This document shows positions 1 to 64,000 of a stretch of DNA of 64,000 nucleotides, in pieces. Location: the IMG/VR virus record IMGVR_UViG_3300036719_006047, positions 32,001 to 96,000 of that record; one strand, 5' to 3'. Origin of the DNA: a virus. Under the pieces are notes generated by a model. It was not told the origin of the DNA. It did not search any database and saw only the letters and a program-made list of their open reading frames with translations. A program made the translations under genes and the position numbers. The number at the start of each line of letters is the position of its first letter. The first letter of the stretch is position 1.

Positions 1-288
1 CACGTTCTTCATCTTGCGAAGAACGCTGAGCTTGAACTGTTGGTCTTGTGCCATCTTGCTTTGCGCGCTGTCGACCTCTAAGCCGTTGTCAACGTATTGA
101 CACAGCTTGTCCGGATTCGCGGCCAAGTGCTTCTTGAGTTCTTCGGCTGCTGCCCGCTCTAAGGGCTTTTTCGATTTCAGCATCTTTTCGATGACAGGTG
201 ATGCTTTTCGGATCGCGACAGCGAGTTTCTCCTCGTCTGTCATCTCACCACGAAGCGAAGTCATCGACTTGTACGGATTGTACGCCAT
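1..288 (-). CDS. hypothetical protein (partial, runs off window start)
   Basis: Not in ORF track. ATG at 288 with upstream GAGGAG; frame open to position 1 (MAYNPYKSMTSLRGEM...). Confidence 0.75.
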   Translation of the reverse strand, partial: MAYNPYKSMTSLRGEMTDEEKLAVAIRKASPVIEKMLKSKKPLERAAAEELKKHLAANPDKLCQYVDNGLEVDSAQSKMAQDQQFKLSVLRKMKNV

Positions 289-293
289 GGTTC

Positions 294-1157
294 TCAGTCT
301 TCTCCTCTGACTGTTTTGGCAGTCTTCTTTACTTGTTTCACTACCACGCGAAGGGCGACAAGACCCACCACAACGCCCGTTGCGATACCGATGCCCTTCC
401 AAATCCGCACAGAAGTGCAGTAGTTCGGAAGCAAGTTCCCTGGGAAAGTATCTTCGCACTTGGGCGGAGGCGGCTCATTCGCCTCTGTCTTTTCATTTTC
501 TGACTGCTCCGCCTTGACATCAGCTGCCGCCATCGCCTGCCCTTCGTCGGAAGCTCCACGAGATAGAATGCCTTGGACGGAGGCGAAAACAGAATTGGCT
601 CTCGCTTCAGGGTCTTCGTCAGAGGCGTACTGACGCACAGCGTTGAGTGCTGCTGAATAGATGTCTTTTGTCTGATTCGTTCTGTTGATTGCGCCTTCTG
701 TCAATCCTTCTGTTTTACCCTGCTTCGCCCACTTGGACCCCATGTCGAGGAGTCTCTCCCGACCTTGGCTATCGCTGGAACAAGCTCTTCCTGCAACGCC
801 CAACCAATATGCTGACTTCAGGCGAGCTCCTGCTTCTGTGGCTGAGGGCCTTTCCATTTCAGCCTTCGCCGACAACTGGTTGATGTTTTTTAGGGGGCCA
901 GCGTACGAATTCCACAACCAAGGATCTGCCATGTCTATTGCGTGACTGTACCAAATTTCTGTGTTCGGCTCGATTTGAGTCTTTCCGGCAACCGCAGCAG
1001 AAGACAAGGCAGATAGCTTAGACAAAACATTCATGGCAGTAAAAAATCCGTAGTTTCCTCTTGTACTGTATACAGGGTAGCCTTCAACTCCAGCCGAATA
1101 AATCGACGGCTGGAATACAGCGAAGCTTCTTTCGCGGAAGTTCTGAGGTTTGGTCAC
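294..1157 (-). CDS. hypothetical protein with C-terminal transmembrane anchor
   Basis: GTG at 1157 with GAGG 5 nt upstream (track start 1208 overlaps the upstream gene); hydrophobic GIGIATGVVVGLVALRVVV followed by a basic tail. Confidence 0.75.
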   Translation of the reverse strand: MTKPQNFRERSFAVFQPSIYSAGVEGYPVYSTRGNYGFFTAMNVLSKLSALSSAAVAGKTQIEPNTEIWYSHAIDMADPWLWNSYAGPLKNINQLSAKAEMERPSATEAGARLKSAYWLGVAGRACSSDSQGRERLLDMGSKWAKQGKTEGLTEGAINRTNQTKDIYSAALNAVRQYASDEDPEARANSVFASVQGILSRGASDEGQAMAAADVKAEQSENEKTEANEPPPPKCEDTFPGNLLPNYCTSVRIWKGIGIATGVVVGLVALRVVVKQVKKTAKTVRGED

Positions 1158-1183
1158 GGAAGCCTCGGGCTGTTGGCGCAGGT

Positions 1184-2524
<1,341 letters not shown>

Positions 2525-2607
2525 AAGACACCTCTATTTGCTGTTTAGCGCCGTAGCACACATTACAGCGGGGGCACGAACAACGCCAGTGACTACTGCT
2601 GTTTGTA

Positions 2608-4368
2608 GTGCTACAGCGGTTTGCGAGGTGTTCTGTGCGTCACCAAAACACATTTACAGCTAACTTCATTCTCGTTCCTTACGCGCCTTCCCGGCGAAAC
2701 CCTGAGCGAGTCCTGTCTCCTGACCAAGCTTCTGCCGTAGAAGACATCAAAAATCTCATTTTAGCGCACTTCGAAAACAAAGCTCCGAAAGAGCACTTGG
2801 CGCTGGTCCTGACGGGCCCGGCAGGCACAGGCAAGACCACGATTGTAGATGCTCTCGTGAAACAGCTCGGGGATGCTGCTATCTTCTCGTATGCAGCTCC
2901 TACAGGAAAAGCTGCTGTCCGCTTGGCCGAATCGGTAGGCCAAGAAGCCCAGACGCTGCATCAGGTCATCTATGGCGCTCCGACAGAGCTGGGGCGCTGC
3001 CCGAAGTGCAACAAGTTCTCACAAGAGCTGGGCGTCTCGCAGAAAGAGGCGAAGCAGGCGGGAGGCTACAAGTGCCCCTCTTGCTCAGCTCGCTATCCCG
3101 CTACCAGTACATTCGAAACAAAGCTCGGCTTCGCGAAAGCGGACAGAGAGAAGGCAGCAGTCACCCAAGGCCCGCGTCCTCTCTTGATCGTGGACGAATC
3201 CTCCATGATCGGGCCTCAGATCTACGATGACTTGCTCGAAGCCACTCCCGTCACCACTCCGATCTTGTTTGTCGGTGACCGGGAACAGCTCGAGCCTGTT
3301 TTGTCGGCAGAAGAGAAGAGCAAGTACCCGGGCCAAATCTGGGGTCCCGACTTGGCTTCTCCGACGCAGAACCTCACTCAGATTCACAGGCAAGCTGCAG
3401 GCAGCCCCATCATCAACCTGGCGACGCGGGTACGCCTGGGCAAGAACGCTCATTCTCCCTTTGCACTTGATCCGGGTTTTTCGGGTTCATCTGATCTCGT
3501 GGTGCGGCGAGGAAGAGCACTTGACGCGGCCAAGTGGATCGCGGACATGCGAAAAAACCGACAGGATGCTACTGTTTTGGCTTTCACGAACAAAGAGTGC
3601 GCGGACGTCAACAGGGAAGCGAGAAAGTTGTTGGGTCTCGACGAAAAGAGCTACGCGGAATCTGTGGCAGCCGTGCGGTCCGACAGACTTCTGGTTTTGC
3701 GCAACAACCGTGGCTACGGCCGAATGAACGGAGAAGTGCTCGTCGTCAATGCTTCTTTCCGAGGCCCTGTTGTAGAAGGACAAGCAACCACATGGGTGCA
3801 GTTTATCGATTCGCCTGAGTGGGTGCTCACGGCCAACTCTCTTTACGGTCAGACGTCGCCGCAGGAGCGGCAGTCCGCGCAGAACAACATTCAATTCGAC
3901 TTCCAGGCGCCATTGGGGTCTTGGATCTCATACGTCAAGTCCATTGCGAAATCTGATGAAAACAAAGCATATGGCGTGAAGCCTGTTGACACTGAGTATT
4001 ACGACATCCTCGCGAAAGCTGGCACAGCAGACCGCAACGTGGCAGAGTCGGCTGGCCTCAGGGACAAGAAAGCGAAGAAGACGCTCGCTCAGTACGACGA
4101 GATGGCTAAGATTTTCGCAGTGCCTGATGCAGTCGAAGAGATCTACGCGAAGACAGGAATGCTCGCCGCAGACTTGCTCTTCGTCGATTACGGGCAGTGT
4201 CTTACGGTGCACAAGAGCCAAGGGTCTCAATGGAATTATGTCGCACTTCTCGCGGGGTACGCGTTCCACAAAGCTTGGGAGAATCCTGCCTCTTCCGAAA
4301 GCATGCGCAGATGGTTATACACTGCCGTCACTCGAGCGGCGAAGAAGTTGATCGTCTTCGCTGGGTGA
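2608..4368 (+). CDS. RecD2/Dda-like SF1B helicase with Zn-ribbon insertion
   Basis: GPAGTGKTT, LLIVDESSMI, VGDREQL, LTQIHRQ, TVHKSQGSQW, LYTAVTRA; CPKC...CPSC insert. Start uncertain. Confidence 0.9.
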   Translation: MLQRFARCSVRHQNTFTANFILVPYAPSRRNPERVLSPDQASAVEDIKNLILAHFENKAPKEHLALVLTGPAGTGKTTIVDALVKQLGDAAIFSYAAPTGKAAVRLAESVGQEAQTLHQVIYGAPTELGRCPKCNKFSQELGVSQKEAKQAGGYKCPSCSARYPATSTFETKLGFAKADREKAAVTQGPRPLLIVDESSMIGPQIYDDLLEATPVTTPILFVGDREQLEPVLSAEEKSKYPGQIWGPDLASPTQNLTQIHRQAAGSPIINLATRVRLGKNAHSPFALDPGFSGSSDLVVRRGRALDAAKWIADMRKNRQDATVLAFTNKECADVNREARKLLGLDEKSYAESVAAVRSDRLLVLRNNRGYGRMNGEVLVVNASFRGPVVEGQATTWVQFIDSPEWVLTANSLYGQTSPQERQSAQNNIQFDFQAPLGSWISYVKSIAKSDENKAYGVKPVDTEYYDILAKAGTADRNVAESAGLRDKKAKKTLAQYDEMAKIFAVPDAVEEIYAKTGMLAADLLFVDYGQCLTVHKSQGSQWNYVALLAGYAFHKAWENPASSESMRRWLYTAVTRAAKKLIVFAG

Positions 4369-5057
4369 CAGGAAATACCTTGAACCCTGCTTCTACAGAA
4401 CAAGTCGCTTTTCTGAGCTCGAGCTTTGTCGAGGGGAACAGCATTGCCCCCATCGAGGCGAAACGCTTCTCCTCGGTGAAGTTCTTTCAGTGTCGCTGGA
4501 ACTCACTGAGCTTCTCTAAATCGGCCTTCGTTGGCGCCACCTTCACGAACTGCACTTTCGTTAAGTGTGATTTCCGCGATACTTTCTTCGACGGATGTAC
4601 TTTTCAGAACTGCACATTCGCTGAGTGCTTGTTCTACGATAGCTTTTTCAGCTTGTGCATGTATGACAAGCTCCGCTTGGAGCAATGCCAATTTGAAGGC
4701 AATGCTTTCTTGTCGTCTTTGATCGACTGCAACCAGCTCACTGAAAATAACTTGAAGCTGATCGACTGCTCGTTCAATATCTACCCGTTCGCTTTCGTTC
4801 GAGAGGACGGTAGTTGCGTTCGGTTCAGCAAACTCGCGCCCGTCCAGATGGTGTTCTTGTGGACCATGGCGGGGCTCGGGTTCAAGATGCGCCGCGTAAA
4901 TGACGACTTCATCGTCTTTGGGGCGCCATCAAGTCTATCGAAATCAGGGTTTACCTATGTTCTTTTCGACAGAGAGAAGCTAAAACTGGTTTCCTTGGCC
5001 AAGCTGGGTAATGTCTCATTTTCTGTTGTGGCCGCGATCAACGACATGAAAAAGTAG
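4365..5057 (+). CDS. pentapeptide-repeat protein (Phe/Cys type, unrelated caps)
   Basis: GTGA overlap with helicase stop; SAFVG ATFTN CTFVK CDFRD TFFDG CTFQN CTFAE. Confidence 0.8.
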   Translation: MTGNTLNPASTEQVAFLSSSFVEGNSIAPIEAKRFSSVKFFQCRWNSLSFSKSAFVGATFTNCTFVKCDFRDTFFDGCTFQNCTFAECLFYDSFFSLCMYDKLRLEQCQFEGNAFLSSLIDCNQLTENNLKLIDCSFNIYPFAFVREDGSCVRFSKLAPVQMVFLWTMAGLGFKMRRVNDDFIVFGAPSSLSKSGFTYVLFDREKLKLVSLAKLGNVSFSVVAAINDMKK

Positions 5058-5059
5058 CT

Positions 5060-5545
5060 TTATCTCTTTAACCGCAAGCGTAGCATCTTTATTGCTATTC
5101 TTTCGGGACCGTCGGGTACTGCAATGATAGATACTTCTTTCCATCCCTTCCTTTCTATGAAAGAGATACCCTTTGTCTCTTTCAGGTAAGCCCATTTCAG
5201 TTGTGTTTCTGCCATGTAGGCGTTTGTGAAGTCGCAACTCTCCAAATCAGTATATTCCATATCGGTTCCGCGCAAAATCGCATTGCTAAAGTCAGCTTCA
5301 GGAAACACAGAGCCCATGAAGTTTACGCCGCTAAAGTCACCGCCGCTCAGGTTCAATCCTGTGGAGTAGTTCTGCCCTGAAAGGGCAATGAGGGATTGAA
5401 TCATCCATCCCACATTTGCTTTCCGAAAAAAATCTGCCATGGGCGGATTATTTTCGTTATTTTGCGCAGCTTTTCGGCAGCCCGCAGCGTACTCCACCAG
5501 AGCTTTTTCTGCCTCTGGCTGAGCTCTCGTGTTGAGCTTTTTCAC
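5060..5545 (-). CDS. short pentapeptide-repeat protein, distant relative of the array family
   Basis: GDFSG VNFMG SVFPE ADFSN AILRG TDMEY; N-terminal VEYAAGCRKA and KGI..IAIKMLRL tail resemble the array caps. Confidence 0.85.
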   Translation of the reverse strand: MKKLNTRAQPEAEKALVEYAAGCRKAAQNNENNPPMADFFRKANVGWMIQSLIALSGQNYSTGLNLSGGDFSGVNFMGSVFPEADFSNAILRGTDMEYTDLESCDFTNAYMAETQLKWAYLKETKGISFIERKGWKEVSIIAVPDGPERIAIKMLRLRLKR

Positions 5546-5546
5546 C

Positions 5547-6419
5547 CTACCCGATGCCCCCGATCACATCGTCGTCGTCCCTCTCGTGAGATGTTTGGCG
5601 AGAGGAGGCACGAGCTCTCGTGTAGTCTTCAGGCACTTCTTCCTCTTCAAAGCCGTAGTAAGTCTCCTCGAAAGGCGGAGCGTCGTCTTGCCAGGAAGGA
5701 GGAGGCCCGTACTCCCAGGGATCTACTGTGCGTGAGGAGTGATGACGAGACTGGCGCGGAGGGGGAGCACTCTCTTGGCGCGGAGGGGGAGCACTCTCTT
5801 GGCGCGGAGGGGGAGCACTCTCTTGACGCGGAGGAGCGCCCGGCTTTTTAGCGTCTTTCTTGTTGAGCTTGCGCAAGATCTCTTCGGCTTTTTCGGGCGA
5901 GTAGCAGAACTTGTGGCCAAGCTCGGTCATGTAAGGGGAGCCGTCGTCGTTGAAGAACTGCAGGCAGACGCGGCCCGTCCGGTCGCGGCCTTCGCGGTAC
6001 TGAGGGTTGTCTCTGTTGCGGGCCATGAGTGCCTCCGAGATGACTTCTTTCGTTCTGGGAACGAGGTCGTACTTGCTGAGTTCGTCTTCAGACACGAAAA
6101 CAGCTTGAGTGTGCTCGTAGTTTAGCTTCACGCACCCGCTGTGAGGAGCATGTACGTTACCTTCGTGTGCCACGAAGTAGATGAAGAAGACGTTACCTTC
6201 AGTCTTTGCCGTCAAAAACTTCAAGTGACTCGGGTTCACGATCAACCCGGCTTCTTCTTGAAGCTCTCGTGAAGCTGCTTCGACTGAACTTTCTCCTTCT
6301 TCCACTTTCCCGCCAGGCAAGCCCCATTTGTTGGGCATCCAAGGCGCAGTCGGCCCTCGCTTGAGCAGCAGTACCTTCTTGCTGTTTGTTACGACGATGA
6401 CGCCGGCTGCGTGCTTCAT
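5547..6419 (-). CDS. NUDIX hydrolase with low-complexity C-terminal extension
   Basis: Nudix box GGKVEEGESSVEAASRELQEEAGL. Confidence 0.9.
   Translation of the reverse strand: MKHAAGVIVVTNSKKVLLLKRGPTAPWMPNKWGLPGGKVEEGESSVEAASRELQEEAGLIVNPSHLKFLTAKTEGNVFFIYFVAHEGNVHAPHSGCVKLNYEHTQAVFVSEDELSKYDLVPRTKEVISEALMARNRDNPQYREGRDRTGRVCLQFFNDDGSPYMTELGHKFCYSPEKAEEILRKLNKKDAKKPGAPPRQESAPPPRQESAPPPRQESAPPPRQSRHHSSRTVDPWEYGPPPSWQDDAPPFEETYYGFEEEEVPEDYTRARASSRQTSHERDDDDVIGGIG
5752..5823. repeat. 24-bp tandem repeat x3 (APPPRQES)
   Basis: TGGCGCGGAGGGGGAGCACTCTCT three times plus a degenerate partial copy. Confidence 0.95.
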
Positions 6420-6425
6420 TGTATT

Positions 6426-6833
6426 TTACTTACCCGGGTACTTGGTGATCAAGTGCTGTAGTTTTTCTTGGATGTAAGCGTGAATCATGGGCGCGCGGGT
6501 ATCCAGTTCGGACAGCCCGTTCCCCAGACCACGACGAGGCAAGATCACTCTTCCGTTTTTCTCGAGATGAGCTTCAATCTCAGCAATCCTTGCGTCGATG
6601 CGGTCTTTCACGCTTTCGAAGTCTTCGTCGGAGAAGAAAGCATCTGCTTTCATGCTAGGAGACCACTTTGTTGGGATCCCTACTGCGTTCTTTTCGCCTC
6701 GCATCTCCCTCGCCTGACCGCCAAAGCCTCTCTCCTCCATGTTGTCCCCGAACACGTATAGCGTGCTCGGGTTCGCGCGAAGGTGGTGCTTCTCGATCCA
6801 GTCTTGGAAGTAGATGCCACTCGCCATTGTCAT
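6426..6833 (-). CDS. conserved phage protein (VFGDN..GGQA..GIPTK; DUF7831/macro-like)
   Basis: Motif recalled from a widespread phage family; ATGA overlap with the upstream gene. Confidence 0.65.
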   Translation of the reverse strand: MTMASGIYFQDWIEKHHLRANPSTLYVFGDNMEERGFGGQAREMRGEKNAVGIPTKWSPSMKADAFFSDEDFESVKDRIDARIAEIEAHLEKNGRVILPRRGLGNGLSELDTRAPMIHAYIQEKLQHLITKYPGK

Positions 6834-9688
6834 TTCCTCTTGTTGATTAGCCTTTGAAGCACAGCGTATTCTTTCTTGTCTGCGGTAAAAGCAGCTCGTC
6901 CGCCAGTAAGTACTGAAGCGATGCGAGCATCAGCCCAACTCTTTTGCGAAGCGCCTGGTCTGTGTCCGCCCGAGGCCCAAGCGGCAAGACCTTTTCTGTA
7001 TACCTGTTTCAGCGCTTCCGTCAATGTCTGTACGTCTGCGGCCGACGGCTTACGCCCCGTGTAGTGCTTGAGCGCCTTCTCTGCGACTACGCTAAGGTCG
7101 TCATTCGATTGAGAGACGTCGAAACCCCTCTTCATCGCTTCCTTTCTGTAGGGGGACAGTTTGACGAGTCCCATCGAGCGCGCGATTCTGTCTGTCTCCG
7201 GAGGGGTGAAATCCCCTCTCCAATAAGCATCGCGGCTCTCGCCGAGCTCTCTTTCTCTTTTCGCTCTGAGCTCAGGCGGCAGTCCCGCCAAGTACTTTTC
7301 GGGGATTAGACGACCTTGCGGATCAGTTCCGTCCGGATTTCGCTTCTGCTTCCGCACGGGAGGAACGTAATCATAGTATTCGTCGTCATCGTCTTTGTCT
7401 TCTTCGTCGTACTGCTGGTAAAGCACAGACTTGTCGGAAGGAACTGCGTCGATGACGGGGATGCCCAAAGCATCGAGTGAATTTTTGATCTCTTGGTAGT
7501 AGGGGTGAGTCCTGTATATCACCAGAACTTTCATCTTCGCGTTGGCGGGCGACAAAAATGATTCTGTCCACGCTTCCACCTTGCCTTCTGTCGGCGTGAA
7601 GCCAGCTTGAGGCTCAGTGCTTGCTATTCTCATGCCGCTTGAATCTTGGTATGACCACACATCTCCTTCTGCTTGAAGTCTCGTTGTTCCCTCGAAGATG
7701 CCTACAGCTTTGTTCCTATCGTCACCATGCCGCAAGAAGATAGTTTTCGACTCCTCCAAGTCTGATACGGCCAGTTCTCGCTTCATCCGCAAGAAGTGCT
7801 TCCATTGCGACACACTTCGCGGAATCTTGTCTTTGAAGTTGAACACGTGAGCCCAGACACCGTACTTTCCGGGCTTCATGTAGGGGTCTGGTTCTCCTGC
7901 TTTTTCCCGCCTCAACCGCTCGAGCGTATCTGCTCTGCCCGCCGGAACAGTAGGCCCCTTAGGGTATTCTATTTGTACCCTGCTCCATCTTTCGTCTTCT
8001 CTTCTTTTCGCTTCTCTCAGCGCTTCTGCGTTTGCGATCTGCTCGCTCGCCTTTCTGTGTATTTCGTACTTTTGCACTTCCTCTTGGACAGAAGGAGGGC
8101 GCTTGAACCAATACTTTTCGAATTCAGTACCCTTTACCATAGAAAACAAGTCTCTTTCCACGGAACCATAATAGTCTTCGTTCGTCTCTGACTCTTCGTA
8201 CTGTAAACCTTCCAGCGCTTCATAAGACAAAAGGTTGAAATTTTCTTTGGCTATGCTCAGCAAGCGGTAAACCATGTTGTTTGCCTCTTCTTCTGTCAGA
8301 GGCACTTTTTCGCTATAAATGGATTGTCTTGCCTGAGACGCAAAGGGTCTGTTCGTAGTGAGGAAGTACGCAAAATGCTCTATCTCATTTTTTGTTTGTT
8401 GCTCTGAAGGAGGAAATGTTGCATGCCATCTGCCGATGTTTTGGTGGAGCAACTGTGACGGGTACCCGTATGTTCTGTAACCTCCTGACCCCCATCCCCC
8501 CGCTATGCCGTAAATCAAACCCAAAACAGTGCAAAAGAATTTGATCTGCTCTCTCTCGTTCATGGGGTTGTTCCGCGCAGAACTTCCGCTAACCCAAGCT
8601 TGACCTGCGTCTCCACCCCAATTCAGCCATGCCATGTAGCCTCTGCTGGGACTTCTGTCGTCGCCAAAACCGCTGCTTCGCTTGTCCTTGCGGTGCCGAG
8701 AAAAGTAGTTCCTCATGCGACCCATCGTTGTGCTCGATACCCCTGGCTGGGTGGCCAACTGGATAGCTCGTGCGATCCCGATGAAGTTCCACGCGCCGTA
8801 GTTGTTGGCGTGAGACAGAGCCAGACCGTGCATGGCTTCTTCGCGCACAGCAGGAGGCACTTTGTTGCCTCCTGAAGCTGTATCGTTGGACCTGTTGCCC
8901 CCTGCTGTGATTCCTAAGACCTTGAGCGCGTTGGTGAGGTTGAGGCTCAGCGACCCTGAGGCTTGACCCGTTGCGCGCAGGTCTGCAACCCCGGATTCGA
9001 ATTGACGTCTCCAATCAGAGGGAGCAGACGATAACCATCTTTCGATAATGCGTTTATTCTGTTCGGGGTCAGTGTAATCCTGAGGATTGACGCGAGCGGC
9101 GTGCGCGATTTGGGCCCAGGCTGTTTGTTGCGTCTTCCTGTTCGGTGATGTAACACGGATGTTGAGGCTACTACCTCTTCTGTCTACTTGAGTATGCGGG
9201 ATATGTCTCATGGCTGCTTCCCATTTCGTCAGTCTGGCAGGATCGCCTTGAATGCCTATGTAGCCGTGATTGTGCTGTTCTTTTAGTTTTTTGTCGATGT
9301 CGCGCAACGAATGGAGTGCTACCTCGTAGGAGGGATCTCGCCACAGAACATGTTCCCCCGTCTCTGTGTTCCGCAGCATCAACCCTGTTGTGCTGACGCG
9401 GCTCTGGTCTTCGATAAGCTGTTTTTGAAGTCTCTTTACGTAGTTCGCGTCGTACTCATGCCCTGCGCAAGAAGGCAACGTACGCAAACCTTTGCTCGTA
9501 GCGGCTTCGAGCAACGGAATGAGAGGGCGGTCTATCGTTGTGGTTACTTCCTTGGCCACGGTCTTTGGCTGGCGTCGAGGTGCGTGGTAGAACCATCGAA
9601 CGCCTGTTCTGAGCGGCTCGAACCACTCTTTGTCGGAGAATGAATCAGGCGGAACGTAGTCGGCGTAAAATCTACTTTTCTCTCTCAT
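6830..9688 (-). CDS. 952-aa multidomain protein: head-morphogenesis-associated domain plus C-terminal DUF5824-like domain
   Basis: GIARAIQLA..RMRNYFSRH..MAWLNWGGDAG and VYRKGLAAWASGGHRPGASQKSWADARIAS motifs, recognised from memory. Confidence 0.7.
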   Translation of the reverse strand: MREKSRFYADYVPPDSFSDKEWFEPLRTGVRWFYHAPRRQPKTVAKEVTTTIDRPLIPLLEAATSKGLRTLPSCAGHEYDANYVKRLQKQLIEDQSRVSTTGLMLRNTETGEHVLWRDPSYEVALHSLRDIDKKLKEQHNHGYIGIQGDPARLTKWEAAMRHIPHTQVDRRGSSLNIRVTSPNRKTQQTAWAQIAHAARVNPQDYTDPEQNKRIIERWLSSAPSDWRRQFESGVADLRATGQASGSLSLNLTNALKVLGITAGGNRSNDTASGGNKVPPAVREEAMHGLALSHANNYGAWNFIGIARAIQLATQPGVSSTTMGRMRNYFSRHRKDKRSSGFGDDRSPSRGYMAWLNWGGDAGQAWVSGSSARNNPMNEREQIKFFCTVLGLIYGIAGGWGSGGYRTYGYPSQLLHQNIGRWHATFPPSEQQTKNEIEHFAYFLTTNRPFASQARQSIYSEKVPLTEEEANNMVYRLLSIAKENFNLLSYEALEGLQYEESETNEDYYGSVERDLFSMVKGTEFEKYWFKRPPSVQEEVQKYEIHRKASEQIANAEALREAKRREDERWSRVQIEYPKGPTVPAGRADTLERLRREKAGEPDPYMKPGKYGVWAHVFNFKDKIPRSVSQWKHFLRMKRELAVSDLEESKTIFLRHGDDRNKAVGIFEGTTRLQAEGDVWSYQDSSGMRIASTEPQAGFTPTEGKVEAWTESFLSPANAKMKVLVIYRTHPYYQEIKNSLDALGIPVIDAVPSDKSVLYQQYDEEDKDDDDEYYDYVPPVRKQKRNPDGTDPQGRLIPEKYLAGLPPELRAKRERELGESRDAYWRGDFTPPETDRIARSMGLVKLSPYRKEAMKRGFDVSQSNDDLSVVAEKALKHYTGRKPSAADVQTLTEALKQVYRKGLAAWASGGHRPGASQKSWADARIASVLTGGRAAFTADKKEYAVLQRLINKRK

Positions 9689-9818
9689 CTGCTTCTCGGT
9701 GACCTCTCTTCCGGGTTACGTAGCGCAGAATAGCGGTTCTTAGCCTTGTAGCACTTGCCTTCGGCTCCAACCCAGTGCTACGCACTCGCTCTTCTCTGTT
9801 CCTGTGTGATATAGACAT
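9672..9818 (-). CDS. small basic hypothetical protein
   Basis: ATG at 9818; 48 aa filling the gap before the 952-aa gene. Confidence 0.3.
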   Translation of the reverse strand: MSISHRNREERVRSTGLEPKASATRLRTAILRYVTRKRGHREADEREK

Positions 9819-9842
9819 CCCGACTTCTTTCGGAGACTTTTC

Positions 9843-11432
9843 ATGCGCACCAAGAACTTCGCCAGAATGAACCCGGCAGTCGAGCTTGCTCGTGACTACG
9901 CGGTGCCCGGTGCCGTTCGAATTCGGTCGAACCCCTCGGGCGACGTGTACGCTCCGCTGCAAGGCCTTAAGGGCGCGCCGCCTTCCGTTCTTCGCCACAT
10001 TCACGGCAGACGCGGTCGCCACAATCCGATGGACGTCAAGAGCGCCACGGGTGCGGGTCAGCACGGTCTTCAGCTGAACTCGGAGCAGATTTCTGTTCTG
10101 CTCAAGAGGGCCGTCGACATCAACAAGAAGATCTCGGAAAGTGGTGGTTCTCCTCTTCCCATCTGCATCTGGGGAAGCCACGGTCTGGGCAAGACCACTC
10201 TTGTCCGGTCGCTCGTGAAGAACGATCCTGACATGAAGGGGACTGGCGTCTACGCTGACACAGGCAAGATCGCTTACATCGCGCCAGCTCAGTTCGAAGA
10301 CCCGGGTGATCTGCTGGGTCTGCCCTACAAGGAAGGCGGCCGCACGAAGTACGCTAAGCCCGAGTGGGTCCCTGATGTCGAGGGCCCAGGCATCCTCTTG
10401 ATTGACGACTTCAACCGCGCTGATTCTCGTCTCCTCAAGGCGATGATGCAGCTTTTCCAGGACAGGGGTCTCGCGGGGTGGAAGCTTAAGGACGGCTGGA
10501 TGATTGTCGCTACTGCAAACCCGTCAGAGGGCGGCGAGTACGACGTCTCTGAGCTCGACCCTGCGATGCTGACCCGCATGATGCACGTCGAGATGATCTT
10601 CGACATCGACGTCTGGAAGAACTGGGCCACGTCCAAGAAGAAGGACAAGGACGAGCCGAACGTTGATCCCCGTGCGGTTGGGTGGATGATCACGGAGGGT
10701 AAAGACTTCCTCGGAACAGGGAGCAAGTATCCTCGGACCACTCCAAGAACGGTCGATATGCTCTTCGAGCAGCTTCGTTCTATCCCTGACTGGTCCAAAG
10801 AGCTTACGCTGGTCAAGCAGTACGCTTTTGGTCTGCTGGACGAAGCGCCCGCTGAAAAGTTCGTAGCCTACGCGAGAGAGCTCAAAGCAGACGAGCTGCC
10901 CGAGCCTGAAGTGCTTCTCTCCTCTAACGACATCGTCCCTCTGCTGGAGAACATGAAGAATATCTTGGCCAAAGACACGGGTATGCCGGACACTGTTCGG
11001 TTCAACGAGTACCTCGCTACGAGGTTCATCCCTTACGTTATGCCCAATGTTGCTCGGAACAATTCCCGTGCTCGGCGCAACAACTCTGATTCAGCTCTTC
11101 GTGTTCAGCAAGAAAATCTTTTGCGCTTCCTGCTCTACCCTCATTTCCCGAAGGAGAGCCTGACACCTTTGTTCCGCCAGCTTGTTGACGCCCACAGCGT
11201 GGATCACGAGGTGCCTGTTGCTCCTTTTGCCCAAGCGTTTACGCTGGACAAGGGCCAAAACGTGCTAGCTCTCGGTGTCATCAAGCGATTTGCGACCAAT
11301 GCTGACCCCAGCATCTGGACCGAGCCCAGCGTCGTCGAGCAGATGAAAGATCTTCGCACCTTAGCTGGATTCGACCTCGCTCAGCAAAATCCTCGCTTTC
11401 GGGTTCCAGTTCGTCGCAGCTACTACCGCTGA
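9843..11432 (+). CDS. MoxR-like AAA+ ATPase
   Basis: ICIWGSHGLGKT, ILLIDDFNRA, IVATANP, LDPAMLTRM. Confidence 0.9.
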   Translation: MRTKNFARMNPAVELARDYAVPGAVRIRSNPSGDVYAPLQGLKGAPPSVLRHIHGRRGRHNPMDVKSATGAGQHGLQLNSEQISVLLKRAVDINKKISESGGSPLPICIWGSHGLGKTTLVRSLVKNDPDMKGTGVYADTGKIAYIAPAQFEDPGDLLGLPYKEGGRTKYAKPEWVPDVEGPGILLIDDFNRADSRLLKAMMQLFQDRGLAGWKLKDGWMIVATANPSEGGEYDVSELDPAMLTRMMHVEMIFDIDVWKNWATSKKKDKDEPNVDPRAVGWMITEGKDFLGTGSKYPRTTPRTVDMLFEQLRSIPDWSKELTLVKQYAFGLLDEAPAEKFVAYARELKADELPEPEVLLSSNDIVPLLENMKNILAKDTGMPDTVRFNEYLATRFIPYVMPNVARNNSRARRNNSDSALRVQQENLLRFLLYPHFPKESLTPLFRQLVDAHSVDHEVPVAPFAQAFTLDKGQNVLALGVIKRFATNADPSIWTEPSVVEQMKDLRTLAGFDLAQQNPRFRVPVRRSYYR

Positions 11433-11444
11433 GGCCTGAATCAA

Positions 11445-13076
11445 ATGAGTATCGCTGAGCACATCGCTTCGGTTGAGTCTCAGCTCACTGAAGCGCAGAG
11501 AAAGAAACTAATCGTTCAGCTGCAGCGGCAGCTGAGTGATAGTTTGGTTCTGCTGTACAACCGAAACAGGTTTTATTTCTATTTCATCAGTCAGATTGCT
11601 ACTTACACGGCAGGGTTCACAAAGAACGGCACGACTACAGCTGCTGTTCGGGTCAAAAAATCAAGCGATAAAAGTTCGGTGAAGTTTGAGTTTTTAGCGA
11701 ACCCTATATTTTTCGACCTCATGACTGAAGAAGAGCGGCTTGGCGTTGTTGTGCATGAGCTGCTGCACATCGTCCACAGGCACATTCAGCGCGCGTCTGC
11801 TTTTGCGTCTGACTTCCGCGTCCTCAACTTCGCCGCAGACATCATCAACAACAGGGACATTTTGACCTACACCCACAACTACAAAGACCCTTACCGGCGC
11901 GTGCAAGAGGGTATTGATCTCCCCCGTATGTGTATTCTTGACGGTCTGTTCGATTTCCGCGGCAAAGAGACAAGTACGACTGATGAGATCTACGCCATCC
12001 TCATCGAGGCGAAGAGGCAGGCTAAAGTCAAAGGTCCCATGTCCGAAGCCGAAAGAGATGCTTTTTTGGCCAAGCATCCCGGTTTAGCGGAAGAGCCTAC
12101 TCCTCAGAACAGATTCGGTTTGTCCCCTTCCCAACCGACTTTGGGCATGGACCCCGAAGAATACTACAGATTTTCTCTGGGTGATAAAGACGGCAAAGGC
12201 GGAAGCGGTGGTTCGGGAAGCGGTGACGAGGAAGAAGATGATTCGTCTTCTGGAGACGGCTCTGATGCCTCAGACAGAGACAACTCTGATGCCGTTGGCG
12301 GGCACAGCGACCACTCACACTGGGAAGAAGATAGCGACAATTTCGACGGCCAAAACCAATATGGCGAGGACCTCGACAAAGAAGCGCAGGGCAAGATCAA
12401 CCGCGCTCTCGTTGATGCCGCTAGAAAGTCAGACTTTAATGGTGTCCCCGGTTCTCTCTCTGGCTTTCTCCGCGAGCTCATGAAGGGCCAAGCCCCCTTG
12501 CAGGACTGGAGAGCTATCCTGAGAATGCAGGTTGCGAGCAGTGCTTCGATTCGCAAGAAGACGACTTCTATGAAAGAGAGCCGTCGCTTCCCTCGGGAGC
12601 CCGGACTTCCTGGAGGGATGGGCACCAAAACTCTGCGCGATGTCAATGTGACTGTTGCAGTGGATACTAGCGGATCCATTGACCAAGAAATCTTGGCTCA
12701 GTTCATGGCTGAGATCGGGAAGATGCAGAAGAGCAACGCTGAAGTAAGCTTGTTCTTTTTCCACCAGGACGTTTACGGCCTCGACAAAGGCGGGAAGCCT
12801 GCTCTCTTTAAGAAGTTCGATGTTAACACATTCAATATGGAATCAGGCGGTACGGACTTCACGCCCCCCTTCCGAGTCGTCAAACAGCTTAGCAAAAAGC
12901 CTGATCTGTTTATCCTTCTGACAGACGGCATCGCTCCGCCTCCCGAGGTCAACCTCGGCACAGTTAAATACCTTTGGGCCATCTATGGGGGGCCAGGCGC
13001 AACGCAGGAAAGCCTGAAGGCAGATCCACACGTGAAAGCTTTGCCCGGCAAGAAAATCTACTTGGCTAACAAGTAG
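11445..13076 (+). CDS. metallopeptidase-like (HExxH) plus vWA protein (DUF2201-type), MoxR partner
   Basis: VVVHELLHIVHRH; MIDAS VAVDTSGSI, GGTDF, LLTDG. Confidence 0.88.
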   Translation: MSIAEHIASVESQLTEAQRKKLIVQLQRQLSDSLVLLYNRNRFYFYFISQIATYTAGFTKNGTTTAAVRVKKSSDKSSVKFEFLANPIFFDLMTEEERLGVVVHELLHIVHRHIQRASAFASDFRVLNFAADIINNRDILTYTHNYKDPYRRVQEGIDLPRMCILDGLFDFRGKETSTTDEIYAILIEAKRQAKVKGPMSEAERDAFLAKHPGLAEEPTPQNRFGLSPSQPTLGMDPEEYYRFSLGDKDGKGGSGGSGSGDEEEDDSSSGDGSDASDRDNSDAVGGHSDHSHWEEDSDNFDGQNQYGEDLDKEAQGKINRALVDAARKSDFNGVPGSLSGFLRELMKGQAPLQDWRAILRMQVASSASIRKKTTSMKESRRFPREPGLPGGMGTKTLRDVNVTVAVDTSGSIDQEILAQFMAEIGKMQKSNAEVSLFFFHQDVYGLDKGGKPALFKKFDVNTFNMESGGTDFTPPFRVVKQLSKKPDLFILLTDGIAPPPEVNLGTVKYLWAIYGGPGATQESLKADPHVKALPGKKIYLANK

Positions 13077-13103
13077 GGGCTAACGAACCGAAAGACTATT
13101 CAA

Positions 13104-13394
13104 TCACGTCAACTTTGAGCCGTTCTTGATGGCTTCGATGTGGTGGTCTGTAAAGGCCGATATCGCCGCAAGAAGCCTCGGTTGGGCTGCTTTGGTAGAC
13201 CCTGAGCAGTCTACGTAGTACAGGACGAAGGGCTCATTTAACTGGTTGATGTAGCTTAGCGCTTCTCGGGCAGATCCAGGCCAGTCAGGAGCATCTTCGT
13301 ACCGGCTCGGCACAAGAAAACGACGTTCCGTGTACGGCCCGTCGTTTCCGTGAGCTACGTATAGACCTACTTCTGAGCTACCGTTTTGACGCAT
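13104..13394 (-). CDS. hypothetical protein
   Basis: 96-aa ORF coupled to the upstream gene. Confidence 0.6.
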   Translation of the reverse strand: MRQNGSSEVGLYVAHGNDGPYTERRFLVPSRYEDAPDWPGSAREALSYINQLNEPFVLYYVDCSGSTKAAQPRLLAAISAFTDHHIEAIKNGSKLT

Positions 13395-13899
13395 TTTGAA
13401 TCATGGAGTTCAGTTTCGCGACAATGCTGTGCGCCTTGTCTGTGGTCAGCGCGTACTTCCCTGTATTGTGCCCGGCGTAGAAGATGTGATGCTTGCCGCC
13501 CACTTCCTCGATCTCGAAGCCTTCCGGCAACTCGTTTCTCGGTCTCGCGGTAGCGGCAGGAGAGTTGTACCGAGCCATAAACGGGTTTGCTGCAGCGCGA
13601 GGCCTCGCTTTCTTTCCCTTCATGATCAGAGCCATGTTGGCTGCATCGACAGCGTTATCGAACGAAGAGCTGATGAAGAACTGCTCTGTCTTCTCCCTCA
13701 GCGCTTCAGCTCTGTCGTCATTCATCAGCGCAACGCGCAGCGGGATGACGCCTGACGACCATCTGCGCAGCATCTGCAGCTGATCGTCTTGGCTCGCCTC
13801 GAGGAAGCGCACCCGCTGGTTCTGCGCAACGGTGACCAGAATAGGCGCAAGGATGCGGAACATCCTTGCTGCTGTCATTGCTGTCGCTACTGCCGGCAT
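13378..13899 (-). CDS. hypothetical protein
   Basis: ATG at 13899, 7 nt after the upstream stop. Confidence 0.7.
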   Translation of the reverse strand: MPAVATAMTAARMFRILAPILVTVAQNQRVRFLEASQDDQLQMLRRWSSGVIPLRVALMNDDRAEALREKTEQFFISSSFDNAVDAANMALIMKGKKARPRAAANPFMARYNSPAATARPRNELPEGFEIEEVGGKHHIFYAGHNTGKYALTTDKAHSIVAKLNSMIQNASKR

Positions 13900-13906
13900 G
13901 TTTTGC

Positions 13907-14389
13907 TCAGAAGAGGTCGAAGGGGTTGTTAGCGGCATTCTTCGCCTTCTTTCTGTCCGCAAAGCCGGGACCCTCGCCCCAAGCCTTCTTTCGGCCCGAC
14001 AAGAGGCGATCGCGATGGTTCAGCTCAGCCGCCGCAAGTGCTGCCAGCTCACGGTCGGAGCCCGCAGCGATCTGCGCGAGAAGCTCAGACGTTGCAGCCG
14101 CAAGATCAGCCTTGTGTGCGAAAGCAGACACTTCAAACGCCACGGGCGCGGTGTAAGTGCGATCTCGCTTCGGCAAACGCCCCGCCTTCTGCGCGCCCTT
14201 GAAAGAACGACGGCCTGCGTTCTGTCTCGCGGAAGAGCACTCGCTCGGATTGGCGTGCATCCAGCGCTTGCCGCCCTTGGGGCCGACCTCGGTGGGATGC
14301 TGACAAATCTGGCTCTCTCCGGGAGTGAACTCTTCTCCGCACTCTACGCAGCTCTGCCCGGGGAACTTCGCTGTTCTGACGTCCTGCAT
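13907..14389 (-). CDS. hypothetical protein, possible Zn finger (CxxC...H...C)
   Basis: ATG at 14389 with GGAG SD; CVEC..WMHANPSEC. Confidence 0.7.
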   Translation of the reverse strand: MQDVRTAKFPGQSCVECGEEFTPGESQICQHPTEVGPKGGKRWMHANPSECSSARQNAGRRSFKGAQKAGRLPKRDRTYTAPVAFEVSAFAHKADLAAATSELLAQIAAGSDRELAALAAAELNHRDRLLSGRKKAWGEGPGFADRKKAKNAANNPFDLF

Positions 14390-14474
14390 GTGTGTCTCCG
14401 GCCGATCGGCTCGATGTCTCTTTAGCAGTAGCACGCTGAGCCGAGGCCGACGCTTTCTTTCCGTACCTGAAGTG

Positions 14475-14936
14475 CTACATCTCGATCAGGTTGAGCTTGA
14501 ACGTCTTTATTACGAGCTTTCCGTCAGAATCGGATTGCGCCACAAGTCTATTTTCGCTTTCTGTTCGCGTTTGTCTCAGGTCCAGCAGAATAAGTCCTTT
14601 CATCTCGTTGAGTGTTGGCATGTTTGTCTGCCACAAGGTCTCGTTAATGTCTGCTTCCGCAAAGTTTGTTCCTGTCAGCTTGCTCGCGGTAAACTGAGCT
14701 CCTACCAAAGTAGCTCCGCTAAAGTTTGAGTTCGTGAAGTCCACGAAATCGTAATTGCTGAAGCTCAAGTCCAAATCAGAGAGGTCCAAGTTGGTGAAAT
14801 CGCTATACTGTTCGCCTTCTTTTCTCTTTATTTCTGGCTGTTCTTCTCCTGCCCCTTGCCCGCTGTGATCCCACTCGGAACACTTATCCGCAAAATCGAT
14901 GAGAAACACAACGCGGGGGTCAGACATATCGGCCAC
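14475..14936 (-). CDS. array pentapeptide-repeat protein A (153 aa, divergent)
   Basis: MADMSDPRV cap; few AT-rich repeats; SDGKLVIK tail. Confidence 0.92.
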   Translation of the reverse strand: MADMSDPRVVFLIDFADKCSEWDHSGQGAGEEQPEIKRKEGEQYSDFTNLDLSDLDLSFSNYDFVDFTNSNFSGATLVGAQFTASKLTGTNFAEADINETLWQTNMPTLNEMKGLILLDLRQTRTESENRLVAQSDSDGKLVIKTFKLNLIEM

Positions 14937-14944
14937 GGGTCACC

Positions 14945-15664
14945 TCAGTACCGCAAGGAGATACGCTTGATGCGTAGTTTACCGTCTTCTTCTGGCTGAA
15001 GCAAAAGATGTGGCTTCGCTTCGTCTTCAGCTGTAGGACTGGTCAGTAAAATTACATTGGCGCCCTTGAGGTTGGCGCGAGTGAGGTTGGCGCGAGTGAG
15101 GTTGGCACCAGCAAGATCGACGCGGGTCAGGTCGGCGGCGTAGAGGATGGCGCCGCTGAGGTCGGCGCGGCTGAGGTCGGCGCGGCTGAGGTTGGCGCTG
15201 TGGAGGCTGGCTTCGCTGAGGTTGGCGCCGATGAGCTTGGCGCCGATGAGCTTGGCGCCGTTGAGGTCGGCGTGTTCGAGGTCGGCGCCGTTGAGCTTCG
15301 CGCGGGCGAGGACGGCTTCTTCGAGGACGGCTTCTTCGAGGTTGGCGCCATCAAGGTTGGCGCCAGTGAGCTTGGCGCCGCGGAGGTCGGCGCCGCTAAG
15401 GTTGGCACCGCTGAGGTTAGCGCCTTTGAGCTTGGCGTCGATGAGGCCGGCGTCGGTGAGGTCGGCGCCGCCGAGCTTGGCGCCGGTGAGGTCGGCGCCG
15501 ATGAGGTTGGTAGTTTTGAGGTTTTCGCCGATGAGGTTGATATCAGACAGATCTTTGAGGTCAGACGGCAACAGCGGAATCTGCGATTTTTCTGCTTCAG
15601 CAACTCTGCATTCTTCTGCGTGAGACAGAACGCGAGGCACGCGAGGATCGGACATGTCTGCCAT
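14945..15664 (-). CDS. array pentapeptide-repeat protein B (239 aa, short C-cap)
   Basis: MADMSDPRV; A(D/N/K)Lxx repeats; [22 protein letters not shown]. Confidence 0.95.
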   Translation of the reverse strand: MADMSDPRVPRVLSHAEECRVAEAEKSQIPLLPSDLKDLSDINLIGENLKTTNLIGADLTGAKLGGADLTDAGLIDAKLKGANLSGANLSGADLRGAKLTGANLDGANLEEAVLEEAVLARAKLNGADLEHADLNGAKLIGAKLIGANLSEASLHSANLSRADLSRADLSGAILYAADLTRVDLAGANLTRANLTRANLKGANVILLTSPTAEDEAKPHLLLQPEEDGKLRIKRISLRY

Positions 15665-15672
15665 GGGTCACC

Positions 15673-16194
15673 TCAATAGCGTAGAGAAATACGTTTAATT
15701 TGTAATTTACCATCTTTTTCGGGTTGAAGCAGAAGATGTGGCTTCCGCTCGACGCTGGCAGGGCGGGTCAGTAGAATTACATTGCTGCTATTGAATTTAG
15801 TACCGCTAAACTTGGCGTTGGTGAGGTCGGCGCCGTTGAGCTTGGCGCCGGTGAGGTTGGTGCCGGTGAGCCTGGCGCCGGTGAGGTTGGCGCCGGTGAG
15901 GTTGGCGCCTTTGAGTTTGGCGTCGAAGAGGTCGGCTCCGGTGAGGTCGGCGTCGGTGAGGTCGGCGCCGGTGAGGTTGGCGCCCTGCAAGGAAGCGAGG
16001 GTGAGATCAGCGTTGGTGAGTTTGGCGCCAAGGAGGTTGGTGGTGTTGAGGTTGGCGTGGCTGAGGCTGATATTAGACAGATCTTTTAGTTCAGGCGGCA
16101 ATGACATAACAGGCCATTTTTGCACCACAGCTGAGCGACAAGCTTGTGCATGAGCGAGGACAAGTGGAACTCGGGGGTCAGACATGTCTGCCAT
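15673..16194 (-). CDS. array pentapeptide-repeat protein C (173 aa, short C-cap)
   Basis: Same caps as B. Confidence 0.95.
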
Positions 16195-16202
16195 GGGTCA
16201 CC

Positions 16203-16907
16203 TCAGTATTGCAAAGGGATACGTTTAATTTGTAGTTTACCATCTTTTTCGGGCTGAAGCAGAAGATGAGGCCCCGGTCTAAAATTACCCGTGGGGTTGG
16301 TCAGCAGAATTGCATTGGCGCCCGTGAGGTCGGCGCGGCGGAGGTTGGTGCCGGTCAGGTTGGCGCCGGTGAGGTTGGCACCGGTGAGGTCGGCGCCGGT
16401 GAGGTCGGCGTTGCTGAGGTTGGCGCCGTTGAGGTCGGCGCCGTTGAGCTTCGCGTTGGCGAGGTAGGCGCTTTCGAGGTCAGCGTTGGTGAGGTTGGCG
16501 TCTTTGAGGTTGGCGCTGCTGAGCCAGGCGCCTTTGAGGTCGGCGCCGGTGAGGTTGGCGCTGTAGAGCTTGGCGCCGTTGAGGTCGGCGCCGGTGAGGA
16601 TGGCGCCTCTGAGGTCGGCGCCGTTAAGATAGGAGTGGTTGAGGGTGGTGCCGGTCAGGTCGGCGCCGCCGAGGTTGGCGCCGGTGAGGTTGGCGCCGCT
16701 GAGGTTGGCGTTGGTGAGGTTGGCATTGGTGAGGTTGGCGTTGGTGAGGTTAGCGTCGCTGAGGTTGGCGCCGGTGAGGTCGATGCTAGACAGATCTCGG
16801 AGATCGTTAGGTAAGTCCGGTCTATCCTTGCCTTGATCAACAGACTGTCTACAAGCTTCTGCATGAGCGAGGACAAGAGGAACGCGGGGGTCAGACATAT
16901 CGGCCAC
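16203..16907 (-). CDS. array pentapeptide-repeat protein D (234 aa, short C-cap)
   Basis: GTG start; same caps as B. Confidence 0.95.
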
Positions 16908-16915
16908 GGGTCACC

Positions 16916-17599
16916 TCAGTACCTGAAGATGCGAGTCTTGATGCGAACTTTGCCGTCGGAGTGAAGCTCAACAACAAGATTCTTGCTCGCATTATCACTG
17001 GCTCCGACTCGCGCCGAACCAAGCATAATAAACTTTTGTGCTACGTCTTGCGGGAAGCCCGCCACGGCCACGTACAAGTATCTTCCTTCCGCTAACTGTG
17101 ACTGCGTGATCTTGGCTCCTTTCAACTCGGCGAAACCTATTTTCGCATTAGTGACATTTGCGCCAGTTAGGTCAGCGTCAGTGAAGTCTGTGTCATGTAG
17201 CACTGAGCCAGTGAGGTCAGCTTTACTCAAATTCGCTTCGCTCAAGTTAGCTTTGTCTAGTTTGGCGTAACGCAATACAGCAGAGCTGAGATTCGCGCCG
17301 ATGAGGTCTGCTCCGCTCAGATCGCAGTTCATCAGATTCGCTCTACTCAAGTTTGCTTTCTTTAGCTTTGCGCCGCGAAGCACAGCATTCCTCAAGTCGA
17401 CGCCGCTCAGATCAGACCCAGTGAAATCAACTCCCGCGAAGTTGGCAGAGCTGAGAACAGCTCCGCTTAGATCTATTCCAGGCAAAGAGGTCAACTCTTG
17501 GGGTAAATCGGGCTTCTCTTCCAGAAATTGAGCAGCTTCTTTGCAGACTTCCGCATAGGCAAGGACGGCTTCGACGCGAGGATCAGACATGTCCGCCAT
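16916..17599 (-). CDS. array pentapeptide-repeat protein E (227 aa, divergent long C-cap)
   Basis: IGFAELKGAKITQ..LVVELHSDGKVRIK. Confidence 0.95.
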   Translation of the reverse strand: MADMSDPRVEAVLAYAEVCKEAAQFLEEKPDLPQELTSLPGIDLSGAVLSSANFAGVDFTGSDLSGVDLRNAVLRGAKLKKANLSRANLMNCDLSGADLIGANLSSAVLRYAKLDKANLSEANLSKADLTGSVLHDTDFTDADLTGANVTNAKIGFAELKGAKITQSQLAEGRYLYVAVAGFPQDVAQKFIMLGSARVGASDNASKNLVVELHSDGKVRIKTRIFRY

Positions 17600-17607
17600 A
17601 GCCTACC

Positions 17608-18060
17608 TCACTCATCGTCCATTCGGAGTTGAGTAGCCCTGATCCTAACCTTTCCTGTCTCAGCTACCTGCGCGATCAATCTCGGTCTTCTGAGCTCTTC
17701 TGATATTTTCATGTATTGTTCGCCCAGGAGTATAAGACCTTTCACTGTTTCTAGATTTTTTCTGGGCAAACCCATACCTTCGATGTTGGCTCCTGTGAAG
17801 TTTGCTCCCTTTATGTTGGCTTTATACATGTACGTTCTGCTCAAATCACAACCTGTAAAATTTGTTTCGCTCAAGTCAGCACCATGGAAATCTAAACTAC
17901 TCAAAGTGGCAAAGCTCATGTCCGCTTTAGACAAATCTAACTTTTTCATGTCTCCTCTTCTGTGTGGGAATTGAGGTCTTTCCTTTCCTTCCTTGAGCGC
18001 TATCCTGCAGCGCTCGGCGTGCTTTAGCAAGTAGACAACGCGGGGGTCAGACATGTCCAT
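17608..18060 (-). CDS. array pentapeptide-repeat protein F (150 aa, divergent)
   Basis: MDMSDPRV..KHAERC; few repeats. Confidence 0.92.
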   Translation of the reverse strand: MDMSDPRVVYLLKHAERCRIALKEGKERPQFPHRRGDMKKLDLSKADMSFATLSSLDFHGADLSETNFTGCDLSRTYMYKANIKGANFTGANIEGMGLPRKNLETVKGLILLGEQYMKISEELRRPRLIAQVAETGKVRIRATQLRMDDE

Positions 18061-18068
18061 GAATCAGC

Positions 18069-18980
18069 TCAGTACTTGAAGATGGGAGTTTTGATGTGAA
18101 GTTTGCCGTCTGAGCGCAGTTCGACAACAAGTCTCTTTTTGGACTTTCGTTTCCAGGACGCAGGCGCTGGTTCGTGGGGCAAAATAACTTTTTCAGCTAC
18201 TTCTTTGGGGTAACCGTCTTGCGGTACATTGACATACTCTGCGCTATTCAATTGAATTTGAGTAATCTTCGCATCGGTCAAGTCGGCAAAACCTATTTGG
18301 GCGCGGTTGAGCTTGGCGCCGTAGAGGTGGGCGGCGCTGAGGTTGGCGCGAGTAAGGTTGGTCCCGGTGAGGTCGGCGCCGTAGAGCTTGGCGCGGGTGA
18401 GGTCGGCGCCCGTGAGGAAGGCGCCGGTGAGGTTGGCATCGGTGAGGTCAGCGTCTTCGAGGATGGCGCCGCCGAGCTTGGCGCCGGTGAGGTCGGCGCC
18501 GATGAGCTTGGCGCCGGTGAGGTTGGCGCCGGTGAGGTTGGCACCTTTGAGTTTGGCGCCATCAAGGTTGGCGCCAGTGAGCTTGGCGCCGCGGAGGTCG
18601 GCGCCGCTAAGGTTGGCGCCGGTGAAGTCGGCGCGGGTAATGTTGGCGTTGTAGAGGATAGCGGTGTAGAGGTTGGCTTTGGTGAGGTCGGCGCCTCCGA
18701 GGCTGGCGCCGTAGAGGTTGGCGCCGGTGAGGTTGGCACCGCTGAGGTTGGCGTTGGTGAGGTTGGCGCCGATGAGGTTGGCGCCGGTGAGGTTGGTGCC
18801 GCTGAGGTCGGCTTCGGCGAGGTTGGCGCCGGCGAGGTCGGCGCCGGTGAGGTCGATGCCAGAAAGATCTTTTAGCTCATGCGGCAGAGGAGGTATGCTC
18901 TTTTTCCACCACTTAGCTTCTCGACAAGCCTCTGCGTGAGCGAGGACAGCGATAACGCGGGGGTCGGACATGTTGGCCAT
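18069..18980 (-). CDS. array pentapeptide-repeat protein G (303 aa, ~40 repeats, long C-cap)
   Basis: [22 protein letters not shown] end. Confidence 0.95.
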
Positions 18981-18983
18981 GAA

Positions 18984-21818
18984 TCACTTCGATCTCGATT
19001 TGCTGCTAGCTTCTTGTGTGTTGAGTTGATGCATCCTTCTTTCCGCCTCTGCTGCAGTAGCGAAAGTGAGGAGGTCAGGCATCACTCTGTAAACGATGGG
19101 CCCCGAGAAGATGTCACTCTTCTCTGCGATGACGCGACGCGGCCCTGACTTCCTACCTACCGCTAGCATCTTTTCGTAGCGTACACGCTTAGCCCAAAAC
19201 TCAGCAGGATCGGCGATTATCTTTTCTACAGCTCTTTCGCGGCTCTCGGGTGTCGGCATGTTTGTGCCAGGAATGAGGAAGGGATAGGAATGCCTCCTTC
19301 CGGCAATCTGAAAAGCTCTTTGCTTTGCTTCTTCAGGACTGTAGCCTTCTCTCAAACCTGACTCAAAGATGGCCAACCGCATCCGTCGAATTTGCTCTTC
19401 GTACGGATCGAGCACCTCGATGCCGTCTTCTTTGGGGTTGGTGTTTGCCGTCTGTTTGTCTTTGGGCGCCTTGGCGTTGATGTTGTCGTAGCGCAGCCTC
19501 ATGACCTGTTCTGGCATCAATTCAGCCATCAAGATATGCAGATAGTCTCTAACGTTGACGCCTGCTCCTTTACCTGAACCTTCTTCGAGCAAAGTCTTGA
19601 ACTCAATCGGCATCTCGTTGAGCACTTGAGCCGGCTTTCTGTTGTACGAAGGCGCCGAAGAATAATCGTCTTGCGGTCCTTCCCCCAAAACGAGGCGCGT
19701 GTGGTTGCGCTTCTTCTCGATTCGGCTCATCAACGCAAACGAGAAAGGATCGTTGGGGATGACGTAGATGATTTTGGGCTCTACGTTCTGCTCGGGCCGG
19801 TTGATGCGGTCTTCTGCTTGCGCTTCGATGCCGGGGTTCGGCATGCGCTGAATGAACAACAGCGTGTCTGCTGCGCTCAGGTTCAACCCTTCGCTGCCTG
19901 CTCGGGTCAAGATGACAATGGCTCTCTTGTCCTTCGCGTCAAGTTTTTCGGGGAACCTCAGACGTCGGCTCAACTCATCGAAGTCGCTGTATTCGTCTCC
20001 AAGCTTCTTTGCGGCTGACTGCGGCGTCTTGATCGGCTCGAGCACACTCGACTTCTTTTCTGCCATGCTTACGCGAGAAGCGTCTGCAACGTAAATCCTG
20101 ATGTTCGGGAATGCCTCTCTCAGCTTCTCAAAAAGCTTCTTCACGACGTCTTTGTGGTAAGCAAAGATAACCATCGGCCTGTCGAAATCTTTGTTCTCCG
20201 TGTTGTTTATTCTGTTTGACACAGCAGCGATCGTGCCATCGATCACGCTGGTGCCCATTCCTTTCATGAGAGTCGGAGGGATTGGGATGTAACCGCCGTA
20301 AAGCAGTTTCTTCAGCTTGTCCTTGAACACGGCGACGACAGCAGGGCTGAGTACTTCAGCCGCTGGTCTGCCTTTGTTTTTCGTCAGGTAAGCGTCGAAT
20401 TCCTGGAACACCTTTGAGGCTGCGTTGATCTTTTTTGCGTATTCTGCTTTGTCGGACGCCTTTCCACTCTTCCGCGAAGATCTTGCGATGACCTCTTTCG
20501 ACTTCTCGATAGCGGCCATAACTTCTTCGATTCTCTGGCTGTCAGGCGGCAGAATCAGGTAGGCTCTCTTCTTCTCTCTGAGCTGGAAACGAGCCAAAGC
20601 TCCAGTCTCTACAGCAAGTCGCCTGGGGTGACGAGTGCCCTTCGCGTACAACTCTTTTTGCAGCTTTTTCTGGGGCTCCTCGTTCTCCCAGTCCTTGAAC
20701 GTGATGTGACCTGTCCTTGAGAGCGTCATATCGTCGAAGTTCAGTCCTGTCTTGGCAGACAAGAAAATCGCTTCGAGCGACTTCGCCATCTGCTCGTCTG
20801 CGACAGGGTAGTCGTGGTAAGGAACCTCACCCACCGGCTCGAGCATGTTCAGAATGCTGGCAAGCTCTCCTGGGTCGTTGAGCATCGGTGTGCCCGTCAA
20901 CGCCAGCACGTGGGGGATGTAGTTCGCCAAATAGTAGCAGACTTTTGTGTTTTCCGAGCCGTAGTACTTCAACCTGTGGGCTTCGTCGAACACAATGGTC
21001 TTGATCTTGGCTGTGATCAGGTCACGAACTTCGACCGCTTCTTTTTGCTGTGCAGGAGTTGGTAACTTTAGTCTTTTGCTTTTTGCCACGACCTCCTCGA
21101 CAGGCTCGCTCTCGTCCTCCATATCGTCCAAGCTTGATGCAAGCTCAACTCTATCTTCCTTTGCGCCGAACGCTGTGTAGTACTCGGGCAGGGCTCTGCC
21201 GGCATAAGCTCCTGCGGGCCAAAGTAACGTTCTCAGCATCTCATAGGTAACCAGAATTACACTGTTTTCGTTAGCTTCTTCGACCGTTCTTCTGAGCCTG
21301 TTTGATGCCTCTACCTCGACTACAGTGTAGTTTGTTCTCAGCGCAAAAGTGTTTTTCCAAGAAGGCAGAGCGCTTCTCGGACAAACAACGAGGGCAGGCA
21401 AGTAACTCTCTGTGTCCGTCTCGAGCGTTTGGCCCGCATCGCCTGCGGCAATCGTCAAAACAGCTGTAGTTGTCTTTCCTAAGCCCATAGGATCGAACAA
21501 GCCCGCTCTGCCGCCTCGGTACAAAGCGAACAGCATCCCGGCCATCTGGTAGGGCAAGGCTGGTTGGCCTTTGCTGTAAAACTTCTTCGCCTTGATAGCA
21601 TTATCGAGAACGGCTTTAGCGGCCGCATCGATCTTCTCGTAATCCTCTCCCGAGAAGCCGTACTTCTCGTTGATGATACCCGGATAGCGCGAGATCTTGC
21701 TCCCTGTGTCGGGAGTGATCTCTGCTACAGGACTTAAATTCTGCTTTTTGCCTCTCTTTGCGGGAGGGTTTTTGCGGAAGATGACTTCTCGGTCCGGGAG
21801 AAGAGCGATGCGGTACAT
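18984..21818 (-). CDS. SNF2/SWI2-family SF2 helicase
   Basis: FDPMGLGKT, IVFDEAH, LTGTPMLND, GSEGLNL, QAEDRINR. Confidence 0.92.
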   Translation of the reverse strand: MYRIALLPDREVIFRKNPPAKRGKKQNLSPVAEITPDTGSKISRYPGIINEKYGFSGEDYEKIDAAAKAVLDNAIKAKKFYSKGQPALPYQMAGMLFALYRGGRAGLFDPMGLGKTTTAVLTIAAGDAGQTLETDTESYLPALVVCPRSALPSWKNTFALRTNYTVVEVEASNRLRRTVEEANENSVILVTYEMLRTLLWPAGAYAGRALPEYYTAFGAKEDRVELASSLDDMEDESEPVEEVVAKSKRLKLPTPAQQKEAVEVRDLITAKIKTIVFDEAHRLKYYGSENTKVCYYLANYIPHVLALTGTPMLNDPGELASILNMLEPVGEVPYHDYPVADEQMAKSLEAIFLSAKTGLNFDDMTLSRTGHITFKDWENEEPQKKLQKELYAKGTRHPRRLAVETGALARFQLREKKRAYLILPPDSQRIEEVMAAIEKSKEVIARSSRKSGKASDKAEYAKKINAASKVFQEFDAYLTKNKGRPAAEVLSPAVVAVFKDKLKKLLYGGYIPIPPTLMKGMGTSVIDGTIAAVSNRINNTENKDFDRPMVIFAYHKDVVKKLFEKLREAFPNIRIYVADASRVSMAEKKSSVLEPIKTPQSAAKKLGDEYSDFDELSRRLRFPEKLDAKDKRAIVILTRAGSEGLNLSAADTLLFIQRMPNPGIEAQAEDRINRPEQNVEPKIIYVIPNDPFSFALMSRIEKKRNHTRLVLGEGPQDDYSSAPSYNRKPAQVLNEMPIEFKTLLEEGSGKGAGVNVRDYLHILMAELMPEQVMRLRYDNINAKAPKDKQTANTNPKEDGIEVLDPYEEQIRRMRLAIFESGLREGYSPEEAKQRAFQIAGRRHSYPFLIPGTNMPTPESRERAVEKIIADPAEFWAKRVRYEKMLAVGRKSGPRRVIAEKSDIFSGPIVYRVMPDLLTFATAAEAERRMHQLNTQEASSKSRSK

Positions 21819-21820
21819 GA

Positions 21821-22165
21821 TTAGAACCCACCCACTGAGTTTCTGTTTTCAGGAGCCGGCCCGAAACGAACGATACCGTTCACGACCTGCTTCTTCTCGA
21901 GAAGGTCTCTCTCGGTCGAGCCGTCCTCGCCCAGCTTCTGCTGCAGTTCAGCAATACCTACAGGCTCTTTCCTGTGAACAGAGCTGTTGTAAGCTGCTGT
22001 CTGCGGCACGAAATGTGGCGCAGAGAAGTAACCTGCCACCCCTCCGGCCGCTGCCGCCACCAACGGGATGTTGGAGTCCTCGTCAGCTTCGTACTTCTTG
22101 CCCAAGAAGTACCCGAGAGCTGCTCCGATGGCCGCCCCTGCGAGGCGTGCTGTATTCTGGGTCAT
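21821..22165 (-). CDS. small glycine-zipper membrane protein
   Basis: ATG at 22165 after GGAGG; AGAAIGAALGY and AAAAGGVAGY segments. Confidence 0.8.
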   Translation of the reverse strand: MTQNTARLAGAAIGAALGYFLGKKYEADEDSNIPLVAAAAGGVAGYFSAPHFVPQTAAYNSSVHRKEPVGIAELQQKLGEDGSTERDLLEKKQVVNGIVRFGPAPENRNSVGGF

Positions 22166-22293
22166 GGTGCCTCCAGTTCTGCCCACTGAGTCTCGCCTAA
22201 GTAGCGAGAACGCAGGGCATCCACGAGACACAATAGCCTTTGCCCGGTCTTTGGTCGCTTTACCGACCCGTCTTCGAGTGCTGCAGCTCTGCG

Positions 22294-22489
22294 TCAATAC
22301 TTTGAGACTCGATTCACGTTGTACAGAGCGTCTTCTCGCTTTAGGCTAATACTTCTTCTATTTTCTGCCTTTCGAGCTAAATCTCTTTGGCCGAAGGGGC
22401 TATAAGGTTGAGTTTGTTCTATCTGAATCGCTTCCTTGCACTATTTTTAGTGAGCTACAAGCTCGCCTGCGAGGGTCAGACATGCTCAT
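22294..22489 (-). pseudogene. decayed copy of the array gene
   Basis: 8 nt after the stop of H: ATG AGC ATG TCT GAC CCT CGC (MSMSDPR), then after a frameshift ELVAH*K*CKEA, matching LAHAKACxxA; no repeats. Confidence 0.7.
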
Positions 22490-22497
22490 GCATCAGC

Positions 22498-23121
22498 TCA
22501 GTACTTGAAAATGGGAGTTTTGATGTGAAGCTTGCCGTCAGAACGAAGCTCGGCGACAAGTCTCTTTTTGGCGACACGGCTCCCGCGATCGGCTTCTGGC
22601 TCGTGAAGAAAAATAACTTTTTCGGCTACTCCTTCGGGGTAGTCCAAATTCGCAACATCGCGATACCCTGCGCTATTCAATTGACTTTGAGTGATCTTCG
22701 CGTTGTTCAAATCAGCGAAACCGATGGAGGTCCTGAACAAGCTGGCGTCGGTGAGATTAGCGCCGGTGAGGTTGGCGCCCTTGAGGTTGGCTTCCCCGAG
22801 GCGGGCGCCGGTGAGGTCGGCGCGGGTGAGGTTGGAGCCGCTGAGGTTGGCGCCGGTGAGCTTGGCACCGGTGAGGTTGGCGTCGGTGAGGTTGGCTCCG
22901 GTGAGGTTGGCGCCGTAGAGGTTGGCGCGGAAGAGATTGGCGCCGGTGAGGTCGGCGTCGTTGAGCTCGGCTTCGGCGAGGTCGGCGCCGGATAGGTCGA
23001 TGCCAGAAAGATCTTTGAGATTATGCGGCAAAGAAGGTCTGCTATCTCCCCGAGCATAAGCTTCTTTGCAAGCCCTTGCGTGAGCGAGGACAGCGATAAC
23101 GCGGGGGTCGGACATGTTCAT
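22498..23121 (-). CDS. array pentapeptide-repeat protein H (207 aa, ~21 repeats)
   Basis: Shared caps. Confidence 0.95.
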
Positions 23122-23129
23122 GATTCACC

Positions 23130-23675
23130 TCAGTACTTGAAGATGGGAGTTTTGATGTGAAGTTTGCCGTCAGAACGAAGTTCAACGACAAGTCTTTTTT
23201 TGGCTTCAGTAAGCCCGCTGCTGGGTTCGTGAAGCAAAATGAATTTTTTAGCTGCTGCCACTGGGTAACCATTGTATGCTACATTTATATTGGACGAAGA
23301 TTCAATTTGGTCTTGCGTAATCTTCGCGTCGGTCAAGTCAGCAAAACCGATGTAGGCTTTGGTCAAGTTGGCGTCGGTGAGGTTGGCTCCTGTAAGATCG
23401 GAGTCGTTGAGGCTGGCGCGAGTGAGGTTGGCGCCGGTCAGGTTAGCGTTAATGAGGTTGGTTTTGCCGAAGATGGCACCGGTGAGGTTGGCGCCCGTGA
23501 GATCGACGCCCTCGAGATCGGTGTCACCGAGGCTGGCGTTCGTGAGGTCGATGCCAGAAAGATCTTTGAGCTCATGAGGCAGAGGAGGTCTGCTCTTTTT
23601 AAACCACTTAGCTTCTTTGCAAGCCCTTGCGTGAGCGAGGATAGCGACAACGCGGGGGTCGGACATGTTGGCCAC
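23130..23675 (-). CDS. array pentapeptide-repeat protein I (181 aa, ~16 repeats)
   Basis: Shared caps; GTG start. Confidence 0.95.
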   Translation of the reverse strand: MANMSDPRVVAILAHARACKEAKWFKKSRPPLPHELKDLSGIDLTNASLGDTDLEGVDLTGANLTGAIFGKTNLINANLTGANLTRASLNDSDLTGANLTDANLTKAYIGFADLTDAKITQDQIESSSNINVAYNGYPVAAAKKFILLHEPSSGLTEAKKRLVVELRSDGKLHIKTPIFKY

Positions 23676-23683
23676 GGTTCACC

Positions 23684-24544
23684 TCAGTACTTGAAGATGG
23701 GAGTTTTGATGTGAAGTTTGCCGTCAGAACGAAGTTCAACGACAAGTCTTTTTTTTACTTGGCGCTGCAAGCTATGACTTTTCTGTTGCAGCAAAATAAC
23801 TTTTTTTGCTATTTCTTTCGGGTAACCATCTTCTGCGACATCTGTGTGTTCAATAAAGTTCAGTTGGGCCTGAGTGACCTTAGCGTTAGTCAAATCTGCG
23901 AATCCCAAATCAGCGTAGTTGAGGTCGGCTCCCGTCAGATCAGCACCTGTGAGGTTAGCGCGGCTGAGCTTGGCGATGCTGAGGTCGGCACCAGTAAGGT
24001 CAGCCCCTTCTAAGTTAGCGCTTTTGATGTCGGCTCCGGTGAGGGCGGCGCCGTTGAGGTTGGCACGATTTAAGTTGGCACGGTTCAACTCGGAGTAGCT
24101 TAGCGTGGCTGAGCGGAGGGAAGCGCCGCTGAGATCAGCTCTGCTAAAATTGGCGTTGAGGCATTTGGCTGACTCAAGTTCTGCGTTGTTTAATTTGGCG
24201 TCGACAAGTTTGACTTCTTGAAGATTGGCGTCGGTGAGGTCGGCACCAGTGAGGTCTGCGCCCGTGAGATCCGCGGAATACAGTTGGGCGCCCGACAGCT
24301 TGGCACCCCTAAGGTCGGCGCCAGTTAGGTTGACTGCAGAGAGATTTGCACGCTCAAGCTTGGCGCCACTTAAGTTGGCTCCGGCAAAGTTGACGCCGAT
24401 GAGGCTGAGGCTGCTGAGGTCTATTCCAGATAATTCTTTAAGGTTTTCGGGGAATGGCGGTATGGTTTTTCCTGCGTTTTCGGCTTGGTAATGAGCCTTT
24501 ACGTAATCGAGCACGCGAGGGACACGGGGATCAGACATGTCCAT
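23684..24544 (-). CDS. array pentapeptide-repeat protein J (286 aa)
   Basis: Shared caps; more degenerate codons. Confidence 0.95.
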   Translation of the reverse strand: MDMSDPRVPRVLDYVKAHYQAENAGKTIPPFPENLKELSGIDLSSLSLIGVNFAGANLSGAKLERANLSAVNLTGADLRGAKLSGAQLYSADLTGADLTGADLTDANLQEVKLVDAKLNNAELESAKCLNANFSRADLSGASLRSATLSYSELNRANLNRANLNGAALTGADIKSANLEGADLTGADLSIAKLSRANLTGADLTGADLNYADLGFADLTNAKVTQAQLNFIEHTDVAEDGYPKEIAKKVILLQQKSHSLQRQVKKRLVVELRSDGKLHIKTPIFKY

Positions 24545-24552
24545 GAATCACC

Positions 24553-25299
24553 TCAATACTTGAAGATGGGAGTCTTGATGTAAAGTTTGCCGTCTGCACG
24601 CAGTTCAACGACAAGTCTCTTTTTAACTTGTTGCCTCGATCTTCTGAGTTCTGGATTGTGGAATAAAATAACTTTTTCGGCTACTTCTTTTGGGTAACCG
24701 TCTTGTGCTACATCAGTGTAAAGTGCGCTGTCTAGCTGGGCCTTAGTGATGTTCGCGTTGGTTAAGTCAGCAAAACCGATGTTGGCGGCGATGAGGTTGG
24801 CGGCGTTGAGGTTGGCGGCGGTGAGGTTGGCGTCGACAAGCTTGGCGTCGGTGAGGGTGGCGTGGGTGAGGTCGGCGCTGCTGAGGTCGGCGCGGCTGAG
24901 GATGGCGCTGCCGAGGTAGGCGCGGAGGAGCTTGGCGTCAGTGAGGTTTGCGTGGCTGAGGTCGGCGTTGGTGAGCTTGGTGTCAGTGAGGTCGGCGCGG
25001 CTGAGGTCGGCACCGTTTAACTTTGAGAAGTAGAGCTCGGCGGCGCTTAGGTCGGCACCTTCGAAGTTGGCGCGGGTGAGGTTGGCGCGGATGAAGTAGG
25101 CGCTACTGAGATTGGCACCGGTAAAGTCGGCACCTTCGAGGTTGGCGTCACTGAGGTTGGCACTGCTGAGGTCGATGCCAGACAAATCTAGGAGATTAGA
25201 AGCTAAGACTGGTCCGTCTTCTCTTCTATTTTTAGCTTCTTTGCAAGCCCTTGCGTGAGCGAGGACAAGAGGAACGCGGGGGTCAGACATATCGGCCAC
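24553..25299 (-). CDS. array pentapeptide-repeat protein K (248 aa)
   Basis: Shared caps. Confidence 0.95.
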   Translation of the reverse strand: MADMSDPRVPLVLAHARACKEAKNRREDGPVLASNLLDLSGIDLSSANLSDANLEGADFTGANLSSAYFIRANLTRANFEGADLSAAELYFSKLNGADLSRADLTDTKLTNADLSHANLTDAKLLRAYLGSAILSRADLSSADLTHATLTDAKLVDANLTAANLNAANLIAANIGFADLTNANITKAQLDSALYTDVAQDGYPKEVAEKVILFHNPELRRSRQQVKKRLVVELRADGKLYIKTPIFKY

Positions 25300-25307
25300 A
25301 GATCACC

Positions 25308-26069
25308 TCAGTACTTGAAGACGGGAGTCTTGATGTGCAGTCTGCCGTCTGCTCGAAGCTCAACAACAAGTCTTTTTTTGGCTGTTCGTTTCCAGGACGC
25401 AGGCGCTGGTTCGTGGGGCAAAATAACTTTTTCAGCTACTTCTTTGGGGTAACCGTCTTGCGGTACATTGACATACCCTGCGCTATTCAATTGAATTTGA
25501 GTAATCTTCGCGTTGGTCAAGTCAGCGAAACCTAATTTGGCACTTTTGAGGTCGGCGCCTTCGAGGTTGGCGCCGGTGAGGTCGGCGTCGGTGAGGTCGG
25601 CGCCGCCGAGGTCGGCGTCGGTGAGGTCGGCGCCGGTGAGGTTGGCGCCGCTGAGCTCGGCGCGGAAGAGTCTGACGCGGGTGAGGTTGGCTCCGCTTAG
25701 GTCAGCGCCCTCGAGCTTGGCGCCGTCGAGATCGGCGCCGCTGAGGTCGGCGTTGGTGAGGTTGGCGCTGCTGAGGTCGGCGCCTTCGAGAACGGCGTCG
25801 GTGAGGTTAGCGTCGGTGAGGTTGGCGCCGATGAGCCAGGCGCTGATGAGCTTGGCGCTGATGAGCTTGGCGTCGGTGAGGTTAGCGTCGGTGAGGTTAG
25901 CGTCGGTGAGGTCGGCTTCTTCGAGATTGGCGCCGGAGAGGTTGATGCCAGAAAGATCTTTGAGTTTATGAGGCAGAGGAGGTCTGCTCTTTCCCCCCGA
26001 CTTAGCTTCTCGACAAGCCTCTGCGTGAGCGAGGATAGCGATAACGCGGGGGTCGGACATATCGGCCAC
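25308..26069 (-). CDS. array pentapeptide-repeat protein L (253 aa, ~30 repeats)
   Basis: Shared caps. Confidence 0.95.
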   Translation of the reverse strand: MADMSDPRVIAILAHAEACREAKSGGKSRPPLPHKLKDLSGINLSGANLEEADLTDANLTDANLTDAKLISAKLISAWLIGANLTDANLTDAVLEGADLSSANLTNADLSGADLDGAKLEGADLSGANLTRVRLFRAELSGANLTGADLTDADLGGADLTDADLTGANLEGADLKSAKLGFADLTNAKITQIQLNSAGYVNVPQDGYPKEVAEKVILPHEPAPASWKRTAKKRLVVELRADGRLHIKTPVFKY

Positions 26070-26077
26070 AGATCACC

Positions 26078-27046
26078 TCAGTACTTGAAGATGGGAGTCT
26101 TGATGTGCAGTCTGCCGTCTGCTCGCAGTTCAATGACAAGTCTCTTTTTGGCCTTTCGCTTGTGTGGTATAGGTTCTGGTTCGTGAAGCAAAATAACTTT
26201 TTCGGCTACTTTTTTAGGGTAACCGTCTTTTGCTACATCGACATAATTTGAGGCATTCAATTGATCTTGAGTAATCTTCGCGTTGGTCAAGTCAGCGAAA
26301 CCTATTTCGGCTCTTTTGAGGTCGGCGCCTTCGAGGTTGGCGCCGGTGAGGTTGGCGTTGGTGAGGTTGGCGCCGGTGAGGTTGGCGTCGCTGAGTTTGG
26401 TGCTGTGGAGGTTGGCACCGGTGAGGTTGGCGCCCCAGAGGTTGGCGCCGTTGAGGTCGGCGCCGGTGAGGATGGCGCCTCTGAGGTCGGCGCCGGTGAG
26501 GTTGGCACTGGTGAGGTCAGCGTTGGTGAGGTTGGCGCCGGTGAGGTTGGCGCCGACGAGGTTGGCGCCGGTGAAATTGGAGCCGATGAGCCAGGCGTCG
26601 CGGAGCTCGGCGCGGTTGAGGTTGGCGTAGTTGAGCTTGGCGCCGTTGAGCCTGGCGCCGGTGAGGTCGGCGCCCCCGAGGCGGGCATTCTCGAGGGCGG
26701 CGTCGGTGAGGTCGGCGCCGGTGAGGTTGGCGCCGCTGAGGTTGGCGCCTCTGAGGACGGCGCCGGTGAGGACGGCGCCGGTGAGGTTGGCGCCGTTGAG
26801 GTCGGCGCCGGTGAGGTTGGCGCGGGTGAGGTTGGCGCCGTTGAGGTCGGCGCCGGTGAGGATGGCGCCTCTGAGGTCGGCGCCCTCGAGCTTGTCGCCG
26901 TCGAAATCGGCGCCGGTGAAGTCTATGCCAGACAGATTTCTAAGATTAGAGGGTAAGACTGGAACGATTTCTCCCTGCTGCTTAGCTTTTTGGCAAGCCT
27001 TTGCGTGAGCGAGGACAGCGATAACGCGGGGGTCGGACATGTTCAT
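26078..27046 (-). CDS. array pentapeptide-repeat protein M (322 aa, ~44 repeats)
   Basis: Shared caps; longest member. Confidence 0.95.
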
Positions 27047-27054
27047 GATTCACC

Positions 27055-27855
27055 TCAATACTTGAAGATGGGAGTCTTGATGTAAAGTTTGCCGTCTGCT
27101 CGCAGTTCAACGACAAGTCTCTTTTTGGCTATTCGTTCCCAGGACGTAGGCGGTTCGTGAAGCAAAATAACTTTCTCGGCTACTTCTTTGAGGTAGCCCA
27201 AATCCGCAACATTGACATAATTTGAGTCATCCAATTGATCTTGAGTAATCTTCGCGTTGGTCAAGTCAGCGAAACCTATTTCGGCGCCGTTGAGGTCGGC
27301 GCCGGTGAGGTCGGCGTCGGTGAGGTCGGCGCCGGTGAGGTTGGCGCCGCTGAGCTCGGCGCGGAAGAGTCTGACGCGGGTGAGGTTGGCGCCGTTGAGG
27401 TCGGCGCCGGTGAGGTTGGCGCCGTTGAGGTCGGCGCCGGTGAGGATGGCGCCTCTGAGGTCGGCGCCGGTGAGGTTGGCACTGGTGAGGTCAGCGTTGG
27501 TGAGGTTGGCGTCTTTGAGGTTGGCGCTGTTGAGCTTGGCGCTGTTGAGGTTGGCGCGGGTGAGGTTGGCGCTGTAGAGCTTGGCGCCTCTGAGGTCGGC
27601 GCTGAAGAGCCAGGCGCCGCTGAGGTTGGCGCCGTTGAGGTCGGCGCCGGTGAGGTCGATGCCGGTGAGCTTGGCGTCGGTGAGGTCGGCGCGGGTGAGG
27701 TTGGCGCCGGTGAGGTCGGCGCCGGTGAGGTCGATGCGATAAATATCTTTGAGAATATGCGGCAGAGAAGGTCTGCTTCTTTTCTGCCGATTAGCTTCTC
27801 GACAAGCCTCTGCGTGAGCGAGGACAAGAGGAACGCGGGGGTCGGACGTGCCCAT
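27055..27855 (-). CDS. array pentapeptide-repeat protein N (266 aa, ~33 repeats)
   Basis: Shared caps. Confidence 0.95.
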
Positions 27856-27863
27856 GAATCACC

Positions 27864-28406
27864 TCAGTACTTGAAGATGCGATTTTTGATGTGAAGCTTG
27901 CCGTCCGCTCGCAGCTCAACAACAAGTCTTTTTTTGGCAACACGGTTCCAATCGACAGTTTCGTGAAACAAAATAACTTTTTCGGCCACTTCCTTAGGGT
28001 AACCCTGATATTCTACATCACGGTAAAATGCTTCTTCCAGCTGGGCCTGAGTGACCCTCGCGTTGGTTAAGTCAGCAAAACCTATTTTGGCGCGGTTGAG
28101 GTTGGCGCCGTTGAGCTTGGCGCCGTTGAGGTCGGCGTCTTCGAGGTAGGCGCCTCTGAGGTTGGCGCCCGTGAGGTCGGCGCCGATGAGGTCGGAGCCG
28201 CGGAGGTTAGCGTCGGTGAGGTCGGCGTTGGTGAGGTTGGCGCCGGCGAGGTCAGCGTCTTCGAGATTGGCGCCGGAGAGGTCGATGCCAGAAAGATCTT
28301 TGAGCTCATGAGGCAGAGGAGGTCTGCTCTCTTCCCCCCAAAAAGCTTCTCGACAAGCCTCTGCATGCGCGAGGATAGCGACAACGCGGGGGTCGGACGT
28401 GTCCAT
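27864..28406 (-). CDS. array pentapeptide-repeat protein O (180 aa, ~16 repeats)
   Basis: Shared caps. Confidence 0.95.
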   Translation of the reverse strand: MDTSDPRVVAILAHAEACREAFWGEESRPPLPHELKDLSGIDLSGANLEDADLAGANLTNADLTDANLRGSDLIGADLTGANLRGAYLEDADLNGAKLNGANLNRAKIGFADLTNARVTQAQLEEAFYRDVEYQGYPKEVAEKVILFHETVDWNRVAKKRLVVELRADGKLHIKNRIFKY

Positions 28407-28414
28407 GAATCACC

Positions 28415-29137
28415 TCAGTACTTGAAGATGGGAGTTTTGATGTGAAGCTTTCCGTCTGCGCGCAATTCGACGACAAGTCTCTTTTTGGCAACACGGTTCT
28501 TGGACACAGGTTCTTTCGCGTGAAGCAAAATAACTTTTTCGGCTACTTCTTTGGGGTAACCGTTTTGTGCAACATCGACATACCATCCTCTATCCAATTG
28601 AGCTTTAGTAATCTTCGCGTTGGTCAAGTCGGCAAAACCTAAGTTAGCTTCACCTCCTGAGTAGAGTTCACCTAAGTAGACGCCGGTGAAGTCGGCGTCG
28701 GTGAGATTGGCGCCGGTGAGGTCGGCGTAGCTGAGGTTGGCGCGGTTGAGGTTGGCGCCAGTGAGGTTGGCGCCGTGGAATCTGGCGGCGCTGCCGAGCT
28801 TGACGTCGGTGAGGTCGGCTCCGGTGAGGTCGGCGCTGTCGAAGTAGGCGCTGCTGAGGTCGGCGCCGGTCAAGTTGGCGTCGGTGAGGTTGGCGCCTCT
28901 GAGGTCGGAATTGCCGAAGTAGGCGCCTCTGAGGTCGGCGCTGCTGAGGTCGGCGCCGGTGAGGTTGGCGTCGGTGAGCAAGGCTTCGATGAGCCGGGCG
29001 CCGGAGAGGTCGATGCCAGACAGATATCTAAGATTATAGGGCAAGCGTGAAGAGAGTCTTCCCTGCTGCGTAGCTTGTAGACAAGCCTCTGCGTGAGCGA
29101 GGACAGCGATAACGCGGGGGTCGGACATGTTGGCCAC
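28415..29137 (-). CDS. array pentapeptide-repeat protein P (240 aa, first in transcription order)
   Basis: Shared caps; two out-of-register inserts. Confidence 0.95.
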   Translation of the reverse strand: MANMSDPRVIAVLAHAEACLQATQQGRLSSRLPYNLRYLSGIDLSGARLIEALLTDANLTGADLSSADLRGAYFGNSDLRGANLTDANLTGADLSSAYFDSADLTGADLTDVKLGSAARFHGANLTGANLNRANLSYADLTGANLTDADFTGVYLGELYSGGEANLGFADLTNAKITKAQLDRGWYVDVAQNGYPKEVAEKVILLHAKEPVSKNRVAKKRLVVELRADGKLHIKTPIFKY

Positions 29138-29140
29138 GGT

Positions 29141-29422
29141 TCACCTCGAAGGTTTTTTCTTTTCTGACTGCTTCTTCTTCACTGTCTGGTTGAGGACAGA
29201 AAGATGCATCAGAGCGGACAGAATAGCAGCTTGGCTTTGCTGAGGCAGGGATGCCTCTTCAGCTTCGAGTGCTGCAATCAAATTTTCTGTCTCCGCTTTG
29301 AGCTTGGACAACAACGATTTTGTCTGTTCCCTCTTCGACAGGGATAAAAGAGATGGCTGAAAGCCCTTCTTCCTAGCCTGTTTGGGTTGCTCTTGACCTT
29401 CTTGGGTTGTAGCTCTTGCCAT
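29141..29422 (-). CDS. hypothetical helical protein
   Basis: 93 aa; its stop lies inside the SD of gene P. Confidence 0.65.
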   Translation of the reverse strand: MARATTQEGQEQPKQARKKGFQPSLLSLSKREQTKSLLSKLKAETENLIAALEAEEASLPQQSQAAILSALMHLSVLNQTVKKKQSEKKKPSR

Positions 29423-29459
29423 CTGTCACTCTCGCTCTTAGGGGGCGCGGCACAGGAAG

Positions 29460-30653
29460 GTGCTCGTGCCTGTCTCTGAAACTGAAACGTTAGAAGCGAT
29501 TGCATTGCTCCCTGAACATTCCTGGCTACGGCAGTACGTCATTCACGCCCTCAAGCAGACTGTTGCTCCTCTCTGTTATCACATCGGCATCGGTATCGCT
29601 GTTCTCGGCGTTACCTGCCCCATTCATTACGGCATGTCTTATGCAGGCCCACTTCGGGCGAACAATTTTGTGCTCTGTGTCGGTCGATCTGGCGAAGACA
29701 ATAAATCCACAGCCCTCAACATTGGTATTGAGCTTCTCAAAAGCGCTGAATCAAGCCTGATAGGCGACTTCCCGGGATCTCAGGAAGGGTTGATTGAAAG
29801 CTTGATGGATCAGGAATCCCAAGTGATTCCAATGTCGGAGTTCGGCAAGTTTCTTTCCTCGGCCCAGCGCGGGTACTTCGAACCCATCAAGACTGCTTTG
29901 ACTGATCTGTGGGACTGCGGAAAGCAGACAAGGAGAAAAGCGGCTCAGCGGGGTCAGGTCGTAAAAGTTGAAGTTGAGAACCCCAGACTTTCTATTGCAG
30001 CCGCTTGCTCCATCCCTTACCTCGAAAAACATACTTTATCGGAGGACTGGACAGGAGGCTTCATGGGGCGATGGCTCGTTTTCTACGGTATGCGTGAACG
30101 GTATGATGCAAATCCCGTAGGCGACGACAGCATGGTTCCCCTTCTGAAAGAAGGCTTGCAGTCTCGCGCGCAAACAGCTTCTGCAGGCTTCTGCAAAGGC
30201 TTGACGCCCGAAGCTCAGGAGCTTTGGGATGAGTGGTACAAAGACATCGTTCACCGCAGACTGCCCAACAACATCGTGGGCATCCGTTCTCGAGCGCCGA
30301 CTATCGCGAGAAAGCTGTGTCTTGTTCTGGCTTGGGATTACGGACTGGCTCGCGAAGGCGCCCCTTGGGATCTCGATGTCGACATTTTGCGCCCCGCCAT
30401 TGCGATCACTGAGCTTCACGTAAAGAGCTTGGTCGACCTTTCCTCGATGATCGCGGAGCACGCTGACGCACGAATGCGTAGATCTGTCATCGACGCCGTG
30501 GAATGCGTCGGAGGCGTTGCTACTCTGGGCGAGATTCTCTCTCACTTGAAGATGAGAAAACGCCCTGTGGTCGAAGTGCTCGATTCCTTGATCGAAGAGG
30601 GAAGAATCAAACGAATCAAGACTTCCCTCGGGTACTCATACGAACTTCAATGA
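29460..30653 (+). CDS. DUF3987/YfjI-like P-loop protein (primase-associated helicase type) with C-terminal wHTH-like region
   Basis: VGRSGEDNKST, SQEGL, SEFGKFL, LTDLWD, NPRLSI, GFMGRW. Confidence 0.75.
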   Translation: MLVPVSETETLEAIALLPEHSWLRQYVIHALKQTVAPLCYHIGIGIAVLGVTCPIHYGMSYAGPLRANNFVLCVGRSGEDNKSTALNIGIELLKSAESSLIGDFPGSQEGLIESLMDQESQVIPMSEFGKFLSSAQRGYFEPIKTALTDLWDCGKQTRRKAAQRGQVVKVEVENPRLSIAAACSIPYLEKHTLSEDWTGGFMGRWLVFYGMRERYDANPVGDDSMVPLLKEGLQSRAQTASAGFCKGLTPEAQELWDEWYKDIVHRRLPNNIVGIRSRAPTIARKLCLVLAWDYGLAREGAPWDLDVDILRPAIAITELHVKSLVDLSSMIAEHADARMRRSVIDAVECVGGVATLGEILSHLKMRKRPVVEVLDSLIEEGRIKRIKTSLGYSYELQ

Positions 30654-31332
30654 GAGGCAGCAGCCACTTCAGATTGACGGGCTTGAGCGAGCCCGGCTTT
30701 GTCGGAACAAGTGGCGTGTAAATCTCTTTTTCCGGTGTGGGCTGCGCCCACTCTCGAAGGGTCTGGATCGCTTGCTTGGGCAAGATGATCCAGGCCTTTG
30801 AGCCATTGGCTTCAGGCGTTTCGTAACGGTCTTTGTTTTCGTTGTAGATGACATGCCCCCACGTCCTTGTCTTCAGGCTCTTTGCTTCGAGACCAGACAA
30901 GATGCAGTCCGCGATGGCGTCTACGACTTCGACAGGCACCTGAGGGATGTCCACGATGTTCTCCACGGGCTTGGGAGGTCTTCCGAGGGGCAGGACAGGG
31001 AGATCGGGCAACTGCTTTTCGTAAAGCTCAAGCATGTACCGAGAGTAAGCTCGGTAAGCAGAACGAGTTTTGGGGTGCAGAAGGATGACTCCTTTCACTT
31101 GCTCCTCGTCCTCGAAGGTAGTTGAGTTCAAAGCTCTTTCGAGGCAATTGATGTGAGACAAGTAGACTTTGATCGAGTTGTCCTTCATCTGCATCTCTTT
31201 CTTGAGCCATTCTTTGAACTGCATGGTCACTCCGTTAACTGGTTTACGGGATAACAGAACTCGTTTACCCTGTGTCGCGCTGGTAGTCAAATCACCTGGA
31301 ATAGAAAGACATAGGTACTTCTCCTTATGCAT
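30616..31332 (-). CDS. hypothetical protein resembling a truncated or inactive tyrosine-recombinase fold
   Basis: FKEWL..NSIKVYLSHI is core-binding-like; ILSGLEAKSLKTRTWGHV parallels LxxTGLRxxELxxLxWxDI but lacks the Arg; no HxxR or catalytic Tyr region. Confidence 0.45.
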   Translation of the reverse strand: MHKEKYLCLSIPGDLTTSATQGKRVLLSRKPVNGVTMQFKEWLKKEMQMKDNSIKVYLSHINCLERALNSTTFEDEEQVKGVILLHPKTRSAYRAYSRYMLELYEKQLPDLPVLPLGRPPKPVENIVDIPQVPVEVVDAIADCILSGLEAKSLKTRTWGHVIYNENKDRYETPEANGSKAWIILPKQAIQTLREWAQPTPEKEIYTPLVPTKPGSLKPVNLKWLLPLIEVRMSTRGKS

Positions 31333-31428
31333 GTCTATTCCAGACTTGTCTCTCTGATTTCAGACAGCGTGCGCAAACGATAACGTACTTCTGTTATCCA
31401 GTTATTCAGTTAACTACGCCCGGCGCAA

Positions 31429-31730
31429 GCATCGCGTCGCGTCACGTGCGTGTCGTGCGTGTCGTGCGTGTCGTGCGTGTCGCACGTGTCGTGCGTGTCG
31501 CACGTGTCGTGCGCGTCACGCGTGTCGCACGTGTCGCACGTGACGTGGGAGTCGTACGTGTCGCACGTGACGTAGGGACCGTACGTGTCGCACGTGACGC
31601 ACGTGTCGCACGTGACGTACGTCCACTCCGTACGGCGCGCACGTTACGTACCCGCTCCGTACGGCGCGCACGTAACGTGCATGCACGTACGCCCACCGTA
31701 CGTCCGCACGGACGTGCGCATGTGTACGTG
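31429..31730. repeat. non-coding CpG-dense tract of 9-bp units CGTG(T/A)CG(TG/CA)
   Basis: cgtgtcgtg / cgtgtcgca / cgtgacgca arrays with many CACGTG and TACGTA palindromes, located at the strand switch. Confidence 0.92.
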
Positions 31731-31932
31731 ATAGAAAGGGCCGGAGTTAATCCAAAGAAGGCCAAAAAAATTTTGTTAGACCAAAGAGAGGGTCGATAGG
31801 AACCTTACTGTTTCCGACGGTTTCTGTCGATACCCTCAGTCTCTCAGGGATCGTGGTTGATTCCCGAGAGCGAGGGGTTTGTCCCCCACGGGAGCGTGTT
31901 GTATCGCTCCCTCACATGCCCTTGGAGGCACC

Positions 31933-32712
31933 ATGTCCGCTGTTCTCCCCGCGCAGGCCTTCGTCGAGACCTCCACCATCACCGTCCCCGTGGACGGCCG
32001 CCAGCGGGTGTTCTTCGGCCACACGGCCGAGGACACGACCCAGTACCTCTGGGTGTTCAAGGCGGGGGGCGCCATCGAGGCGTTCCCCGGGCGCGACCCG
32101 AAGTCGCTGCCCTCGGTCGAGGGGGTCGAGGGCCGCATCCTCGTCCCCCTCACGACGGACAACTTCGGGGTCCAGCCCGGGGCGCGCGGCTCCACGCTCG
32201 TGGCCACCGAGGCGGCCCGCGGCCGCCGCCGCGACGAGCTGCGCGGCCTCGGCACCCCCGCCCCCGCGCCCGCCCCCGCCCCCGTGACCGGCACCCCCGC
32301 CGCGGGGCTCGCCTTCGGGGTGCCCCGCGCCCCCACCGCCGCCTCCACGAAGGTCGCCGCGCCGCCCCCGGCGCCCCCGGCGGTCAAGCCCGACGACCCC
32401 CGCGCCGTCGGGCTCTACAAGGGCACGCTGACGATCTCCGCGGCCATCGAGGGGCTCACGTCCGCGGAAATCGTGGCCCTCACGGCCGCGGTGAGGGCGC
32501 TCAAGGAGCGCCACGCGGCCGAGGAGGCGGCGATGGCCGCCGCCGTGGACGGGCTGAAGCAGCTCATGGGCGAGATCCCCGGCGTCGTGACGCCCGTCGC
32601 GCCGTCCGCCCCCGTGGCTCCGTCCGCCTACGACGACGCCACCGCTGACGCCGACGCCGACGACGACATCGGCCTCGACGACGACGAGGCCCCCGTCGCC
32701 GGCGTGGGGTAG
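31933..32712 (+). CDS. hypothetical protein (GC-rich, Pro/Ala-rich)
   Basis: GGAGG SD, ATG at 31933; G/C third positions. Confidence 0.85.
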   Translation: MSAVLPAQAFVETSTITVPVDGRQRVFFGHTAEDTTQYLWVFKAGGAIEAFPGRDPKSLPSVEGVEGRILVPLTTDNFGVQPGARGSTLVATEAARGRRRDELRGLGTPAPAPAPAPVTGTPAAGLAFGVPRAPTAASTKVAAPPPAPPAVKPDDPRAVGLYKGTLTISAAIEGLTSAEIVALTAAVRALKERHAAEEAAMAAAVDGLKQLMGEIPGVVTPVAPSAPVAPSAYDDATADADADDDIGLDDDEAPVAGVG

Positions 32713-32718
32713 CCCCCA

Positions 32719-32752
32719 GGCAGGGGTGAGGGTTTAGGCCCTCGCCCCTGCC
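32719..32752 (+). terminator. 14-bp GC hairpin after ORF (terminator-like, no U tract)
   Basis: GGCAGGGGTGAGGG-TTTAGG-CCCTCGCCCCTGCC. Confidence 0.5.
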
Positions 32753-32768
32753 CGGTCCGTGACCGTCA

Positions 32769-32936
32769 CGGGCCCGTGCTGACTTCACGCGAGATCGCGT
32801 GAGGTCATCTCGGCCTCGTGGCCGTGCGCTCAAGCTCGTGGTGAGCGAGAGCACAACCCAGCGGAGTGTCTACGCGCCCGCGGACACTTCGCATCACGTA
32901 CGTCACGTACGTGTTTGAGCGGGCATAGGAGCTACC
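32769..32936 (+). repeat. palindromic leader repeat, copy 1 (168 bp)
   Basis: Near-identical to 33297-33455 and 33860-34017; ends in ATAGGAGCTACC-ATG. Confidence 0.95.
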
Positions 32937-33284
32937 ATGACCTACACCGAAACCCTCGCGGAAAAGGCGGTTGAGGGCCTGGGCATCGGCTTTGGCGGGA
33001 CCTCGCAAGTCTCGCCCGACGTGCTCGGGCAGGCCCTCGCGGGCCAGATCAACAACGGGGGATGGGCGCTCATCGCGCCCGTCTCCCACTGGCAGGACGT
33101 CCTCTTCCGCGCGTGGGAGGGGGATGGGGATTACTGGGAGGACGACGATCGTGAGGCGGCGAAGGCCGCATTCGTGGCGGGGTTCGAGGCTACAATCCTC
33201 GCGCTGGGCCTCAGCCTCGAAGAAGTGTACGCGGCGCAACCGCCGCCTCCGGCCGAGCCCCCTCAGCCTGGGGATCATTGGTAG
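32937..33284 (+). CDS. hypothetical protein (cassette 1)
   Basis: AGGAG SD supplied by the repeat. Confidence 0.8.
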   Translation: MTYTETLAEKAVEGLGIGFGGTSQVSPDVLGQALAGQINNGGWALIAPVSHWQDVLFRAWEGDGDYWEDDDREAAKAAFVAGFEATILALGLSLEEVYAAQPPPPAEPPQPGDHW

Positions 33285-33296
33285 GCGAGGGGCCTG

Positions 33297-33455
33297 CGGG
33301 CCCGTGCTGACTTCACGCGAGATCGCGTGAGGTCATCTCGGCCTCGTGGCCGTGCGCTCAAGCTCGTGGTGAGCGAGAGCACAACCGGAAGAAGTGTCTT
33401 TGCGCCCGCGGACACTTCGCATCACGTACGTGCTTGAGCGGGCATAGGAGCTACC
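33297..33455 (+). repeat. palindromic leader repeat, copy 2 (159 bp)
   Basis: As copy 1 minus one 9-bp CACGTACGT unit. Confidence 0.95.
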
Positions 33456-33836
33456 ATGACCGACAAGCCACATCTGTGGCTGGTGGATCCAGCCATCACA
33501 GAGGAGGACCCGTGCGACGAGTCCTCTGAAGAGTCGGAGGAGGACTACGAGCAAGCAAACGAGCTTGCTCGGGGCATTTTCATGCACCTCACGGGTGCCC
33601 TGGGGCACGCCAAGTACGTGTCTCTGTCCCTGCTGGGTCGGGCAGTCGCGACTCGCGTGCTGCTGGGGGAGCAGCTTGCTCCTCGTCTCCTCGCGTTCGC
33701 GTGCGCGTTGAGGTGGCTGGAAGCCCGGCACGGGGAAAGCCCCGTCTCGGACGAGGACTACGCGTTCGCGTCCGACACATGTCGGGCGGCAATGGTCGTG
33801 TTCCTCGCGGAGCACGACGTCACCTCCAGAAGTTAG
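33456..33836 (+). CDS. hypothetical protein (cassette 2)
   Basis: SD supplied by the repeat. Confidence 0.8.
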   Translation: MTDKPHLWLVDPAITEEDPCDESSEESEEDYEQANELARGIFMHLTGALGHAKYVSLSLLGRAVATRVLLGEQLAPRLLAFACALRWLEARHGESPVSDEDYAFASDTCRAAMVVFLAEHDVTSRS

Positions 33837-33843
33837 GCCAGGG

Positions 33844-34017
33844 GGCCACGAGGCCGAGATGACTTCACGCGATCTCGCGTGAGGTCGTCTCGGCCTCGTC
33901 GCCGTGAGCTCAAGCTCGTGGTGAGCGAGAGCACAACCGGAAGAAGTGTCTACGCGCCCGCGGACACTTCGCATCACGTACGTCACGTACGTGTTTGAGC
34001 GGGCATAGGAGCTACAC
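33844..34017 (+). repeat. palindromic leader repeat, copy 3, with extended 25-bp hairpin
   Basis: Hairpin 33848-33899. Confidence 0.95.
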
Positions 34018-34932
34018 ATGACCGCGCTTTACACTGACCCCTACGCAGACCCCTACTCGTTCGCCAAGGCCGCCGGCTGGGAGGGGCAGATTGTGCCCTT
34101 CCCGGGCGAGGACCACTTCCGCACCGTCACGGTGCGGGACGAGACCGTGACGGTCCTCGTCGCTCTCGGGCTCGGGGGCTACTACGCCCCCGTGAACGAC
34201 AAGGGGCAGATCCTCGTCCGGCCCCCCCAGGTGGGGGACCTGCTCCACTACCTCCCCGACATCCTGGGCTGGATGGGCCAGCCCACCAAGCTGCGCCCGG
34301 AGGCGCTGCTGACCCCCGGCTGGGCCAAGACCTGGCCCGGCAAGTACACGGACCAGAACCTTCGGGAGGTCGAGGAGCGGCGGGCCGCCCGTGAGGCGAA
34401 GGCGGTGAAGCCGACCTCCGCGGCGTCGGCCCCCGCCGCCCCGTCCCCGGCCCAGGTCGGTCCGGTGAAGGCGAAGGTGAGCTTCGGCTCGCCGTCGCCT
34501 TCCTCCTCGTCGCCCGCGCTCGACAGCGACTCCGGGCCGTTCTCGGTCGAGGGAACCATCGACATGCACGACACCGGCGTCGTGCAGCCCTCGGTCGAGG
34601 CCACCGCGCCGCCGGCGCCCGCCGCCCCCGTGAAGGCGAAGGTGAGCTTCGGCTCGCCGTCGCCCTCCCCCTCGCCCTCCTCCCCGGCCGCCCCTCCTGT
34701 CCTCGACCCCATCGTGGACGAGAGCGGGCTGTGGTTCCTGCGCCGCGCGGAGATCACCTGGGACCAGTGGTTCCAGGAGGTCGTCGCCTTCGCGGAAGGC
34801 GAAGGCAACCCGTCGCTGATCGCGCACGGGCTCGCCGCGGGCCTGCCGCTCGTGCGGCCGACCGACCCGAACCGGGTCGATTTCCGCAAGAGCAAGTTCA
34901 CCGCCCCGCTCGGGCGGCCCCCGGGCTCGTAG
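34018..34932 (+). CDS. hypothetical Pro/Ala/Ser-rich protein (cassette 3)
   Basis: 304 aa; internal 35-bp duplicate (34465-34499 = 34630-34664, VKAKVSFGSPSP). Confidence 0.85.
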   Translation: MTALYTDPYADPYSFAKAAGWEGQIVPFPGEDHFRTVTVRDETVTVLVALGLGGYYAPVNDKGQILVRPPQVGDLLHYLPDILGWMGQPTKLRPEALLTPGWAKTWPGKYTDQNLREVEERRAAREAKAVKPTSAASAPAAPSPAQVGPVKAKVSFGSPSPSSSSPALDSDSGPFSVEGTIDMHDTGVVQPSVEATAPPAPAAPVKAKVSFGSPSPSPSPSSPAAPPVLDPIVDESGLWFLRRAEITWDQWFQEVVAFAEGEGNPSLIAHGLAAGLPLVRPTDPNRVDFRKSKFTAPLGRPPGS

Positions 34933-34969
34933 TGACCTTGCCGACTGTCAATGCTTGAGCGATCGAGCA

Positions 34970-34998
34970 TTGACAGTTGGCACAGCCCGCGATACCCT
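34970..34998 (+). promoter_or_regulatory. sigma70-type promoter for the tRNA cluster
   Basis: TTGACA-17 nt-TACCCT, 12 nt before tRNA-Arg. Confidence 0.7.
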
Positions 34999-35010
34999 GC
35001 GGGTACTTGA

Positions 35011-35084
<74 letters not shown>

Positions 35085-35096
35085 CTTCTTTGACAT

Positions 35097-35167
35097 TGGG
35101 GCGTAGTGTAATGGTAGCACAAGGGGTTTTGGCCCCCTTGGTCCGGGTTCGAGCCCTGGCGCCCCAG
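35097..35167 (+). tRNA. tRNA-Gln(TTG)
   Basis: TGGGGCG/CGCCCCA; AGGGG-TTTTGGC-CCCCT. Confidence 0.93.
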
Positions 35168-35171
35168 TTTT

Positions 35172-35390
35172 CGTTGGTGCTCCAACGCCCCGTGTGCGCG
35201 GGGCTCCCCTTCGCGGGAAAAGGTGCTTGCTAACCACGCACACGGCGGCAAGAAGCTGGGCGGTCGCTGTCGGTCCGTTTCCAGGGTGGACGCCGTAACA
35301 CTGTCCCACGGTAGCGTGTGGGGCGGATCACGTGCGAACGAGGTCGCACGACGTTTGCCAGCCTTCCTCGTCCTTGCTGAAAAAGGCTGG
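35172..35390 (+). ncRNA. candidate structured RNA 1
   Basis: Serial hairpins with loop-loop complementarity ACGAGG/CCTCGT. Confidence 0.45.
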
Positions 35391-35395
35391 AATTT

Positions 35396-35479
35396 GCGAG
35401 AGTGGTGGAATAGGTAGACGCGCCGGACTCAAAATCCGGTGACCGGAAGGTCGTGCGGGTTCGATTCCCGCCTCTCGCA
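35396..35479 (+). tRNA. tRNA-Leu(CAA)
   Basis: GCGAGAG/CTCTCGC; CCGGA-CTCAAAA-TCCGG; long variable arm. Confidence 0.97.
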
Positions 35480-35483
35480 CTTC

Positions 35484-35556
35484 GCTGGCGTAGCTCAACT
35501 GGCAGAGCAGCGGTTTTGTAAACCGCAGGTTATCGGTTCAAGTCCGTTCGCCAGCT
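35484..35556 (+). tRNA. tRNA-Thr(TGT)
   Basis: GCTGGCG/CGCCAGC; GCGGT-TTTGTAA-ACCGC. Confidence 0.97.
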
Positions 35557-35563
35557 TCTTTTC

Positions 35564-35636
35564 GGGGACGTAGCTCAGTTGGGAGAGCACCTGCTTTGCA
35601 CGCAGGGGGTCACGGGTTCGAGTCCCGTCGTCTCCA
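35564..35636 (+). tRNA. tRNA-Ala(TGC)
   Basis: G3:U70 pair present; CCTGC-TTTGCAC-GCAGG. Confidence 0.97.
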
Positions 35637-35644
35637 TTTTGTTT

Positions 35645-35764
35645 GGCCCTCGCGGTGAGGGTAGGGCAGCGTAGCTCATGAAAGGCTTGACCATCGCCAT
35701 CTCCGTGGTTGGTCAGAAGCCCCTCCGAAGCCCTATCCGTTTGACCGTGAGCCCCGCGAGGGCC
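35645..35764 (+). ncRNA. candidate structured RNA 2 (120 nt)
   Basis: Perfect 11-bp closing stem GGCCCTCGCGG/CCGCGAGGGCC with nested stems. Confidence 0.6.
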
Positions 35765-35768
35765 TTTT

Positions 35769-35843
35769 GCCGACATAGCTCAGTGGTAGAGCAGGCGGCT
35801 GTTAACCGCCTTGTCGCAGGTTCGATCCCTGCTGTCGGCGCCA
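35769..35843 (+). tRNA. tRNA-Asn(GTT), CCA encoded
   Basis: GCCGACA/TGTCGGC; GGCGG-CTGTTAA-CCGCC. Confidence 0.96.
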
Positions 35844-35848
35844 CTTCA

Positions 35849-35922
35849 GGGGCGGTAGCTCAGTCGGTCAGAGCACCCGGCTCATACCCGGTATGTCGTG
35901 GGTTCGAGCCCCACCCGCCCTA
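35849..35922 (+). tRNA. tRNA-Met(CAT), probably elongator (Ile2 not excluded)
   Basis: CTCATAC loop; GGGGCGG/CCGCCCT. Confidence 0.88.
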
Positions 35923-35928
35923 CAGTTT

Positions 35929-36012
35929 GCGAGAATGGTGGAACCGGTAGACGCGCTGGATTTAAAATCTGGTGACCGCAAGGTCGTGCGGGTTCGAGCC
36001 CCGCTTCTCGCA
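35929..36012 (+). tRNA. tRNA-Leu(TAA)
   Basis: GCGAGAA/TTCTCGC; TTTAAAA loop; long variable arm. Confidence 0.93.
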
Positions 36013-36019
36013 CACATTC

Positions 36020-36092
<73 letters not shown>

Positions 36093-36119
36093 CACTTTAT
36101 TCGAGGCCAAGGAGGCCGC

Positions 36120-36638
36120 ATGATGTATGCAGGTATTGGGTCGCGGCACACCCCCGCAGAGATGTGCGCCTACATGGCGCAGCTCGCATCTTTCCTGGAG
36201 AGCAAGGGCCTCATCCTTCGCTCCGGCGGCGCTGCTGGCGCGGACCTTGCGTTCGAGGCCGGGGTCAAAGACCCCACAAAGAAGGTCGTTTACACGGCCC
36301 ACAGCCGTTTGTCTGCCGAGGACTGGAAGTACGGGTTCGATCACGTCTCGTGGTTCCACCCGGCTCCTGACAAGGTTCTCGGCAGCAAGTGGGGCCGAGT
36401 CATGGCGCGCAACACTTTCCAGGTGTTGGGCACTCCGTCCGAGCAAGCCGCAGGCCAGCCCCACAGCGCTTTTGTGGTCTGCTGGACGCCCGACGGGGCC
36501 GAGAAGGTCACCACCCGTGCTACCGGAGGCACGGGACAGGCGATCCGGATTGCCGCTCACTACGGTATTCCGGTGTTCAATCTCCGAGTTCACGATGCTG
36601 TCGATCGTCTCGACAGCTTTCTCGCCAGCCGTGCTTAG
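36120..36638 (+). CDS. SLOG/DprA-like nucleotide-binding protein
   Basis: YAGIGSR, LRSGGAAGAD, VVCWTPDG, GGTGQAIRIA. Confidence 0.8.
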   Translation: MMYAGIGSRHTPAEMCAYMAQLASFLESKGLILRSGGAAGADLAFEAGVKDPTKKVVYTAHSRLSAEDWKYGFDHVSWFHPAPDKVLGSKWGRVMARNTFQVLGTPSEQAAGQPHSAFVVCWTPDGAEKVTTRATGGTGQAIRIAAHYGIPVFNLRVHDAVDRLDSFLASRA

Positions 36639-36647
36639 GAGGCACCC

Positions 36648-36893
36648 ATGAAGTATCCCATGAAGTATGTCGAGTTGACGCATGTCTTGAGTCAGGACGG
36701 TACCAAGTTCTACCACCCGATGTTGGTCCCCGTCGGGCAGTTCTCGGTCGTGGGGCCGCCCCCGGAGCAGGGTGGTTGTCTGATCATCCTCAACGGCTCG
36801 AACACGGGCCTCGTGATCGACGAGCCTTACGAGAAGGTCTGCGAGATCATCTCCTCGCTCTGCGACGTCACCCGTCTGCCCGGCGAGGAGTGA
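36648..36893 (+). CDS. hypothetical protein
   Basis: GGAGG SD. Confidence 0.75.
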   Translation: MKYPMKYVELTHVLSQDGTKFYHPMLVPVGQFSVVGPPPEQGGCLIILNGSNTGLVIDEPYEKVCEIISSLCDVTRLPGEE

Positions 36894-36896
36894 GCT

Positions 36897-37256
36897 ATGG
36901 TCGAGAAATACTCGAAGATCATGCAGGACCCCGCCTGGATTGCCTTCGCCTCCATGGCGGAGCGATTCAACCAGGTCGCGCTTCGACTGGAAAGCGGCAA
37001 GCCCTCCTCGATGGAGGTGTTCTCGACGCACCTCAACGAGGCGGTCGCGCCGCTGAAGATGGTCACTCCCAGCCCGAAGGTCGCGGCCATCTTCAAGAAG
37101 GCCGCCAATCGGGCCGCCGCCCAGTTGACGCTGGCCGCCCAGACCTACGGCATGGGTCCGTTCGGGGCCCAGCATCACTGGTGTGGAGCGATGCGTGCCG
37201 ACTTGCAGCGCCTCGCAACCGACCTCTACTTGCAGCTCGCGGTCGAGATCGAGTAG
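36897..37256 (+). CDS. hypothetical protein
   Basis: 119 aa, 3 nt after the previous stop. Confidence 0.75.
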   Translation: MVEKYSKIMQDPAWIAFASMAERFNQVALRLESGKPSSMEVFSTHLNEAVAPLKMVTPSPKVAAIFKKAANRAAAQLTLAAQTYGMGPFGAQHHWCGAMRADLQRLATDLYLQLAVEIE

Positions 37257-37272
37257 AACATCGGTTTGTCTG

Positions 37273-37309
37273 ACCCCGGGGTTCGCAGCCCCGGGGTTTC
37301 GTCGTTTTT
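37273..37309 (+). terminator. intrinsic terminator
   Basis: ACCCCGGGG-loop-CCCCGGGGT followed by a T-rich run. Confidence 0.65.
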
Positions 37310-37333
37310 GCACTTACTTTCGGCGAGGTAGTT

Positions 37334-37780
37334 GTGATCTTTCTGTTTCTCGCGGCGGCTGCGGGCGGTCACGGTATCGAACCCAGCCGTGATGATATTT
37401 CGTTCGTCTCGGTCGAAGGCTACCCGGTGGCGAAAACAGATTGCCCGCTGGACTTGCTTTTAGCGGCTGAGTACGCGGCTGAAGTTCTCGGGGTTCCCGA
37501 GAGACTGGCATCGACTATCGCCATCCACGAGAGCCGTTGCGACGAAAAAGCTCTTGGGGCTTTGGGTGAGGTCGGAGTAATGCAGATTCGCCCTGAGTTG
37601 TGGTTGGGCGACTTGTGCCGGGCAGGCATTGCTTGCTCGGAGGCAGAGTTGTGGGACGCCACCACGAATGTCGAGGCTGGCGTCTGGATACTTTCTCGCT
37701 TCCCGGGGTCTGCGTGGTCCCGTGCGAAGCGCTACAACGGCTCGGCGGCTTACGCCGATGCGATCAGGAGAAAGATGTGA
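37334..37780 (+). CDS. lytic transglycosylase (SLT domain) with N-terminal hydrophobic segment
   Basis: IAIHESRC, GEVGVMQI, NVEAGVWIL, YNGS. Confidence 0.85.
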   Translation: MIFLFLAAAAGGHGIEPSRDDISFVSVEGYPVAKTDCPLDLLLAAEYAAEVLGVPERLASTIAIHESRCDEKALGALGEVGVMQIRPELWLGDLCRAGIACSEAELWDATTNVEAGVWILSRFPGSAWSRAKRYNGSAAYADAIRRKM

Positions 37781-38238
37781 AGAGAAGGAAACATGTAGAC
37801 CACGCTGTCCGTGGTTTCGTGGTGGGGAAAGACCGCAGCATGACTGACACAGAGCTGATGTCTTGCTTGACACAGTGCAGCCTCACCGAAGCTGTCTTCT
37901 TCTTCGAGGGGGGCGGCGACTCAGGTGACCTGTCGTCGGAAAACTACTTCTGTGACAATGGAGAAGTTTCGATCGAAGGGCTCTTTGTCGACATTCCCAA
38001 GGTAGATGTGCGGCCTTTGTACGGTCGCGACTTCACGCCTACCGAGGTCATCGTGTCGCTGCGGCAGAGCGCGATCGACGCCTTGAGCAGCATCGCGTGG
38101 GGGAAGGCCGACTCAGTGCCGTTCGACTGGGTCAACAACGAGGGGGGCTGGGTACGCGTCACCTTCTCAGTCGAGAACGGTACGCTTATCGACTGTGGAG
38201 AGAATGAAGTCGAGTATTCTGATGAGGAGGAAGAGTGA
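37777..38238 (+). CDS. hypothetical acidic protein
   Basis: GTGA overlap (alternative ATG at 37840); FEGGGDSG motif. Confidence 0.7.
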   Translation: MKRRKHVDHAVRGFVVGKDRSMTDTELMSCLTQCSLTEAVFFFEGGGDSGDLSSENYFCDNGEVSIEGLFVDIPKVDVRPLYGRDFTPTEVIVSLRQSAIDALSSIAWGKADSVPFDWVNNEGGWVRVTFSVENGTLIDCGENEVEYSDEEEE

Positions 38239-38456
38239 ACTACCTGTTGTCTCTCCCGGCATTGCCGAGTTGGGTTCAATTCTACTGCGTGGGCGTCATT
38301 ATCACTGGGCGCCACACGGCGGTGAGGCGGGTGCTGAACAACCTGTCTCCCGCAGATCGTCGGGTCGTGCTCGCAGTCATCGAAGACTGCGTGAAACGTG
38401 ATCTCAACAAGGTTCCCTGTGTCGAGGGAGACTTCTTGCCTGCGGAGTGCAACTGA
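38235..38456 (+). CDS. small hypothetical membrane protein
   Basis: Overlap-coupled at both ends. Confidence 0.6.
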   Translation: MNYLLSLPALPSWVQFYCVGVIITGRHTAVRRVLNNLSPADRRVVLAVIEDCVKRDLNKVPCVEGDFLPAECN

Positions 38457-40639
38457 TGAAACAGATTGTCGAGAGAGGCGATGTGGAGCTCCTCGCCGGC
38501 GGTGTCGCGGCTGTGGGAGCCTACAAGATTTCTGACCGAGAGGAGGATGTTGCTCTGCTGTCGGTCCTCTTGCGGCAGAAGCTTTACCTTGACCCCACGT
38601 GGGCCGCTGTCCGGGAGGTCGTCAGCAACGCGATCGACGCGCACGAAGCTGTCGGTCAGACGAAGAAAGTCAACATCCACTTCCCGACTTCGATGGACCC
38701 GACGTTCCGCGTGCGGGACTACGGGCCTGGTCTGTCGGAAGAAGATGTTCTCGGGCTGTACTTGACGTTCGGGTCCAGCACGAAGCGCAATTCCGATTCC
38801 CAGATCGGCGGCCTTGGCCTCGGCTGCAAAGCTCCGCTCGCTTACGCGGAGAGCATGTCTGTCGAAAGCCACCACGGCGGCGTCAAGAAGACCTACATGT
38901 TTTTCCGTGATCTGGGTGCGGCCGGCCAAGCCCACAAGGTCGCGGAGGAGCCCACGACAGAGACTGGCATCGAGGTCTCTTTTGCCGTCAAGCTCGCGGA
39001 CACGCATCTGTTGCAGACTTACGCCGCCAGGATGTTCCTGTGGCACGACCAGCTTCAGAGTAACGTGGAGATTCCCTCAGTGCCGGAGTCTTCGCGTAGA
39101 GGGGATTACATCGTGTTGCCGAATGACATGCTGCGCAGCACAGGCAGCTCGCTGCACGTTGCAATGGGCGGCATCATCTACCCGCTGCTGAGCGACAAGC
39201 TGATGGGCGGCTACGATTCGACTGAAGACGAGAGGGCCAAGTTAGAGCGAGTGCTCCGATTCTTGAATCACTTCAATCAGAAGTTGGTTCTTCTGCGGTC
39301 GGTGGGGTTTTGCCCAGTCTCTCCTTCTCGGGAGAACTTGGAGTACACCAAGAAGAGCACCATTGCGCTGCTCCGCTCGCTGGTAGAGTCCACGTCCGGC
39401 ATCTACGCCAAGACGCGAAAAGACTTCGTAAGCATGCCGTTTTGGCAGCAGCTCGCGATAAGTTATTTGTGCGGCAACAACCGCTCTTATGACGGAATGG
39501 GAACGCTCTCGTACATCCAGATGACGCACAAGGCGTCGTATCTCTTGGTCGACCCACAGCTCAGAATTGAGCTCAACGACAAGAAAAACGAACTTGTCCA
39601 GCTACTGGAAGCGTCGCTGAAGAAGCACAAGCTCACGCTGAAAGTTCTCGATTGGGAGAAGAAAGCCAAAGCTGTACCAGCGGAACGGATCTTCGTGGGT
39701 CCTTCTCGTCATCGTTCAGCGAGAAACCTGTTGAATGACGAGCCACCCACGCTCGTGTTGTGCGACAAACGCAACTACATTGAGCGCGGGTTCGGTCCGG
39801 GTTCCCTTCTTGTGGTTGCCAGCTCAGGGACTATCGCTGACACGGCGAAGGTTTTGGCTCTTTTCGCAGCGGAGCTGTCAGCTAAGCTCAAAGAGTTTGA
39901 GTTTCCTGCGTTTGAGTTTGTATACTGCTCGTCGCAGAAGCCTCCCGATAGGCAGAGATCGGCCACCAAGGCTCTGCGCCGCAAAAAGGGTTTTGTGTAC
40001 TACTGCAACACCATGAAGCTCTTTCGCGACGAGAACTACAAGGACTGCGACCGGTACGTGGCCGAGGACGACGACACCATCCCTTACGTGGTGGTGAACG
40101 AAACAACCGGAAAGTCTTACACAGGGGGCCTTCCTTCTGTCGAAGCGCTCGGATCTGTCATGCGGGCAGTGAATGAACCTTTTCCTGAAGTAGTGCGTGT
40201 ATTCTTCTCGGCCGAGACTCCCACGGGTCTGTCCTTGTTCGAGTTGTACAACAGGATGGGGGCAAAAGCCATTGCGAACAACTGGGATTTAGTTGTCAGG
40301 GAGGTGAAGCGCGTCGCCTACACGCCTACCACCAGAGACTTTGACGTTGTTGAATGTGTCAGTAAAGCATGTGGTTTGCCTCCTGACATGGAAGCTGTTG
40401 CGAACAACTACACCATTCCCCGATTGACTGGATCCATGAGCAGCGTCATGATCCAGCTTGACTACCACTCAAAGTGGATCACGCCTGATATGCACAAGGA
40501 ACTTGAGGCTGTCCGCGCGGAAGCAAGAAAGGCCATTGAGGCCATGCACAACAAGTACGCTTTGCTGTTTTTGGGTTTTTCCCACCATGATTCCAAGTCT
40601 GATCTGGAAAGTTACATCTCCCACCGCAACGAGGTCTGA
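38456..40639 (+). CDS. rIIA: rIIA-like protein (GHKL ATPase N-terminus)
   Basis: REVVSNAIDAH, RDYGPGL, GSSTKR..IGGLGLGCKAP; adjacent to rIIB. Confidence 0.85.
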   Translation: MKQIVERGDVELLAGGVAAVGAYKISDREEDVALLSVLLRQKLYLDPTWAAVREVVSNAIDAHEAVGQTKKVNIHFPTSMDPTFRVRDYGPGLSEEDVLGLYLTFGSSTKRNSDSQIGGLGLGCKAPLAYAESMSVESHHGGVKKTYMFFRDLGAAGQAHKVAEEPTTETGIEVSFAVKLADTHLLQTYAARMFLWHDQLQSNVEIPSVPESSRRGDYIVLPNDMLRSTGSSLHVAMGGIIYPLLSDKLMGGYDSTEDERAKLERVLRFLNHFNQKLVLLRSVGFCPVSPSRENLEYTKKSTIALLRSLVESTSGIYAKTRKDFVSMPFWQQLAISYLCGNNRSYDGMGTLSYIQMTHKASYLLVDPQLRIELNDKKNELVQLLEASLKKHKLTLKVLDWEKKAKAVPAERIFVGPSRHRSARNLLNDEPPTLVLCDKRNYIERGFGPGSLLVVASSGTIADTAKVLALFAAELSAKLKEFEFPAFEFVYCSSQKPPDRQRSATKALRRKKGFVYYCNTMKLFRDENYKDCDRYVAEDDDTIPYVVVNETTGKSYTGGLPSVEALGSVMRAVNEPFPEVVRVFFSAETPTGLSLFELYNRMGAKAIANNWDLVVREVKRVAYTPTTRDFDVVECVSKACGLPPDMEAVANNYTIPRLTGSMSSVMIQLDYHSKWITPDMHKELEAVRAEARKAIEAMHNKYALLFLGFSHHDSKSDLESYISHRNEV

Positions 40640-40640
40640 C

Positions 40641-41726
<1,086 letters not shown>

Positions 41727-41769
41727 CCAGTGGGGGCTCCTTCGCCCTACGCAGACCGAGAGGATTACA

Positions 41770-42270
41770 ATGAATACCATCCTGTGCGTAGCCATGCATG
41801 TGCAGGAAGGACGCTTGCGTGGGCTCGGGGGAGCCCTCCTGGCTCGCCTTCCCGCTGGTTCTTGGGCTGTCATCGACGACGCCCTCTGGGAACACCCTGA
41901 GGGCATCAACTTTGCCGATGCGTGGCTTCTCTTTCTCGAATGGGCCCGCGGCCTGTCCCGAGGCGATAAGCCTGTGCTTGCTGTGTGGGGGCGTCAAACC
42001 CTCACACAGCTTCGGCGGAACTGCTACGAGTTTGAGCTTAGCTTCCCTTGGACAGATGACTTCGTGTACGACGTAAGGGAGGCAGTTTCTTGCCAGTACC
42101 CTGCCCTCGAACTCAACCAGATTCGCGTAGAGGCGGTCTGTCGAGACTTCGGTGTGGGGAATGGCGTCTACAACGTCCTTCTCGATGCTCGCGACCGCGC
42201 AAACGCTTTGGCGGGTGTCGCGAAGATGCTTCAGAATCACCGCTTGTTGGCCGCAGAAGCGGCAAAGTGA
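41770..42270 (+). CDS. hypothetical protein
   Basis: GAGG SD; 166 aa. Confidence 0.75.
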   Translation: MNTILCVAMHVQEGRLRGLGGALLARLPAGSWAVIDDALWEHPEGINFADAWLLFLEWARGLSRGDKPVLAVWGRQTLTQLRRNCYEFELSFPWTDDFVYDVREAVSCQYPALELNQIRVEAVCRDFGVGNGVYNVLLDARDRANALAGVAKMLQNHRLLAAEAAK

Positions 42271-42277
42271 GGCTCGT

Positions 42278-42676
42278 TTGAGCAAAGTTTTCGTGTGTCC
42301 CCACTGCGACGTGGAAGTTTCCCGGAAGAATGTTGATGTCCCGTATCGTGTTAACGCTCTGCCTGACGTGATCATCGTCGGCGCGAAGTTGGCTCAGTGC
42401 CCGGGATGCCAGGAATACTACTTTTGCGATCCAGCCCACTACCGCTACATGACGCAGTGCATTGCACGCTCGATCGCGCTTCGCCCCGGCCGGCTGACCG
42501 ACAGCGAAAAGTTGTTGCTCTTGCTGCGCTTCAAGAATCGTGTCGCGCCCGAGATGGCGCATATGTCAGAAGGTGCCGAAGCCAAGTACCGTGCGCTTCT
42601 GGCGGCAGTGCCTGTGACTGAGATCATGGCTGTCATGGCCATGCCACGCTGCAAAACTTTCACCATCACTCTGTAG
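42278..42676 (+). CDS. YgiT/MqsA-type zinc-finger protein
   Basis: TTG start with GAGG; CPHC...VPY..DVII...CPGCQEYY. Confidence 0.65.
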   Translation: MSKVFVCPHCDVEVSRKNVDVPYRVNALPDVIIVGAKLAQCPGCQEYYFCDPAHYRYMTQCIARSIALRPGRLTDSEKLLLLLRFKNRVAPEMAHMSEGAEAKYRALLAAVPVTEIMAVMAMPRCKTFTITL

Positions 42677-42684
42677 GAGACGCC

Positions 42685-43146
42685 ATGAAGAAGAAAGACG
42701 CGGAAGCTGTGTTTCGTGGGCTCGCCGAGGAAGTCCGCCGGCGCAAGAATGAAGGGGAAAGCATCCCCCACATCTTCTTCCTGCTGGTTCCTGGCGTGCA
42801 GCCACTGATGATCGATGTGTCTGAGTTGCTGCGACTGCAGCCGGATCTGACGAAAGACGAGGTGGCTCAGTTCGTCAAGCTCGCGAGCTTGAACACGGGT
42901 GCTCGCTACGTCATTCAGATGACGGAAGCGTGGTGCCTCACGACGCACCAACACCCTGGCGACATCGAGATCTCGAAGCACCCCGACCGCCAGGAGATCA
43001 TCATGCTCACGGTCGACGGCGTCGACTACAACAGCACCATCATGATGGCCATCGAGAACGACCGCGTAGTCGGCGAGAACAAGGAAGTTGTCGGCACCTT
43101 CGACGGGCGCTTCTCCAACATGTCCGGCAACGTGGGGATCAACTGA
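42685..43146 (+). CDS. hypothetical protein
   Basis: GGAG SD; 153 aa. Confidence 0.8.
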   Translation: MKKKDAEAVFRGLAEEVRRRKNEGESIPHIFFLLVPGVQPLMIDVSELLRLQPDLTKDEVAQFVKLASLNTGARYVIQMTEAWCLTTHQHPGDIEISKHPDRQEIIMLTVDGVDYNSTIMMAIENDRVVGENKEVVGTFDGRFSNMSGNVGIN

Positions 43147-43706
43147 TGCAGATCACGTTTCATCAAGCCGACATGCTCGAACTCGGCAAGAACGAAGCGG
43201 CCAAGGGCAAAATCACTGTCGTGCACGCGTTCTCGAGCGAGGACCAGTACCGCGGTAGCGGTCAGCTCGGACACCTGCTGCGAAACACCAGCCTCAAGAA
43301 CCGTTCGCCTCCCGACGGCATCTACCCCATCGGCGAAAAAGAGGTGAAGACCTACTGCTTGTCAGCCTCCCACGACCAGTCGGGGACAGAGATGTTCTTC
43401 GTGTTCTCGCCGTGCGTGAAGTGGGGTGTGTCGAAGATGACCTACGATGAGAAAGTCGAGGTCATGGAAGCGAGGGCTTCGGCTGTTCGGGCAGCGGCGA
43501 TGAGCCTGAACGCAGAGACGCTTGTGTTGGGCGCTTGGGGCTGCGGCATCTACGGTGTGCCTGACCGTGTGTCTGCTCAAGTCCAGTTCGACAAGATCCT
43601 GACGGGAGGTGGTTTCAAGTCCGTCCTGTTCGGCTTCACTGACCGCAGACAGCGCCTCGCGTTCGAGCTGGAGCGCAATGCCTGGCAGAAGAAGTCTCAA
43701 GCATGA
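43146..43706 (+). CDS. macro-like protein (DUF2263/bacterial PARG-type C-terminus)
   Basis: TGATG coupling; LVLGAWGCGIYG motif. Confidence 0.65.
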   Translation: MQITFHQADMLELGKNEAAKGKITVVHAFSSEDQYRGSGQLGHLLRNTSLKNRSPPDGIYPIGEKEVKTYCLSASHDQSGTEMFFVFSPCVKWGVSKMTYDEKVEVMEARASAVRAAAMSLNAETLVLGAWGCGIYGVPDRVSAQVQFDKILTGGGFKSVLFGFTDRRQRLAFELERNAWQKKSQA

Positions 43707-44005
43707 AAGAAGCTGATTACACATCTGCGTTGATCGCGATGACTGCTTGTTTCGTCATTGCAAGCCTTGTGCTGCGGCGAGTTCAGGCCAAGGCGAAGGA
43801 CACAGAACTAACGCAAATGATCGACTCTGCGGCTGAAGTAGTCATGCTTTCGATGTACTTCGCAGGAACTGTTGTGGTGGCTGTCGTTGCGAGCGAAGTC
43901 TTGCCGCAATGGGCCACCCTTCCTGTGGTAGAGCTGTGGATGTGGTTGTATGTCTATCCAGTGATCGCCTTGACGAAAGCTATTTTGCGAGTTCACAAGC
44001 CATGA
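43703..44005 (+). CDS. membrane protein (about 3 TM)
   Basis: Hydrophobic segments; ATGA coupling. Confidence 0.7.
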   Translation: MKEADYTSALIAMTACFVIASLVLRRVQAKAKDTELTQMIDSAAEVVMLSMYFAGTVVVAVVASEVLPQWATLPVVELWMWLYVYPVIALTKAILRVHKP

Positions 44006-44244
44006 CGCCCCTGTCCGTATTCGTAATCTGCTTTATAGTCCTGCGAAACGTGAAGAACAGTTCGCAGGCAACAGGCTACGCAAAGATGATCAACTACGTC
44101 GTTGGCGTTCAGGCCGTCAACACAGTATACGTCATCGTGTCTCGTGTTGTCGGCCATAAGCCAACGGTCGCAGAAGTGATTGCATTGAGCTTGCCTTTCC
44201 TGTACGTGGCCAAGCTCGAACTCGAAATCAAGAAGGAGAAGTGA
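44002..44244 (+). CDS. small membrane protein
   Basis: ATGA coupling; hydrophobic. Confidence 0.65.
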   Translation: MTPLSVFVICFIVLRNVKNSSQATGYAKMINYVVGVQAVNTVYVIVSRVVGHKPTVAEVIALSLPFLYVAKLELEIKKEK

Positions 44245-44573
44245 ACATGACCCCTCTGGACCTCGAGCGGCTTGCCGTTCGCATCGAATCCCTCGTCAAC
44301 ACTTCCACAAACGGCTGGTCGGCAAGTGAAGCGTTCGATATGCTTCGCCTTCTGCCGGACCCTTCTGACGCAGAAGGTCGTGTCCGACTGCCGCAGACGA
44401 AGCGTCTTCGTGAAGCAGCAAAAAGGCAGGCTCCTTTCCCGACTCCGGTCGACTACCAGAGATGGCTTCGAGCCTGCATGGATCTCGAGCATCATGTGTC
44501 GCGCAACCGCCCCGGCAGTCCGACCCGCATGATGCGGGAAGCCATGCGCGGTCGCTTCCCCCTCACTAGGTAG
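44241..44573 (+). CDS. hypothetical protein
   Basis: GTGA coupling. Confidence 0.65.
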   Translation: MNMTPLDLERLAVRIESLVNTSTNGWSASEAFDMLRLLPDPSDAEGRVRLPQTKRLREAAKRQAPFPTPVDYQRWLRACMDLEHHVSRNRPGSPTRMMREAMRGRFPLTR

Positions 44574-44589
44574 GAAACAGGAATACACA

Positions 44590-45126
44590 ATGCCGAACGC
44601 AACGACATCTCAGTCTTCGCATCTTTCCCGCCTTCTTCGAGAGGCGGCCGATACCATCGACACTCTGGCGGCGAATCGATCGCAGGAAGTAGAACTCAAG
44701 AAGATTTACGAGCTGCTCGAATGGTCCGGATTCCCTGTTCAGGCCGACGTAGACAAGGCGACAGAGGACGACTTCGTTCGCTCAGTTCGGGCTCTGGCGA
44801 GAAGCAGAGAGAGCATCAGTCACGATTACGAAGCCCTGAAGCTCGAACTCGCCAAACTCCGCGAGACCATCGACCTGGCCAGCCGAACGCTGACTGCTTA
44901 CGGATTCGGTGAATGCCAGCGCACGGCCCCCAGCGTGAATCACCTCGCCGATGCCATCTCCTCCATGCGAATGGCACACTTGACCACCATTCAAGGCCAA
45001 GAGAGAAGGATCGCAGAGCACCGCAATCGGGCTGACACGAACCAAGACCGGGCGCGCGATCTCGAAAAAGAAGTCGAAAGGATGAAGGCTGGGCTGCGAA
45101 ATCTCATCACGGACAACAACAAGTAA
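44590..45126 (+). CDS. hypothetical coiled-coil protein
   Basis: 178 aa; heptad-like segments. Confidence 0.75.
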   Translation: MPNATTSQSSHLSRLLREAADTIDTLAANRSQEVELKKIYELLEWSGFPVQADVDKATEDDFVRSVRALARSRESISHDYEALKLELAKLRETIDLASRTLTAYGFGECQRTAPSVNHLADAISSMRMAHLTTIQGQERRIAEHRNRADTNQDRARDLEKEVERMKAGLRNLITDNNK

Positions 45127-45136
45127 GGGTGCCAAC

Positions 45137-45334
45137 ATGGAAGTAGCTGTCGCTGTCATCGTCGTTTGCTTTGTGCTCTACGTCTTGTTGGATCTGTACT
45201 CGCACTTCTCCAATCGCGCAGAAGAGGAGCGCCGCCAGAGACAGGCGCAGGAGCTGATCAACGAGGCGAAACTCAGACTCGAAGAAGCAGAACGCAACAC
45301 CAGAGAAGTGCTGGACCTGTACAACAAGAAGTAG
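45137..45334 (+). CDS. small protein, N-terminal TM plus coiled coil
   Basis: VAVAVIVVCFVLYVLL then E/R/Q-rich helix. Confidence 0.7.
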   Translation: MEVAVAVIVVCFVLYVLLDLYSHFSNRAEEERRQRQAQELINEAKLRLEEAERNTREVLDLYNKK

Positions 45335-45531
45335 CGCAACAAACATAACGACAGTTTTGCGACCCGCATTGCGACATCTCTTTGAGTATTCGAGGTATGA
45401 CGTGTGCGAAGTATATCAGTCGCGGAATTGAAGGCTGCCCACAAAGCTCTTGCGGATCGGCTGCAAGAAGGTGTCTACGATTACGGCTTTTTGCGCAAGT
45501 AAGCAACAACAAAACCACGAAGGACGAAGAA

Positions 45532-45813
45532 ATGAAGAACAGAATCATCAGCATCGGACTTGCGTTTGTGCTTTCCTGCACCGGCGAGAACCCTGAGTAC
45601 GACTTGGGGTTTGAGCAGGGCTGTGAGAGCGGCCGGTATGACGCGTACAACTGCTACGCGAAGAACCCGCGGATCGACGGCCTCGAAAAGGAGGAGAGCG
45701 AATACGCTGAAGGGTTTTACGAAGGGTATGTCGACTGCTACGACGCTGCTGTGCTGCTGTCGAGCTGCAATGACTGGCAGACGAACAACGCCTGCAACGC
45801 CTGCGCAGAATAG
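45532..45813 (+). CDS. putative lipoprotein
   Basis: MKNRIISIGLAFVLS-C, lipobox-like. Confidence 0.6.
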   Translation: MKNRIISIGLAFVLSCTGENPEYDLGFEQGCESGRYDAYNCYAKNPRIDGLEKEESEYAEGFYEGYVDCYDAAVLLSSCNDWQTNNACNACAE

Positions 45814-45933
45814 ACCTTCACCAAGAACGCGACAGAGGAAGAGCTTTTCAGTTACCTTTCTGCTTTCTGGAGCACGCGGGGCGGCAAACTCATGCAGTCT
45901 CGCTTTATCGACAGCTAACACAAGAGGTGATTT

Positions 45934-46728
45934 ATGGCGTACAAGAAATCTGGTCCTCCTGAGTGGGTTCTTGCGGCTCGCCCCCTTCTCGGGACGATGC
46001 GGGACCCCGAGCTCGCCCGAATGCTCGGCGTCAACAAGGGCACGCTTCGCGCCCTCCGTCTGCGCGAAGGCATTGCGATGAGTCCGGACATTCCGAGAAT
46101 CAAGCGAAGGAAGCCTGATGCCGAGGCTATGGCTTACGCAGACGAGAAGCATCCCGGAATCCTGGAGAAAGTAGGTCTTTTGTCGGACACTGACATCGCA
46201 AAGGAATACGGAATCTCGAGAGCACGGGTCCGAAACATCAGAAACCGGACCAACAAGAAGTCACCGGCCTCAAACGTCTTTTTCCCGAATCGCTTGGATC
46301 TGCCCCAAAGCGAAGTCGACAGGATCGGCAAAGAGCCTGACGCGAAGCTGGCGAAAGAGTGGGGCGTCTCCGCTTCTTCCGTCTGCAGATGGAGAAAACT
46401 CAACAGAATTGAGACCTTCGAGAACAACGATGCGTGGCTGAAGATTGCAGCAGCCCACGATCGCGTGGGGCAGGTGTCTGATCTCAAGCTGTCGTTGGAG
46501 TTGCAGGTTTCGCCACACACTATCATGAAGTACCGCAAAAAGCACAACATCAAGCCTGTGCGTGCTTCGCCTGCTTCAGAACACTTCGTGATTGTCGATA
46601 AGGACGAACTGAAGAGGCTGATCGACGAAGGAAAGAGTATCAAAGAGATCGCAACGCACTTCAACAGAAGCCCCGCTTGCATTCACGCCCACAAGAAGAG
46701 CTTGGGCCTTACCCGGAAAAAACCATGA
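45934..46728 (+). CDS. multi-HTH DNA-binding protein (about 5 HTH repeats)
   Basis: DPELARMLGV, DTDIAKEYGISRARV, DAKLAKEWGVSASSV, DLKLSLELQVS, IKEIATHFNRS. Confidence 0.8.
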   Translation: MAYKKSGPPEWVLAARPLLGTMRDPELARMLGVNKGTLRALRLREGIAMSPDIPRIKRRKPDAEAMAYADEKHPGILEKVGLLSDTDIAKEYGISRARVRNIRNRTNKKSPASNVFFPNRLDLPQSEVDRIGKEPDAKLAKEWGVSASSVCRWRKLNRIETFENNDAWLKIAAAHDRVGQVSDLKLSLELQVSPHTIMKYRKKHNIKPVRASPASEHFVIVDKDELKRLIDEGKSIKEIATHFNRSPACIHAHKKSLGLTRKKP

Positions 46729-47081
46729 ACAACGACACAAATCTTATGCGCGTCTGCAATGTCATTCGGCTGCTTCTCAACTTGGCCGATGACATCGAGA
46801 AATACTCTTTGCCCCCTGAGGGTATCAAAGCGAACGCCGCGAGCCTCCGTCATGTTATCATGCACTGGTGCGGAGAGTGCAAAGAGCTGAACTTCGTCAG
46901 AATCATGGAAATCTTCTTGTCGGAAGATGCTCGTGTAGTAGAGACCCCGATGCTGTTGGCGGCTGCCATTGCGCGCTACGGAGGCTACATGGAGAGATCG
47001 GGCAACTTCAACGACAAACTCGAAAAAGTGATTGCGCAGACCTTGTGGAACCTCACTGTTATCACGGAAGGAACACAATGA
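46725..47081 (+). CDS. hypothetical protein
   Basis: ATGA coupling. Confidence 0.7.
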   Translation: MNNDTNLMRVCNVIRLLLNLADDIEKYSLPPEGIKANAASLRHVIMHWCGECKELNFVRIMEIFLSEDARVVETPMLLAAAIARYGGYMERSGNFNDKLEKVIAQTLWNLTVITEGTQ

Positions 47082-47311
47082 GCCCGTCAGAGAGAGCAGC
47101 CCGGAACTTCACCCGGACGCGAGGCAAAGCTGCCTTTAGACTGTTCATACAGATGCTCTGCGAGAAGCAGAGTGGCACGGACATCGGGAAGCAGTTCGGC
47201 GTCTCCCGAGAACGCGTCAGACAGTGGAAAGAGATTTTCGGGACTACGATTTCGATCTACCAACCTCACGCAGAAGTGATGCGTGTTATCGGAGGCGGCA
47301 ATGGACATTGA
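47078..47311 (+). CDS. small HTH protein (sigma region-4-like)
   Basis: TDIGKQFGVSRERVRQW. Confidence 0.7.
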   Translation: MSPSERAARNFTRTRGKAAFRLFIQMLCEKQSGTDIGKQFGVSRERVRQWKEIFGTTISIYQPHAEVMRVIGGGNGH

Positions 47312-47648
47312 CGAGATCAAGAAGAACTTCATCGAGATGAAAGAGAGACGAGATGAGCAAGAGCTGCGGCTTCAGCAAGGTCGCGACACCTTGTGGCTCG
47401 CCAACAAGATCCGCGAAATCCAGCACAATTCTCGCGCCAACGCGCAAGACATGATCGCGCTGGTCGAGGGTGATTCTCCTGATGAGTGCCGCCGCAGGCT
47501 CAAGCTTCTTGCGGAAGAGCTTCGCCTCGATCTCAGCAAGGGCGCGAACCTCAAGGTCCAAGAGATCCCACTGCACGCGAGACGCAGCCACTCTCCGAGC
47601 CCGTTCCTGATCCAATGCAGCCTCGAAGACTTTATTGCGATGTTCTGA
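47301..47648 (+). CDS. hypothetical protein
   Basis: GGAGG SD, ATG at 47301. Confidence 0.7.
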   Translation: MDIDEIKKNFIEMKERRDEQELRLQQGRDTLWLANKIREIQHNSRANAQDMIALVEGDSPDECRRRLKLLAEELRLDLSKGANLKVQEIPLHARRSHSPSPFLIQCSLEDFIAMF

Positions 47649-47675
47649 GTCCTGAGTACAGTACGAGAGGTAAAC

Positions 47676-47948
47676 ATGTTGAACGCGATTAGCCTGAACG
47701 AAGTGTTTTTCCACGCAACCCGGCTGGGGCTTAGCTTGTTTGACATCGTCGAAGACGCGGAAGAGCAGACGATTACTGCTGTCTTTCGCGGCAACGAGAG
47801 AATGGCGTTGGTTACGGTGTTCTTAGACGGGGAAGTTATCGTTAGCTGGAAAGCGGAAAAGCCCGTCTTTGTCGAGATACAGCCCGGAAGAACAGCGGCT
47901 CTCGACGCTGCTACCCGAGTACAGTCCTACCTTGCCACAGGAGAGTGA
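47676..47948 (+). CDS. hypothetical protein
   Basis: GAGG SD. Confidence 0.7.
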   Translation: MLNAISLNEVFFHATRLGLSLFDIVEDAEEQTITAVFRGNERMALVTVFLDGEVIVSWKAEKPVFVEIQPGRTAALDAATRVQSYLATGE

Positions 47949-47949
47949 C

Positions 47950-49107
47950 ATGAACAAATTCGTTTTGCGCTGCTGGTTGTCGCGGTTGTCTTCCTTGAGG
48001 GACATCAACAAGGAGATCAGCTACTTGAGCCACGCGAAAGGCTGGGGAAGAGTTATTGCTTTTCCGGGTGCATTCTTCAGCATCGCTGATGTCCTTGCGG
48101 ACATCGACCACAGTGGGCCGCTCACTTCTCTGTACGACAAGGGGTGGAAGGATTCACCTTGGTCCTGCATTGGAAACGACTGGGTCGCGAGTTTGATCGC
48201 GGCGGATCGAAGCCTCTCTTGCATGAAGTTGCGTGTACCTAGCGGAGACAAGACCGACTACTACCCCGACCTTGGTATTGTCGTGGTTCATGAGTCAAAC
48301 AACACAGCGTCTATTGTGGTCTCGCCCGACACAAGCGCTTTCCGCTCTTGGCTGAATGTGCGCCTCGCAGACAAGGCCCACGCGGCCCAGCAGATCATCC
48401 GGTTGCAGAAAGTCTCTGTTGTTTCCAGCTCCTCGTGGCGAGGGAGCAGCGAGATCACGAAGTGGGGCTTTCGCTCGGATGCTGCCGAAAAGAAAGAGCT
48501 TGTGCGAGGGACGTGGGCTCCGAGTGTAGAAAACATCGCAGCCACCCTGAAGCCCGGAAACTCCATCCTGTTGTTCGGTCCCTCGGGCTGCGGCAAGACT
48601 GAGACCGCCATTCAGGCGGCACTTCACAACGGGGCGTCTCGAGTTCTCGTCATTCCCGGTGGCGTCGTGGGGTCTGAGCTGTACGGCTCCTCTCTCGCAA
48701 GCCTCATGGACCTGCTGGGCGCCTCGGTCCTCGTCATTGATGATCTGGCGGGGGACGCCACTGTCGCGATGCTTGATCACTTCGAGATGCTCAAGAACAA
48801 CAACTTTAGCGTCATCGTCACCCTCATGACTGACAACGGCCCTGTGAGACTTCCCGGCTTGCGTCCTGGGCGAATCGATCAGTTCTTCTCGTTCGATACG
48901 CCCACAACGGAAGACCGACTCAACTTGCTTCACTACTACGCTCCGAACGTCAACTTTGCCGGGAGCGACCAGCTCACGAGAAAGTTCACGCCAGCCTACT
49001 TGAAAGAGCTGGCCAAGAGAGCCGTGGCTTCGGGTGACACCGACAAGAAAGCCTGGGAATCTGCCGCAAGGTCGCTTCAGATTCAACTCGACATCGTCAA
49101 CCGATAG
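47950..49107 (+). CDS. AAA+ ATPase
   Basis: LLFGPSGCGKT, LVIDDL, RPGRID. Confidence 0.85.
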   Translation: MNKFVLRCWLSRLSSLRDINKEISYLSHAKGWGRVIAFPGAFFSIADVLADIDHSGPLTSLYDKGWKDSPWSCIGNDWVASLIAADRSLSCMKLRVPSGDKTDYYPDLGIVVVHESNNTASIVVSPDTSAFRSWLNVRLADKAHAAQQIIRLQKVSVVSSSSWRGSSEITKWGFRSDAAEKKELVRGTWAPSVENIAATLKPGNSILLFGPSGCGKTETAIQAALHNGASRVLVIPGGVVGSELYGSSLASLMDLLGASVLVIDDLAGDATVAMLDHFEMLKNNNFSVIVTLMTDNGPVRLPGLRPGRIDQFFSFDTPTTEDRLNLLHYYAPNVNFAGSDQLTRKFTPAYLKELAKRAVASGDTDKKAWESAARSLQIQLDIVNR

Positions 49108-49118
49108 AAGGAGCTGAC

Positions 49119-50114
49119 ATGAACACCGAGAAAGAAGAAGTCCGTCACGCTGACAAGACCTGGATCATGGTTCTCGACGATCTCGACGTCGAGGGGGCTC
49201 GCCAGAAGCTGATCGAGGCGGGCGTGGATGGCGACACTCTCGTCGTCGAGAAGGGTGACGAGTCTGATCTGTGGCAGAACCCCGACGTGGTGTTCCGCAC
49301 CTCGCACATGCGACTCAACGACTTCACGTACACCCGAGTCCCGGAAAACTCGATCACGCTGAAGATGCTTGTCGAGCAGATCGCAGACGGCCAAAAAGCC
49401 CAGAGTGCGTGGCTCGTCGCACGACAGAAGCTCAAGAGCTTGGACACCGTGGCCCAGTGCCGCCTTCCGATGTCGGCCCTTACGCACCCCGGCTTCCAGG
49501 TCTTCCTCTCGGAGTGCGCCCGAGGCCAGACGCAGATCATCCGCTACTCCACGGTGCAGTCGAGCTGGTCGAAGCACCGCTACAACACGGTGTCTCTCGT
49601 CGCCGACATCACCACGCGCAAGTTTGGCGATGATCGAGACGACGACTACAGCGAGGTGTCGGGGCAAGTCACTTTCGAGGTTCCCATCACCAAGGTGGTG
49701 ATCGGCCTGGGTGACAGGGTGACCAAGAACGTGACCCACGTCGTCGTGATGAACAAGCTTGAGGCCGGGATGCCGGATTCGCGCTGCTCCTTGCCGCAGG
49801 TCCCGCAGAATAGCTACAGCTTTCTGGCGACCCCTCGCAGCCATTTCGAGCGCAAGCTGCATTACGATCTTCGTCTCCTTCTCGGAATCGACGTGAATCC
49901 CGAAGAGTTGCCGTACTTCGTGCGATCCGAGACTCTTGTGCGAGACGGAACCAATCGTTACGTCTATCTCGTGAAGTTCATCGTCCGCAACGTTGGCTTC
50001 TCCCAGCAGAGGTCGAGCACGATCGAGACCGCTCAGATCCTGCCTCTGCAAGACGCAGTACTTCGGCTTCACCCCGAGGATGCGGGTTTGCTTTACGTGG
50101 CGTCCAACCTGTAA
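49119..50114 (+). CDS. hypothetical protein
   Basis: 331 aa, GGAG SD, coding-like codon bias. Confidence 0.85.
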   Translation: MNTEKEEVRHADKTWIMVLDDLDVEGARQKLIEAGVDGDTLVVEKGDESDLWQNPDVVFRTSHMRLNDFTYTRVPENSITLKMLVEQIADGQKAQSAWLVARQKLKSLDTVAQCRLPMSALTHPGFQVFLSECARGQTQIIRYSTVQSSWSKHRYNTVSLVADITTRKFGDDRDDDYSEVSGQVTFEVPITKVVIGLGDRVTKNVTHVVVMNKLEAGMPDSRCSLPQVPQNSYSFLATPRSHFERKLHYDLRLLLGIDVNPEELPYFVRSETLVRDGTNRYVYLVKFIVRNVGFSQQRSSTIETAQILPLQDAVLRLHPEDAGLLYVASNL

Positions 50115-50138
50115 CAGACAAGTCGAGAGGACGGGACA

Positions 50139-50819
50139 ATGAGAATTTGGCACATCTCTGATACGCACGGACTTCACGATCAGCTTGTTGTCCCTTCCGG
50201 CATCGACGTCGTCGTTCACAGCGGAGATGCGACCAACAGTCGTGCCAGCTGGGCAAACAAGAACGAGATGATTCGTTTCGTCGAGTGGTTTGCGCAGCTG
50301 GCCATCCCGCACAAGATCTTTGTGCCCGGCAATCACGACAGCTCGGTCGCGGAACGAGAGTACAAGGCCGAGCTGTTCGAGGAGTTTGGCATTCACCTTC
50401 TCGTCGATGAAGATGTCACACTCGATAGCATCAAGTTCTGGGGCTCTCCTTGGGTTCCTCGTTACGGCGACTGGGTATACATGGCAGACCGCAGCAGCTT
50501 CACGCGGCGGTGGTCTTTCATCCCAGACGACACCGATGTGCTCATCACACACGGCCCTCCGTTCGGCGTGCTTGACGCCACTTACGGAAGCACCAACAAG
50601 TTCGAGTTGACTGGTTGCCGGGCTCTGCAGAAAAGAGTTTTTGTGTTGCGGCCGAGATTGCACCTGTTCGGTCACATTCATTCGTGCGATGACATCAGAA
50701 ATTCGGGTACGCGAGTGCTGCCCGATGCAGGAGACACCGTATTTTCCAATGGCGCTTGCTGCGATGATGGTGTCTACGACAAACCAACGAGCAACGGCAA
50801 TGTGCTTGAGCTCAACTGA
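50139..50819 (+). CDS. calcineurin-like metallophosphoesterase
   Basis: SDTHG, HSGD, PGNHD, ITHGPP, FGHIH. Confidence 0.92.
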   Translation: MRIWHISDTHGLHDQLVVPSGIDVVVHSGDATNSRASWANKNEMIRFVEWFAQLAIPHKIFVPGNHDSSVAEREYKAELFEEFGIHLLVDEDVTLDSIKFWGSPWVPRYGDWVYMADRSSFTRRWSFIPDDTDVLITHGPPFGVLDATYGSTNKFELTGCRALQKRVFVLRPRLHLFGHIHSCDDIRNSGTRVLPDAGDTVFSNGACCDDGVYDKPTSNGNVLELN

Positions 50820-50868
50820 ACTACGTCAGCACCGTGGTTGACTACTCCAACAAACTCCTCCCGGAGAA

Positions 50869-51372
50869 ATGAAGATGTTCGCTTTCCTTCTCGCTTCCTC
50901 GATTGCTTCTGCTCAAGACAGGCCCTACGACTGCTTGGCGGGAGTGTGCCTCAACGATGTGGCTGTTTCTGTGCAAGACAGCACGGTCTCGATGGCAGGC
51001 CGAACCTGGCAGCGCAGCATTGAGGTCTGTCAGAACCGAGTGGCTTCCATCGCGCTGAACACGGGGTGGTACCAGCCTGGGATCAAGCTCGATGGTGTGC
51101 TCCCTGGGGTCTACACGCTCACGCAGGGTGACGCAGGGCCGGAAGCGATGGCTTTGCGCAGCAAGGTAGACGCAACGATTCGCGCTCAGGAGTGGCGCGA
51201 GGTGACTGTGCAGGGCCCGGCCACTGTCTACAGGTTTGCCGTCTCCGCTTTGGGCGGTACGCGTATTCTCGCCCTCGAGAGGCTGGAAGCGACGGCTCCT
51301 CACGTCTGGACCGTGACGCTGGGTTCGGCTCACCCCAACCGCACCGAGCTGTGCAAGACAGGAGGTCTGTGA
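50869..51372 (+). CDS. hypothetical exported protein
   Basis: Signal-like MKMFAFLLASSIASA. Confidence 0.7.
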   Translation: MKMFAFLLASSIASAQDRPYDCLAGVCLNDVAVSVQDSTVSMAGRTWQRSIEVCQNRVASIALNTGWYQPGIKLDGVLPGVYTLTQGDAGPEAMALRSKVDATIRAQEWREVTVQGPATVYRFAVSALGGTRILALERLEATAPHVWTVTLGSAHPNRTELCKTGGL

Positions 51373-51716
51373 TGGGAAGGCGCGCGTGTCGAACGTGCCC
51401 TTGGCGGAAGTCGGTGCCTCCGGGCGGCTTTCCTGGGGGCTGCGTGAACGAAAAAGAGCTGAAGCAGATGGCCTCGGGTGTGCCCGTCCTCAAAGTCATG
51501 CAGTGCCACAGCACACCTGATGGGAAAGACGCCAAAGTCTGCGTCGGCTTTGCGATCAAGATCGGGACAAAGAGCGTCGGCTTTCGCTTTGCGGCAAGCC
51601 AAGGTCTGATTGACGAGGTCGAAGACGACGGGGATCTCGTCGATAGCGTTCACGAGTTCATCCAGAAACACAACACGGGAAGGGGGTTGGTCTGCGACCC
51701 TTCTCGGAAAGAGTGA
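51372..51716 (+). CDS. Cys-rich protein (DUF6283-like)
   Basis: CRTCPWRK..MQCH..CVGF; TGATG coupling. Confidence 0.6.
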   Translation: MGRRACRTCPWRKSVPPGGFPGGCVNEKELKQMASGVPVLKVMQCHSTPDGKDAKVCVGFAIKIGTKSVGFRFAASQGLIDEVEDDGDLVDSVHEFIQKHNTGRGLVCDPSRKE

Positions 51717-51779
51717 CAAACGCGAATCGATGGCTTTCGTCACGAGTTCACTCTGTCGAAAAGAAGCCCAGGGAGGCTC

Positions 51780-52313
51780 ATGACACGGAAGGTACTTTTC
51801 TTGGACTTTGACGGTGTGCTCAACGACAACGCGTGGTTCGAGACAGAGGAGAGAAAGAACCTCGAACGCGAGTACAGGAGGCGGGACAAAGCTCTGCCTC
51901 CGACAGAGAGTGAGATCACGATGAAGCTGGGGCTGGCGGACATTCGACCCCAGTACGCGGCAAGAGTAAGGGAGATTGTCGATAGGACTGGTTGTGAGGT
52001 CATCGTCTGCTCTGCTTGGAGGTACACCTTTACAGCAGAACAGATCTGGTACTTGCTTCAGTCTCAAGGCATCCCCTGCAACGGAGTGGTTCAACAGACA
52101 AGAAGACGTAAGTTGTCGGATTTGCTCGACTACCGTGTTCCCGACATCAAAGCTGTGGTTTCCACCTTTGCAGGAAAGACGAACTGGTGTGTCTTGGACG
52201 ACAGCGTGAATGCCAGCGAAGTGGACGGAAGAGCAGTCACTCCTGTGGATGGCGTGACTCGAGACAACGTAGAAGAAGTGGTTCGGATCCTCAACAACAC
52301 TGACACCGAGTAG
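51780..52313 (+). CDS. HAD-family protein (HAD_SAK_2, RNA-repair type)
   Basis: LFLDFDGVLN, VCSAWR, VLDD. Confidence 0.85.
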   Translation: MTRKVLFLDFDGVLNDNAWFETEERKNLEREYRRRDKALPPTESEITMKLGLADIRPQYAARVREIVDRTGCEVIVCSAWRYTFTAEQIWYLLQSQGIPCNGVVQQTRRRKLSDLLDYRVPDIKAVVSTFAGKTNWCVLDDSVNASEVDGRAVTPVDGVTRDNVEEVVRILNNTDTE

Positions 52314-52324
52314 CGGAGAAACAA

Positions 52325-53617
52325 ATGACCCTGCGTCGTTACCTTGATGGTCGCATCACCCTCAACACCCTCAACTACCAGCCCTGGGAGCTGGAGCCCG
52401 GTCAGGTCTACACCTTCGAGAAGGACATGCAAGTCGGCTTGCACCTCGTCAAGAGCAAGGAGGGCTTGACCTTGCCCCCCAAGCTTTACGGCAACGTCGA
52501 AGCGCGCAGCCAGCGCGTGCTCAAGACGTTCGGCCTCCTGGGGCGCCTCGGTGTCGCGCTCTACGGGCTCAAGGGAAGCGGGAAGTCGCTGCTCGCGGCG
52601 CACATCCTCAAGTCGAGCAACCTGCCGATCATCAGCATGAACAAGCCGTTCTCGCCGTCCGAGTTCGGACCGTTCCTCGATTACGTCGGCCCGCACGCCG
52701 TGTTCTTCGATGAGTTCGGCAAGATATACAATGATGCGGACCTGCAAGCTCAGCTCTTGCCGTTCTTCGACTCCGCCCATGCGGCCAAGCGCCTGGTCGT
52801 GGTCACGGACAACACGGATCACGCGGTCTCGGATGCCAACCGCAACCGACCCGGTCGGTTCCACTACCTGTGGCGCTTCTCGGGACTCGAAGAGGCGTTC
52901 GTTCGGGACTACATCAACGACCACTTGACGGCGCCTGCCGAGTACCGCGAAGCCGTGCTGCAGCGGGCCGAAGACATGAGGTCTGAGCTGTCCTTCGACA
53001 TCCTGCGGGCCCTGGTGTGGGAGTGCAACAACTACCACACGGAGCTTTCGCCGGCTGACGTGCTGGCCCCGCTCAACGCCGAGGTCAAGCCGGTCTCGTA
53101 CGGCTGGTCAGTAAGCTTTGAGTGGAGTGAGCCCTTCGCTGCTGTCGGCTTTCTCTGCAACGCGTCGAAGTACGCCGAAAACGTGGAGGAGATCATCGAG
53201 TCGGCCGGCTTGTACTCGGTCACTGTCCTCGTCAAGCGCGAGCATCCCAAGAAGCCGTTTAACGCAGAAAGCGGAGAGGACGAGGATGAGGACATCGACG
53301 AGGACTACTCCAACAGCATGACGGACGAAGAGTTCGCTCAGACCAACTACTGGGATTCGACCAAGTTCCAGCGGTACAGCACCTCGTTCAACTTCCCGTC
53401 CTCGTTCTTGGTTCAGGAGACTGCCAAGAAGCTCCAGTACCGTTTCCCCATCGTGGTCAACGGTCGCCTGGATTTCGCGCTTCTGCGTGACCTCAACCTC
53501 TTCTCCTACCTCTCTGCGTCGCATCTGGTCAAGGAGTTCAGGAAGCACCAGAACTTGGAGCTGAGCCTCTTCCTCGAGCGGAAGAATCGCGAAGTCTTCC
53601 GGTCGTGGGCCATGTGA
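52325..53617 (+). CDS. AAA+ ATPase
   Basis: LYGLKGSGKS, VFFDEFGK, NRPGRF. Confidence 0.88.
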   Translation: MTLRRYLDGRITLNTLNYQPWELEPGQVYTFEKDMQVGLHLVKSKEGLTLPPKLYGNVEARSQRVLKTFGLLGRLGVALYGLKGSGKSLLAAHILKSSNLPIISMNKPFSPSEFGPFLDYVGPHAVFFDEFGKIYNDADLQAQLLPFFDSAHAAKRLVVVTDNTDHAVSDANRNRPGRFHYLWRFSGLEEAFVRDYINDHLTAPAEYREAVLQRAEDMRSELSFDILRALVWECNNYHTELSPADVLAPLNAEVKPVSYGWSVSFEWSEPFAAVGFLCNASKYAENVEEIIESAGLYSVTVLVKREHPKKPFNAESGEDEDEDIDEDYSNSMTDEEFAQTNYWDSTKFQRYSTSFNFPSSFLVQETAKKLQYRFPIVVNGRLDFALLRDLNLFSYLSASHLVKEFRKHQNLELSLFLERKNREVFRSWAM

Positions 53618-53652
53618 GGTAGCGCAAGCAGGGTGGGGTTAGGCCCTGTGCG

Positions 53653-53674
53653 GCTTCCGGCTTCGGCCGGGAGC
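53653..53674 (+). terminator. cUUCGg hairpin after the ATPase gene
   Basis: GCTTCCGGC-TTCG-GCCGGGAGC; U tract not adjacent. Confidence 0.45.
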
Positions 53675-53697
53675 GTCCCCGACGACAAACACTTTTC

Positions 53698-55785
53698 GTG
53701 CTTGCGAGGTATCAGTTGACCACAGCAAAAAGCTATACTCTCCCCACTCTCCCCGCTCGGTACCGCATCAAAGACGCACTCCTCGAGGCGAAGATTCGGA
53801 TCACTGACTGGAACGGCCACATGAAGCGCGGCTCGTACTGGTTAGAAGATTTCTGGAACGAGCCGCCAGAAGTGAGAGAGGAGAACTTGCTGACCTCGTC
53901 TTGGTTTTTTGGCGTGTCCGATGAAAAAGTCGACGAGCTGATCGAAGCGCTGAAAGGCGGTCCAGCTCTGACCGAGTTCGTGGAGATCGAGACCTCGTCA
54001 AATCGACTTCTTTGCCCTTTCTGCGACAAAAGACTCGATCTGGCCACAGACGGCCACATTCTTCGCGTTTCTGGTGCTCCTTGTCCCCTCCCAGAAGGGA
54101 TCGACCACTTCGACGTAGAGCTGAACATCCCTTCGGGGCGCATCGTCGTCAGTGATGACCTGAGAGAGTGGTACAAGTCGGACCACAAGGACGAAAACAT
54201 CAATCGCCTGAAAGGCCGCATCAATACGACTGCGGCCTACGCCGAAATCAACCTGGCTGTAGGGTGTATCGGGAACAGTGACCCGGGTCTTTACCGCAAA
54301 GGCGGGAAGATCACGATCGGCCTCAAAGGCTCTTCTCGGAAGGGAAAGAAAAACTTGATGCCGTCCGCCCCTTGGGGCAGGAAGATTGCTGAGATCAGAA
54401 CTCAGTTGTGGTGGTATTCACTGGCAGACCTCGATGACTTTACGGAGCGTCTGGCCTACTACACTCCGGACTTGTCGCTGAGCGACTGGGAAAAGGCATA
54501 CGGCAACAGCGTCATCAAGGTAAAGCCTGGTGTGTACCGCGTTCGCTGGTATGCCAACTTCCAGGATACCGACCAAGGCGAGCGAATGGCTGAAGTGGAA
54601 TGGATTCGGCCGGCTGACCCGAGAGTCGACCACTTGACTCGATACAAGAACACGAGGCTGACGGCTCTGGAGTGTTGCATCCAAAGTGTCTTGGACTGGC
54701 CGACGCTGTATCTGCCTCACAGGACCGAACACGGCAGATACGAAGACCGTCTTTCGTGGGAGGAACTGGACGAGAGCCAGCGTCTTTACTCTATCGCAAG
54801 GGCAGCAGATCACTTGATGTGTGTTCTTGGCGGTGGGGTCGAATGGCACGAAAACGGTCATGTTTTGACCCGTGTCAGTGCGGAAACAAAGAAGTTTGCC
54901 GCAGGAATCTCTGCGGACGGAATCGTGCCTCTCTTTGAAGAGGGTTACAACTGGTACCCTTTCAGCGAAGGCTACGGAGGGATGTGTCTCGGCGCTGGGT
55001 TGCAGAATCACTACAGACAAGTGCCTGAGATCAACCTGAACCCTACGTTTGCCCTGTTGTCGCTCAACATCGCGGCCAACTACTTGCGGTACCCGCCGAA
55101 GCCGCGGCTGAACGGAGAGGCCTGGCCGCCAGTTTTCCTTGTCAGCGAAGTTCGCGATCGGATGAAGCTGGCTCTGCGAGTGTACCGCGAGACGCGAAAG
55201 AGGTACGACGTCGGTCCCATGGACCCTGTGTTTGATGCTCTTGCAATGGATGCCGCGTATGACGACGTGATCGAACAGTGCGACCTGGGCCCAGACCACC
55301 CGCCCGAAGACCAGTGGGGTGATCCTCCTGGCATCCTTGAGTTCGAGAAGTTCAAGTTCGTCGAGTTCGACGCGAGCCTCAGCCAGAGCAAAGACGGATA
55401 CTGCTGGCACCCAAAGAACCCGGGCTGCTCCGGCTGCTGGGCTCGTCCCGAAGACGCTCAAAGGTATGCGATCAATTCAAATCAAAGAGAGGAGGGTTTC
55501 TACTCCAACGCGGGTAGGTCAGTACCGCTAAAGTTCGTCGCCAGAGTGGTCAAGATCGTTCCCACCCATATGGGCCCTGTTCTTGAGGTCAGTTTCGATT
55601 ACGGCGACGACAAGATGCACGGACCGAGTGCTTGCCGTTGGGCAATCGCGAAAAAACAAGCTGATGCCGTTAGAGGTTTCAACGACGAGGAAGAATACGA
55701 AAAACTTCTCGCTCCGATGAAGAAGGTCTTCGATGACATGGAACAGCTGATCGAGACCAAGAAAAAGCAGATTTTCGGGGGATGA
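53698..55785 (+). CDS. large hypothetical protein (695 aa)
   Basis: Long ORF, no recognised motif; start uncertain. Confidence 0.85.
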   Translation: MLARYQLTTAKSYTLPTLPARYRIKDALLEAKIRITDWNGHMKRGSYWLEDFWNEPPEVREENLLTSSWFFGVSDEKVDELIEALKGGPALTEFVEIETSSNRLLCPFCDKRLDLATDGHILRVSGAPCPLPEGIDHFDVELNIPSGRIVVSDDLREWYKSDHKDENINRLKGRINTTAAYAEINLAVGCIGNSDPGLYRKGGKITIGLKGSSRKGKKNLMPSAPWGRKIAEIRTQLWWYSLADLDDFTERLAYYTPDLSLSDWEKAYGNSVIKVKPGVYRVRWYANFQDTDQGERMAEVEWIRPADPRVDHLTRYKNTRLTALECCIQSVLDWPTLYLPHRTEHGRYEDRLSWEELDESQRLYSIARAADHLMCVLGGGVEWHENGHVLTRVSAETKKFAAGISADGIVPLFEEGYNWYPFSEGYGGMCLGAGLQNHYRQVPEINLNPTFALLSLNIAANYLRYPPKPRLNGEAWPPVFLVSEVRDRMKLALRVYRETRKRYDVGPMDPVFDALAMDAAYDDVIEQCDLGPDHPPEDQWGDPPGILEFEKFKFVEFDASLSQSKDGYCWHPKNPGCSGCWARPEDAQRYAINSNQREEGFYSNAGRSVPLKFVARVVKIVPTHMGPVLEVSFDYGDDKMHGPSACRWAIAKKQADAVRGFNDEEEYEKLLAPMKKVFDDMEQLIETKKKQIFGG

Positions 55786-55823
55786 ATGCTTCTCCCTCAA
55801 CTCAACGCCACAAGGAGTGAACT

Positions 55824-56006
55824 GTGATCGAATTCTTTGTTCACCTCATCTGCGCCGTAGCCTTGAGCGGCATCGTCTACCAGTTGATCCGTTTCGCATA
55901 CTTCACTTGGCTGCTGTACAAGATAGAAAATCGACTTCACTTTCTGGAAACAGAAAGCCAGAAGCTCAGAAAGCGCCAGTGGGATGAACAACAACGCCAG
56001 GAATAG
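55824..56006 (+). CDS. small membrane protein
   Basis: AGGAG SD; N-terminal TM. Confidence 0.6.
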   Translation: MIEFFVHLICAVALSGIVYQLIRFAYFTWLLYKIENRLHFLETESQKLRKRQWDEQQRQE

Positions 56007-56014
56007 GAGGCGAC

Positions 56015-56590
56015 ATGCTGCGCGGAGAGATCGTACTGCACACAGAGCGCATCTGTGAGGTCGTCGATGTGATCGACGCCAAGTCAGTGAGGCTCAAAAC
56101 ACTTTTCTCGTCTTCATGCAAACCAGTGCAGAAGGACTCTGTACGAGCGGTACGGGTCGACGCCGTGGAGACAAGAGATCGCGCCGTCGTTCGTCTTAGA
56201 GCAAGGCGCGATAGATGCGATGAGATCCTCAGCCTTCTCGAGGCGAGGTCTCCGTTTGTGCCGAGCTTCACCCGGCCTCGTCATGGCGAGTTGTCGTCGC
56301 GCATTGACTTCAGCTTGTCTTCGAGCTGGAGAGCAGTTACCTACCCTCACGGCACGACGCACCATTACTTGTTCTACGCGAAGTTTGTTGATGTCGTTGC
56401 TGTCGAAGTCACAGAATACGATGCCTGCGTCAACTGGTGCTTCTTCTTGCCATTCGTGCCAGACGCGCCGGTACCAGACAGCGGCAACGTGTTCGTCACG
56501 AAGACGAAATCACCGGCAGATGCTTTGCGAGAAGCGAAAAAAGTATCTGTCGAGAGACTACTCAAACATCTCTCGAAGGACACGAAATGA
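56015..56590 (+). CDS. hypothetical protein
   Basis: GGAGG SD. Confidence 0.75.
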   Translation: MLRGEIVLHTERICEVVDVIDAKSVRLKTLFSSSCKPVQKDSVRAVRVDAVETRDRAVVRLRARRDRCDEILSLLEARSPFVPSFTRPRHGELSSRIDFSLSSSWRAVTYPHGTTHHYLFYAKFVDVVAVEVTEYDACVNWCFFLPFVPDAPVPDSGNVFVTKTKSPADALREAKKVSVERLLKHLSKDTK

Positions 56591-57144
56591 TGGTCTTGCT
56601 CTTGGCCCTTCAAGTTGCTTTCGCGGACGCGATCTGCCGCGACGGTTGGCGCAGCAGCTCGAGTGGTTCGGGAACGTGTTCGCACCACGGAGGAGTGGCT
56701 TACTGGATCCCGTCGACGTCTTCGCCAGGTACTGCGCCAAGTGGGTTGTATGTATACAAACCCCGCTACCCGCGATACGACTTCGGGCCATTCCAGAACT
56801 TCGTTCTCGACGTCTACTCAGGGATAAACCCGGACTTGTACCTGGGTTGCTTGACGTGTGATCCCAATCACGACGACCCTGAAATTTGGCTGAAGAGCGT
56901 TCGTCGTCGCGAAGGGAAGTACCACGTCAACGGAAAGTTGTGGGGTTCCAGCACAGATGGATACGCTTCTTGGTATGACGATCACTCGATGTGCAACCCC
57001 AAAGCGAAAAATCCACCGAAGGTGTTCAACCGTGAAACGAACGAATACGTCGGTAGGTTGACGCTGAACATGAACCTGCCGGACAGCATCAAGGTTCCCG
57101 AAGTCATCGGATTCATCAACAAGTCTTGCGAGGAGTGGTTGTGA
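56587..57144 (+). CDS. exported protein with DUF3761-like motif
   Basis: Signal-like start; AICRDGW..GTCSHHGGV. Confidence 0.7.
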   Translation: MMVLLLALQVAFADAICRDGWRSSSSGSGTCSHHGGVAYWIPSTSSPGTAPSGLYVYKPRYPRYDFGPFQNFVLDVYSGINPDLYLGCLTCDPNHDDPEIWLKSVRRREGKYHVNGKLWGSSTDGYASWYDDHSMCNPKAKNPPKVFNRETNEYVGRLTLNMNLPDSIKVPEVIGFINKSCEEWL

Positions 57145-57899
57145 TCAACAATAAAAACATGAAGTTGATGCGTCTCATCTCTGAGAGACAAAAAGCATCA
57201 TCGGATCCAGAAAAGCTCGCCTTGACACAGATGATCAAGGCGAACGAAGAGCTGGGAGAGGCGGCGGCTGAGCTGTTGGCGCTGTCGAAATCGAAAAACG
57301 CTTCGGCGAGCGCTGCCGGCAACATCGAAGGCATGCTGGAAGAGCTGACTGACGTCCTCAGCTGTGTGATCGACATGCTCCTGACGCAAGGGGTCACGGA
57401 AGAGAAGCTCAACTCGATGCTTCTCCTCAAACTCAAGAAGTGGGGCTCGAAGCTGTTGCCTCGGCATCACAGCGACCTGGCCATGCATGGAAATCTCGCT
57501 GCTTGGACCTTGTGGGACCGCTCTTACATTGAAGTCCTCTCGTTCAACAAGCTCGACAAGTCGACCTCAGTCATGCCGCGTCCGTTGACTCTCGGCGAGC
57601 ACAACAAGATTTTGCTGGGAGCAACGCCCTACGTATACATGACCTCTCCCGAGAAGCCTATTGCATTGCACCGAAAGGAGGCAACCGACTTTATCGAAAC
57701 GCTCAACTACATCCTTGCTTGCAATTCAACAGATATGTGGCAGGAAGGTTTTTGCTTCTGCCTTCCCACAAAGTCTGATTTGTTGCAGGCAGGCATTCTC
57801 GATGACGACACGGACAAGTACTGGTTGTTTCCTCCCGACGACAACGGAACCGAAACGCCAGACACCAAGAAAATGGTCCTTGTCGTTTTCGGACTCTGA
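57126..57899 (+). CDS. MazG-like NTP pyrophosphohydrolase domain protein
   Basis: KANEELGEAA...LEELTDVL; start uncertain. Confidence 0.7.
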   Translation: MRGVVVINNKNMKLMRLISERQKASSDPEKLALTQMIKANEELGEAAAELLALSKSKNASASAAGNIEGMLEELTDVLSCVIDMLLTQGVTEEKLNSMLLLKLKKWGSKLLPRHHSDLAMHGNLAAWTLWDRSYIEVLSFNKLDKSTSVMPRPLTLGEHNKILLGATPYVYMTSPEKPIALHRKEATDFIETLNYILACNSTDMWQEGFCFCLPTKSDLLQAGILDDDTDKYWLFPPDDNGTETPDTKKMVLVVFGL

Positions 57900-57910
57900 A
57901 AGGACTACTC

Positions 57911-58210
57911 GTGCCGGTAGACACAAAAGAACTCAGAAAGCGCTTGAGGCGCTACGACAAGAGTGCACCACGGTGCAGCGGCGCGTCATTGCGCAAAACT
58001 TCTTGGGCTCCGGACTGGGTGCATAAACAAGATCCGGAAGCTGAGGAATTTTCTGTTACTCTGACCTCTCCGTGCGCATTGCCTGAAGGCCACGATGGGC
58101 CTTGCAGTTCAATTCGGCCTGTATTGAGCTGGCCTGGATACGACATCATCAACTCGATGCTCGATGAGATCGATTCACTCCGAAACAGCAGCAACGACCC
58201 TGAGCCCTGA
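57911..58210 (+). CDS. hypothetical protein
   Basis: AAGGA SD; CALPEGHDGPC motif. Confidence 0.65.
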   Translation: MPVDTKELRKRLRRYDKSAPRCSGASLRKTSWAPDWVHKQDPEAEEFSVTLTSPCALPEGHDGPCSSIRPVLSWPGYDIINSMLDEIDSLRNSSNDPEP

Positions 58211-58219
58211 GGAGGGGAC

Positions 58220-58318
58220 ATGAGCAGCGACTGCTTAAACGGGGACGACAAGTTTGACGCTTTTGTGGGCGATTTCGTGCAGCAAGAGTTACTCAACCCC
58301 ACACAAACAGGCAAGTAG
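58220..58318 (+). CDS. 32-aa hypothetical peptide
   Basis: GGAGG SD; stop abuts the next ATG; not in ORF track. Confidence 0.45.
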   Translation: MSSDCLNGDDKFDAFVGDFVQQELLNPTQTGK

Positions 58319-58759
58319 ATGAGCAATTCTCTTGTACGTGACCCAAAGGTTGACTGGCGATTCAAGTCCCTCCTGAACACAGCTGACTCTTATCGGGCAG
58401 CGAAAGAGGATCGCCTCAAGGCAGGAGAAATTCTTCGTTCCGATTCGGGGATGCGTTCGTTCTGGCGCAGCTCGCTCCCTTCTGAGGAGGAGCGTCAAGC
58501 TGCGAAAGAAACCCTCGACGAAAAAGTAGGATTCAAGTCCTACTGTCCCTGTTGCAATCGGTACTACGGGTTCCCGTCTGCCTATTGCTCTGTCCAAGAA
58601 CACGGACTTTGCGGTACGTGCCGCCTCTTTGAAGAAGGCAAGTTTGATGGAGTGGAATCTTTCCGCCATCCGACACTCGAAGAGGCGATGTCAGTCAAAG
58701 AGGTTCGCCCGGCCGAGGGCTACGTCCTTCAGCAAGCTATCCGAGAGTTGCGTAAATGA
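58319..58759 (+). CDS. hypothetical protein, possible Zn finger
   Basis: CPCC...CSVQEHGLCGTC. Confidence 0.7.
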   Translation: MSNSLVRDPKVDWRFKSLLNTADSYRAAKEDRLKAGEILRSDSGMRSFWRSSLPSEEERQAAKETLDEKVGFKSYCPCCNRYYGFPSAYCSVQEHGLCGTCRLFEEGKFDGVESFRHPTLEEAMSVKEVRPAEGYVLQQAIRELRK

Positions 58760-59043
58760 AGAATGACCTCGTTAGCGCAGGAAAGAATGAACTTGTTAGC
58801 AAGGGGAAGAAAGAAGTTGAGGCGCAGACAGAGAACTGCGCGAACAACAAAGGAAGCGACACTGACTGGCGGAAAGCCTACTTGACGTTGTGCCACTTGA
58901 TCGCTACTGATTTTATCTCCAGTCATAAAGTCTCGAACTATGTCGACAACATCAGAAAAACGTCAGGAGACGAAGCAGCAGATTCTCTCGTAAAAGTGTT
59001 CAATTCTCTTCGGACACAGTTCATGCAAGACTTCATGGGGTGA
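58756..59043 (+). CDS. hypothetical protein
   Basis: Overlap coupling. Confidence 0.65.
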   Translation: MKNDLVSAGKNELVSKGKKEVEAQTENCANNKGSDTDWRKAYLTLCHLIATDFISSHKVSNYVDNIRKTSGDEAADSLVKVFNSLRTQFMQDFMG

Positions 59044-59046
59044 AAC

Positions 59047-59403
59047 ATGTTCACGTTCAGGTCGCCCGAATGGGCAAACAAAGAAGGCGCTCCTCGGGAC
59101 GGAGCCGGAATGCTGTCTCGCGCGCGCGACTTGGCGAGCAGCTACTACCCGCTCGGAGTCCAGACCGGTGTCCACGCCATGATTGAATGGTGTGGAGTCA
59201 TGGGAGAGCACGTGAAGATGCTGGAAGATGCGTTTGCTCAAGGAATTGAGCCCAACAACATCGATCAGCATTCAGGTGTGACCGTCAAAGCAAAACCCTA
59301 CAGGGTTGCCTACATCTGCGAGAAAATCGGTTGTCAGCTGAAGCCTTTCGTCAAGGCGGACGCTGATTTGTGGAAGCGTGAAATCAACAAGTGGTTCGAG
59401 TAG
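59047..59403 (+). CDS. hypothetical protein
   Basis: 118 aa. Confidence 0.7.
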   Translation: MFTFRSPEWANKEGAPRDGAGMLSRARDLASSYYPLGVQTGVHAMIEWCGVMGEHVKMLEDAFAQGIEPNNIDQHSGVTVKAKPYRVAYICEKIGCQLKPFVKADADLWKREINKWFE

Positions 59404-59411
59404 GAGACATC

Positions 59412-59918
59412 ATGAACAGCATCAAGACCTTTTTCGTGGCGGCTGCGCTTACCCTCCCCTCTGTCGCCTCTGCGGGCAAGCTCGCGGAGGGCATCTTCGG
59501 CATCCCTTGGGGCGAGAAGACAGAGTTTCCCGCACCTTTCGAGGATTGCGTCAAGGACACTTCGAGCATCACGCCGTGGGAGTGTCAGCGCGAAATCGAC
59601 GGCATCAAGTTTGAGGTCGCTTTCGTGTGGGAGATGAACCTGTTTTACGGGGCCGCAATCCGCAGCAAGGACGGCTACGAGTCGTGTTCTCGCCTCCAGG
59701 ACATGCTGGAGGCCGCTTGGGGCAAGTCGTTCCCGACGTCTCGCTACCTGACCGGGAAGATGGACAACCGGGCGTGGAACGACGGGAGAGTGTCGGCTAC
59801 CTGGAAGTACAACACAGTGACCCACCACTGTGATGTCTTCGTCTTCCACCTCGACATGCTCGATACGATCAAGGCCGAAAAGAAGAAGAAGGCTGCGGAG
59901 GCGGCGTCCAAGTTCTGA
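59412..59918 (+). CDS. hypothetical exported protein
   Basis: GGAG SD; signal peptide ending ASA. Confidence 0.8.
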   Translation: MNSIKTFFVAAALTLPSVASAGKLAEGIFGIPWGEKTEFPAPFEDCVKDTSSITPWECQREIDGIKFEVAFVWEMNLFYGAAIRSKDGYESCSRLQDMLEAAWGKSFPTSRYLTGKMDNRAWNDGRVSATWKYNTVTHHCDVFVFHLDMLDTIKAEKKKKAAEAASKF

Positions 59919-59940
59919 GCAGACAAAGAAGGAGATGATG

Positions 59941-60516
59941 ATGGGCGACACACTGACTGAGTTGTTCGACACCCTCAACAAAGAAGTCGAAAATGCTGTC
60001 CGCTCTGAGGTTAGCCCCGACGTCTTGCGCGCCACGGCAACAGAGTGGGTCAGAAAGGTCAGCAATCAGAAAAACGAAGAGCTTCTCTTCAAGTTCTGCT
60101 CGCAGGAAGACGAACAGATCAAAGTGATCATCGAGGAAGCAGTCAGAGAATCAACAATGATTCACTTGGGACGTGAGATCGAAGACGCGATCACTCACGT
60201 CGTCGGGAAGCGGCTCCTCGAGATCACGAAGAAACGAAAGAAGAAGCTGGAGCAGATCCTCGAAGAGATGATCACTGTCGAGATGGTGGAAAACTACTTT
60301 CCTCGCGTCATAGAGCTGACTCACAGCAAAGTCGACGAGATCGCGCACAGACGTTTGCTCAAGCATTGCATCAAAGCTATCGCAACTGCTCGCATCAACG
60401 CAATCGTAAAAAGAGCAGCAGAAGTTGGAGTGAAGCTCGGAAGAACTCAAAGCAAAAATCTACAGCACGCTATCGAAACAGAGCTGCACAACACGACCCG
60501 ATGGAGGGGGCTGTGA
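59941..60516 (+). CDS. hypothetical helical protein
   Basis: GGAG SD. Confidence 0.7.
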   Translation: MGDTLTELFDTLNKEVENAVRSEVSPDVLRATATEWVRKVSNQKNEELLFKFCSQEDEQIKVIIEEAVRESTMIHLGREIEDAITHVVGKRLLEITKKRKKKLEQILEEMITVEMVENYFPRVIELTHSKVDEIAHRRLLKHCIKAIATARINAIVKRAAEVGVKLGRTQSKNLQHAIETELHNTTRWRGL

Positions 60517-60902
60517 CGATCGAAGAATGGCTCAAAGAGAACAAAGTGAAATATGATGTTCTCTCCTTCCGCCACCTGGATACAGGGGAAGTCTTGGCGC
60601 GAACCAAGCTGGGAGAAGCGCCCAGTCGCAGGTTTCTGCGAGACCTGAACGGCGCTGTTCGTGAAATCACGACCTCAGAGAGGAAACACATCGCAGCGAA
60701 GGCGAAAGCTGATGCCCGCAAAACCCGAAATCGTGGATCTGTGCCTGTTCCGCCTGTGTCGCCAGATCAGCCGAGAGAAGGAGAAAGTGACGGCGAGAGT
60801 GCTTGTCTCCCACGCGTACTTCGAGCTCGTGGGCCCCACAAGCAAGCTTCGCGTAAGGTTCGCCATCACCCCCGATCTGCAAAGGCTCGCAGGAAGGGTT
60901 GA
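60513..60902 (+). CDS. hypothetical protein (3' part overlaps next ORF)
   Basis: GGAGG SD and GTGA coupling support the start. Confidence 0.5.
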   Translation: MTIEEWLKENKVKYDVLSFRHLDTGEVLARTKLGEAPSRRFLRDLNGAVREITTSERKHIAAKAKADARKTRNRGSVPVPPVSPDQPREGESDGESACLPRVLRARGPHKQASRKVRHHPRSAKARRKG

Positions 60903-61281
60903 AGTTTCTCTGCCTCATGTCCAGTTTAGCTGGCAAGGCGCAACTGCTGGAAGGGAGCTGTTACAGCCTTTGGGCCGTTTGATGGGGAAAAACTACGGGA
61001 TGTATCCCATCACCTCCAAGGGTTACTACATCAACTATCCCGAGTTCGAAGAGATCGAAAAAGGAGAAAGAGAGACCGCGTGGAGGTCTCTTGTCTTGAG
61101 AGACAGCAAAGACAACGGAATACTTGTTTTTCGGTCGCCTGAATTCCAAGAGCGCAGGATTTCTTGGTTGCAGTCAACCGTCAGGCCGTTGGCCCCTGAA
61201 CTTGCAGACGAAGAAGAAGTTCGGCAAGCGGACATTGAGGAAATCCTCCGTGTTCAGCACCTTCAATCCACCACCAAGTGA
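60712..61281 (+). CDS. hypothetical protein
   Basis: ATG at 60712; protein-like composition. Confidence 0.65.
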   Translation: MPAKPEIVDLCLFRLCRQISREKEKVTARVLVSHAYFELVGPTSKLRVRFAITPDLQRLAGRVEVSLPHVQFSWQGATAGRELLQPLGRLMGKNYGMYPITSKGYYINYPEFEEIEKGERETAWRSLVLRDSKDNGILVFRSPEFQERRISWLQSTVRPLAPELADEEEVRQADIEEILRVQHLQSTTK

Positions 61282-61979
61282 GATGCACAGAGATGCACTT
61301 TTCAAGCGCTGTTCAGTTGTGGGAGAGTGCTCGGCAGGGTCTTGTCCTTCCCGTCGAGACGATCCAGCAGTATGTGAGTGGCCTGGCTGCGCGTGCTGGC
61401 GGTGTTCATCGCGAGTGTTGGACTCGCTACCTGAAGCTGGCTCGCGCGCTCGATGTGCCGTGGGCAGTTCGTTTGCGGACTGCTCTCGATCGCCGGCTCC
61501 CCTGTCCCGGGGCTTGGTGCGGCCGCCATGAGTTTTACGAGTCGTGGCGTAGCCAGATGGTTGGCTGGTACGAGATGTTCTTGCTCGGCCCCATGAACAT
61601 CAACAGCGACACCGCTCCTCCTGCAGTGCGAGAAGGTCTTGTCGTGTTCCGCGACAACGTCCTTTCTTGTGCTCAGTTCGACGGTTCTTTGCTGTTGGTG
61701 TTCATCGAGAACGTCGACAAGGACAACGCCCGAATCACAAGCATCTTCGACATCTCGTTCGACGACACCATCACTGTTGCGTTCGGCAACAACACGGAGA
61801 TGACAAAGTTCGAGGACACGCCTGAGCCCGTGCCTGTTGTCCGTGCCCACTTCAAGCTCAAGGACTTCCCCGATATCCTTTGGGGCCAGGCGTACGAGAG
61901 TGACAAACCTGTGCGTGATGACAGTGCGCAAGCACGCGAACTGATCGAGAAACTTGCCCCCAACACCCTGTCCAAGTGA
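61278..61979 (+). CDS. hypothetical protein
   Basis: GTGA coupling (alternative ATG at 61293). Confidence 0.7.
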   Translation: MRCTEMHFSSAVQLWESARQGLVLPVETIQQYVSGLAARAGGVHRECWTRYLKLARALDVPWAVRLRTALDRRLPCPGAWCGRHEFYESWRSQMVGWYEMFLLGPMNINSDTAPPAVREGLVVFRDNVLSCAQFDGSLLLVFIENVDKDNARITSIFDISFDDTITVAFGNNTEMTKFEDTPEPVPVVRAHFKLKDFPDILWGQAYESDKPVRDDSAQARELIEKLAPNTLSK

Positions 61980-61990
61980 GGAACATCAAC

Positions 61991-64000
61991 ATGACCACCA
62001 TCAAGTCCCTGACTGAGATCCGCTACACCAAGATCGACCTGTCCGACTTCGGCATCAAGCCCGCAGAGGTGCTGACCCCTGCGCACCACATCGTCGTCGT
62101 GGACCGCTCCGGTTCCATGTACTCCGACATCACTCACGCGCGCGACATGCTCATCCAGACCTTCGCCACCGCCACGGTGCTGAAGCCGCACGTCAAGGTG
62201 AGCTTGCTGTCCTTCTCCTCGGAAGGTGATCTGACGTCGCACTTCGAGAAGGTGCCGGCGACCGACGTCTCGGATCCCAAGTACGTCAGCGCGATCAAGA
62301 GCATTCACGCAACCGCGTTGACGTGCATCTCGCAAGGCATGCTCGCCGCGCTCAAGCTCGTGACGCCGGCAGAGCCGACGGCCATCACCTTGTTGACCGA
62401 CGGCTACGCCAACGACCGCTCGCCGTCCACCGAGATCGCGAAGCTCAACGCCTTCGTCGAGGAGGCCCGCATCATCCCCGGCTTGTTCGTCAACTGCATC
62501 GGCTTCCGCAGCTGGTGCGATTGGAACCTGATGCAGAAGATCGCATCGAACTTGGGCGGCAAGTGCGGCGAGGCAAAGACCTTCCTGGACGTGCACAAGG
62601 TGCTGTTCGAGGTCAACACAGCGCTGTCCGGCAACGTCTCGCCCATCATCAGCATCGGGCAGCCGGACGCGGAAGGTACGCTCCTCGCGGTCTGCCTCAA
62701 GCCCGAGAAGGTGGTCATGGCCAAGAAGGGCAAAGAGCTGATCTTGCCTTTCTTCGACACGAGCCTTGGCGACATCGATAAGATCATTCAGGTGTTCAAC
62801 ATCACCCCGAAAGGCGCTGAGAGCTACAAGAAGGCGGCGAAGTTTACGAACACCCTCAAGGCGGACAACGCGGAAGAAGCTTTCCGGGTTCTCGCGGCCT
62901 ACGCTTCCGCCCTCGTCGGTTCGCGTGAGCTGCGTCTGGCCAAGGAGTTGCTGTTCCTGAGCGGCAACAAGTCGCTTTACGAGGAGTACTGCACCGCCAT
63001 CACGCCGCTCGACCTCGTCGGAATGCAGATGGCGCTCGAGGAGTGGGCCTACATCGGCAGCACCCACTACACGATGGGCAAGAACATGAAGCCCAAGCTC
63101 ACGTTGTCGGATCTCGAAAAGCTGCTGTCAGCGACGACACCGCATCTGGGTTTCGACTTCGAGATCGATACCGACAAGTTCTGGGAGGTGTACACCCGGC
63201 GCAGCACCTCCCGGGTCGAGGGCACCGTCAACGAGCACGGAGAGCACATCCCGTTGCAGTTTGAGCTGTACGCGACCAACGCGCCTCAGATTCGCGGCTT
63301 GTCGATCAACACGAGCGAGGCGACCATTCAGGTGGAGACGGTGTCGCCTGCACTGGTGCGGGACAAGACCAACGGTCAGACGCTGATGAACTGCGAAGGC
63401 GTCAGCCTCATGAACCTCAAGAGCTACCGCAGCTTCACCCTCATGAGCAGCGGTGCTTGGAACATCCGCTACCTTCCCGTCAAGCCGGTCAACCGTGCCG
63501 GCGCCGAGAAGCTGTGCAGCATGTTCCCTGACGCCAACCGCAAGAGCGTCGATGTCGGTGACAGCTACCTGATCGACCTCAAGAAGTTCAACGCGGTCAA
63601 TCCCGAGGCGACTGCGACCTGGGCTGCGGTGCAGGCCGCAGCTTCCTCGATGGCAGTTTACACGGCCAACATCAAGTTCTACAGCGCGATGCTCAGCAAG
63701 GCCGATGCGTCTCCCTTCTCGGAGAAGCAGGTCAGTGAGCTGAAGCGCTTCTACTTGACGCCGGCCTTGTACTGGTCGCCGCCCACCGTCGAGAAGTACA
63801 AGATCAAGGATGCCGACGGCGGGGTCGGTCTCGATCACGCCATCAAGACGGGCAAGGTCGACATGTACACCCGGTTCTCGGTGTCGTTCGGCACGAACAA
63901 GATCCTCACCAAGGACGAGTTCCCGAGCGCCAACGAGTTCCTGGCCAAGTTCTACTTCGTCACCGAGGCCGGAGGCGCCAAGATCGCCAAGCCCAAGGTG
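61991..64000 (+). CDS. vWA-domain protein (partial, runs off window end)
   Basis: Not in ORF track. ATG at 61991 after GAGG; VVVDRSGSM, TCISQG, LLTDG, CIGF. Confidence 0.85.
   Translation, partial: MTTIKSLTEIRYTKIDLSDFGIKPAEVLTPAHHIVVVDRSGSMYSDITHARDMLIQTFATATVLKPHVKVSLLSFSSEGDLTSHFEKVPATDVSDPKYVSAIKSIHATALTCISQGMLAALKLVTPAEPTAITLLTDGYANDRSPSTEIAKLNAFVEEARIIPGLFVNCIGFRSWCDWNLMQKIASNLGGKCGEAKTFLDVHKVLFEVNTALSGNVSPIISIGQPDAEGTLLAVCLKPEKVVMAKKGKELILPFFDTSLGDIDKIIQVFNITPKGAESYKKAAKFTNTLKADNAEEAFRVLAAYASALVGSRELRLAKELLFLSGNKSLYEEYCTAITPLDLVGMQMALEEWAYIGSTHYTMGKNMKPKLTLSDLEKLLSATTPHLGFDFEIDTDKFWEVYTRRSTSRVEGTVNEHGEHIPLQFELYATNAPQIRGLSINTSEATIQVETVSPALVRDKTNGQTLMNCEGVSLMNLKSYRSFTLMSSGAWNIRYLPVKPVNRAGAEKLCSMFPDANRKSVDVGDSYLIDLKKFNAVNPEATATWAAVQAAASSMAVYTANIKFYSAMLSKADASPFSEKQVSELKRFYLTPALYWSPPTVEKYKIKDADGGVGLDHAIKTGKVDMYTRFSVSFGTNKILTKDEFPSANEFLAKFYFVTEAGGAKIAKPKV

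What the first reader, a model, noticed from the sequence alone, without database searches (positions are those of the whole stretch)
14475..29137. Sixteen-gene tandem library of capped pentapeptide-repeat solenoids
Seen: 16 intact paralogs (150-322 aa) with a shared N-cap (MADMSDPRV..LAHAxAC..LP..LxDLSGIDL) and C-cap (..(R/E)xDGKL(H/R/Q)IK..(K/R/Q)Y in most members). Repeat counts vary about 16, 21, 30, 33, 40 and 44 in those counted. There are two C-cap subfamilies (short B-D, long E and G-P) plus divergent A and F. Known: pentapeptide repeats form right-handed quadrilateral beta-helices, some acting as DNA mimics; I know no phage array of this size and regularity, but cannot search. Inference: a constant-cap/variable-core repertoire, either DNA mimics of graded length titrating host DNA-sensing or cleaving defences or gyrase, or diversified binders assembled through common caps. 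Best candidate for a new system.
Basis: partly seen in the sequence, partly recalled or inferred. Interest (0 to 1): 0.92.

Follow-up and report, generated by a model that had tools for sequence, protein, structure and literature searches.

The report
Sixteen-gene phage pentapeptide-repeat protein array
An uncultured 137-kb phage spends about 8% of its genome on 16 back-to-back genes for rod-shaped pentapeptide-repeat proteins that share new, lineage-specific end pieces but differ in rod length and surface; their function is unknown, most likely an early host-directed role, and DNA mimicry is not supported.

Summary
Sixteen intact minus-strand genes (150-322 aa, 14475-29137) plus one decayed 17th copy encode pentapeptide-repeat proteins. 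Each has a shared N-terminal capping helix, an almost ideal uninterrupted A(N/D)L(T/S)G beta-helix of 13-41 repeats, and a shared C-terminal tail. The genes are joined by identical 8-nt junctions in which a strong ribosome-binding site overlaps the preceding stop codon. An SNF2 helicase and a small glycine-zipper gene split the array in two.

The caps match nothing in Pfam, PHROGs or the PDB, and they are not DUF5758. Only about five cluster representatives among 1.84 billion proteins carry the C-cap, and none of 185,579 species genomes does. Related metagenome contigs carry the same tandem genes with conserved synteny, so the array is real and old. The tail is under strong purifying selection (pN/pS 0.14). 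Long identical DNA blocks, a chimeric natural variant and the fossil copy show recombination and birth-and-death turnover.

Charge (pI 4.3-9.5) and the Qnr/MfpA models argue against uniform DNA mimicry. Expression, binding partners and host remain untested.

This scan has met smaller arrays of the same kind on other phage DNA (2-9 copies, with different end domains). I class this as a new variant of a known but unstudied kind, and the largest example seen so far.

The parts
28415..29137 (-). Gene P (240 aa), first capped PRP gene of the operon; long C-cap; a 2-residue bulge in the core
27864..28406 (-). Gene O (180 aa), long C-cap, 13-14 repeats; AF2 model: N-helix 6-23 and beta-helix with pLDDT >90, C-cap <50
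27055..27855 (-). Gene N (266 aa), long C-cap
26078..27046 (-). Gene M (322 aa), longest member, 41-42 repeats
25308..26069 (-). Gene L (253 aa), the most acidic core (-16)
24553..25299 (-). Gene K (248 aa), long C-cap
23684..24544 (-). Gene J (286 aa), long C-cap, divergent N-cap lacking the Cys
23130..23675 (-). Gene I (181 aa); its 90% cluster has 10 variants on many independent contigs, including the O/I chimera P0006
22498..23121 (-). Gene H (207 aa), last intact gene of the upstream sub-array
22298..22497 (-). Fossil 17th cassette: junction plus MSMSDPR, a 2-nt deletion, no pentapeptides, decayed tail ending in K-Y-stop
21821..22297 (-). Small glycine-zipper (membrane-like) gene embedded in the array; synteny conserved in relative L082
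18984..21818 (-). SNF2-family helicase (944 aa) embedded in the array; its stop lies 3 nt before gene G's start
18069..18980 (-). Gene G (303 aa), long C-cap
17608..18060 (-). Gene F (150 aa), divergent caps; N-cap relative in L084
16916..17599 (-). Gene E (227 aa), divergent long C-cap; ortholog in L084 (support 98/96)
16203..16907 (-). Gene D (234 aa), short C-cap
15673..16194 (-). Gene C (173 aa), short C-cap; AF2 mean pLDDT 87; tail is a beta-hairpin 151-158/164-172
14945..15664 (-). Gene B (239 aa), short C-cap
14475..14936 (-). Gene A (153 aa), the most divergent and most acidic member (net -14), last gene of the array
29141..29422 (-). 93-aa gene of no known family heading the operon, 3 nt upstream of gene P

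Best explanation
This is a lineage-specific, old and actively recombining multigene family of one phage group. It has sixteen intact genes plus one fossil, laid out as one leftward operon that is probably translationally coupled, inside the replication and early-gene region.

Each product is a soluble rod with no signal peptide. It has an N-terminal capping helix, then an uninterrupted near-consensus right-handed quadrilateral beta-helix of 13-41 pentapeptides. From textbook PRP geometry that is about 3-10 coils, or roughly 1.6-5 nm. It ends in a conserved C-terminal module whose last ~24 residues form a beta-hairpin with an invariant D-G-K turn.

I infer that the conserved ends do a job common to all copies: they cap the solenoid and, through the selected tail, dock to one shared partner or handling step. 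The variable part, meaning rod length plus two adjacent faces rich in non-consensus and bulky residues, would give each copy a different target. The most likely role is an early, host-directed accessory panel for host takeover or counter-defence that works by protein binding.

New variants arise by unequal crossing-over and gene conversion within and between copies. These events change length in 5-residue steps, swap caps, and delete or add genes.

Shown here: the architecture, the novelty of the caps, the selection pattern, the recombination, and conservation in related phages. Inferred: co-transcription, early timing, cytoplasmic binding and the counter-defence role.
For: Across 343 pentapeptides, Ala is 86% at position 1 and Leu 94% at position 3.

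Fold: the helix and beta-helix have pLDDT >90, and the tail hairpin has pLDDT 56-72 in gene C.

Operon: every junction reads stop TGA, then GGTGAnnC, then the start codon. No sigma-70-like promoter and no strong terminator lies on the minus strand inside the array.

The caps are new and narrow. Pfam, PDB and Atlas give nothing. The C-cap is not DUF5758. A C-cap profile finds only 4 strong and 1 distant representative among 1.84 billion proteins. IMG/VR beyond this genome holds none, and neither do 185,579 species genomes.

Selection: pN/pS is 0.14 for the tail at pS 0.38, against 0.73 for the N-cap and for the I-O core.

Variable faces: non-consensus rates are 0.49 and 0.48 on two faces against 0.32 and 0.34 on the others, and bulky residues are enriched on the same faces.

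The array is old and maintained. Relatives L081-L085 carry 1-3 tandem capped genes. L082 keeps the order PRP, PRP, Gly-zipper, SNF2 at 79% nt identity. The E-type, F-type and short-cap subfamilies are shared between genomes.

Recombination and turnover: exact blocks of 100, 92, 84 and 78 nt stand on a ~75% identity background. P0006 is an O/I chimera. The fossil cassette is shown.

Early context: neighbours are the SNF2 helicase, DUF3987, a Dda-like helicase, NUDIX and a MoxR-like ATPase. PRP genes of cultured phages lie in early accessory operons. In Bruin the gene is beside the repressor. In a P22-like phage it lies between ral, sieB, kil, cIII and abc2.
Against: There is no expression, timing or interaction data, because the two tools that could have given read or contig evidence were unavailable. 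The host is unknown. The repeat surfaces are bland, mostly N, D, T, S and G, which is unusual for specific binders. The face-bias statistic treats related paralogs as independent, so its p-value is optimistic. The C-cap is poorly modelled in the long-cap member (pLDDT <50), so the idea of a docking tail rests on conservation alone. No promoter was recognised upstream of the operon.
Confidence: 0.45

Rival explanations
1. The proteins are DNA mimics of graded length, Qnr/MfpA-like, that bind host gyrase or topoisomerase, DNA-sensing defences, or the embedded SNF2 translocase.
For: They have the PRP fold, and MfpA, Qnr and AlbG appear among the fold hits. Some members are acidic: A is net -14, L has a core charge of -16, O is -8. 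Mean core charge is about -0.2 per repeat. A dsDNA translocase gene sits inside the array. Phages are known to target gyrase (PMC10886550).
Against: pI ranges from 4.3 to 9.5, and C, F, G, H, I and M are neutral or basic. Charge shows no bias between faces. Scores are 33-75 bits against a Qnr cut-off of 240, and 37-84 bits against an MfpA cut-off of 360. The repeats are uninterrupted, so there are no Qnr-type loops. The C-terminus is modelled as a beta-hairpin, not the dimerising helix typical of this class (PMC10886550). A threefold range in length fits no single DNA-site footprint. PRP DNA mimics McbG and QnrB did not inhibit BREX (PMC7261183).
Confidence: 0.15
2. The proteins are virion-associated: packaged or injected proteins, or fibre or decoration rods. 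The shared N- or C-terminal piece would be the common targeting or anchoring signal, as with the shared capsid-targeting peptide of T4 internal proteins (my own knowledge).
For: Unrelated-length cargo carries conserved termini. The tail is the most strongly selected part. One PHROG annotated as tail fibre contains a PRP segment. Beta-helical rods are common in phage fibres.
Against: The array lies among replication genes and shares an operon with a helicase. No structural gene is nearby. PHROG matches cover only the repeat core and are otherwise of unknown function. There is no conserved protease-site motif: the Glu in LAHAEAC varies to R, K or Q.
Confidence: 0.12
3. The family is a largely redundant or selfish expansion. 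Repeat-rich DNA amplifies by unequal recombination, and the copies add dosage of a single function, or nothing.
For: The repeats are near-consensus and bland. Gene conversion is evident. A fossil copy exists. A chimera implies deletion of five genes in a natural variant.
Against: Copies are old (synonymous divergence about 0.4-0.6) yet all 16 frames are intact despite indel-prone repeats. Distinct subfamilies are conserved across related phages. Lengths and charges differ widely between copies.
Confidence: 0.13
4. The array is an assembly artefact: a collapsed or chimeric short-read assembly of fewer genes.
For: The contig is metagenomic and repeat-rich. PRP genes are known to break short-read assemblies (PMC9238414). 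The read-level check could not be run.
Against: Paralogs are only ~75% identical in DNA and the longest exact repeat is 100 nt. All junctions and frames are intact. Independent assemblies of relatives show the same tandem layout and synteny. Gene I variants occur on at least 24 contigs.
Confidence: 0.03

Closest known systems
Phage early-operon pentapeptide-repeat proteins with a conserved C-terminal end domain (Mycobacterium phage Bruin gp54 = PRP + DUF5758/PF19062; P22-like Salfasec13b_046, orf232-type)
   Same: The architecture is the same: a PRP beta-helix of variable length joined to a conserved non-repeat C-terminal module. The genes are accessory genes in early or host-takeover regions, and their function is unknown.
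   Different: The end modules are not detectably homologous. Our proteins give no DUF5758 hit at E<=1, and hhalign probabilities are 7% and 2%. Those phages carry one or two copies, whereas this one has 16 plus 1 with an added conserved N-cap.
Small PRP arrays in other uncultured viral contigs (L056, L029, L008: 3-4 genes, each set with its own shared N- and C-caps)
   Same: They are tandem paralogs with constant lineage-specific caps and variable repeat number.
   Different: Their caps are unrelated, copy number is 3-4 rather than 16, and no helicase is embedded.
Qnr / MfpA / AlbG / McbG topoisomerase-directed PRPs
   Same: They share the right-handed quadrilateral beta-helix and a similar size range.
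   Different: Scores fall below the family cut-offs. Our proteins have no loops, no acidic uniformity and a different C-terminus.
Cyanobacterial PRPs Np275/Np276, Rfr23, Alr5209, HetL
   Same: These are the best structural and sequence matches to the repeat core, at 40-49% identity to Np275 and the derived synthetic Beta1.
   Different: The similarity is confined to consensus repeats and the caps are unrelated. Gene M passes the Alr5209 cut-off only by summing four repeat stretches over a protein three times that family's length.
Capped repeat-protein repertoires (lamprey VLR leucine-rich repeats, designed ankyrin binders) and repeat multigene families of giant viruses (own knowledge, not tested)
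   Same: They follow the same logic of constant N- and C-caps around a variable number of diversified repeats. Viruses do carry large repeat-protein families.
   Different: The fold is different, there is no somatic assembly, and the comparison is an analogy only.

Membership tests
Pentapeptide-repeat family (Pfam PF00805) | Tandem A(D/N)LXX repeats scoring above the Pfam gathering score | tested here: met
   E from 7e-13 to 4e-93 and 48-305 bits against a cut-off of 20.2. There are 343 in-register pentapeptides, with Ala 86% at position 1 and Leu 94% at position 3.
Pentapeptide-repeat family (Pfam PF00805) | Right-handed quadrilateral beta-helix fold | tested here: met
   AF2 models have core pLDDT >90. 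Foldseek top hits are Np275, Rfr23 and Beta1 at probability 1.00. This is a prediction, not a solved structure.
Qnr family | Score above the NCBIfam Qnr cut-off (240 bits) | tested here: not met
   33-75 bits.
Qnr family | Loops A and B interrupting the solenoid | tested here: not met
   Repeats are uninterrupted. The cap-to-cap distance is an exact multiple of 5 in 10 of 11 genes.
MfpA family | Score above the NCBIfam MfpA cut-off (360 bits) | tested here: not met
   37-84 bits.
MfpA/Qnr class | Binding to or protection of DNA gyrase | not testable with these tools
   This needs biochemistry, and the host is unknown.
DNA-mimic proteins (Ocr, ArdA, MfpA type) | Strongly and uniformly acidic surface | tested here: not met
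   pI 4.3-9.5 and net charge -14 to +5. About -0.2 charge per repeat, with no bias between faces. A few members (A, L, O) are acidic.
PRP + DUF5758 phage family (PF19062) | C-terminal DUF5758 domain | tested here: not met
   Bruin gp54 scores 2.5e-29 while our proteins give no hit at E<=1. hhalign probability is 7%. The six-frame genome search found none, although its control was silent.
Diversity-generating retroelement target | Reverse transcriptase and template repeat in the genome | tested here: not met
   No PF00078 match in the 136.9-kb record. The record is about 85% complete.
Known anti-phage defence components (PADLOC) | Match to a PADLOC model | tested here: not met
   No hit for genes H, M or C. 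Only the SNF2 helicase gives generic ZorD, DpdE and DrmD helicase hits.
Phage counter-defence / host-takeover proteins | Demonstrated inhibition of a host system; early expression | not testable with these tools
   Only gene context supports this.

The most novel reading that the evidence does not exclude
The array is a germline-encoded repertoire of capped beta-helix binders, a phage counterpart of capped repeat-protein immune repertoires. All members would dock through the conserved beta-hairpin tail to one common phage or host hub. That hub could be the co-operonic SNF2 ATPase or a host protease or chaperone. Each member would present a different length and surface to neutralise a different host defence protein or allele. 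Recombination between cassettes would continually generate new specificities.
Probability: 0.2. Interest if true: 0.85.

Novelty: new variant of a known kind. Interest (0 to 1): 0.58.

Why it matters
Phage genomes are compact, so committing about 8% of the genome (11,034 of 136,910 bases) to 16 maintained paralogs implies strong and diversified selection. Pentapeptide-repeat genes are among the commonest unexplained accessory genes of phages. They occur in 442 of 50,697 cultured-phage records, and long-read data suggest short-read assemblies under-count them 26-fold (PMC9238414).

This array offers a natural series that varies in length, surface and cap. It also offers a sharply defined, strongly selected tail motif. 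Together these could be used to find the partner and so the function of the whole class. If the members prove to be counter-defence binders, the array would be a new scaffold for inhibitor discovery and an example of repertoire evolution by cassette recombination in a virus.

Tried and rejected
1. Generic search of IMG/VR with gene H: 80 loci came back, all matching only the repeat core, and none carried the caps.
2. Cap-specific scans of IMG/VR with the C-cap and N-cap alignments, and with P0018 and P0012: no further members. Records very near this genome may be hidden by the tool.
3. Scan of species-representative genomes for the C-cap: nothing.
I therefore could not read the contexts of P0001, P0009 (a 44.5-kb contig), P0006 or P0018 (an 11.4-kb contig).
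6. Homodimer prediction of gene O: the job returned no verdict. It is evidence for nothing.
7. ESM Atlas search on the C-cap: only generic PRP clusters and structure hits with TM <0.5.
8. The weak C-cap profile hits P0016, P0017, P0019, P0020 and P0021 are low-complexity or generic repeat matches.
9. Promoter and terminator scan and the upstream spacer: nothing convincing.
10. Rfam: only the nine tRNAs.
11. Nearest cultured phages: the SNF2 helicase is 28-30% identical to actinophage helicases, and RIIA is 26-32% identical to T4-like phages. That is too remote to assign a host.
12. Literature: no paper describes phage PRP arrays or DUF5758.
13. A constraint on cap-to-cap azimuth (distance modulo 20) was considered and rejected, since the values 0, 10 and 15 all occur.
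14. The faint antifreeze-protein Pfam hits (CfAFP, E 0.0035 and 0.21) were judged to be repeat noise.

Full report
**1. What is there**

The window is bases 32001-96000 of a 136,910-bp IMG/VR viral record, classed as linear and about 85% complete. Phage identity is supported by a Dda-like helicase, an RIIA homolog, several ATPases and helicases, and an intein-bearing DNA polymerase. A cluster of nine tRNA genes adds to this.

On the minus strand between 29137 and 14475 lie 16 intact ORFs of 150-322 aa. All members tested are strong PF00805 pentapeptide-repeat proteins. Together they take 11,034 bases, or 8.1% of the record.

They form two runs: P-O-N-M-L-K-J-I-H (29137-22498) and G-F-E-D-C-B-A (18980-14475). 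Between the runs sit a decayed 17th cassette (22298-22497), a small glycine-zipper gene (21821-22297) and a 944-aa SNF2-family helicase (18984-21818).

Within each run the intergenic gap is always 8 nt and reads stop TGA, GGTGAnnC, then ATG or GTG. A near-perfect Shine-Dalgarno sequence therefore overlaps each preceding stop codon. The SNF2 stop is followed by gene G's start in the same manner. No sigma-70-like promoter and no convincing terminator occurs on the minus strand inside the array. One long, translationally coupled operon is the simplest reading, but that is an inference.

**2. Anatomy of the proteins**

The alignment shows an invariant S-D-P-R-V at residues 5-9, a conserved LAHAxAC...[13 protein letters not shown]-cap, and a tail shared by all 16 of the form hydrophobic-ILL, a short linker, (K/R)RLVVELRxDGKLxIK....Y. 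Genes E and G-P also have a 'head' of three repeat-like units ([10 protein letters not shown]-TQxQL) followed by [20 protein letters not shown]. Genes B-D lack this head, and A and F are divergent.

Between the caps the repeats are uninterrupted. The distance from the first repeat to the GFADL repeat is an exact multiple of five in 10 of 11 long-cap genes: 14, 14, 19, 23, 27, 28, 31, 35, 38 and 42 repeats. P has a 2-residue bulge. There is no preference modulo 20, so the two caps are not held at a fixed azimuth.

Over 343 pentapeptides the consensus is A(N/D)L(T/S)G, with Ala at 86% and Leu at 94% of the inward-pointing positions. That is unusually close to an idealised repeat.

AlphaFold2 models give an N-terminal helix (residues 6-24) packed on a beta-helix with pLDDT >90. 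In the short-cap gene C (mean pLDDT 87) the tail forms a beta-hairpin, strands 151-158 and 164-172, with the invariant D-G-K at the turn and pLDDT 56-72. In the long-cap gene O the whole C-cap is poorly modelled, with pLDDT <50.

The nearest solved structures are cyanobacterial PRPs (Np275, Rfr23, alr1298) and synthetic proteins derived from them. MfpA, AlbG and Qnr rank lower.

**3. Are the caps a known family?**

No. Cap-only segments hit nothing in Pfam at E<=0.05, nothing in PDB sequences beyond the repeat-like head, and nothing useful in the ESM Atlas. PHROG matches cover only the repeat core and are annotated 'unknown function', apart from one tail-fibre family that contains a PRP segment. 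PADLOC gives nothing.

A lead from earlier scan notes was that phage PRPs often end in DUF5758. I tested it directly. Bruin gp54 scores 2.5e-29 on PF19062, whereas our proteins give no hit even at E<=1. Profile comparison with the Bruin and P22-like end domains gives probabilities of 7% and 2%. The architecture is shared, but the end module is different.

**4. Distribution**

A C-cap profile run against 1.84 billion cluster representatives, with no length limit, found four strong hits and one distant hit (P0018). All are 60-210 aa, and every one that extends to the N-terminus (P0012, P0013, P0018) also has the N-cap. P0001 is a further complete member found through the N-cap.

IMG/VR holds no further member. 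None of 185,579 species-representative genomes holds one either, so the family does not look host-derived.

The JGI metagenome scan returned five short contigs (L081-L085) with 70-77% identical C-caps. Three of them hold two or three capped genes in tandem. L082 continues from two PRP genes into the glycine-zipper gene and the start of the SNF2 gene at 79% nucleotide identity, so synteny is conserved. L085 places a capped gene next to the ortholog of this contig's left-end gene, which is a different position.

Cap trees are short but pair E with L084a (98/96), F with L084c, and the B/C N-caps with the L083 genes. The subfamilies therefore predate the split between these phages.

**5. Evolutionary dynamics**

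Paralogs are about 75% identical in DNA, yet they share exact blocks of 100, 92, 84 and 78 nt. That is far beyond chance and indicates gene conversion or recent exchange.

Among the ten long-cap genes G-P, the last 24 codons have pN/pS 0.14 at pS 0.38. The C-cap head gives 0.39, the N-cap 0.73, and the length-matched cores of I and O 0.73. The tail is therefore kept by purifying selection and not merely homogenised.

P0006, a member of gene I's 90% cluster from another assembly, has gene O's first ~27 residues fused to gene I's remainder. That is the product expected from unequal crossing-over between the two N-caps with loss of genes N-J. A short-read assembly chimera cannot be excluded.

The fossil cassette keeps the junction, MSMSDPR and a decayed tail ending in K-Y-stop, but it has lost all its pentapeptides.

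There is no reverse transcriptase in the record, so a DGR is not the diversifier.

**6. How unusual is it?**

Of 80 other viral loci holding a PRP gene, 62 have one, 14 have two, one has three and three have four. The three- and four-gene sets L056, L029 and L008 each have their own shared N- and C-caps and variable repeat numbers.

PRPs occur in 442 of 50,697 cultured-phage records. Long-read viromics reports a 26-fold enrichment of PRPs over short-read assemblies (PMC9238414).

The scan's own notes list smaller phage PRP families of two to nine copies with other end domains.

The kind is therefore recurrent but unstudied, and this array is its extreme case with a new cap pair.

**7. Function**

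The DNA-mimic or gyrase reading is weak. pI spans 4.3-9.5 and net charge spans -14 to +5. Charge is spread evenly over the four faces at about -0.2 per repeat. Qnr and MfpA model scores are far below their cut-offs. There are no Qnr-type loops. The C-terminus is not the dimerising helix typical of that class (PMC10886550). Published tests also show that PRP mimics do not substitute for Ocr against BREX (PMC7261183).

Three observations favour a panel of binders with a shared docking or capping end:
- The selection is asymmetric: the tail is strongly constrained while the core is relaxed.
- Non-consensus and bulky outward residues concentrate on two adjacent faces counted from the N-cap (0.49 and 0.48 against 0.32 and 0.34; chi-square p about 0.001). 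The paralogs are not independent, so this p-value is optimistic.
- Distinct subfamilies are retained across related phages.

The position among replication and nucleotide-metabolism genes points to early, host-directed action. So does the early-operon position of PRP genes in Bruin and in a P22-like phage, where the gene sits beside ral, sieB, kil, cIII and abc2. That part remains inference.

Rivals are packaged or structural proteins with a shared targeting end, a largely redundant expansion, and, least likely, an assembly artefact. Each is listed with its own test.

**8. Limits**

Expression, read support, host identity and any partner are untested. The promoter of the operon was not found.

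**9. Verdict**

I class it as a new variant of a known but functionally unexplored kind, with interest 0.58.

Noticed in passing
window 22298-22497 (- strand): A fossil 17th cassette: correct junction and MSMSDPR, then a 2-nt deletion and early stops, no pentapeptides, and a decayed tail ending in K-Y-stop just before the glycine-zipper gene.
   Followed up: yes
P0006 (member of gene I's 90% cluster, from another assembly): A natural chimera: the first ~27 residues are identical to gene O's N-cap and the rest is identical to gene I. This implies unequal crossing-over that would delete genes N-J, or else a short-read assembly chimera.
   Followed up: partly
L085:326-1568: In a related metagenome contig a capped PRP gene lies next to the ortholog of this record's left-end gene (G000 71-637, 78% nt). 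Family members therefore occupy a second genomic position in relatives, or this contig broke at such a copy.
   Followed up: partly
window 4197-5057 (+) and 5060-5545 (-): Two further pentapeptide-repeat ORFs without the family caps, back to back beside a NUDIX gene (5547-6419).
   Followed up: partly
L056:5221-7315, L029:9914-13694, L008:4130-6632: Other uncultured viral contigs carry 3-4 tandem PRP paralogs, each set with its own shared N- and C-caps (for example, C-terminal W-P-E-G-F endings) and variable repeat numbers.
   Followed up: partly
L092:11776-16581 (G000 11776-16581, - strand): A 1601-aa DNA polymerase whose residues ~359-513 hit ribonucleotide reductase, PhoH and thymidylate-synthase PHROGs in short stretches. 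This pattern is typical of an inserted intein.
   Followed up: no
window 32001-36000: GC content jumps to 0.66-0.70 against about 0.54 elsewhere, just upstream of the nine-tRNA cluster (35011-36093).
   Followed up: no
window 9843-13076 (+): An ATPase (phrog_1297) is followed by a 543-aa protein of phrog_1314, which is annotated as HNH endonuclease but contains an HExxH-like motif and an acidic Gly/Ser/Asp-rich linker. They look like a coupled pair.
   Followed up: no
window 18984-21818 (- strand): The embedded SNF2 helicase gives generic hits to the defence-system helicases ZorD, DpdE and DrmD. Its nearest cultured-phage relatives are actinophage helicases at 28-30% identity.
   Followed up: partly

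Follow-up and report, generated by a model that had tools for sequence, protein, structure and literature searches.

Three genes of an uncultured freshwater phage each start behind nearly the same long, structured leader, and the question raised by this locus is what the shared leader does. We analyzed a stretch of 64,000 nucleotides (the window) of the phage's virus record, which is 136,910 bp in total and 85% complete. Three direct repeats of 169 nt each lie at window positions 32767-32935, 33295-33463 and 33847-34015, and alignment bore out the claim of the first-pass annotation that the leaders are near-identical through the SD to ATGACC; the identity begins at the TAG stop of the upstream gene. 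Compared without gaps, copies 2 and 3 are 80% and 92% identical to leader copy 1, the lower figure being due to a 9-bp indel, and a gapped alignment of all three leaders gives a mean column identity of 85% with long invariant runs. On the + strand there are exactly three occurrences of the hairpin core GACTTCACGCGA-NN-TCGCGTGAGGTC and exactly three of the block TTGAGCGGGCATAGGAGCTAC, where shuffled sequences give an expectation of 0.00. The features of the locus are as follows.

31445-31622, + strand: 9-bp unit repeated in tandem about 20 times (CGTGTCGCA / CGTGTCGTG / CGTGACGTA), in the divergent intergenic region that precedes the gene island
31933-32712, + strand: P0004 frame, the gene that opens the GC-rich island; GGAGG precedes its probable ATG (31933); GC3 0.95
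32719-32752, + strand: extra hairpin with a 14-bp stem between the P0004 stop and leader 1, outside the repeat (read from the sequence)
32765-32822, + strand: leader 1 module i, extended hairpin; core 32781-32806, four mismatches in the outer stem
32826-32936, + strand: leader 1 module ii, multi-stem, closed by GCTCAAGC/GTTTGAGC; covariance model 144.6 bits
32937-33284, + strand: gene A (P0001, 115 aa), acidic ORFan predicted to be all helix; ATGACC start, TAG end
33293-33350, + strand: leader 2 module i, hairpin; core 33309-33334
33354-33455, + strand: leader 2 module ii; SD 33446-33450; covariance model 131.1 bits
33456-33836, + strand: gene B (P0002, 126 aa), lineage-restricted ORFan with an acidic N-terminus
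33844-33903, + strand: leader 3 module i, hairpin with nearly perfect pairing over about 27-28 bp; core 33861-33886; -56.5 kcal/mol
33906-34017, + strand: leader 3 module ii; SD 34007-34011; covariance model 138.8 bits
34018-34932, + strand: gene C (P0003, 304 aa), Pro/Ala/Ser-rich, with internal repeat module PVKAKVSFGSPSPS
34940-34981, + strand: long imperfect palindrome after gene C and before the tRNA cluster, at the end of the array; no T-run (read from the sequence)

Each leader consists of two modules: (i) a hairpin of 12-28 bp directly 3' of the upstream TAG stop, i.e. in the position of a terminator, and (ii) a folded leader that ends in the ribosome site. Module ii is a multi-stem element of about 100 nt, closed by GCTCAAGC/G(T/C)TTGAGC and followed by the invariant GGGCATAGGAGCTAC(A)C-ATG; its predicted stems include the closing helix and the GAAGTGTC stem. 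In leader 1 it holds a GGAGTGTC/GACACTTC stem and two TCACGTACG units with the palindrome CACGTACGTG, and ends in GGGCATAGGAGCTACC with the SD at 32927-32931. Leader 2 has one TCACGTACG unit, through a 9-bp deletion, and a closing pair that is G-C rather than G-U. Leader 3 carries a 1-nt insertion (CTACACATG) before the ATG, and its hairpin, which matches itself on the opposite strand in BLAST, has the loop dinucleotide TC rather than GA. The perfect 10-bp palindrome CACGTACGTG has four sites in 137 kb: one in each leader, about 33 bp before the ATG, and one, extended to 16 bp, in another intergenic region. The unit CGTGACGTA is common to the leaders and the 9-bp array, on opposite strands; the array is the genome's most ACGT-dense stretch (21-24 ACGT per 500 bp versus a mean of 1.5).

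The leader array adjoins a tRNA cluster, whose first tRNA starts at 35011, and an rIIA homolog. P0004 has no leader copy upstream, and its TAG stop precedes leader 1; all four genes of the island (P0004, A, B and C) stop at TAG, and the island is compositionally foreign (GC 65-74% versus about 54%). The three genes behind the leaders had been called unrelated. No sequence similarity among them is detectable (blastp E ≥ 4.5), but an hhalign match of 38 columns between A and B (E 0.0028, probability 11%) leaves room for a very old paralogy of these two, so that the claim stands for detectable similarity and not for ultimate origin. A and B are also alike in size (115 and 126 aa), GC3 (0.81 and 0.77), acidity and predicted four-helix layout; their AlphaFold models are of low confidence (pLDDT 59.5 and 49.9), too poor for fold searches. 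Gene B matches one other representative, a fragment, among 1.84 billion representative proteins. Gene C has a GC3 of 0.95 and homologs at 67-98% identity, and its strain variants differ in the number of PVKAKVSFGSPSPS modules and in the residues right after MTAL; a search of the ESM Atlas with C gave no usable match. P0004 is without match in Pfam and PHROG, and hhalign gives it a probability of 0.3% against C.

A search for further copies of the leader, one of the checks proposed at first, found none in the 136,910-bp record (BLAST at word size 7 and a covariance-model search), and a metagenome scan produced a single relative, the contig L006. The covariance model, run over the phage genome, L006 and two distant phage loci, recovered only the six known copies. 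The hairpin core, the central invariant 21-mer and the SD block were all absent from IMG/VR as exact matches, a phage database search gave no match, and the SD block was absent from 185,579 reference genomes, among which one Ktedonobacterales MAG matched the hairpin core by chance, with no other similarity. No Rfam family reached its gathering threshold on the leaders, the tRNAs being the sole real matches; sub-threshold matches of miRNA models to the leader 3 hairpin scored 30.3 bits against a gathering score of 64. Searches via the proteins and via rIIA as an anchor gave no related loci. Other metagenome contigs listed as encoding the proteins number 35 for P0001, 41 for P0002 and at least 19 for P0003, some of them 12-15 kb long. 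DUF3987 as an anchor gave hundreds of homologs at 57-69% identity, and in IMG/VR two loci at 31% identity, without repeats or tRNAs.

L006 is a 1.7-kb contig from a diverged relative in which A, B and C stand in equal order behind a matching leader. Orthologous copies of module ii are 96.6% identical between the window and L006 (258/267), versus 83.6% (194/232) at silent sites, counted as the third positions of those codons in B and C whose residue is unchanged (Fisher p = 7.6e-7). Gene A and its L006 counterpart A' share 55% nucleotide and 42% amino-acid identity, with 57 of 58 positions identical in the leader of A, and AGGAG and ATG are invariant in all six leader copies of the two genomes. 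Judged by this sequence comparison, the leader is better conserved than its genes and demonstrably under stronger constraint than they are. Before B', L006 has a canonical terminator (an 11-bp stem with 10 G-C pairs, and a T-run) in place of the hairpin, and this terminator abuts the first base of the closing helix of module ii. The swap demonstrates both the boundary between the modules and the terminator-equivalent position of module i; as a consequence of it, B' and C' would go untranscribed unless the terminator is leaky or module ii holds an unrecognised promoter.

Leaders 1, 2 and 3 had predicted fold energies of -88.3, -79.4 and -104.7 kcal/mol, with z-scores against shuffles of -4.2, -3.2 and -7.4, and the four inverted repeats named in the first-pass annotation are all present and all used in the predicted folds. 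Its remark that differences between copies often keep pairing through G-U also holds: a one-sided change keeps a standard pair (G-U, G-C or A-U on the + strand) in 11 of the 14 variable stem columns and breaks it in 3 (binomial p = 0.03 if half of such changes keep pairing). The covariation check proposed there found no double compensatory changes in any stem column, six copies from two genomes giving it almost no power. Within module ii, 5 of about 14 variable columns lie in stems, though 61% of columns are paired (manual count). The module i hairpins of all three window copies have energies of -38 to -57 kcal/mol, and in 4/4 copies the + strand folds 5.7-7.1 kcal/mol better than its complement (-39.7 versus -32.6 kcal/mol in leader 1), with 2-3 G-U pairs on the + strand and none on the - strand. 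Module ii shows little strand asymmetry (+0.6 to -4.0 kcal/mol), so that for this module a role at the DNA level, e.g. as an operator, is equally compatible. Taken with the retention of G-U pairs on the + strand and conservation above silent sites, the strand bias of the hairpins supports a role of the leader at the RNA level.

A consensus scan of window 31000-35500 and of L006 gave no promoter-like site, in agreement with the original statement that there is no canonical -35/-10. Inside the leaders there is no TANNNT except a TACCAT overlapping the ATG in two copies, no sigma-54 or ECF promoter motif conserved across the copies was seen by eye, and no promoter was recognised upstream of the gene island. 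The 85%-complete record also lacks a phage sigma factor and a single-subunit (T7-type) RNA polymerase. With no housekeeping promoter in the leaders and neither of these factors, a transcribed leader fits better than a promoter. Module i has no T-run, of the kind that ordinary terminators elsewhere in the phage have, so that termination by module i is doubtful. Two coding explanations were rejected: a leader peptide, as the frame of 36-39 codons is broken in two copies and all its differences between the genomes are non-synonymous, and stop-codon recoding (the leader frame is open behind 3 of 4 TAG stops), as the nine tRNAs include no suppressor.

We put the probability at about one half that the leader is an RNA-level, two-part cassette for intercistronic control and translation initiation. 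Such a unit would serve a small rightward operon of fast-evolving accessory ORFans mainly from within one + strand transcript. Module i would then be a stable RNA hairpin in the terminator position, directly after the upstream stop, that probably attenuates transcription, marks and shields a 3' end, or does both; alternatively, a host double-strand RNase may cut it and give each gene its own message. Cleavage of this RNase III type would need the host enzyme, as the phage encodes no RNase III gene. Long, similar hairpins are found after stop codons within one transcript, with no T-run, in the RNase III sites that separate early genes of T7 and the REP/BIME intergenic palindromes in operons of enterobacteria, where they process RNA, protect 3' ends and attenuate; module i resembles these in position and has no sequence similarity to them. 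In module ii, the domain closed by the long-range helix leads into the ribosome-binding block GGGCATAGGAGCTAC(A)C-ATG, invariant and predicted to be mostly unpaired, which may give the three genes an identical translation start region insulated from upstream sequence, and the CACGTACGTG palindrome or hairpin could be a common handle for a trans-acting regulator. We propose more tentatively, and regard as rather doubtful, that module ii is an undescribed phage cis-regulatory RNA domain, i.e. a portable expression adaptor to whose CACGTACGTG hairpin a factor of the phage or the host would bind, setting the translation and stability of any ORF that follows, with the hairpin cutting the transcript into equally expressed single-gene messages and the repeats doubling as seams for the exchange of orphan genes.

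The PeSLs of T4-type phages, to which the first-pass annotation had likened the leader, fit it well in architecture. In both, an intergenic unit of at least about 100 bp recurs, with a stem-loop in the terminator position and a block ending in SD and start codon, in both it flanks small ORFans in a variable region of a large phage (here by the tRNA cluster and rIIA), and in both the direct repeats are substrates for recombination without a dedicated recombinase. PeSLs have a strong sigma-70 consensus early promoter (-35, -10) and an AT-rich upstream region (PMC2839356, PMC4122927), whereas the leaders have no -10/-35, and their conserved part is a GC-rich multi-stem element of about 100 nt that looks transcribed. 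The leaders further differ from PeSLs in number (three copies versus dozens), in having no sequence similarity to them and in that the ORFan order is the same in the one readable relative. It is possible, if unlikely, that the leader is nevertheless a true terminator-promoter cassette acting at the DNA level, in which module i terminates, module ii is a non-canonical promoter with an operator (CACGTACGTG and the 9-bp units), used by an activator or by host polymerase that the phage has modified, and each gene is its own transcription unit. The canonical terminator before module ii in L006, behind which the downstream genes seem to need their own start, argues for this reading, as do the rarity of CACGTACGTG outside the leaders (4 times in 137 kb, 3 in leaders), the presence of CGTGACGTA both in the leaders and in the roughly 20-unit upstream array, as if a single DNA-binding protein served the two, an architecture equal to that of PeSLs, ending in SD and start codon (PMC2839356), and the weak strand bias of module ii folding. 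It is opposed by the leaders' lack of TATAAT, of TANNNT (bar the site overlapping the ATG) and of any -35/-10 pair, by the missing sigma factor and T7-type polymerase, by about 110 nt of roughly 97% conservation, which far exceeds what a promoter and operator need, and by the pairing kept through changes in the stems.

Relationships among the leader copies bear on their origin. The L006 copies are 98-100% identical to one another and 94-98% identical to the window copies, and an A/G difference between the genomes is fixed in all leader copies of each. A 1-nt insertion is common to non-orthologous copies (before C in the window, before A' in L006), and the third hairpin of L006 matches its positional ortholog at 47/63 positions but window hairpin 2 at 55/63. 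These patterns point to gene conversion or concerted evolution. They would also suit a relic of tandem duplication, in which a gene was copied together with its upstream region, after which the coding sequences diverged past recognition while gene conversion kept the non-coding ones alike, with no capture of genes and with the leader an ordinary intergenic region. The similarity of A and B in size, composition, acidity and predicted four-helix layout, their weak 38-column match, the fast evolution of the genes (42% identity between A and A') and the identical gene order in L006 are all in keeping with such a history. Gene C, however, differs in length, composition and sequence and has no similarity to A, B or P0004, and a shared helix count weighs little in models with pLDDT 59.5 and 49.9. 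The excess conservation of module ii (p = 7.6e-7) also still needs selection, i.e. a function of the leader, because gene conversion does not slow the rate of divergence between lineages. We consider a duplication relic improbable. In the cassette that we favor, purifying selection would keep the unit and gene conversion would homogenise its copies. As a by-product, 170-bp direct repeats may act as substrates for homologous recombination, by which the genes between them could be deleted, duplicated or swapped. A single contig of exactly 1378 bp is listed for a partial A protein and likewise for a full C protein; too short for B, it may have C right behind A and be a possible hint of a strain without this middle gene.

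The proposals that the leader is an integron attC-like ssDNA recombination site, or more broadly a module that captures and reorders genes, fared less well. Like attC arrays, the locus has imperfect palindromes between small, promoterless-looking genes in a one-directional array, and a GTTRRRY-like heptamer at two junctions (GTTAGGC before leader 3, GGTAGGC before leader 2); the former fits GTTRRRY exactly, overlaps the stop before leader 3 and does so in the L006 ortholog too. One can also draw a MITE-like insertion with the inverted repeats CGCTCAAGC/GCTTGAGCG of 9-10 bp as its ends, as these repeats bound module ii, homology of L006 copy 2 begins exactly at the left one, and the GC content of the island looks foreign. 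Against either form of mobile element, a tyrosine recombinase (PF00589) is absent from the 136,910-bp record, where all control genomes were positive, and no RYYYAAC partner (i.e. no R''/R' core pair), attI-like site or Pc was seen by eye in the leaders. The leader unit includes the ribosome site and start codon of the next gene, and its homology always runs beyond the right inverted repeat. We saw no target-site duplication, and the three copies are clustered, with none dispersed in the genome, IMG/VR or the 185,579 reference genomes. The A-B-C order and content are unchanged in L006, the only readable relative, an outcome that the first-pass annotation had itself named as refuting its idea. 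What the sequences show instead is exchange among the leaders, including the swap of a hairpin for a terminator. We regard a mobile element as very unlikely.

Cas6 enzymes recognise repeated RNA hairpins, and the phage encodes an intact Cas6 of the Cmx6 type (TIGR02807, 103.6 bits versus a cut-off of 98.85) with no CRISPR array reported, but the idea that this orphan enzyme cuts a polycistronic RNA at the hairpins into single-gene messages is the least credible of all. In two Chloroflexota genomes, the repeat of the Cmx6-linked arrays is 36 nt long, with GTGCTCAACGCC at its start and TTGCA(C/T) at its end, and the leaders score 6 against it, no better than the genome background (mean 6.4, maximum 13-14). 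The Cas6 proteins of those arrays were matches to a profile of homologs that share only 37-44% identity with the phage Cas6, whose specificity may differ. The hairpin is also dispensable in one L006 copy.

A second known system resembles the ribosome-site end of the cassette. In Cluster K mycobacteriophages the SAS (GGGATAGGAGCCC) occurs 11-19 times per genome, and the ESAS, two imperfect inverted repeats of 17 bp separated by 4-13 bp, lies immediately upstream of it (PMC3203893); the function of both was still without experimental test as of 2025 (PMC12699233). As in SAS, the leaders have an asymmetric AGGAG block, longer than pairing with 16S rRNA, a few bases before the ATG, with the core ATAGGAGC identical (SAS GGGATAGGAGCCC; leader GGGCATAGGAGCTAC), they have imperfect inverted repeats upstream, and they precede a subset of non-structural genes of different families with long upstream gaps. 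However, the leaders have three mismatches to SAS in ungapped alignment (GGCATAGGAGCTA), where the published rule is at most two, 3-7 bp before the start, and matches with three mismatches occur in the window at chance frequency (16 versus 13.7 ± 3.5 expected). In place of ESAS there is a domain of about 96 nt closed by 9-10-bp inverted repeats, with internal stems and a separate 28-bp hairpin, and there are three copies, in a different phage lineage. The leader is analogous to the PeSLs of T4 and to SAS/ESAS but belongs to neither class.

Orphan genes that evolve fast are numerous in large phages and often serve counter-defence or host takeover. How such genes are expressed and turned over is only partly understood, with two described solutions: the promoter-based PeSL, and SAS/ESAS. 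The first-pass idea of a repeated, structured expression module before genes without detectable similarity is supported, and most likely the leader is a shared expression-control cassette like those of T4-type phages and not a new mobile element; the array does not represent a new kind of mobile genetic system. The locus is a small, clean case of such a cassette: a long non-coding unit made of two separable modules and apparently promoterless. The leader is a convenient test bed for an RNA-level 'standard leader', and would be a candidate for use as an insulating part where synthetic operons are built for moderately GC-rich hosts.

Each of three genes in a compositional island of the phage genome (65-74% GC at 32-35 kb, compared with ~51-61% in the flanks and 56% for the whole) is preceded by a ~170-bp non-coding leader. 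The source record is 136,910 bp long, and is classed by IMG/VR as linear and ~85% complete. The features of the region (window positions) are:

21821-29137, minus strand: run of pentapeptide-repeat paralogs (PF00805, E down to 1e-64) with constant 8-bp gaps between genes
Right of the pentapeptide-repeat array, left of the island: DUF3987 primase/helicase-like gene
Between the DUF3987-side replication-type genes and the island: divergent intergenic region with the ~20-unit 9-bp array
Within 31445-31735: the 9-bp tandem array, ~20 units of CGTGTCGCA / CGTGTCGTG / CGTGACGTA and super-periods of 18 and 27 bp
31607-31678: ACGT-rich imperfect repeats after the 9-bp array, 29-bp period
32767-32935, 33295-33463 and 33847-34015, plus strand: leaders 1, 2 and 3, three direct repeats of 169 nt, before genes A, B and C
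35011-36093: nine tRNA genes, right of the island
38447-40639: rIIA homolog, right of the island

Accessory-gene regions of such make-up are familiar from large lytic phages.

The first-pass annotation had described the same structured leader before three unrelated genes. The three 169-nt direct repeats, which extend to ATGACC, bear this out: long invariant runs are common to all three in the alignment, and there are exactly 3 occurrences each of the hairpin core and of the SD-proximal block (0.00 expected from shuffles). The conserved unit spans the upstream gene's TAG stop (TAGGC[C/G]AGGGG) through the next gene's ATGACC; TAG, which belongs to the repeated unit, ends all four island genes (32710, 33282, 33834 and 34930). 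The genome-wide search for further copies that the annotation called for, by sensitive BLAST and by a covariance model, brought up no fourth leader. The genes too are unrelated as far as is detectable: blastp revealed no similarity among A (115 aa), B (126 aa) and C (304 aa), all of which distribute GC over the codon positions as real genes do and lack a Pfam or PHROG match. Profile comparison of A with B gave a weak match (38 columns, probability 11%), which neither shows nor excludes that they are very old paralogs, and found no relationship between C and the leaderless upstream P0004, the first gene of the island. Even with 1.84 billion representative proteins to compare it with, B remains an ORFan. 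Gene C contains an internal direct repeat of 84 nt (34426-34674) encoding PVKAKVSFGSPSPS modules; strain variants of the C protein have one, two or three of these (247-249, 302-304 and 321-323 aa), and in natural populations the gene thus grows and shrinks; two alleles, YTDPYADPYSF and DLDIDPYAF, occur directly after MTAL.

The metagenome contig Ga0194116_10109740 (L006, 1743 bp) contains the SD block three times and encodes on its minus strand A', B' and C', with amino-acid identities of 42%, 78% and 72% to A, B and C, each behind the same leader. The leader had been proposed to capture and reorder genes; this contig, the sole relative read, instead keeps the same three genes in the same order (A'-B'-C'). 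A, B and C are also encoded on many metagenome contigs. Conservation of the leader far exceeds that of its genes: in module ii, the ~100-nt multi-stem element before the SD block and ATG, positional orthologs are identical at 258/267 positions (96.6%), compared with 83.6% of third codon positions at identical residues of B and C (Fisher p = 7.6e-7), and nucleotide identity between A and A' is down to 55%. As gene conversion among copies cannot alone reduce between-lineage divergence, this excess speaks for purifying selection acting on the non-coding unit. A partial A protein and a complete C protein each list a single 1378-bp contig, too short for B, which may represent a strain that lost B via leader 2/leader 3 recombination, or an assembly collapse.

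The leader consists of two modules. Before B' in L006 the big 5' hairpin (module i) is missing, and in its position is a canonical intrinsic terminator (11-bp stem with 10 G-C pairs, T-run) that stops a few bases short of CGCTCAAGC, the first strand of the module ii closing helix. Comparison of the copies shows that they exchange sequence with one another. L006 copies are 98-100% identical among themselves and 94-98% identical to window copies; one A/G difference is fixed within each genome across all its copies; the 1-nt insertion CTACACATG precedes C in the window but A' in L006; and the L006 hairpin before C' matches window hairpin 2 at 55/63 positions vs 47/63 for its own positional ortholog. 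In window leader 3 a substitution cluster made the mismatched outer stem a near-perfect 27-28-bp palindrome, as hairpin-templated correction of a quasi-palindrome would be expected to do.

Leaders 1, 2 and 3 fold more stably than shuffles (z = -4.2, -3.2 and -7.4), and the module ii consensus structure has four predicted elements:

Closing helix: GCGCUCAAGC pairs with G(U/C)UUGAGCG
Inner helix: formed by the ACGU-rich repeat
Stem: GAAGUGUC-(CGC...GCG)-GACACUUC, well supported
Weak hairpin: SD in the loop, GGCAU pairs with AUG.CC

The earlier observation that differences often keep pairing through G-U applies to 11/14 variable stem columns, in which a one-sided change, into or out of G-U, leaves a standard pair, and not to the other 3, which break (p = 0.03 against a 50% null); two-sided, compensatory changes are absent from the six copies of the two genomes. 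By manual count 5 of ~14 variable columns of module ii are paired, although 61% of its columns are. G-U pairs are present on the plus strand only, and in 4/4 copies the plus strand of module i folds more stably than the minus strand, by 5.7-7.1 kcal/mol, which favours a plus-strand RNA, at least for the hairpin, without amounting to proof with six copies from two genomes. The folding energy of module ii has little strand asymmetry.

The most likely reading, to which we give a probability of about one half, is that the leader is an RNA-level intercistronic cassette. The module i hairpin would attenuate, process or protect the upstream message, and the closed multi-stem domain with its invariant SD block would provide the same insulated translation start for each gene; module ii might also be a common regulator site. 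A common DNA- or RNA-binding regulator is plausible, because the perfect palindrome CACGTACGTG occurs 4 times in 137 kb, 3 of them in the leaders (~33 bp before ATG), and because the leader unit TCACGTACG (twice in leaders 1 and 3, once in leader 2) is the complement of the array unit CGTGACGTA. The fourth CACGTACGTG (whole-record positions 131030-131045; window ~99030, outside the window) lies in a perfect 16-bp palindrome, TCGCACGTACGTGCGA, just 3' of a canonical terminator (GGGGGCGCGTGCCCCC then T-run) between convergent genes. The stretch 31445-31735 is the genome's most ACGT-dense (21-24 per 500 bp vs a mean of 1.5), and its array could be iterons/an origin, or sites bound by the candidate leader-binding factor. 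In 137 kb there are 34 occurrences of the octamer GCTCAAGC or its complement (~5 expected, a rough estimate from base composition), spread over both strands and mostly inside coding sequence, which a codon or dipeptide effect (Leu-Lys) probably explains.

The main rival, possible though distinctly less probable, is a terminator-promoter cassette of the promoter-early stem-loop (PeSL) type with a non-canonical promoter, for which the true terminator ahead of module ii in L006 is the best argument. The leaders have no recognisable promoter: a consensus scan of the island and L006 found none, in agreement with the canonical -35/-10 having been reported missing, TANNNT is absent from the leaders apart from one overlapping ATG in two copies, and the ~85% complete record encodes no sigma factor or T7-type polymerase. 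That the repeats are a pure duplication relic is unlikely, since this leaves the leader's excess conservation unexplained. A mobile element or integron attC/ssDNA recombination site, as once suggested, is without support and very improbable: the ~85% complete record has no tyrosine recombinase, no paired core sites were seen in the leaders by eye and the next gene's ribosome site is inside the unit, while a MITE was rejected for want of dispersed copies and target duplication and because homology runs beyond the right inverted repeat. Least probable is a Cas6 substrate. The phage has a genuine, intact orphan Cas6 of Cmx6 type (TIGR02807, above the curated cut-off; whole-record 105320-105904, L007 1321-1905), whose closest homologs are 87-95% identical and on short contigs, the next being <=44%; nowhere in the phage genome did repeats from Cmx6-linked arrays of two Chloroflexota genomes find a match (the best scored 14 of 36), and on current evidence the leader-repeat resemblance is genome background, leaving this reading unsupported.

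The leaders match no known RNA family, and were rejected as a coding frame: two copies interrupt the open 36-39-codon frame, whose differences are all non-synonymous. After A, B and B' this frame stays in phase as far as a TGA, 18 nt upstream of the following ATG; none of the nine tRNA genes is a suppressor, so stop-codon readthrough was rejected and the in-phase frame judged a coincidence of GC-rich sequence.

The defining feature of PeSLs is a sigma-70 consensus promoter (PMC2839356, PMC4122927); the analogy drawn at first pass survives in architecture and genomic setting, but not in the promoter, which the leaders lack. The start-associated sequences (SAS/ESAS) of Cluster K mycobacteriophages, with a published rule of <=2 mismatches (PMC3203893) and a function still untested (PMC12699233), are similar in concept and share the identical core ATAGGAGC, but the leaders fail the 2-mismatch rule and a 3-mismatch match is at chance level. 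Without the PeSL promoter and outside the SAS mismatch rule, the leader belongs to neither family, and is most likely a repeated regulatory cassette before phage accessory genes.
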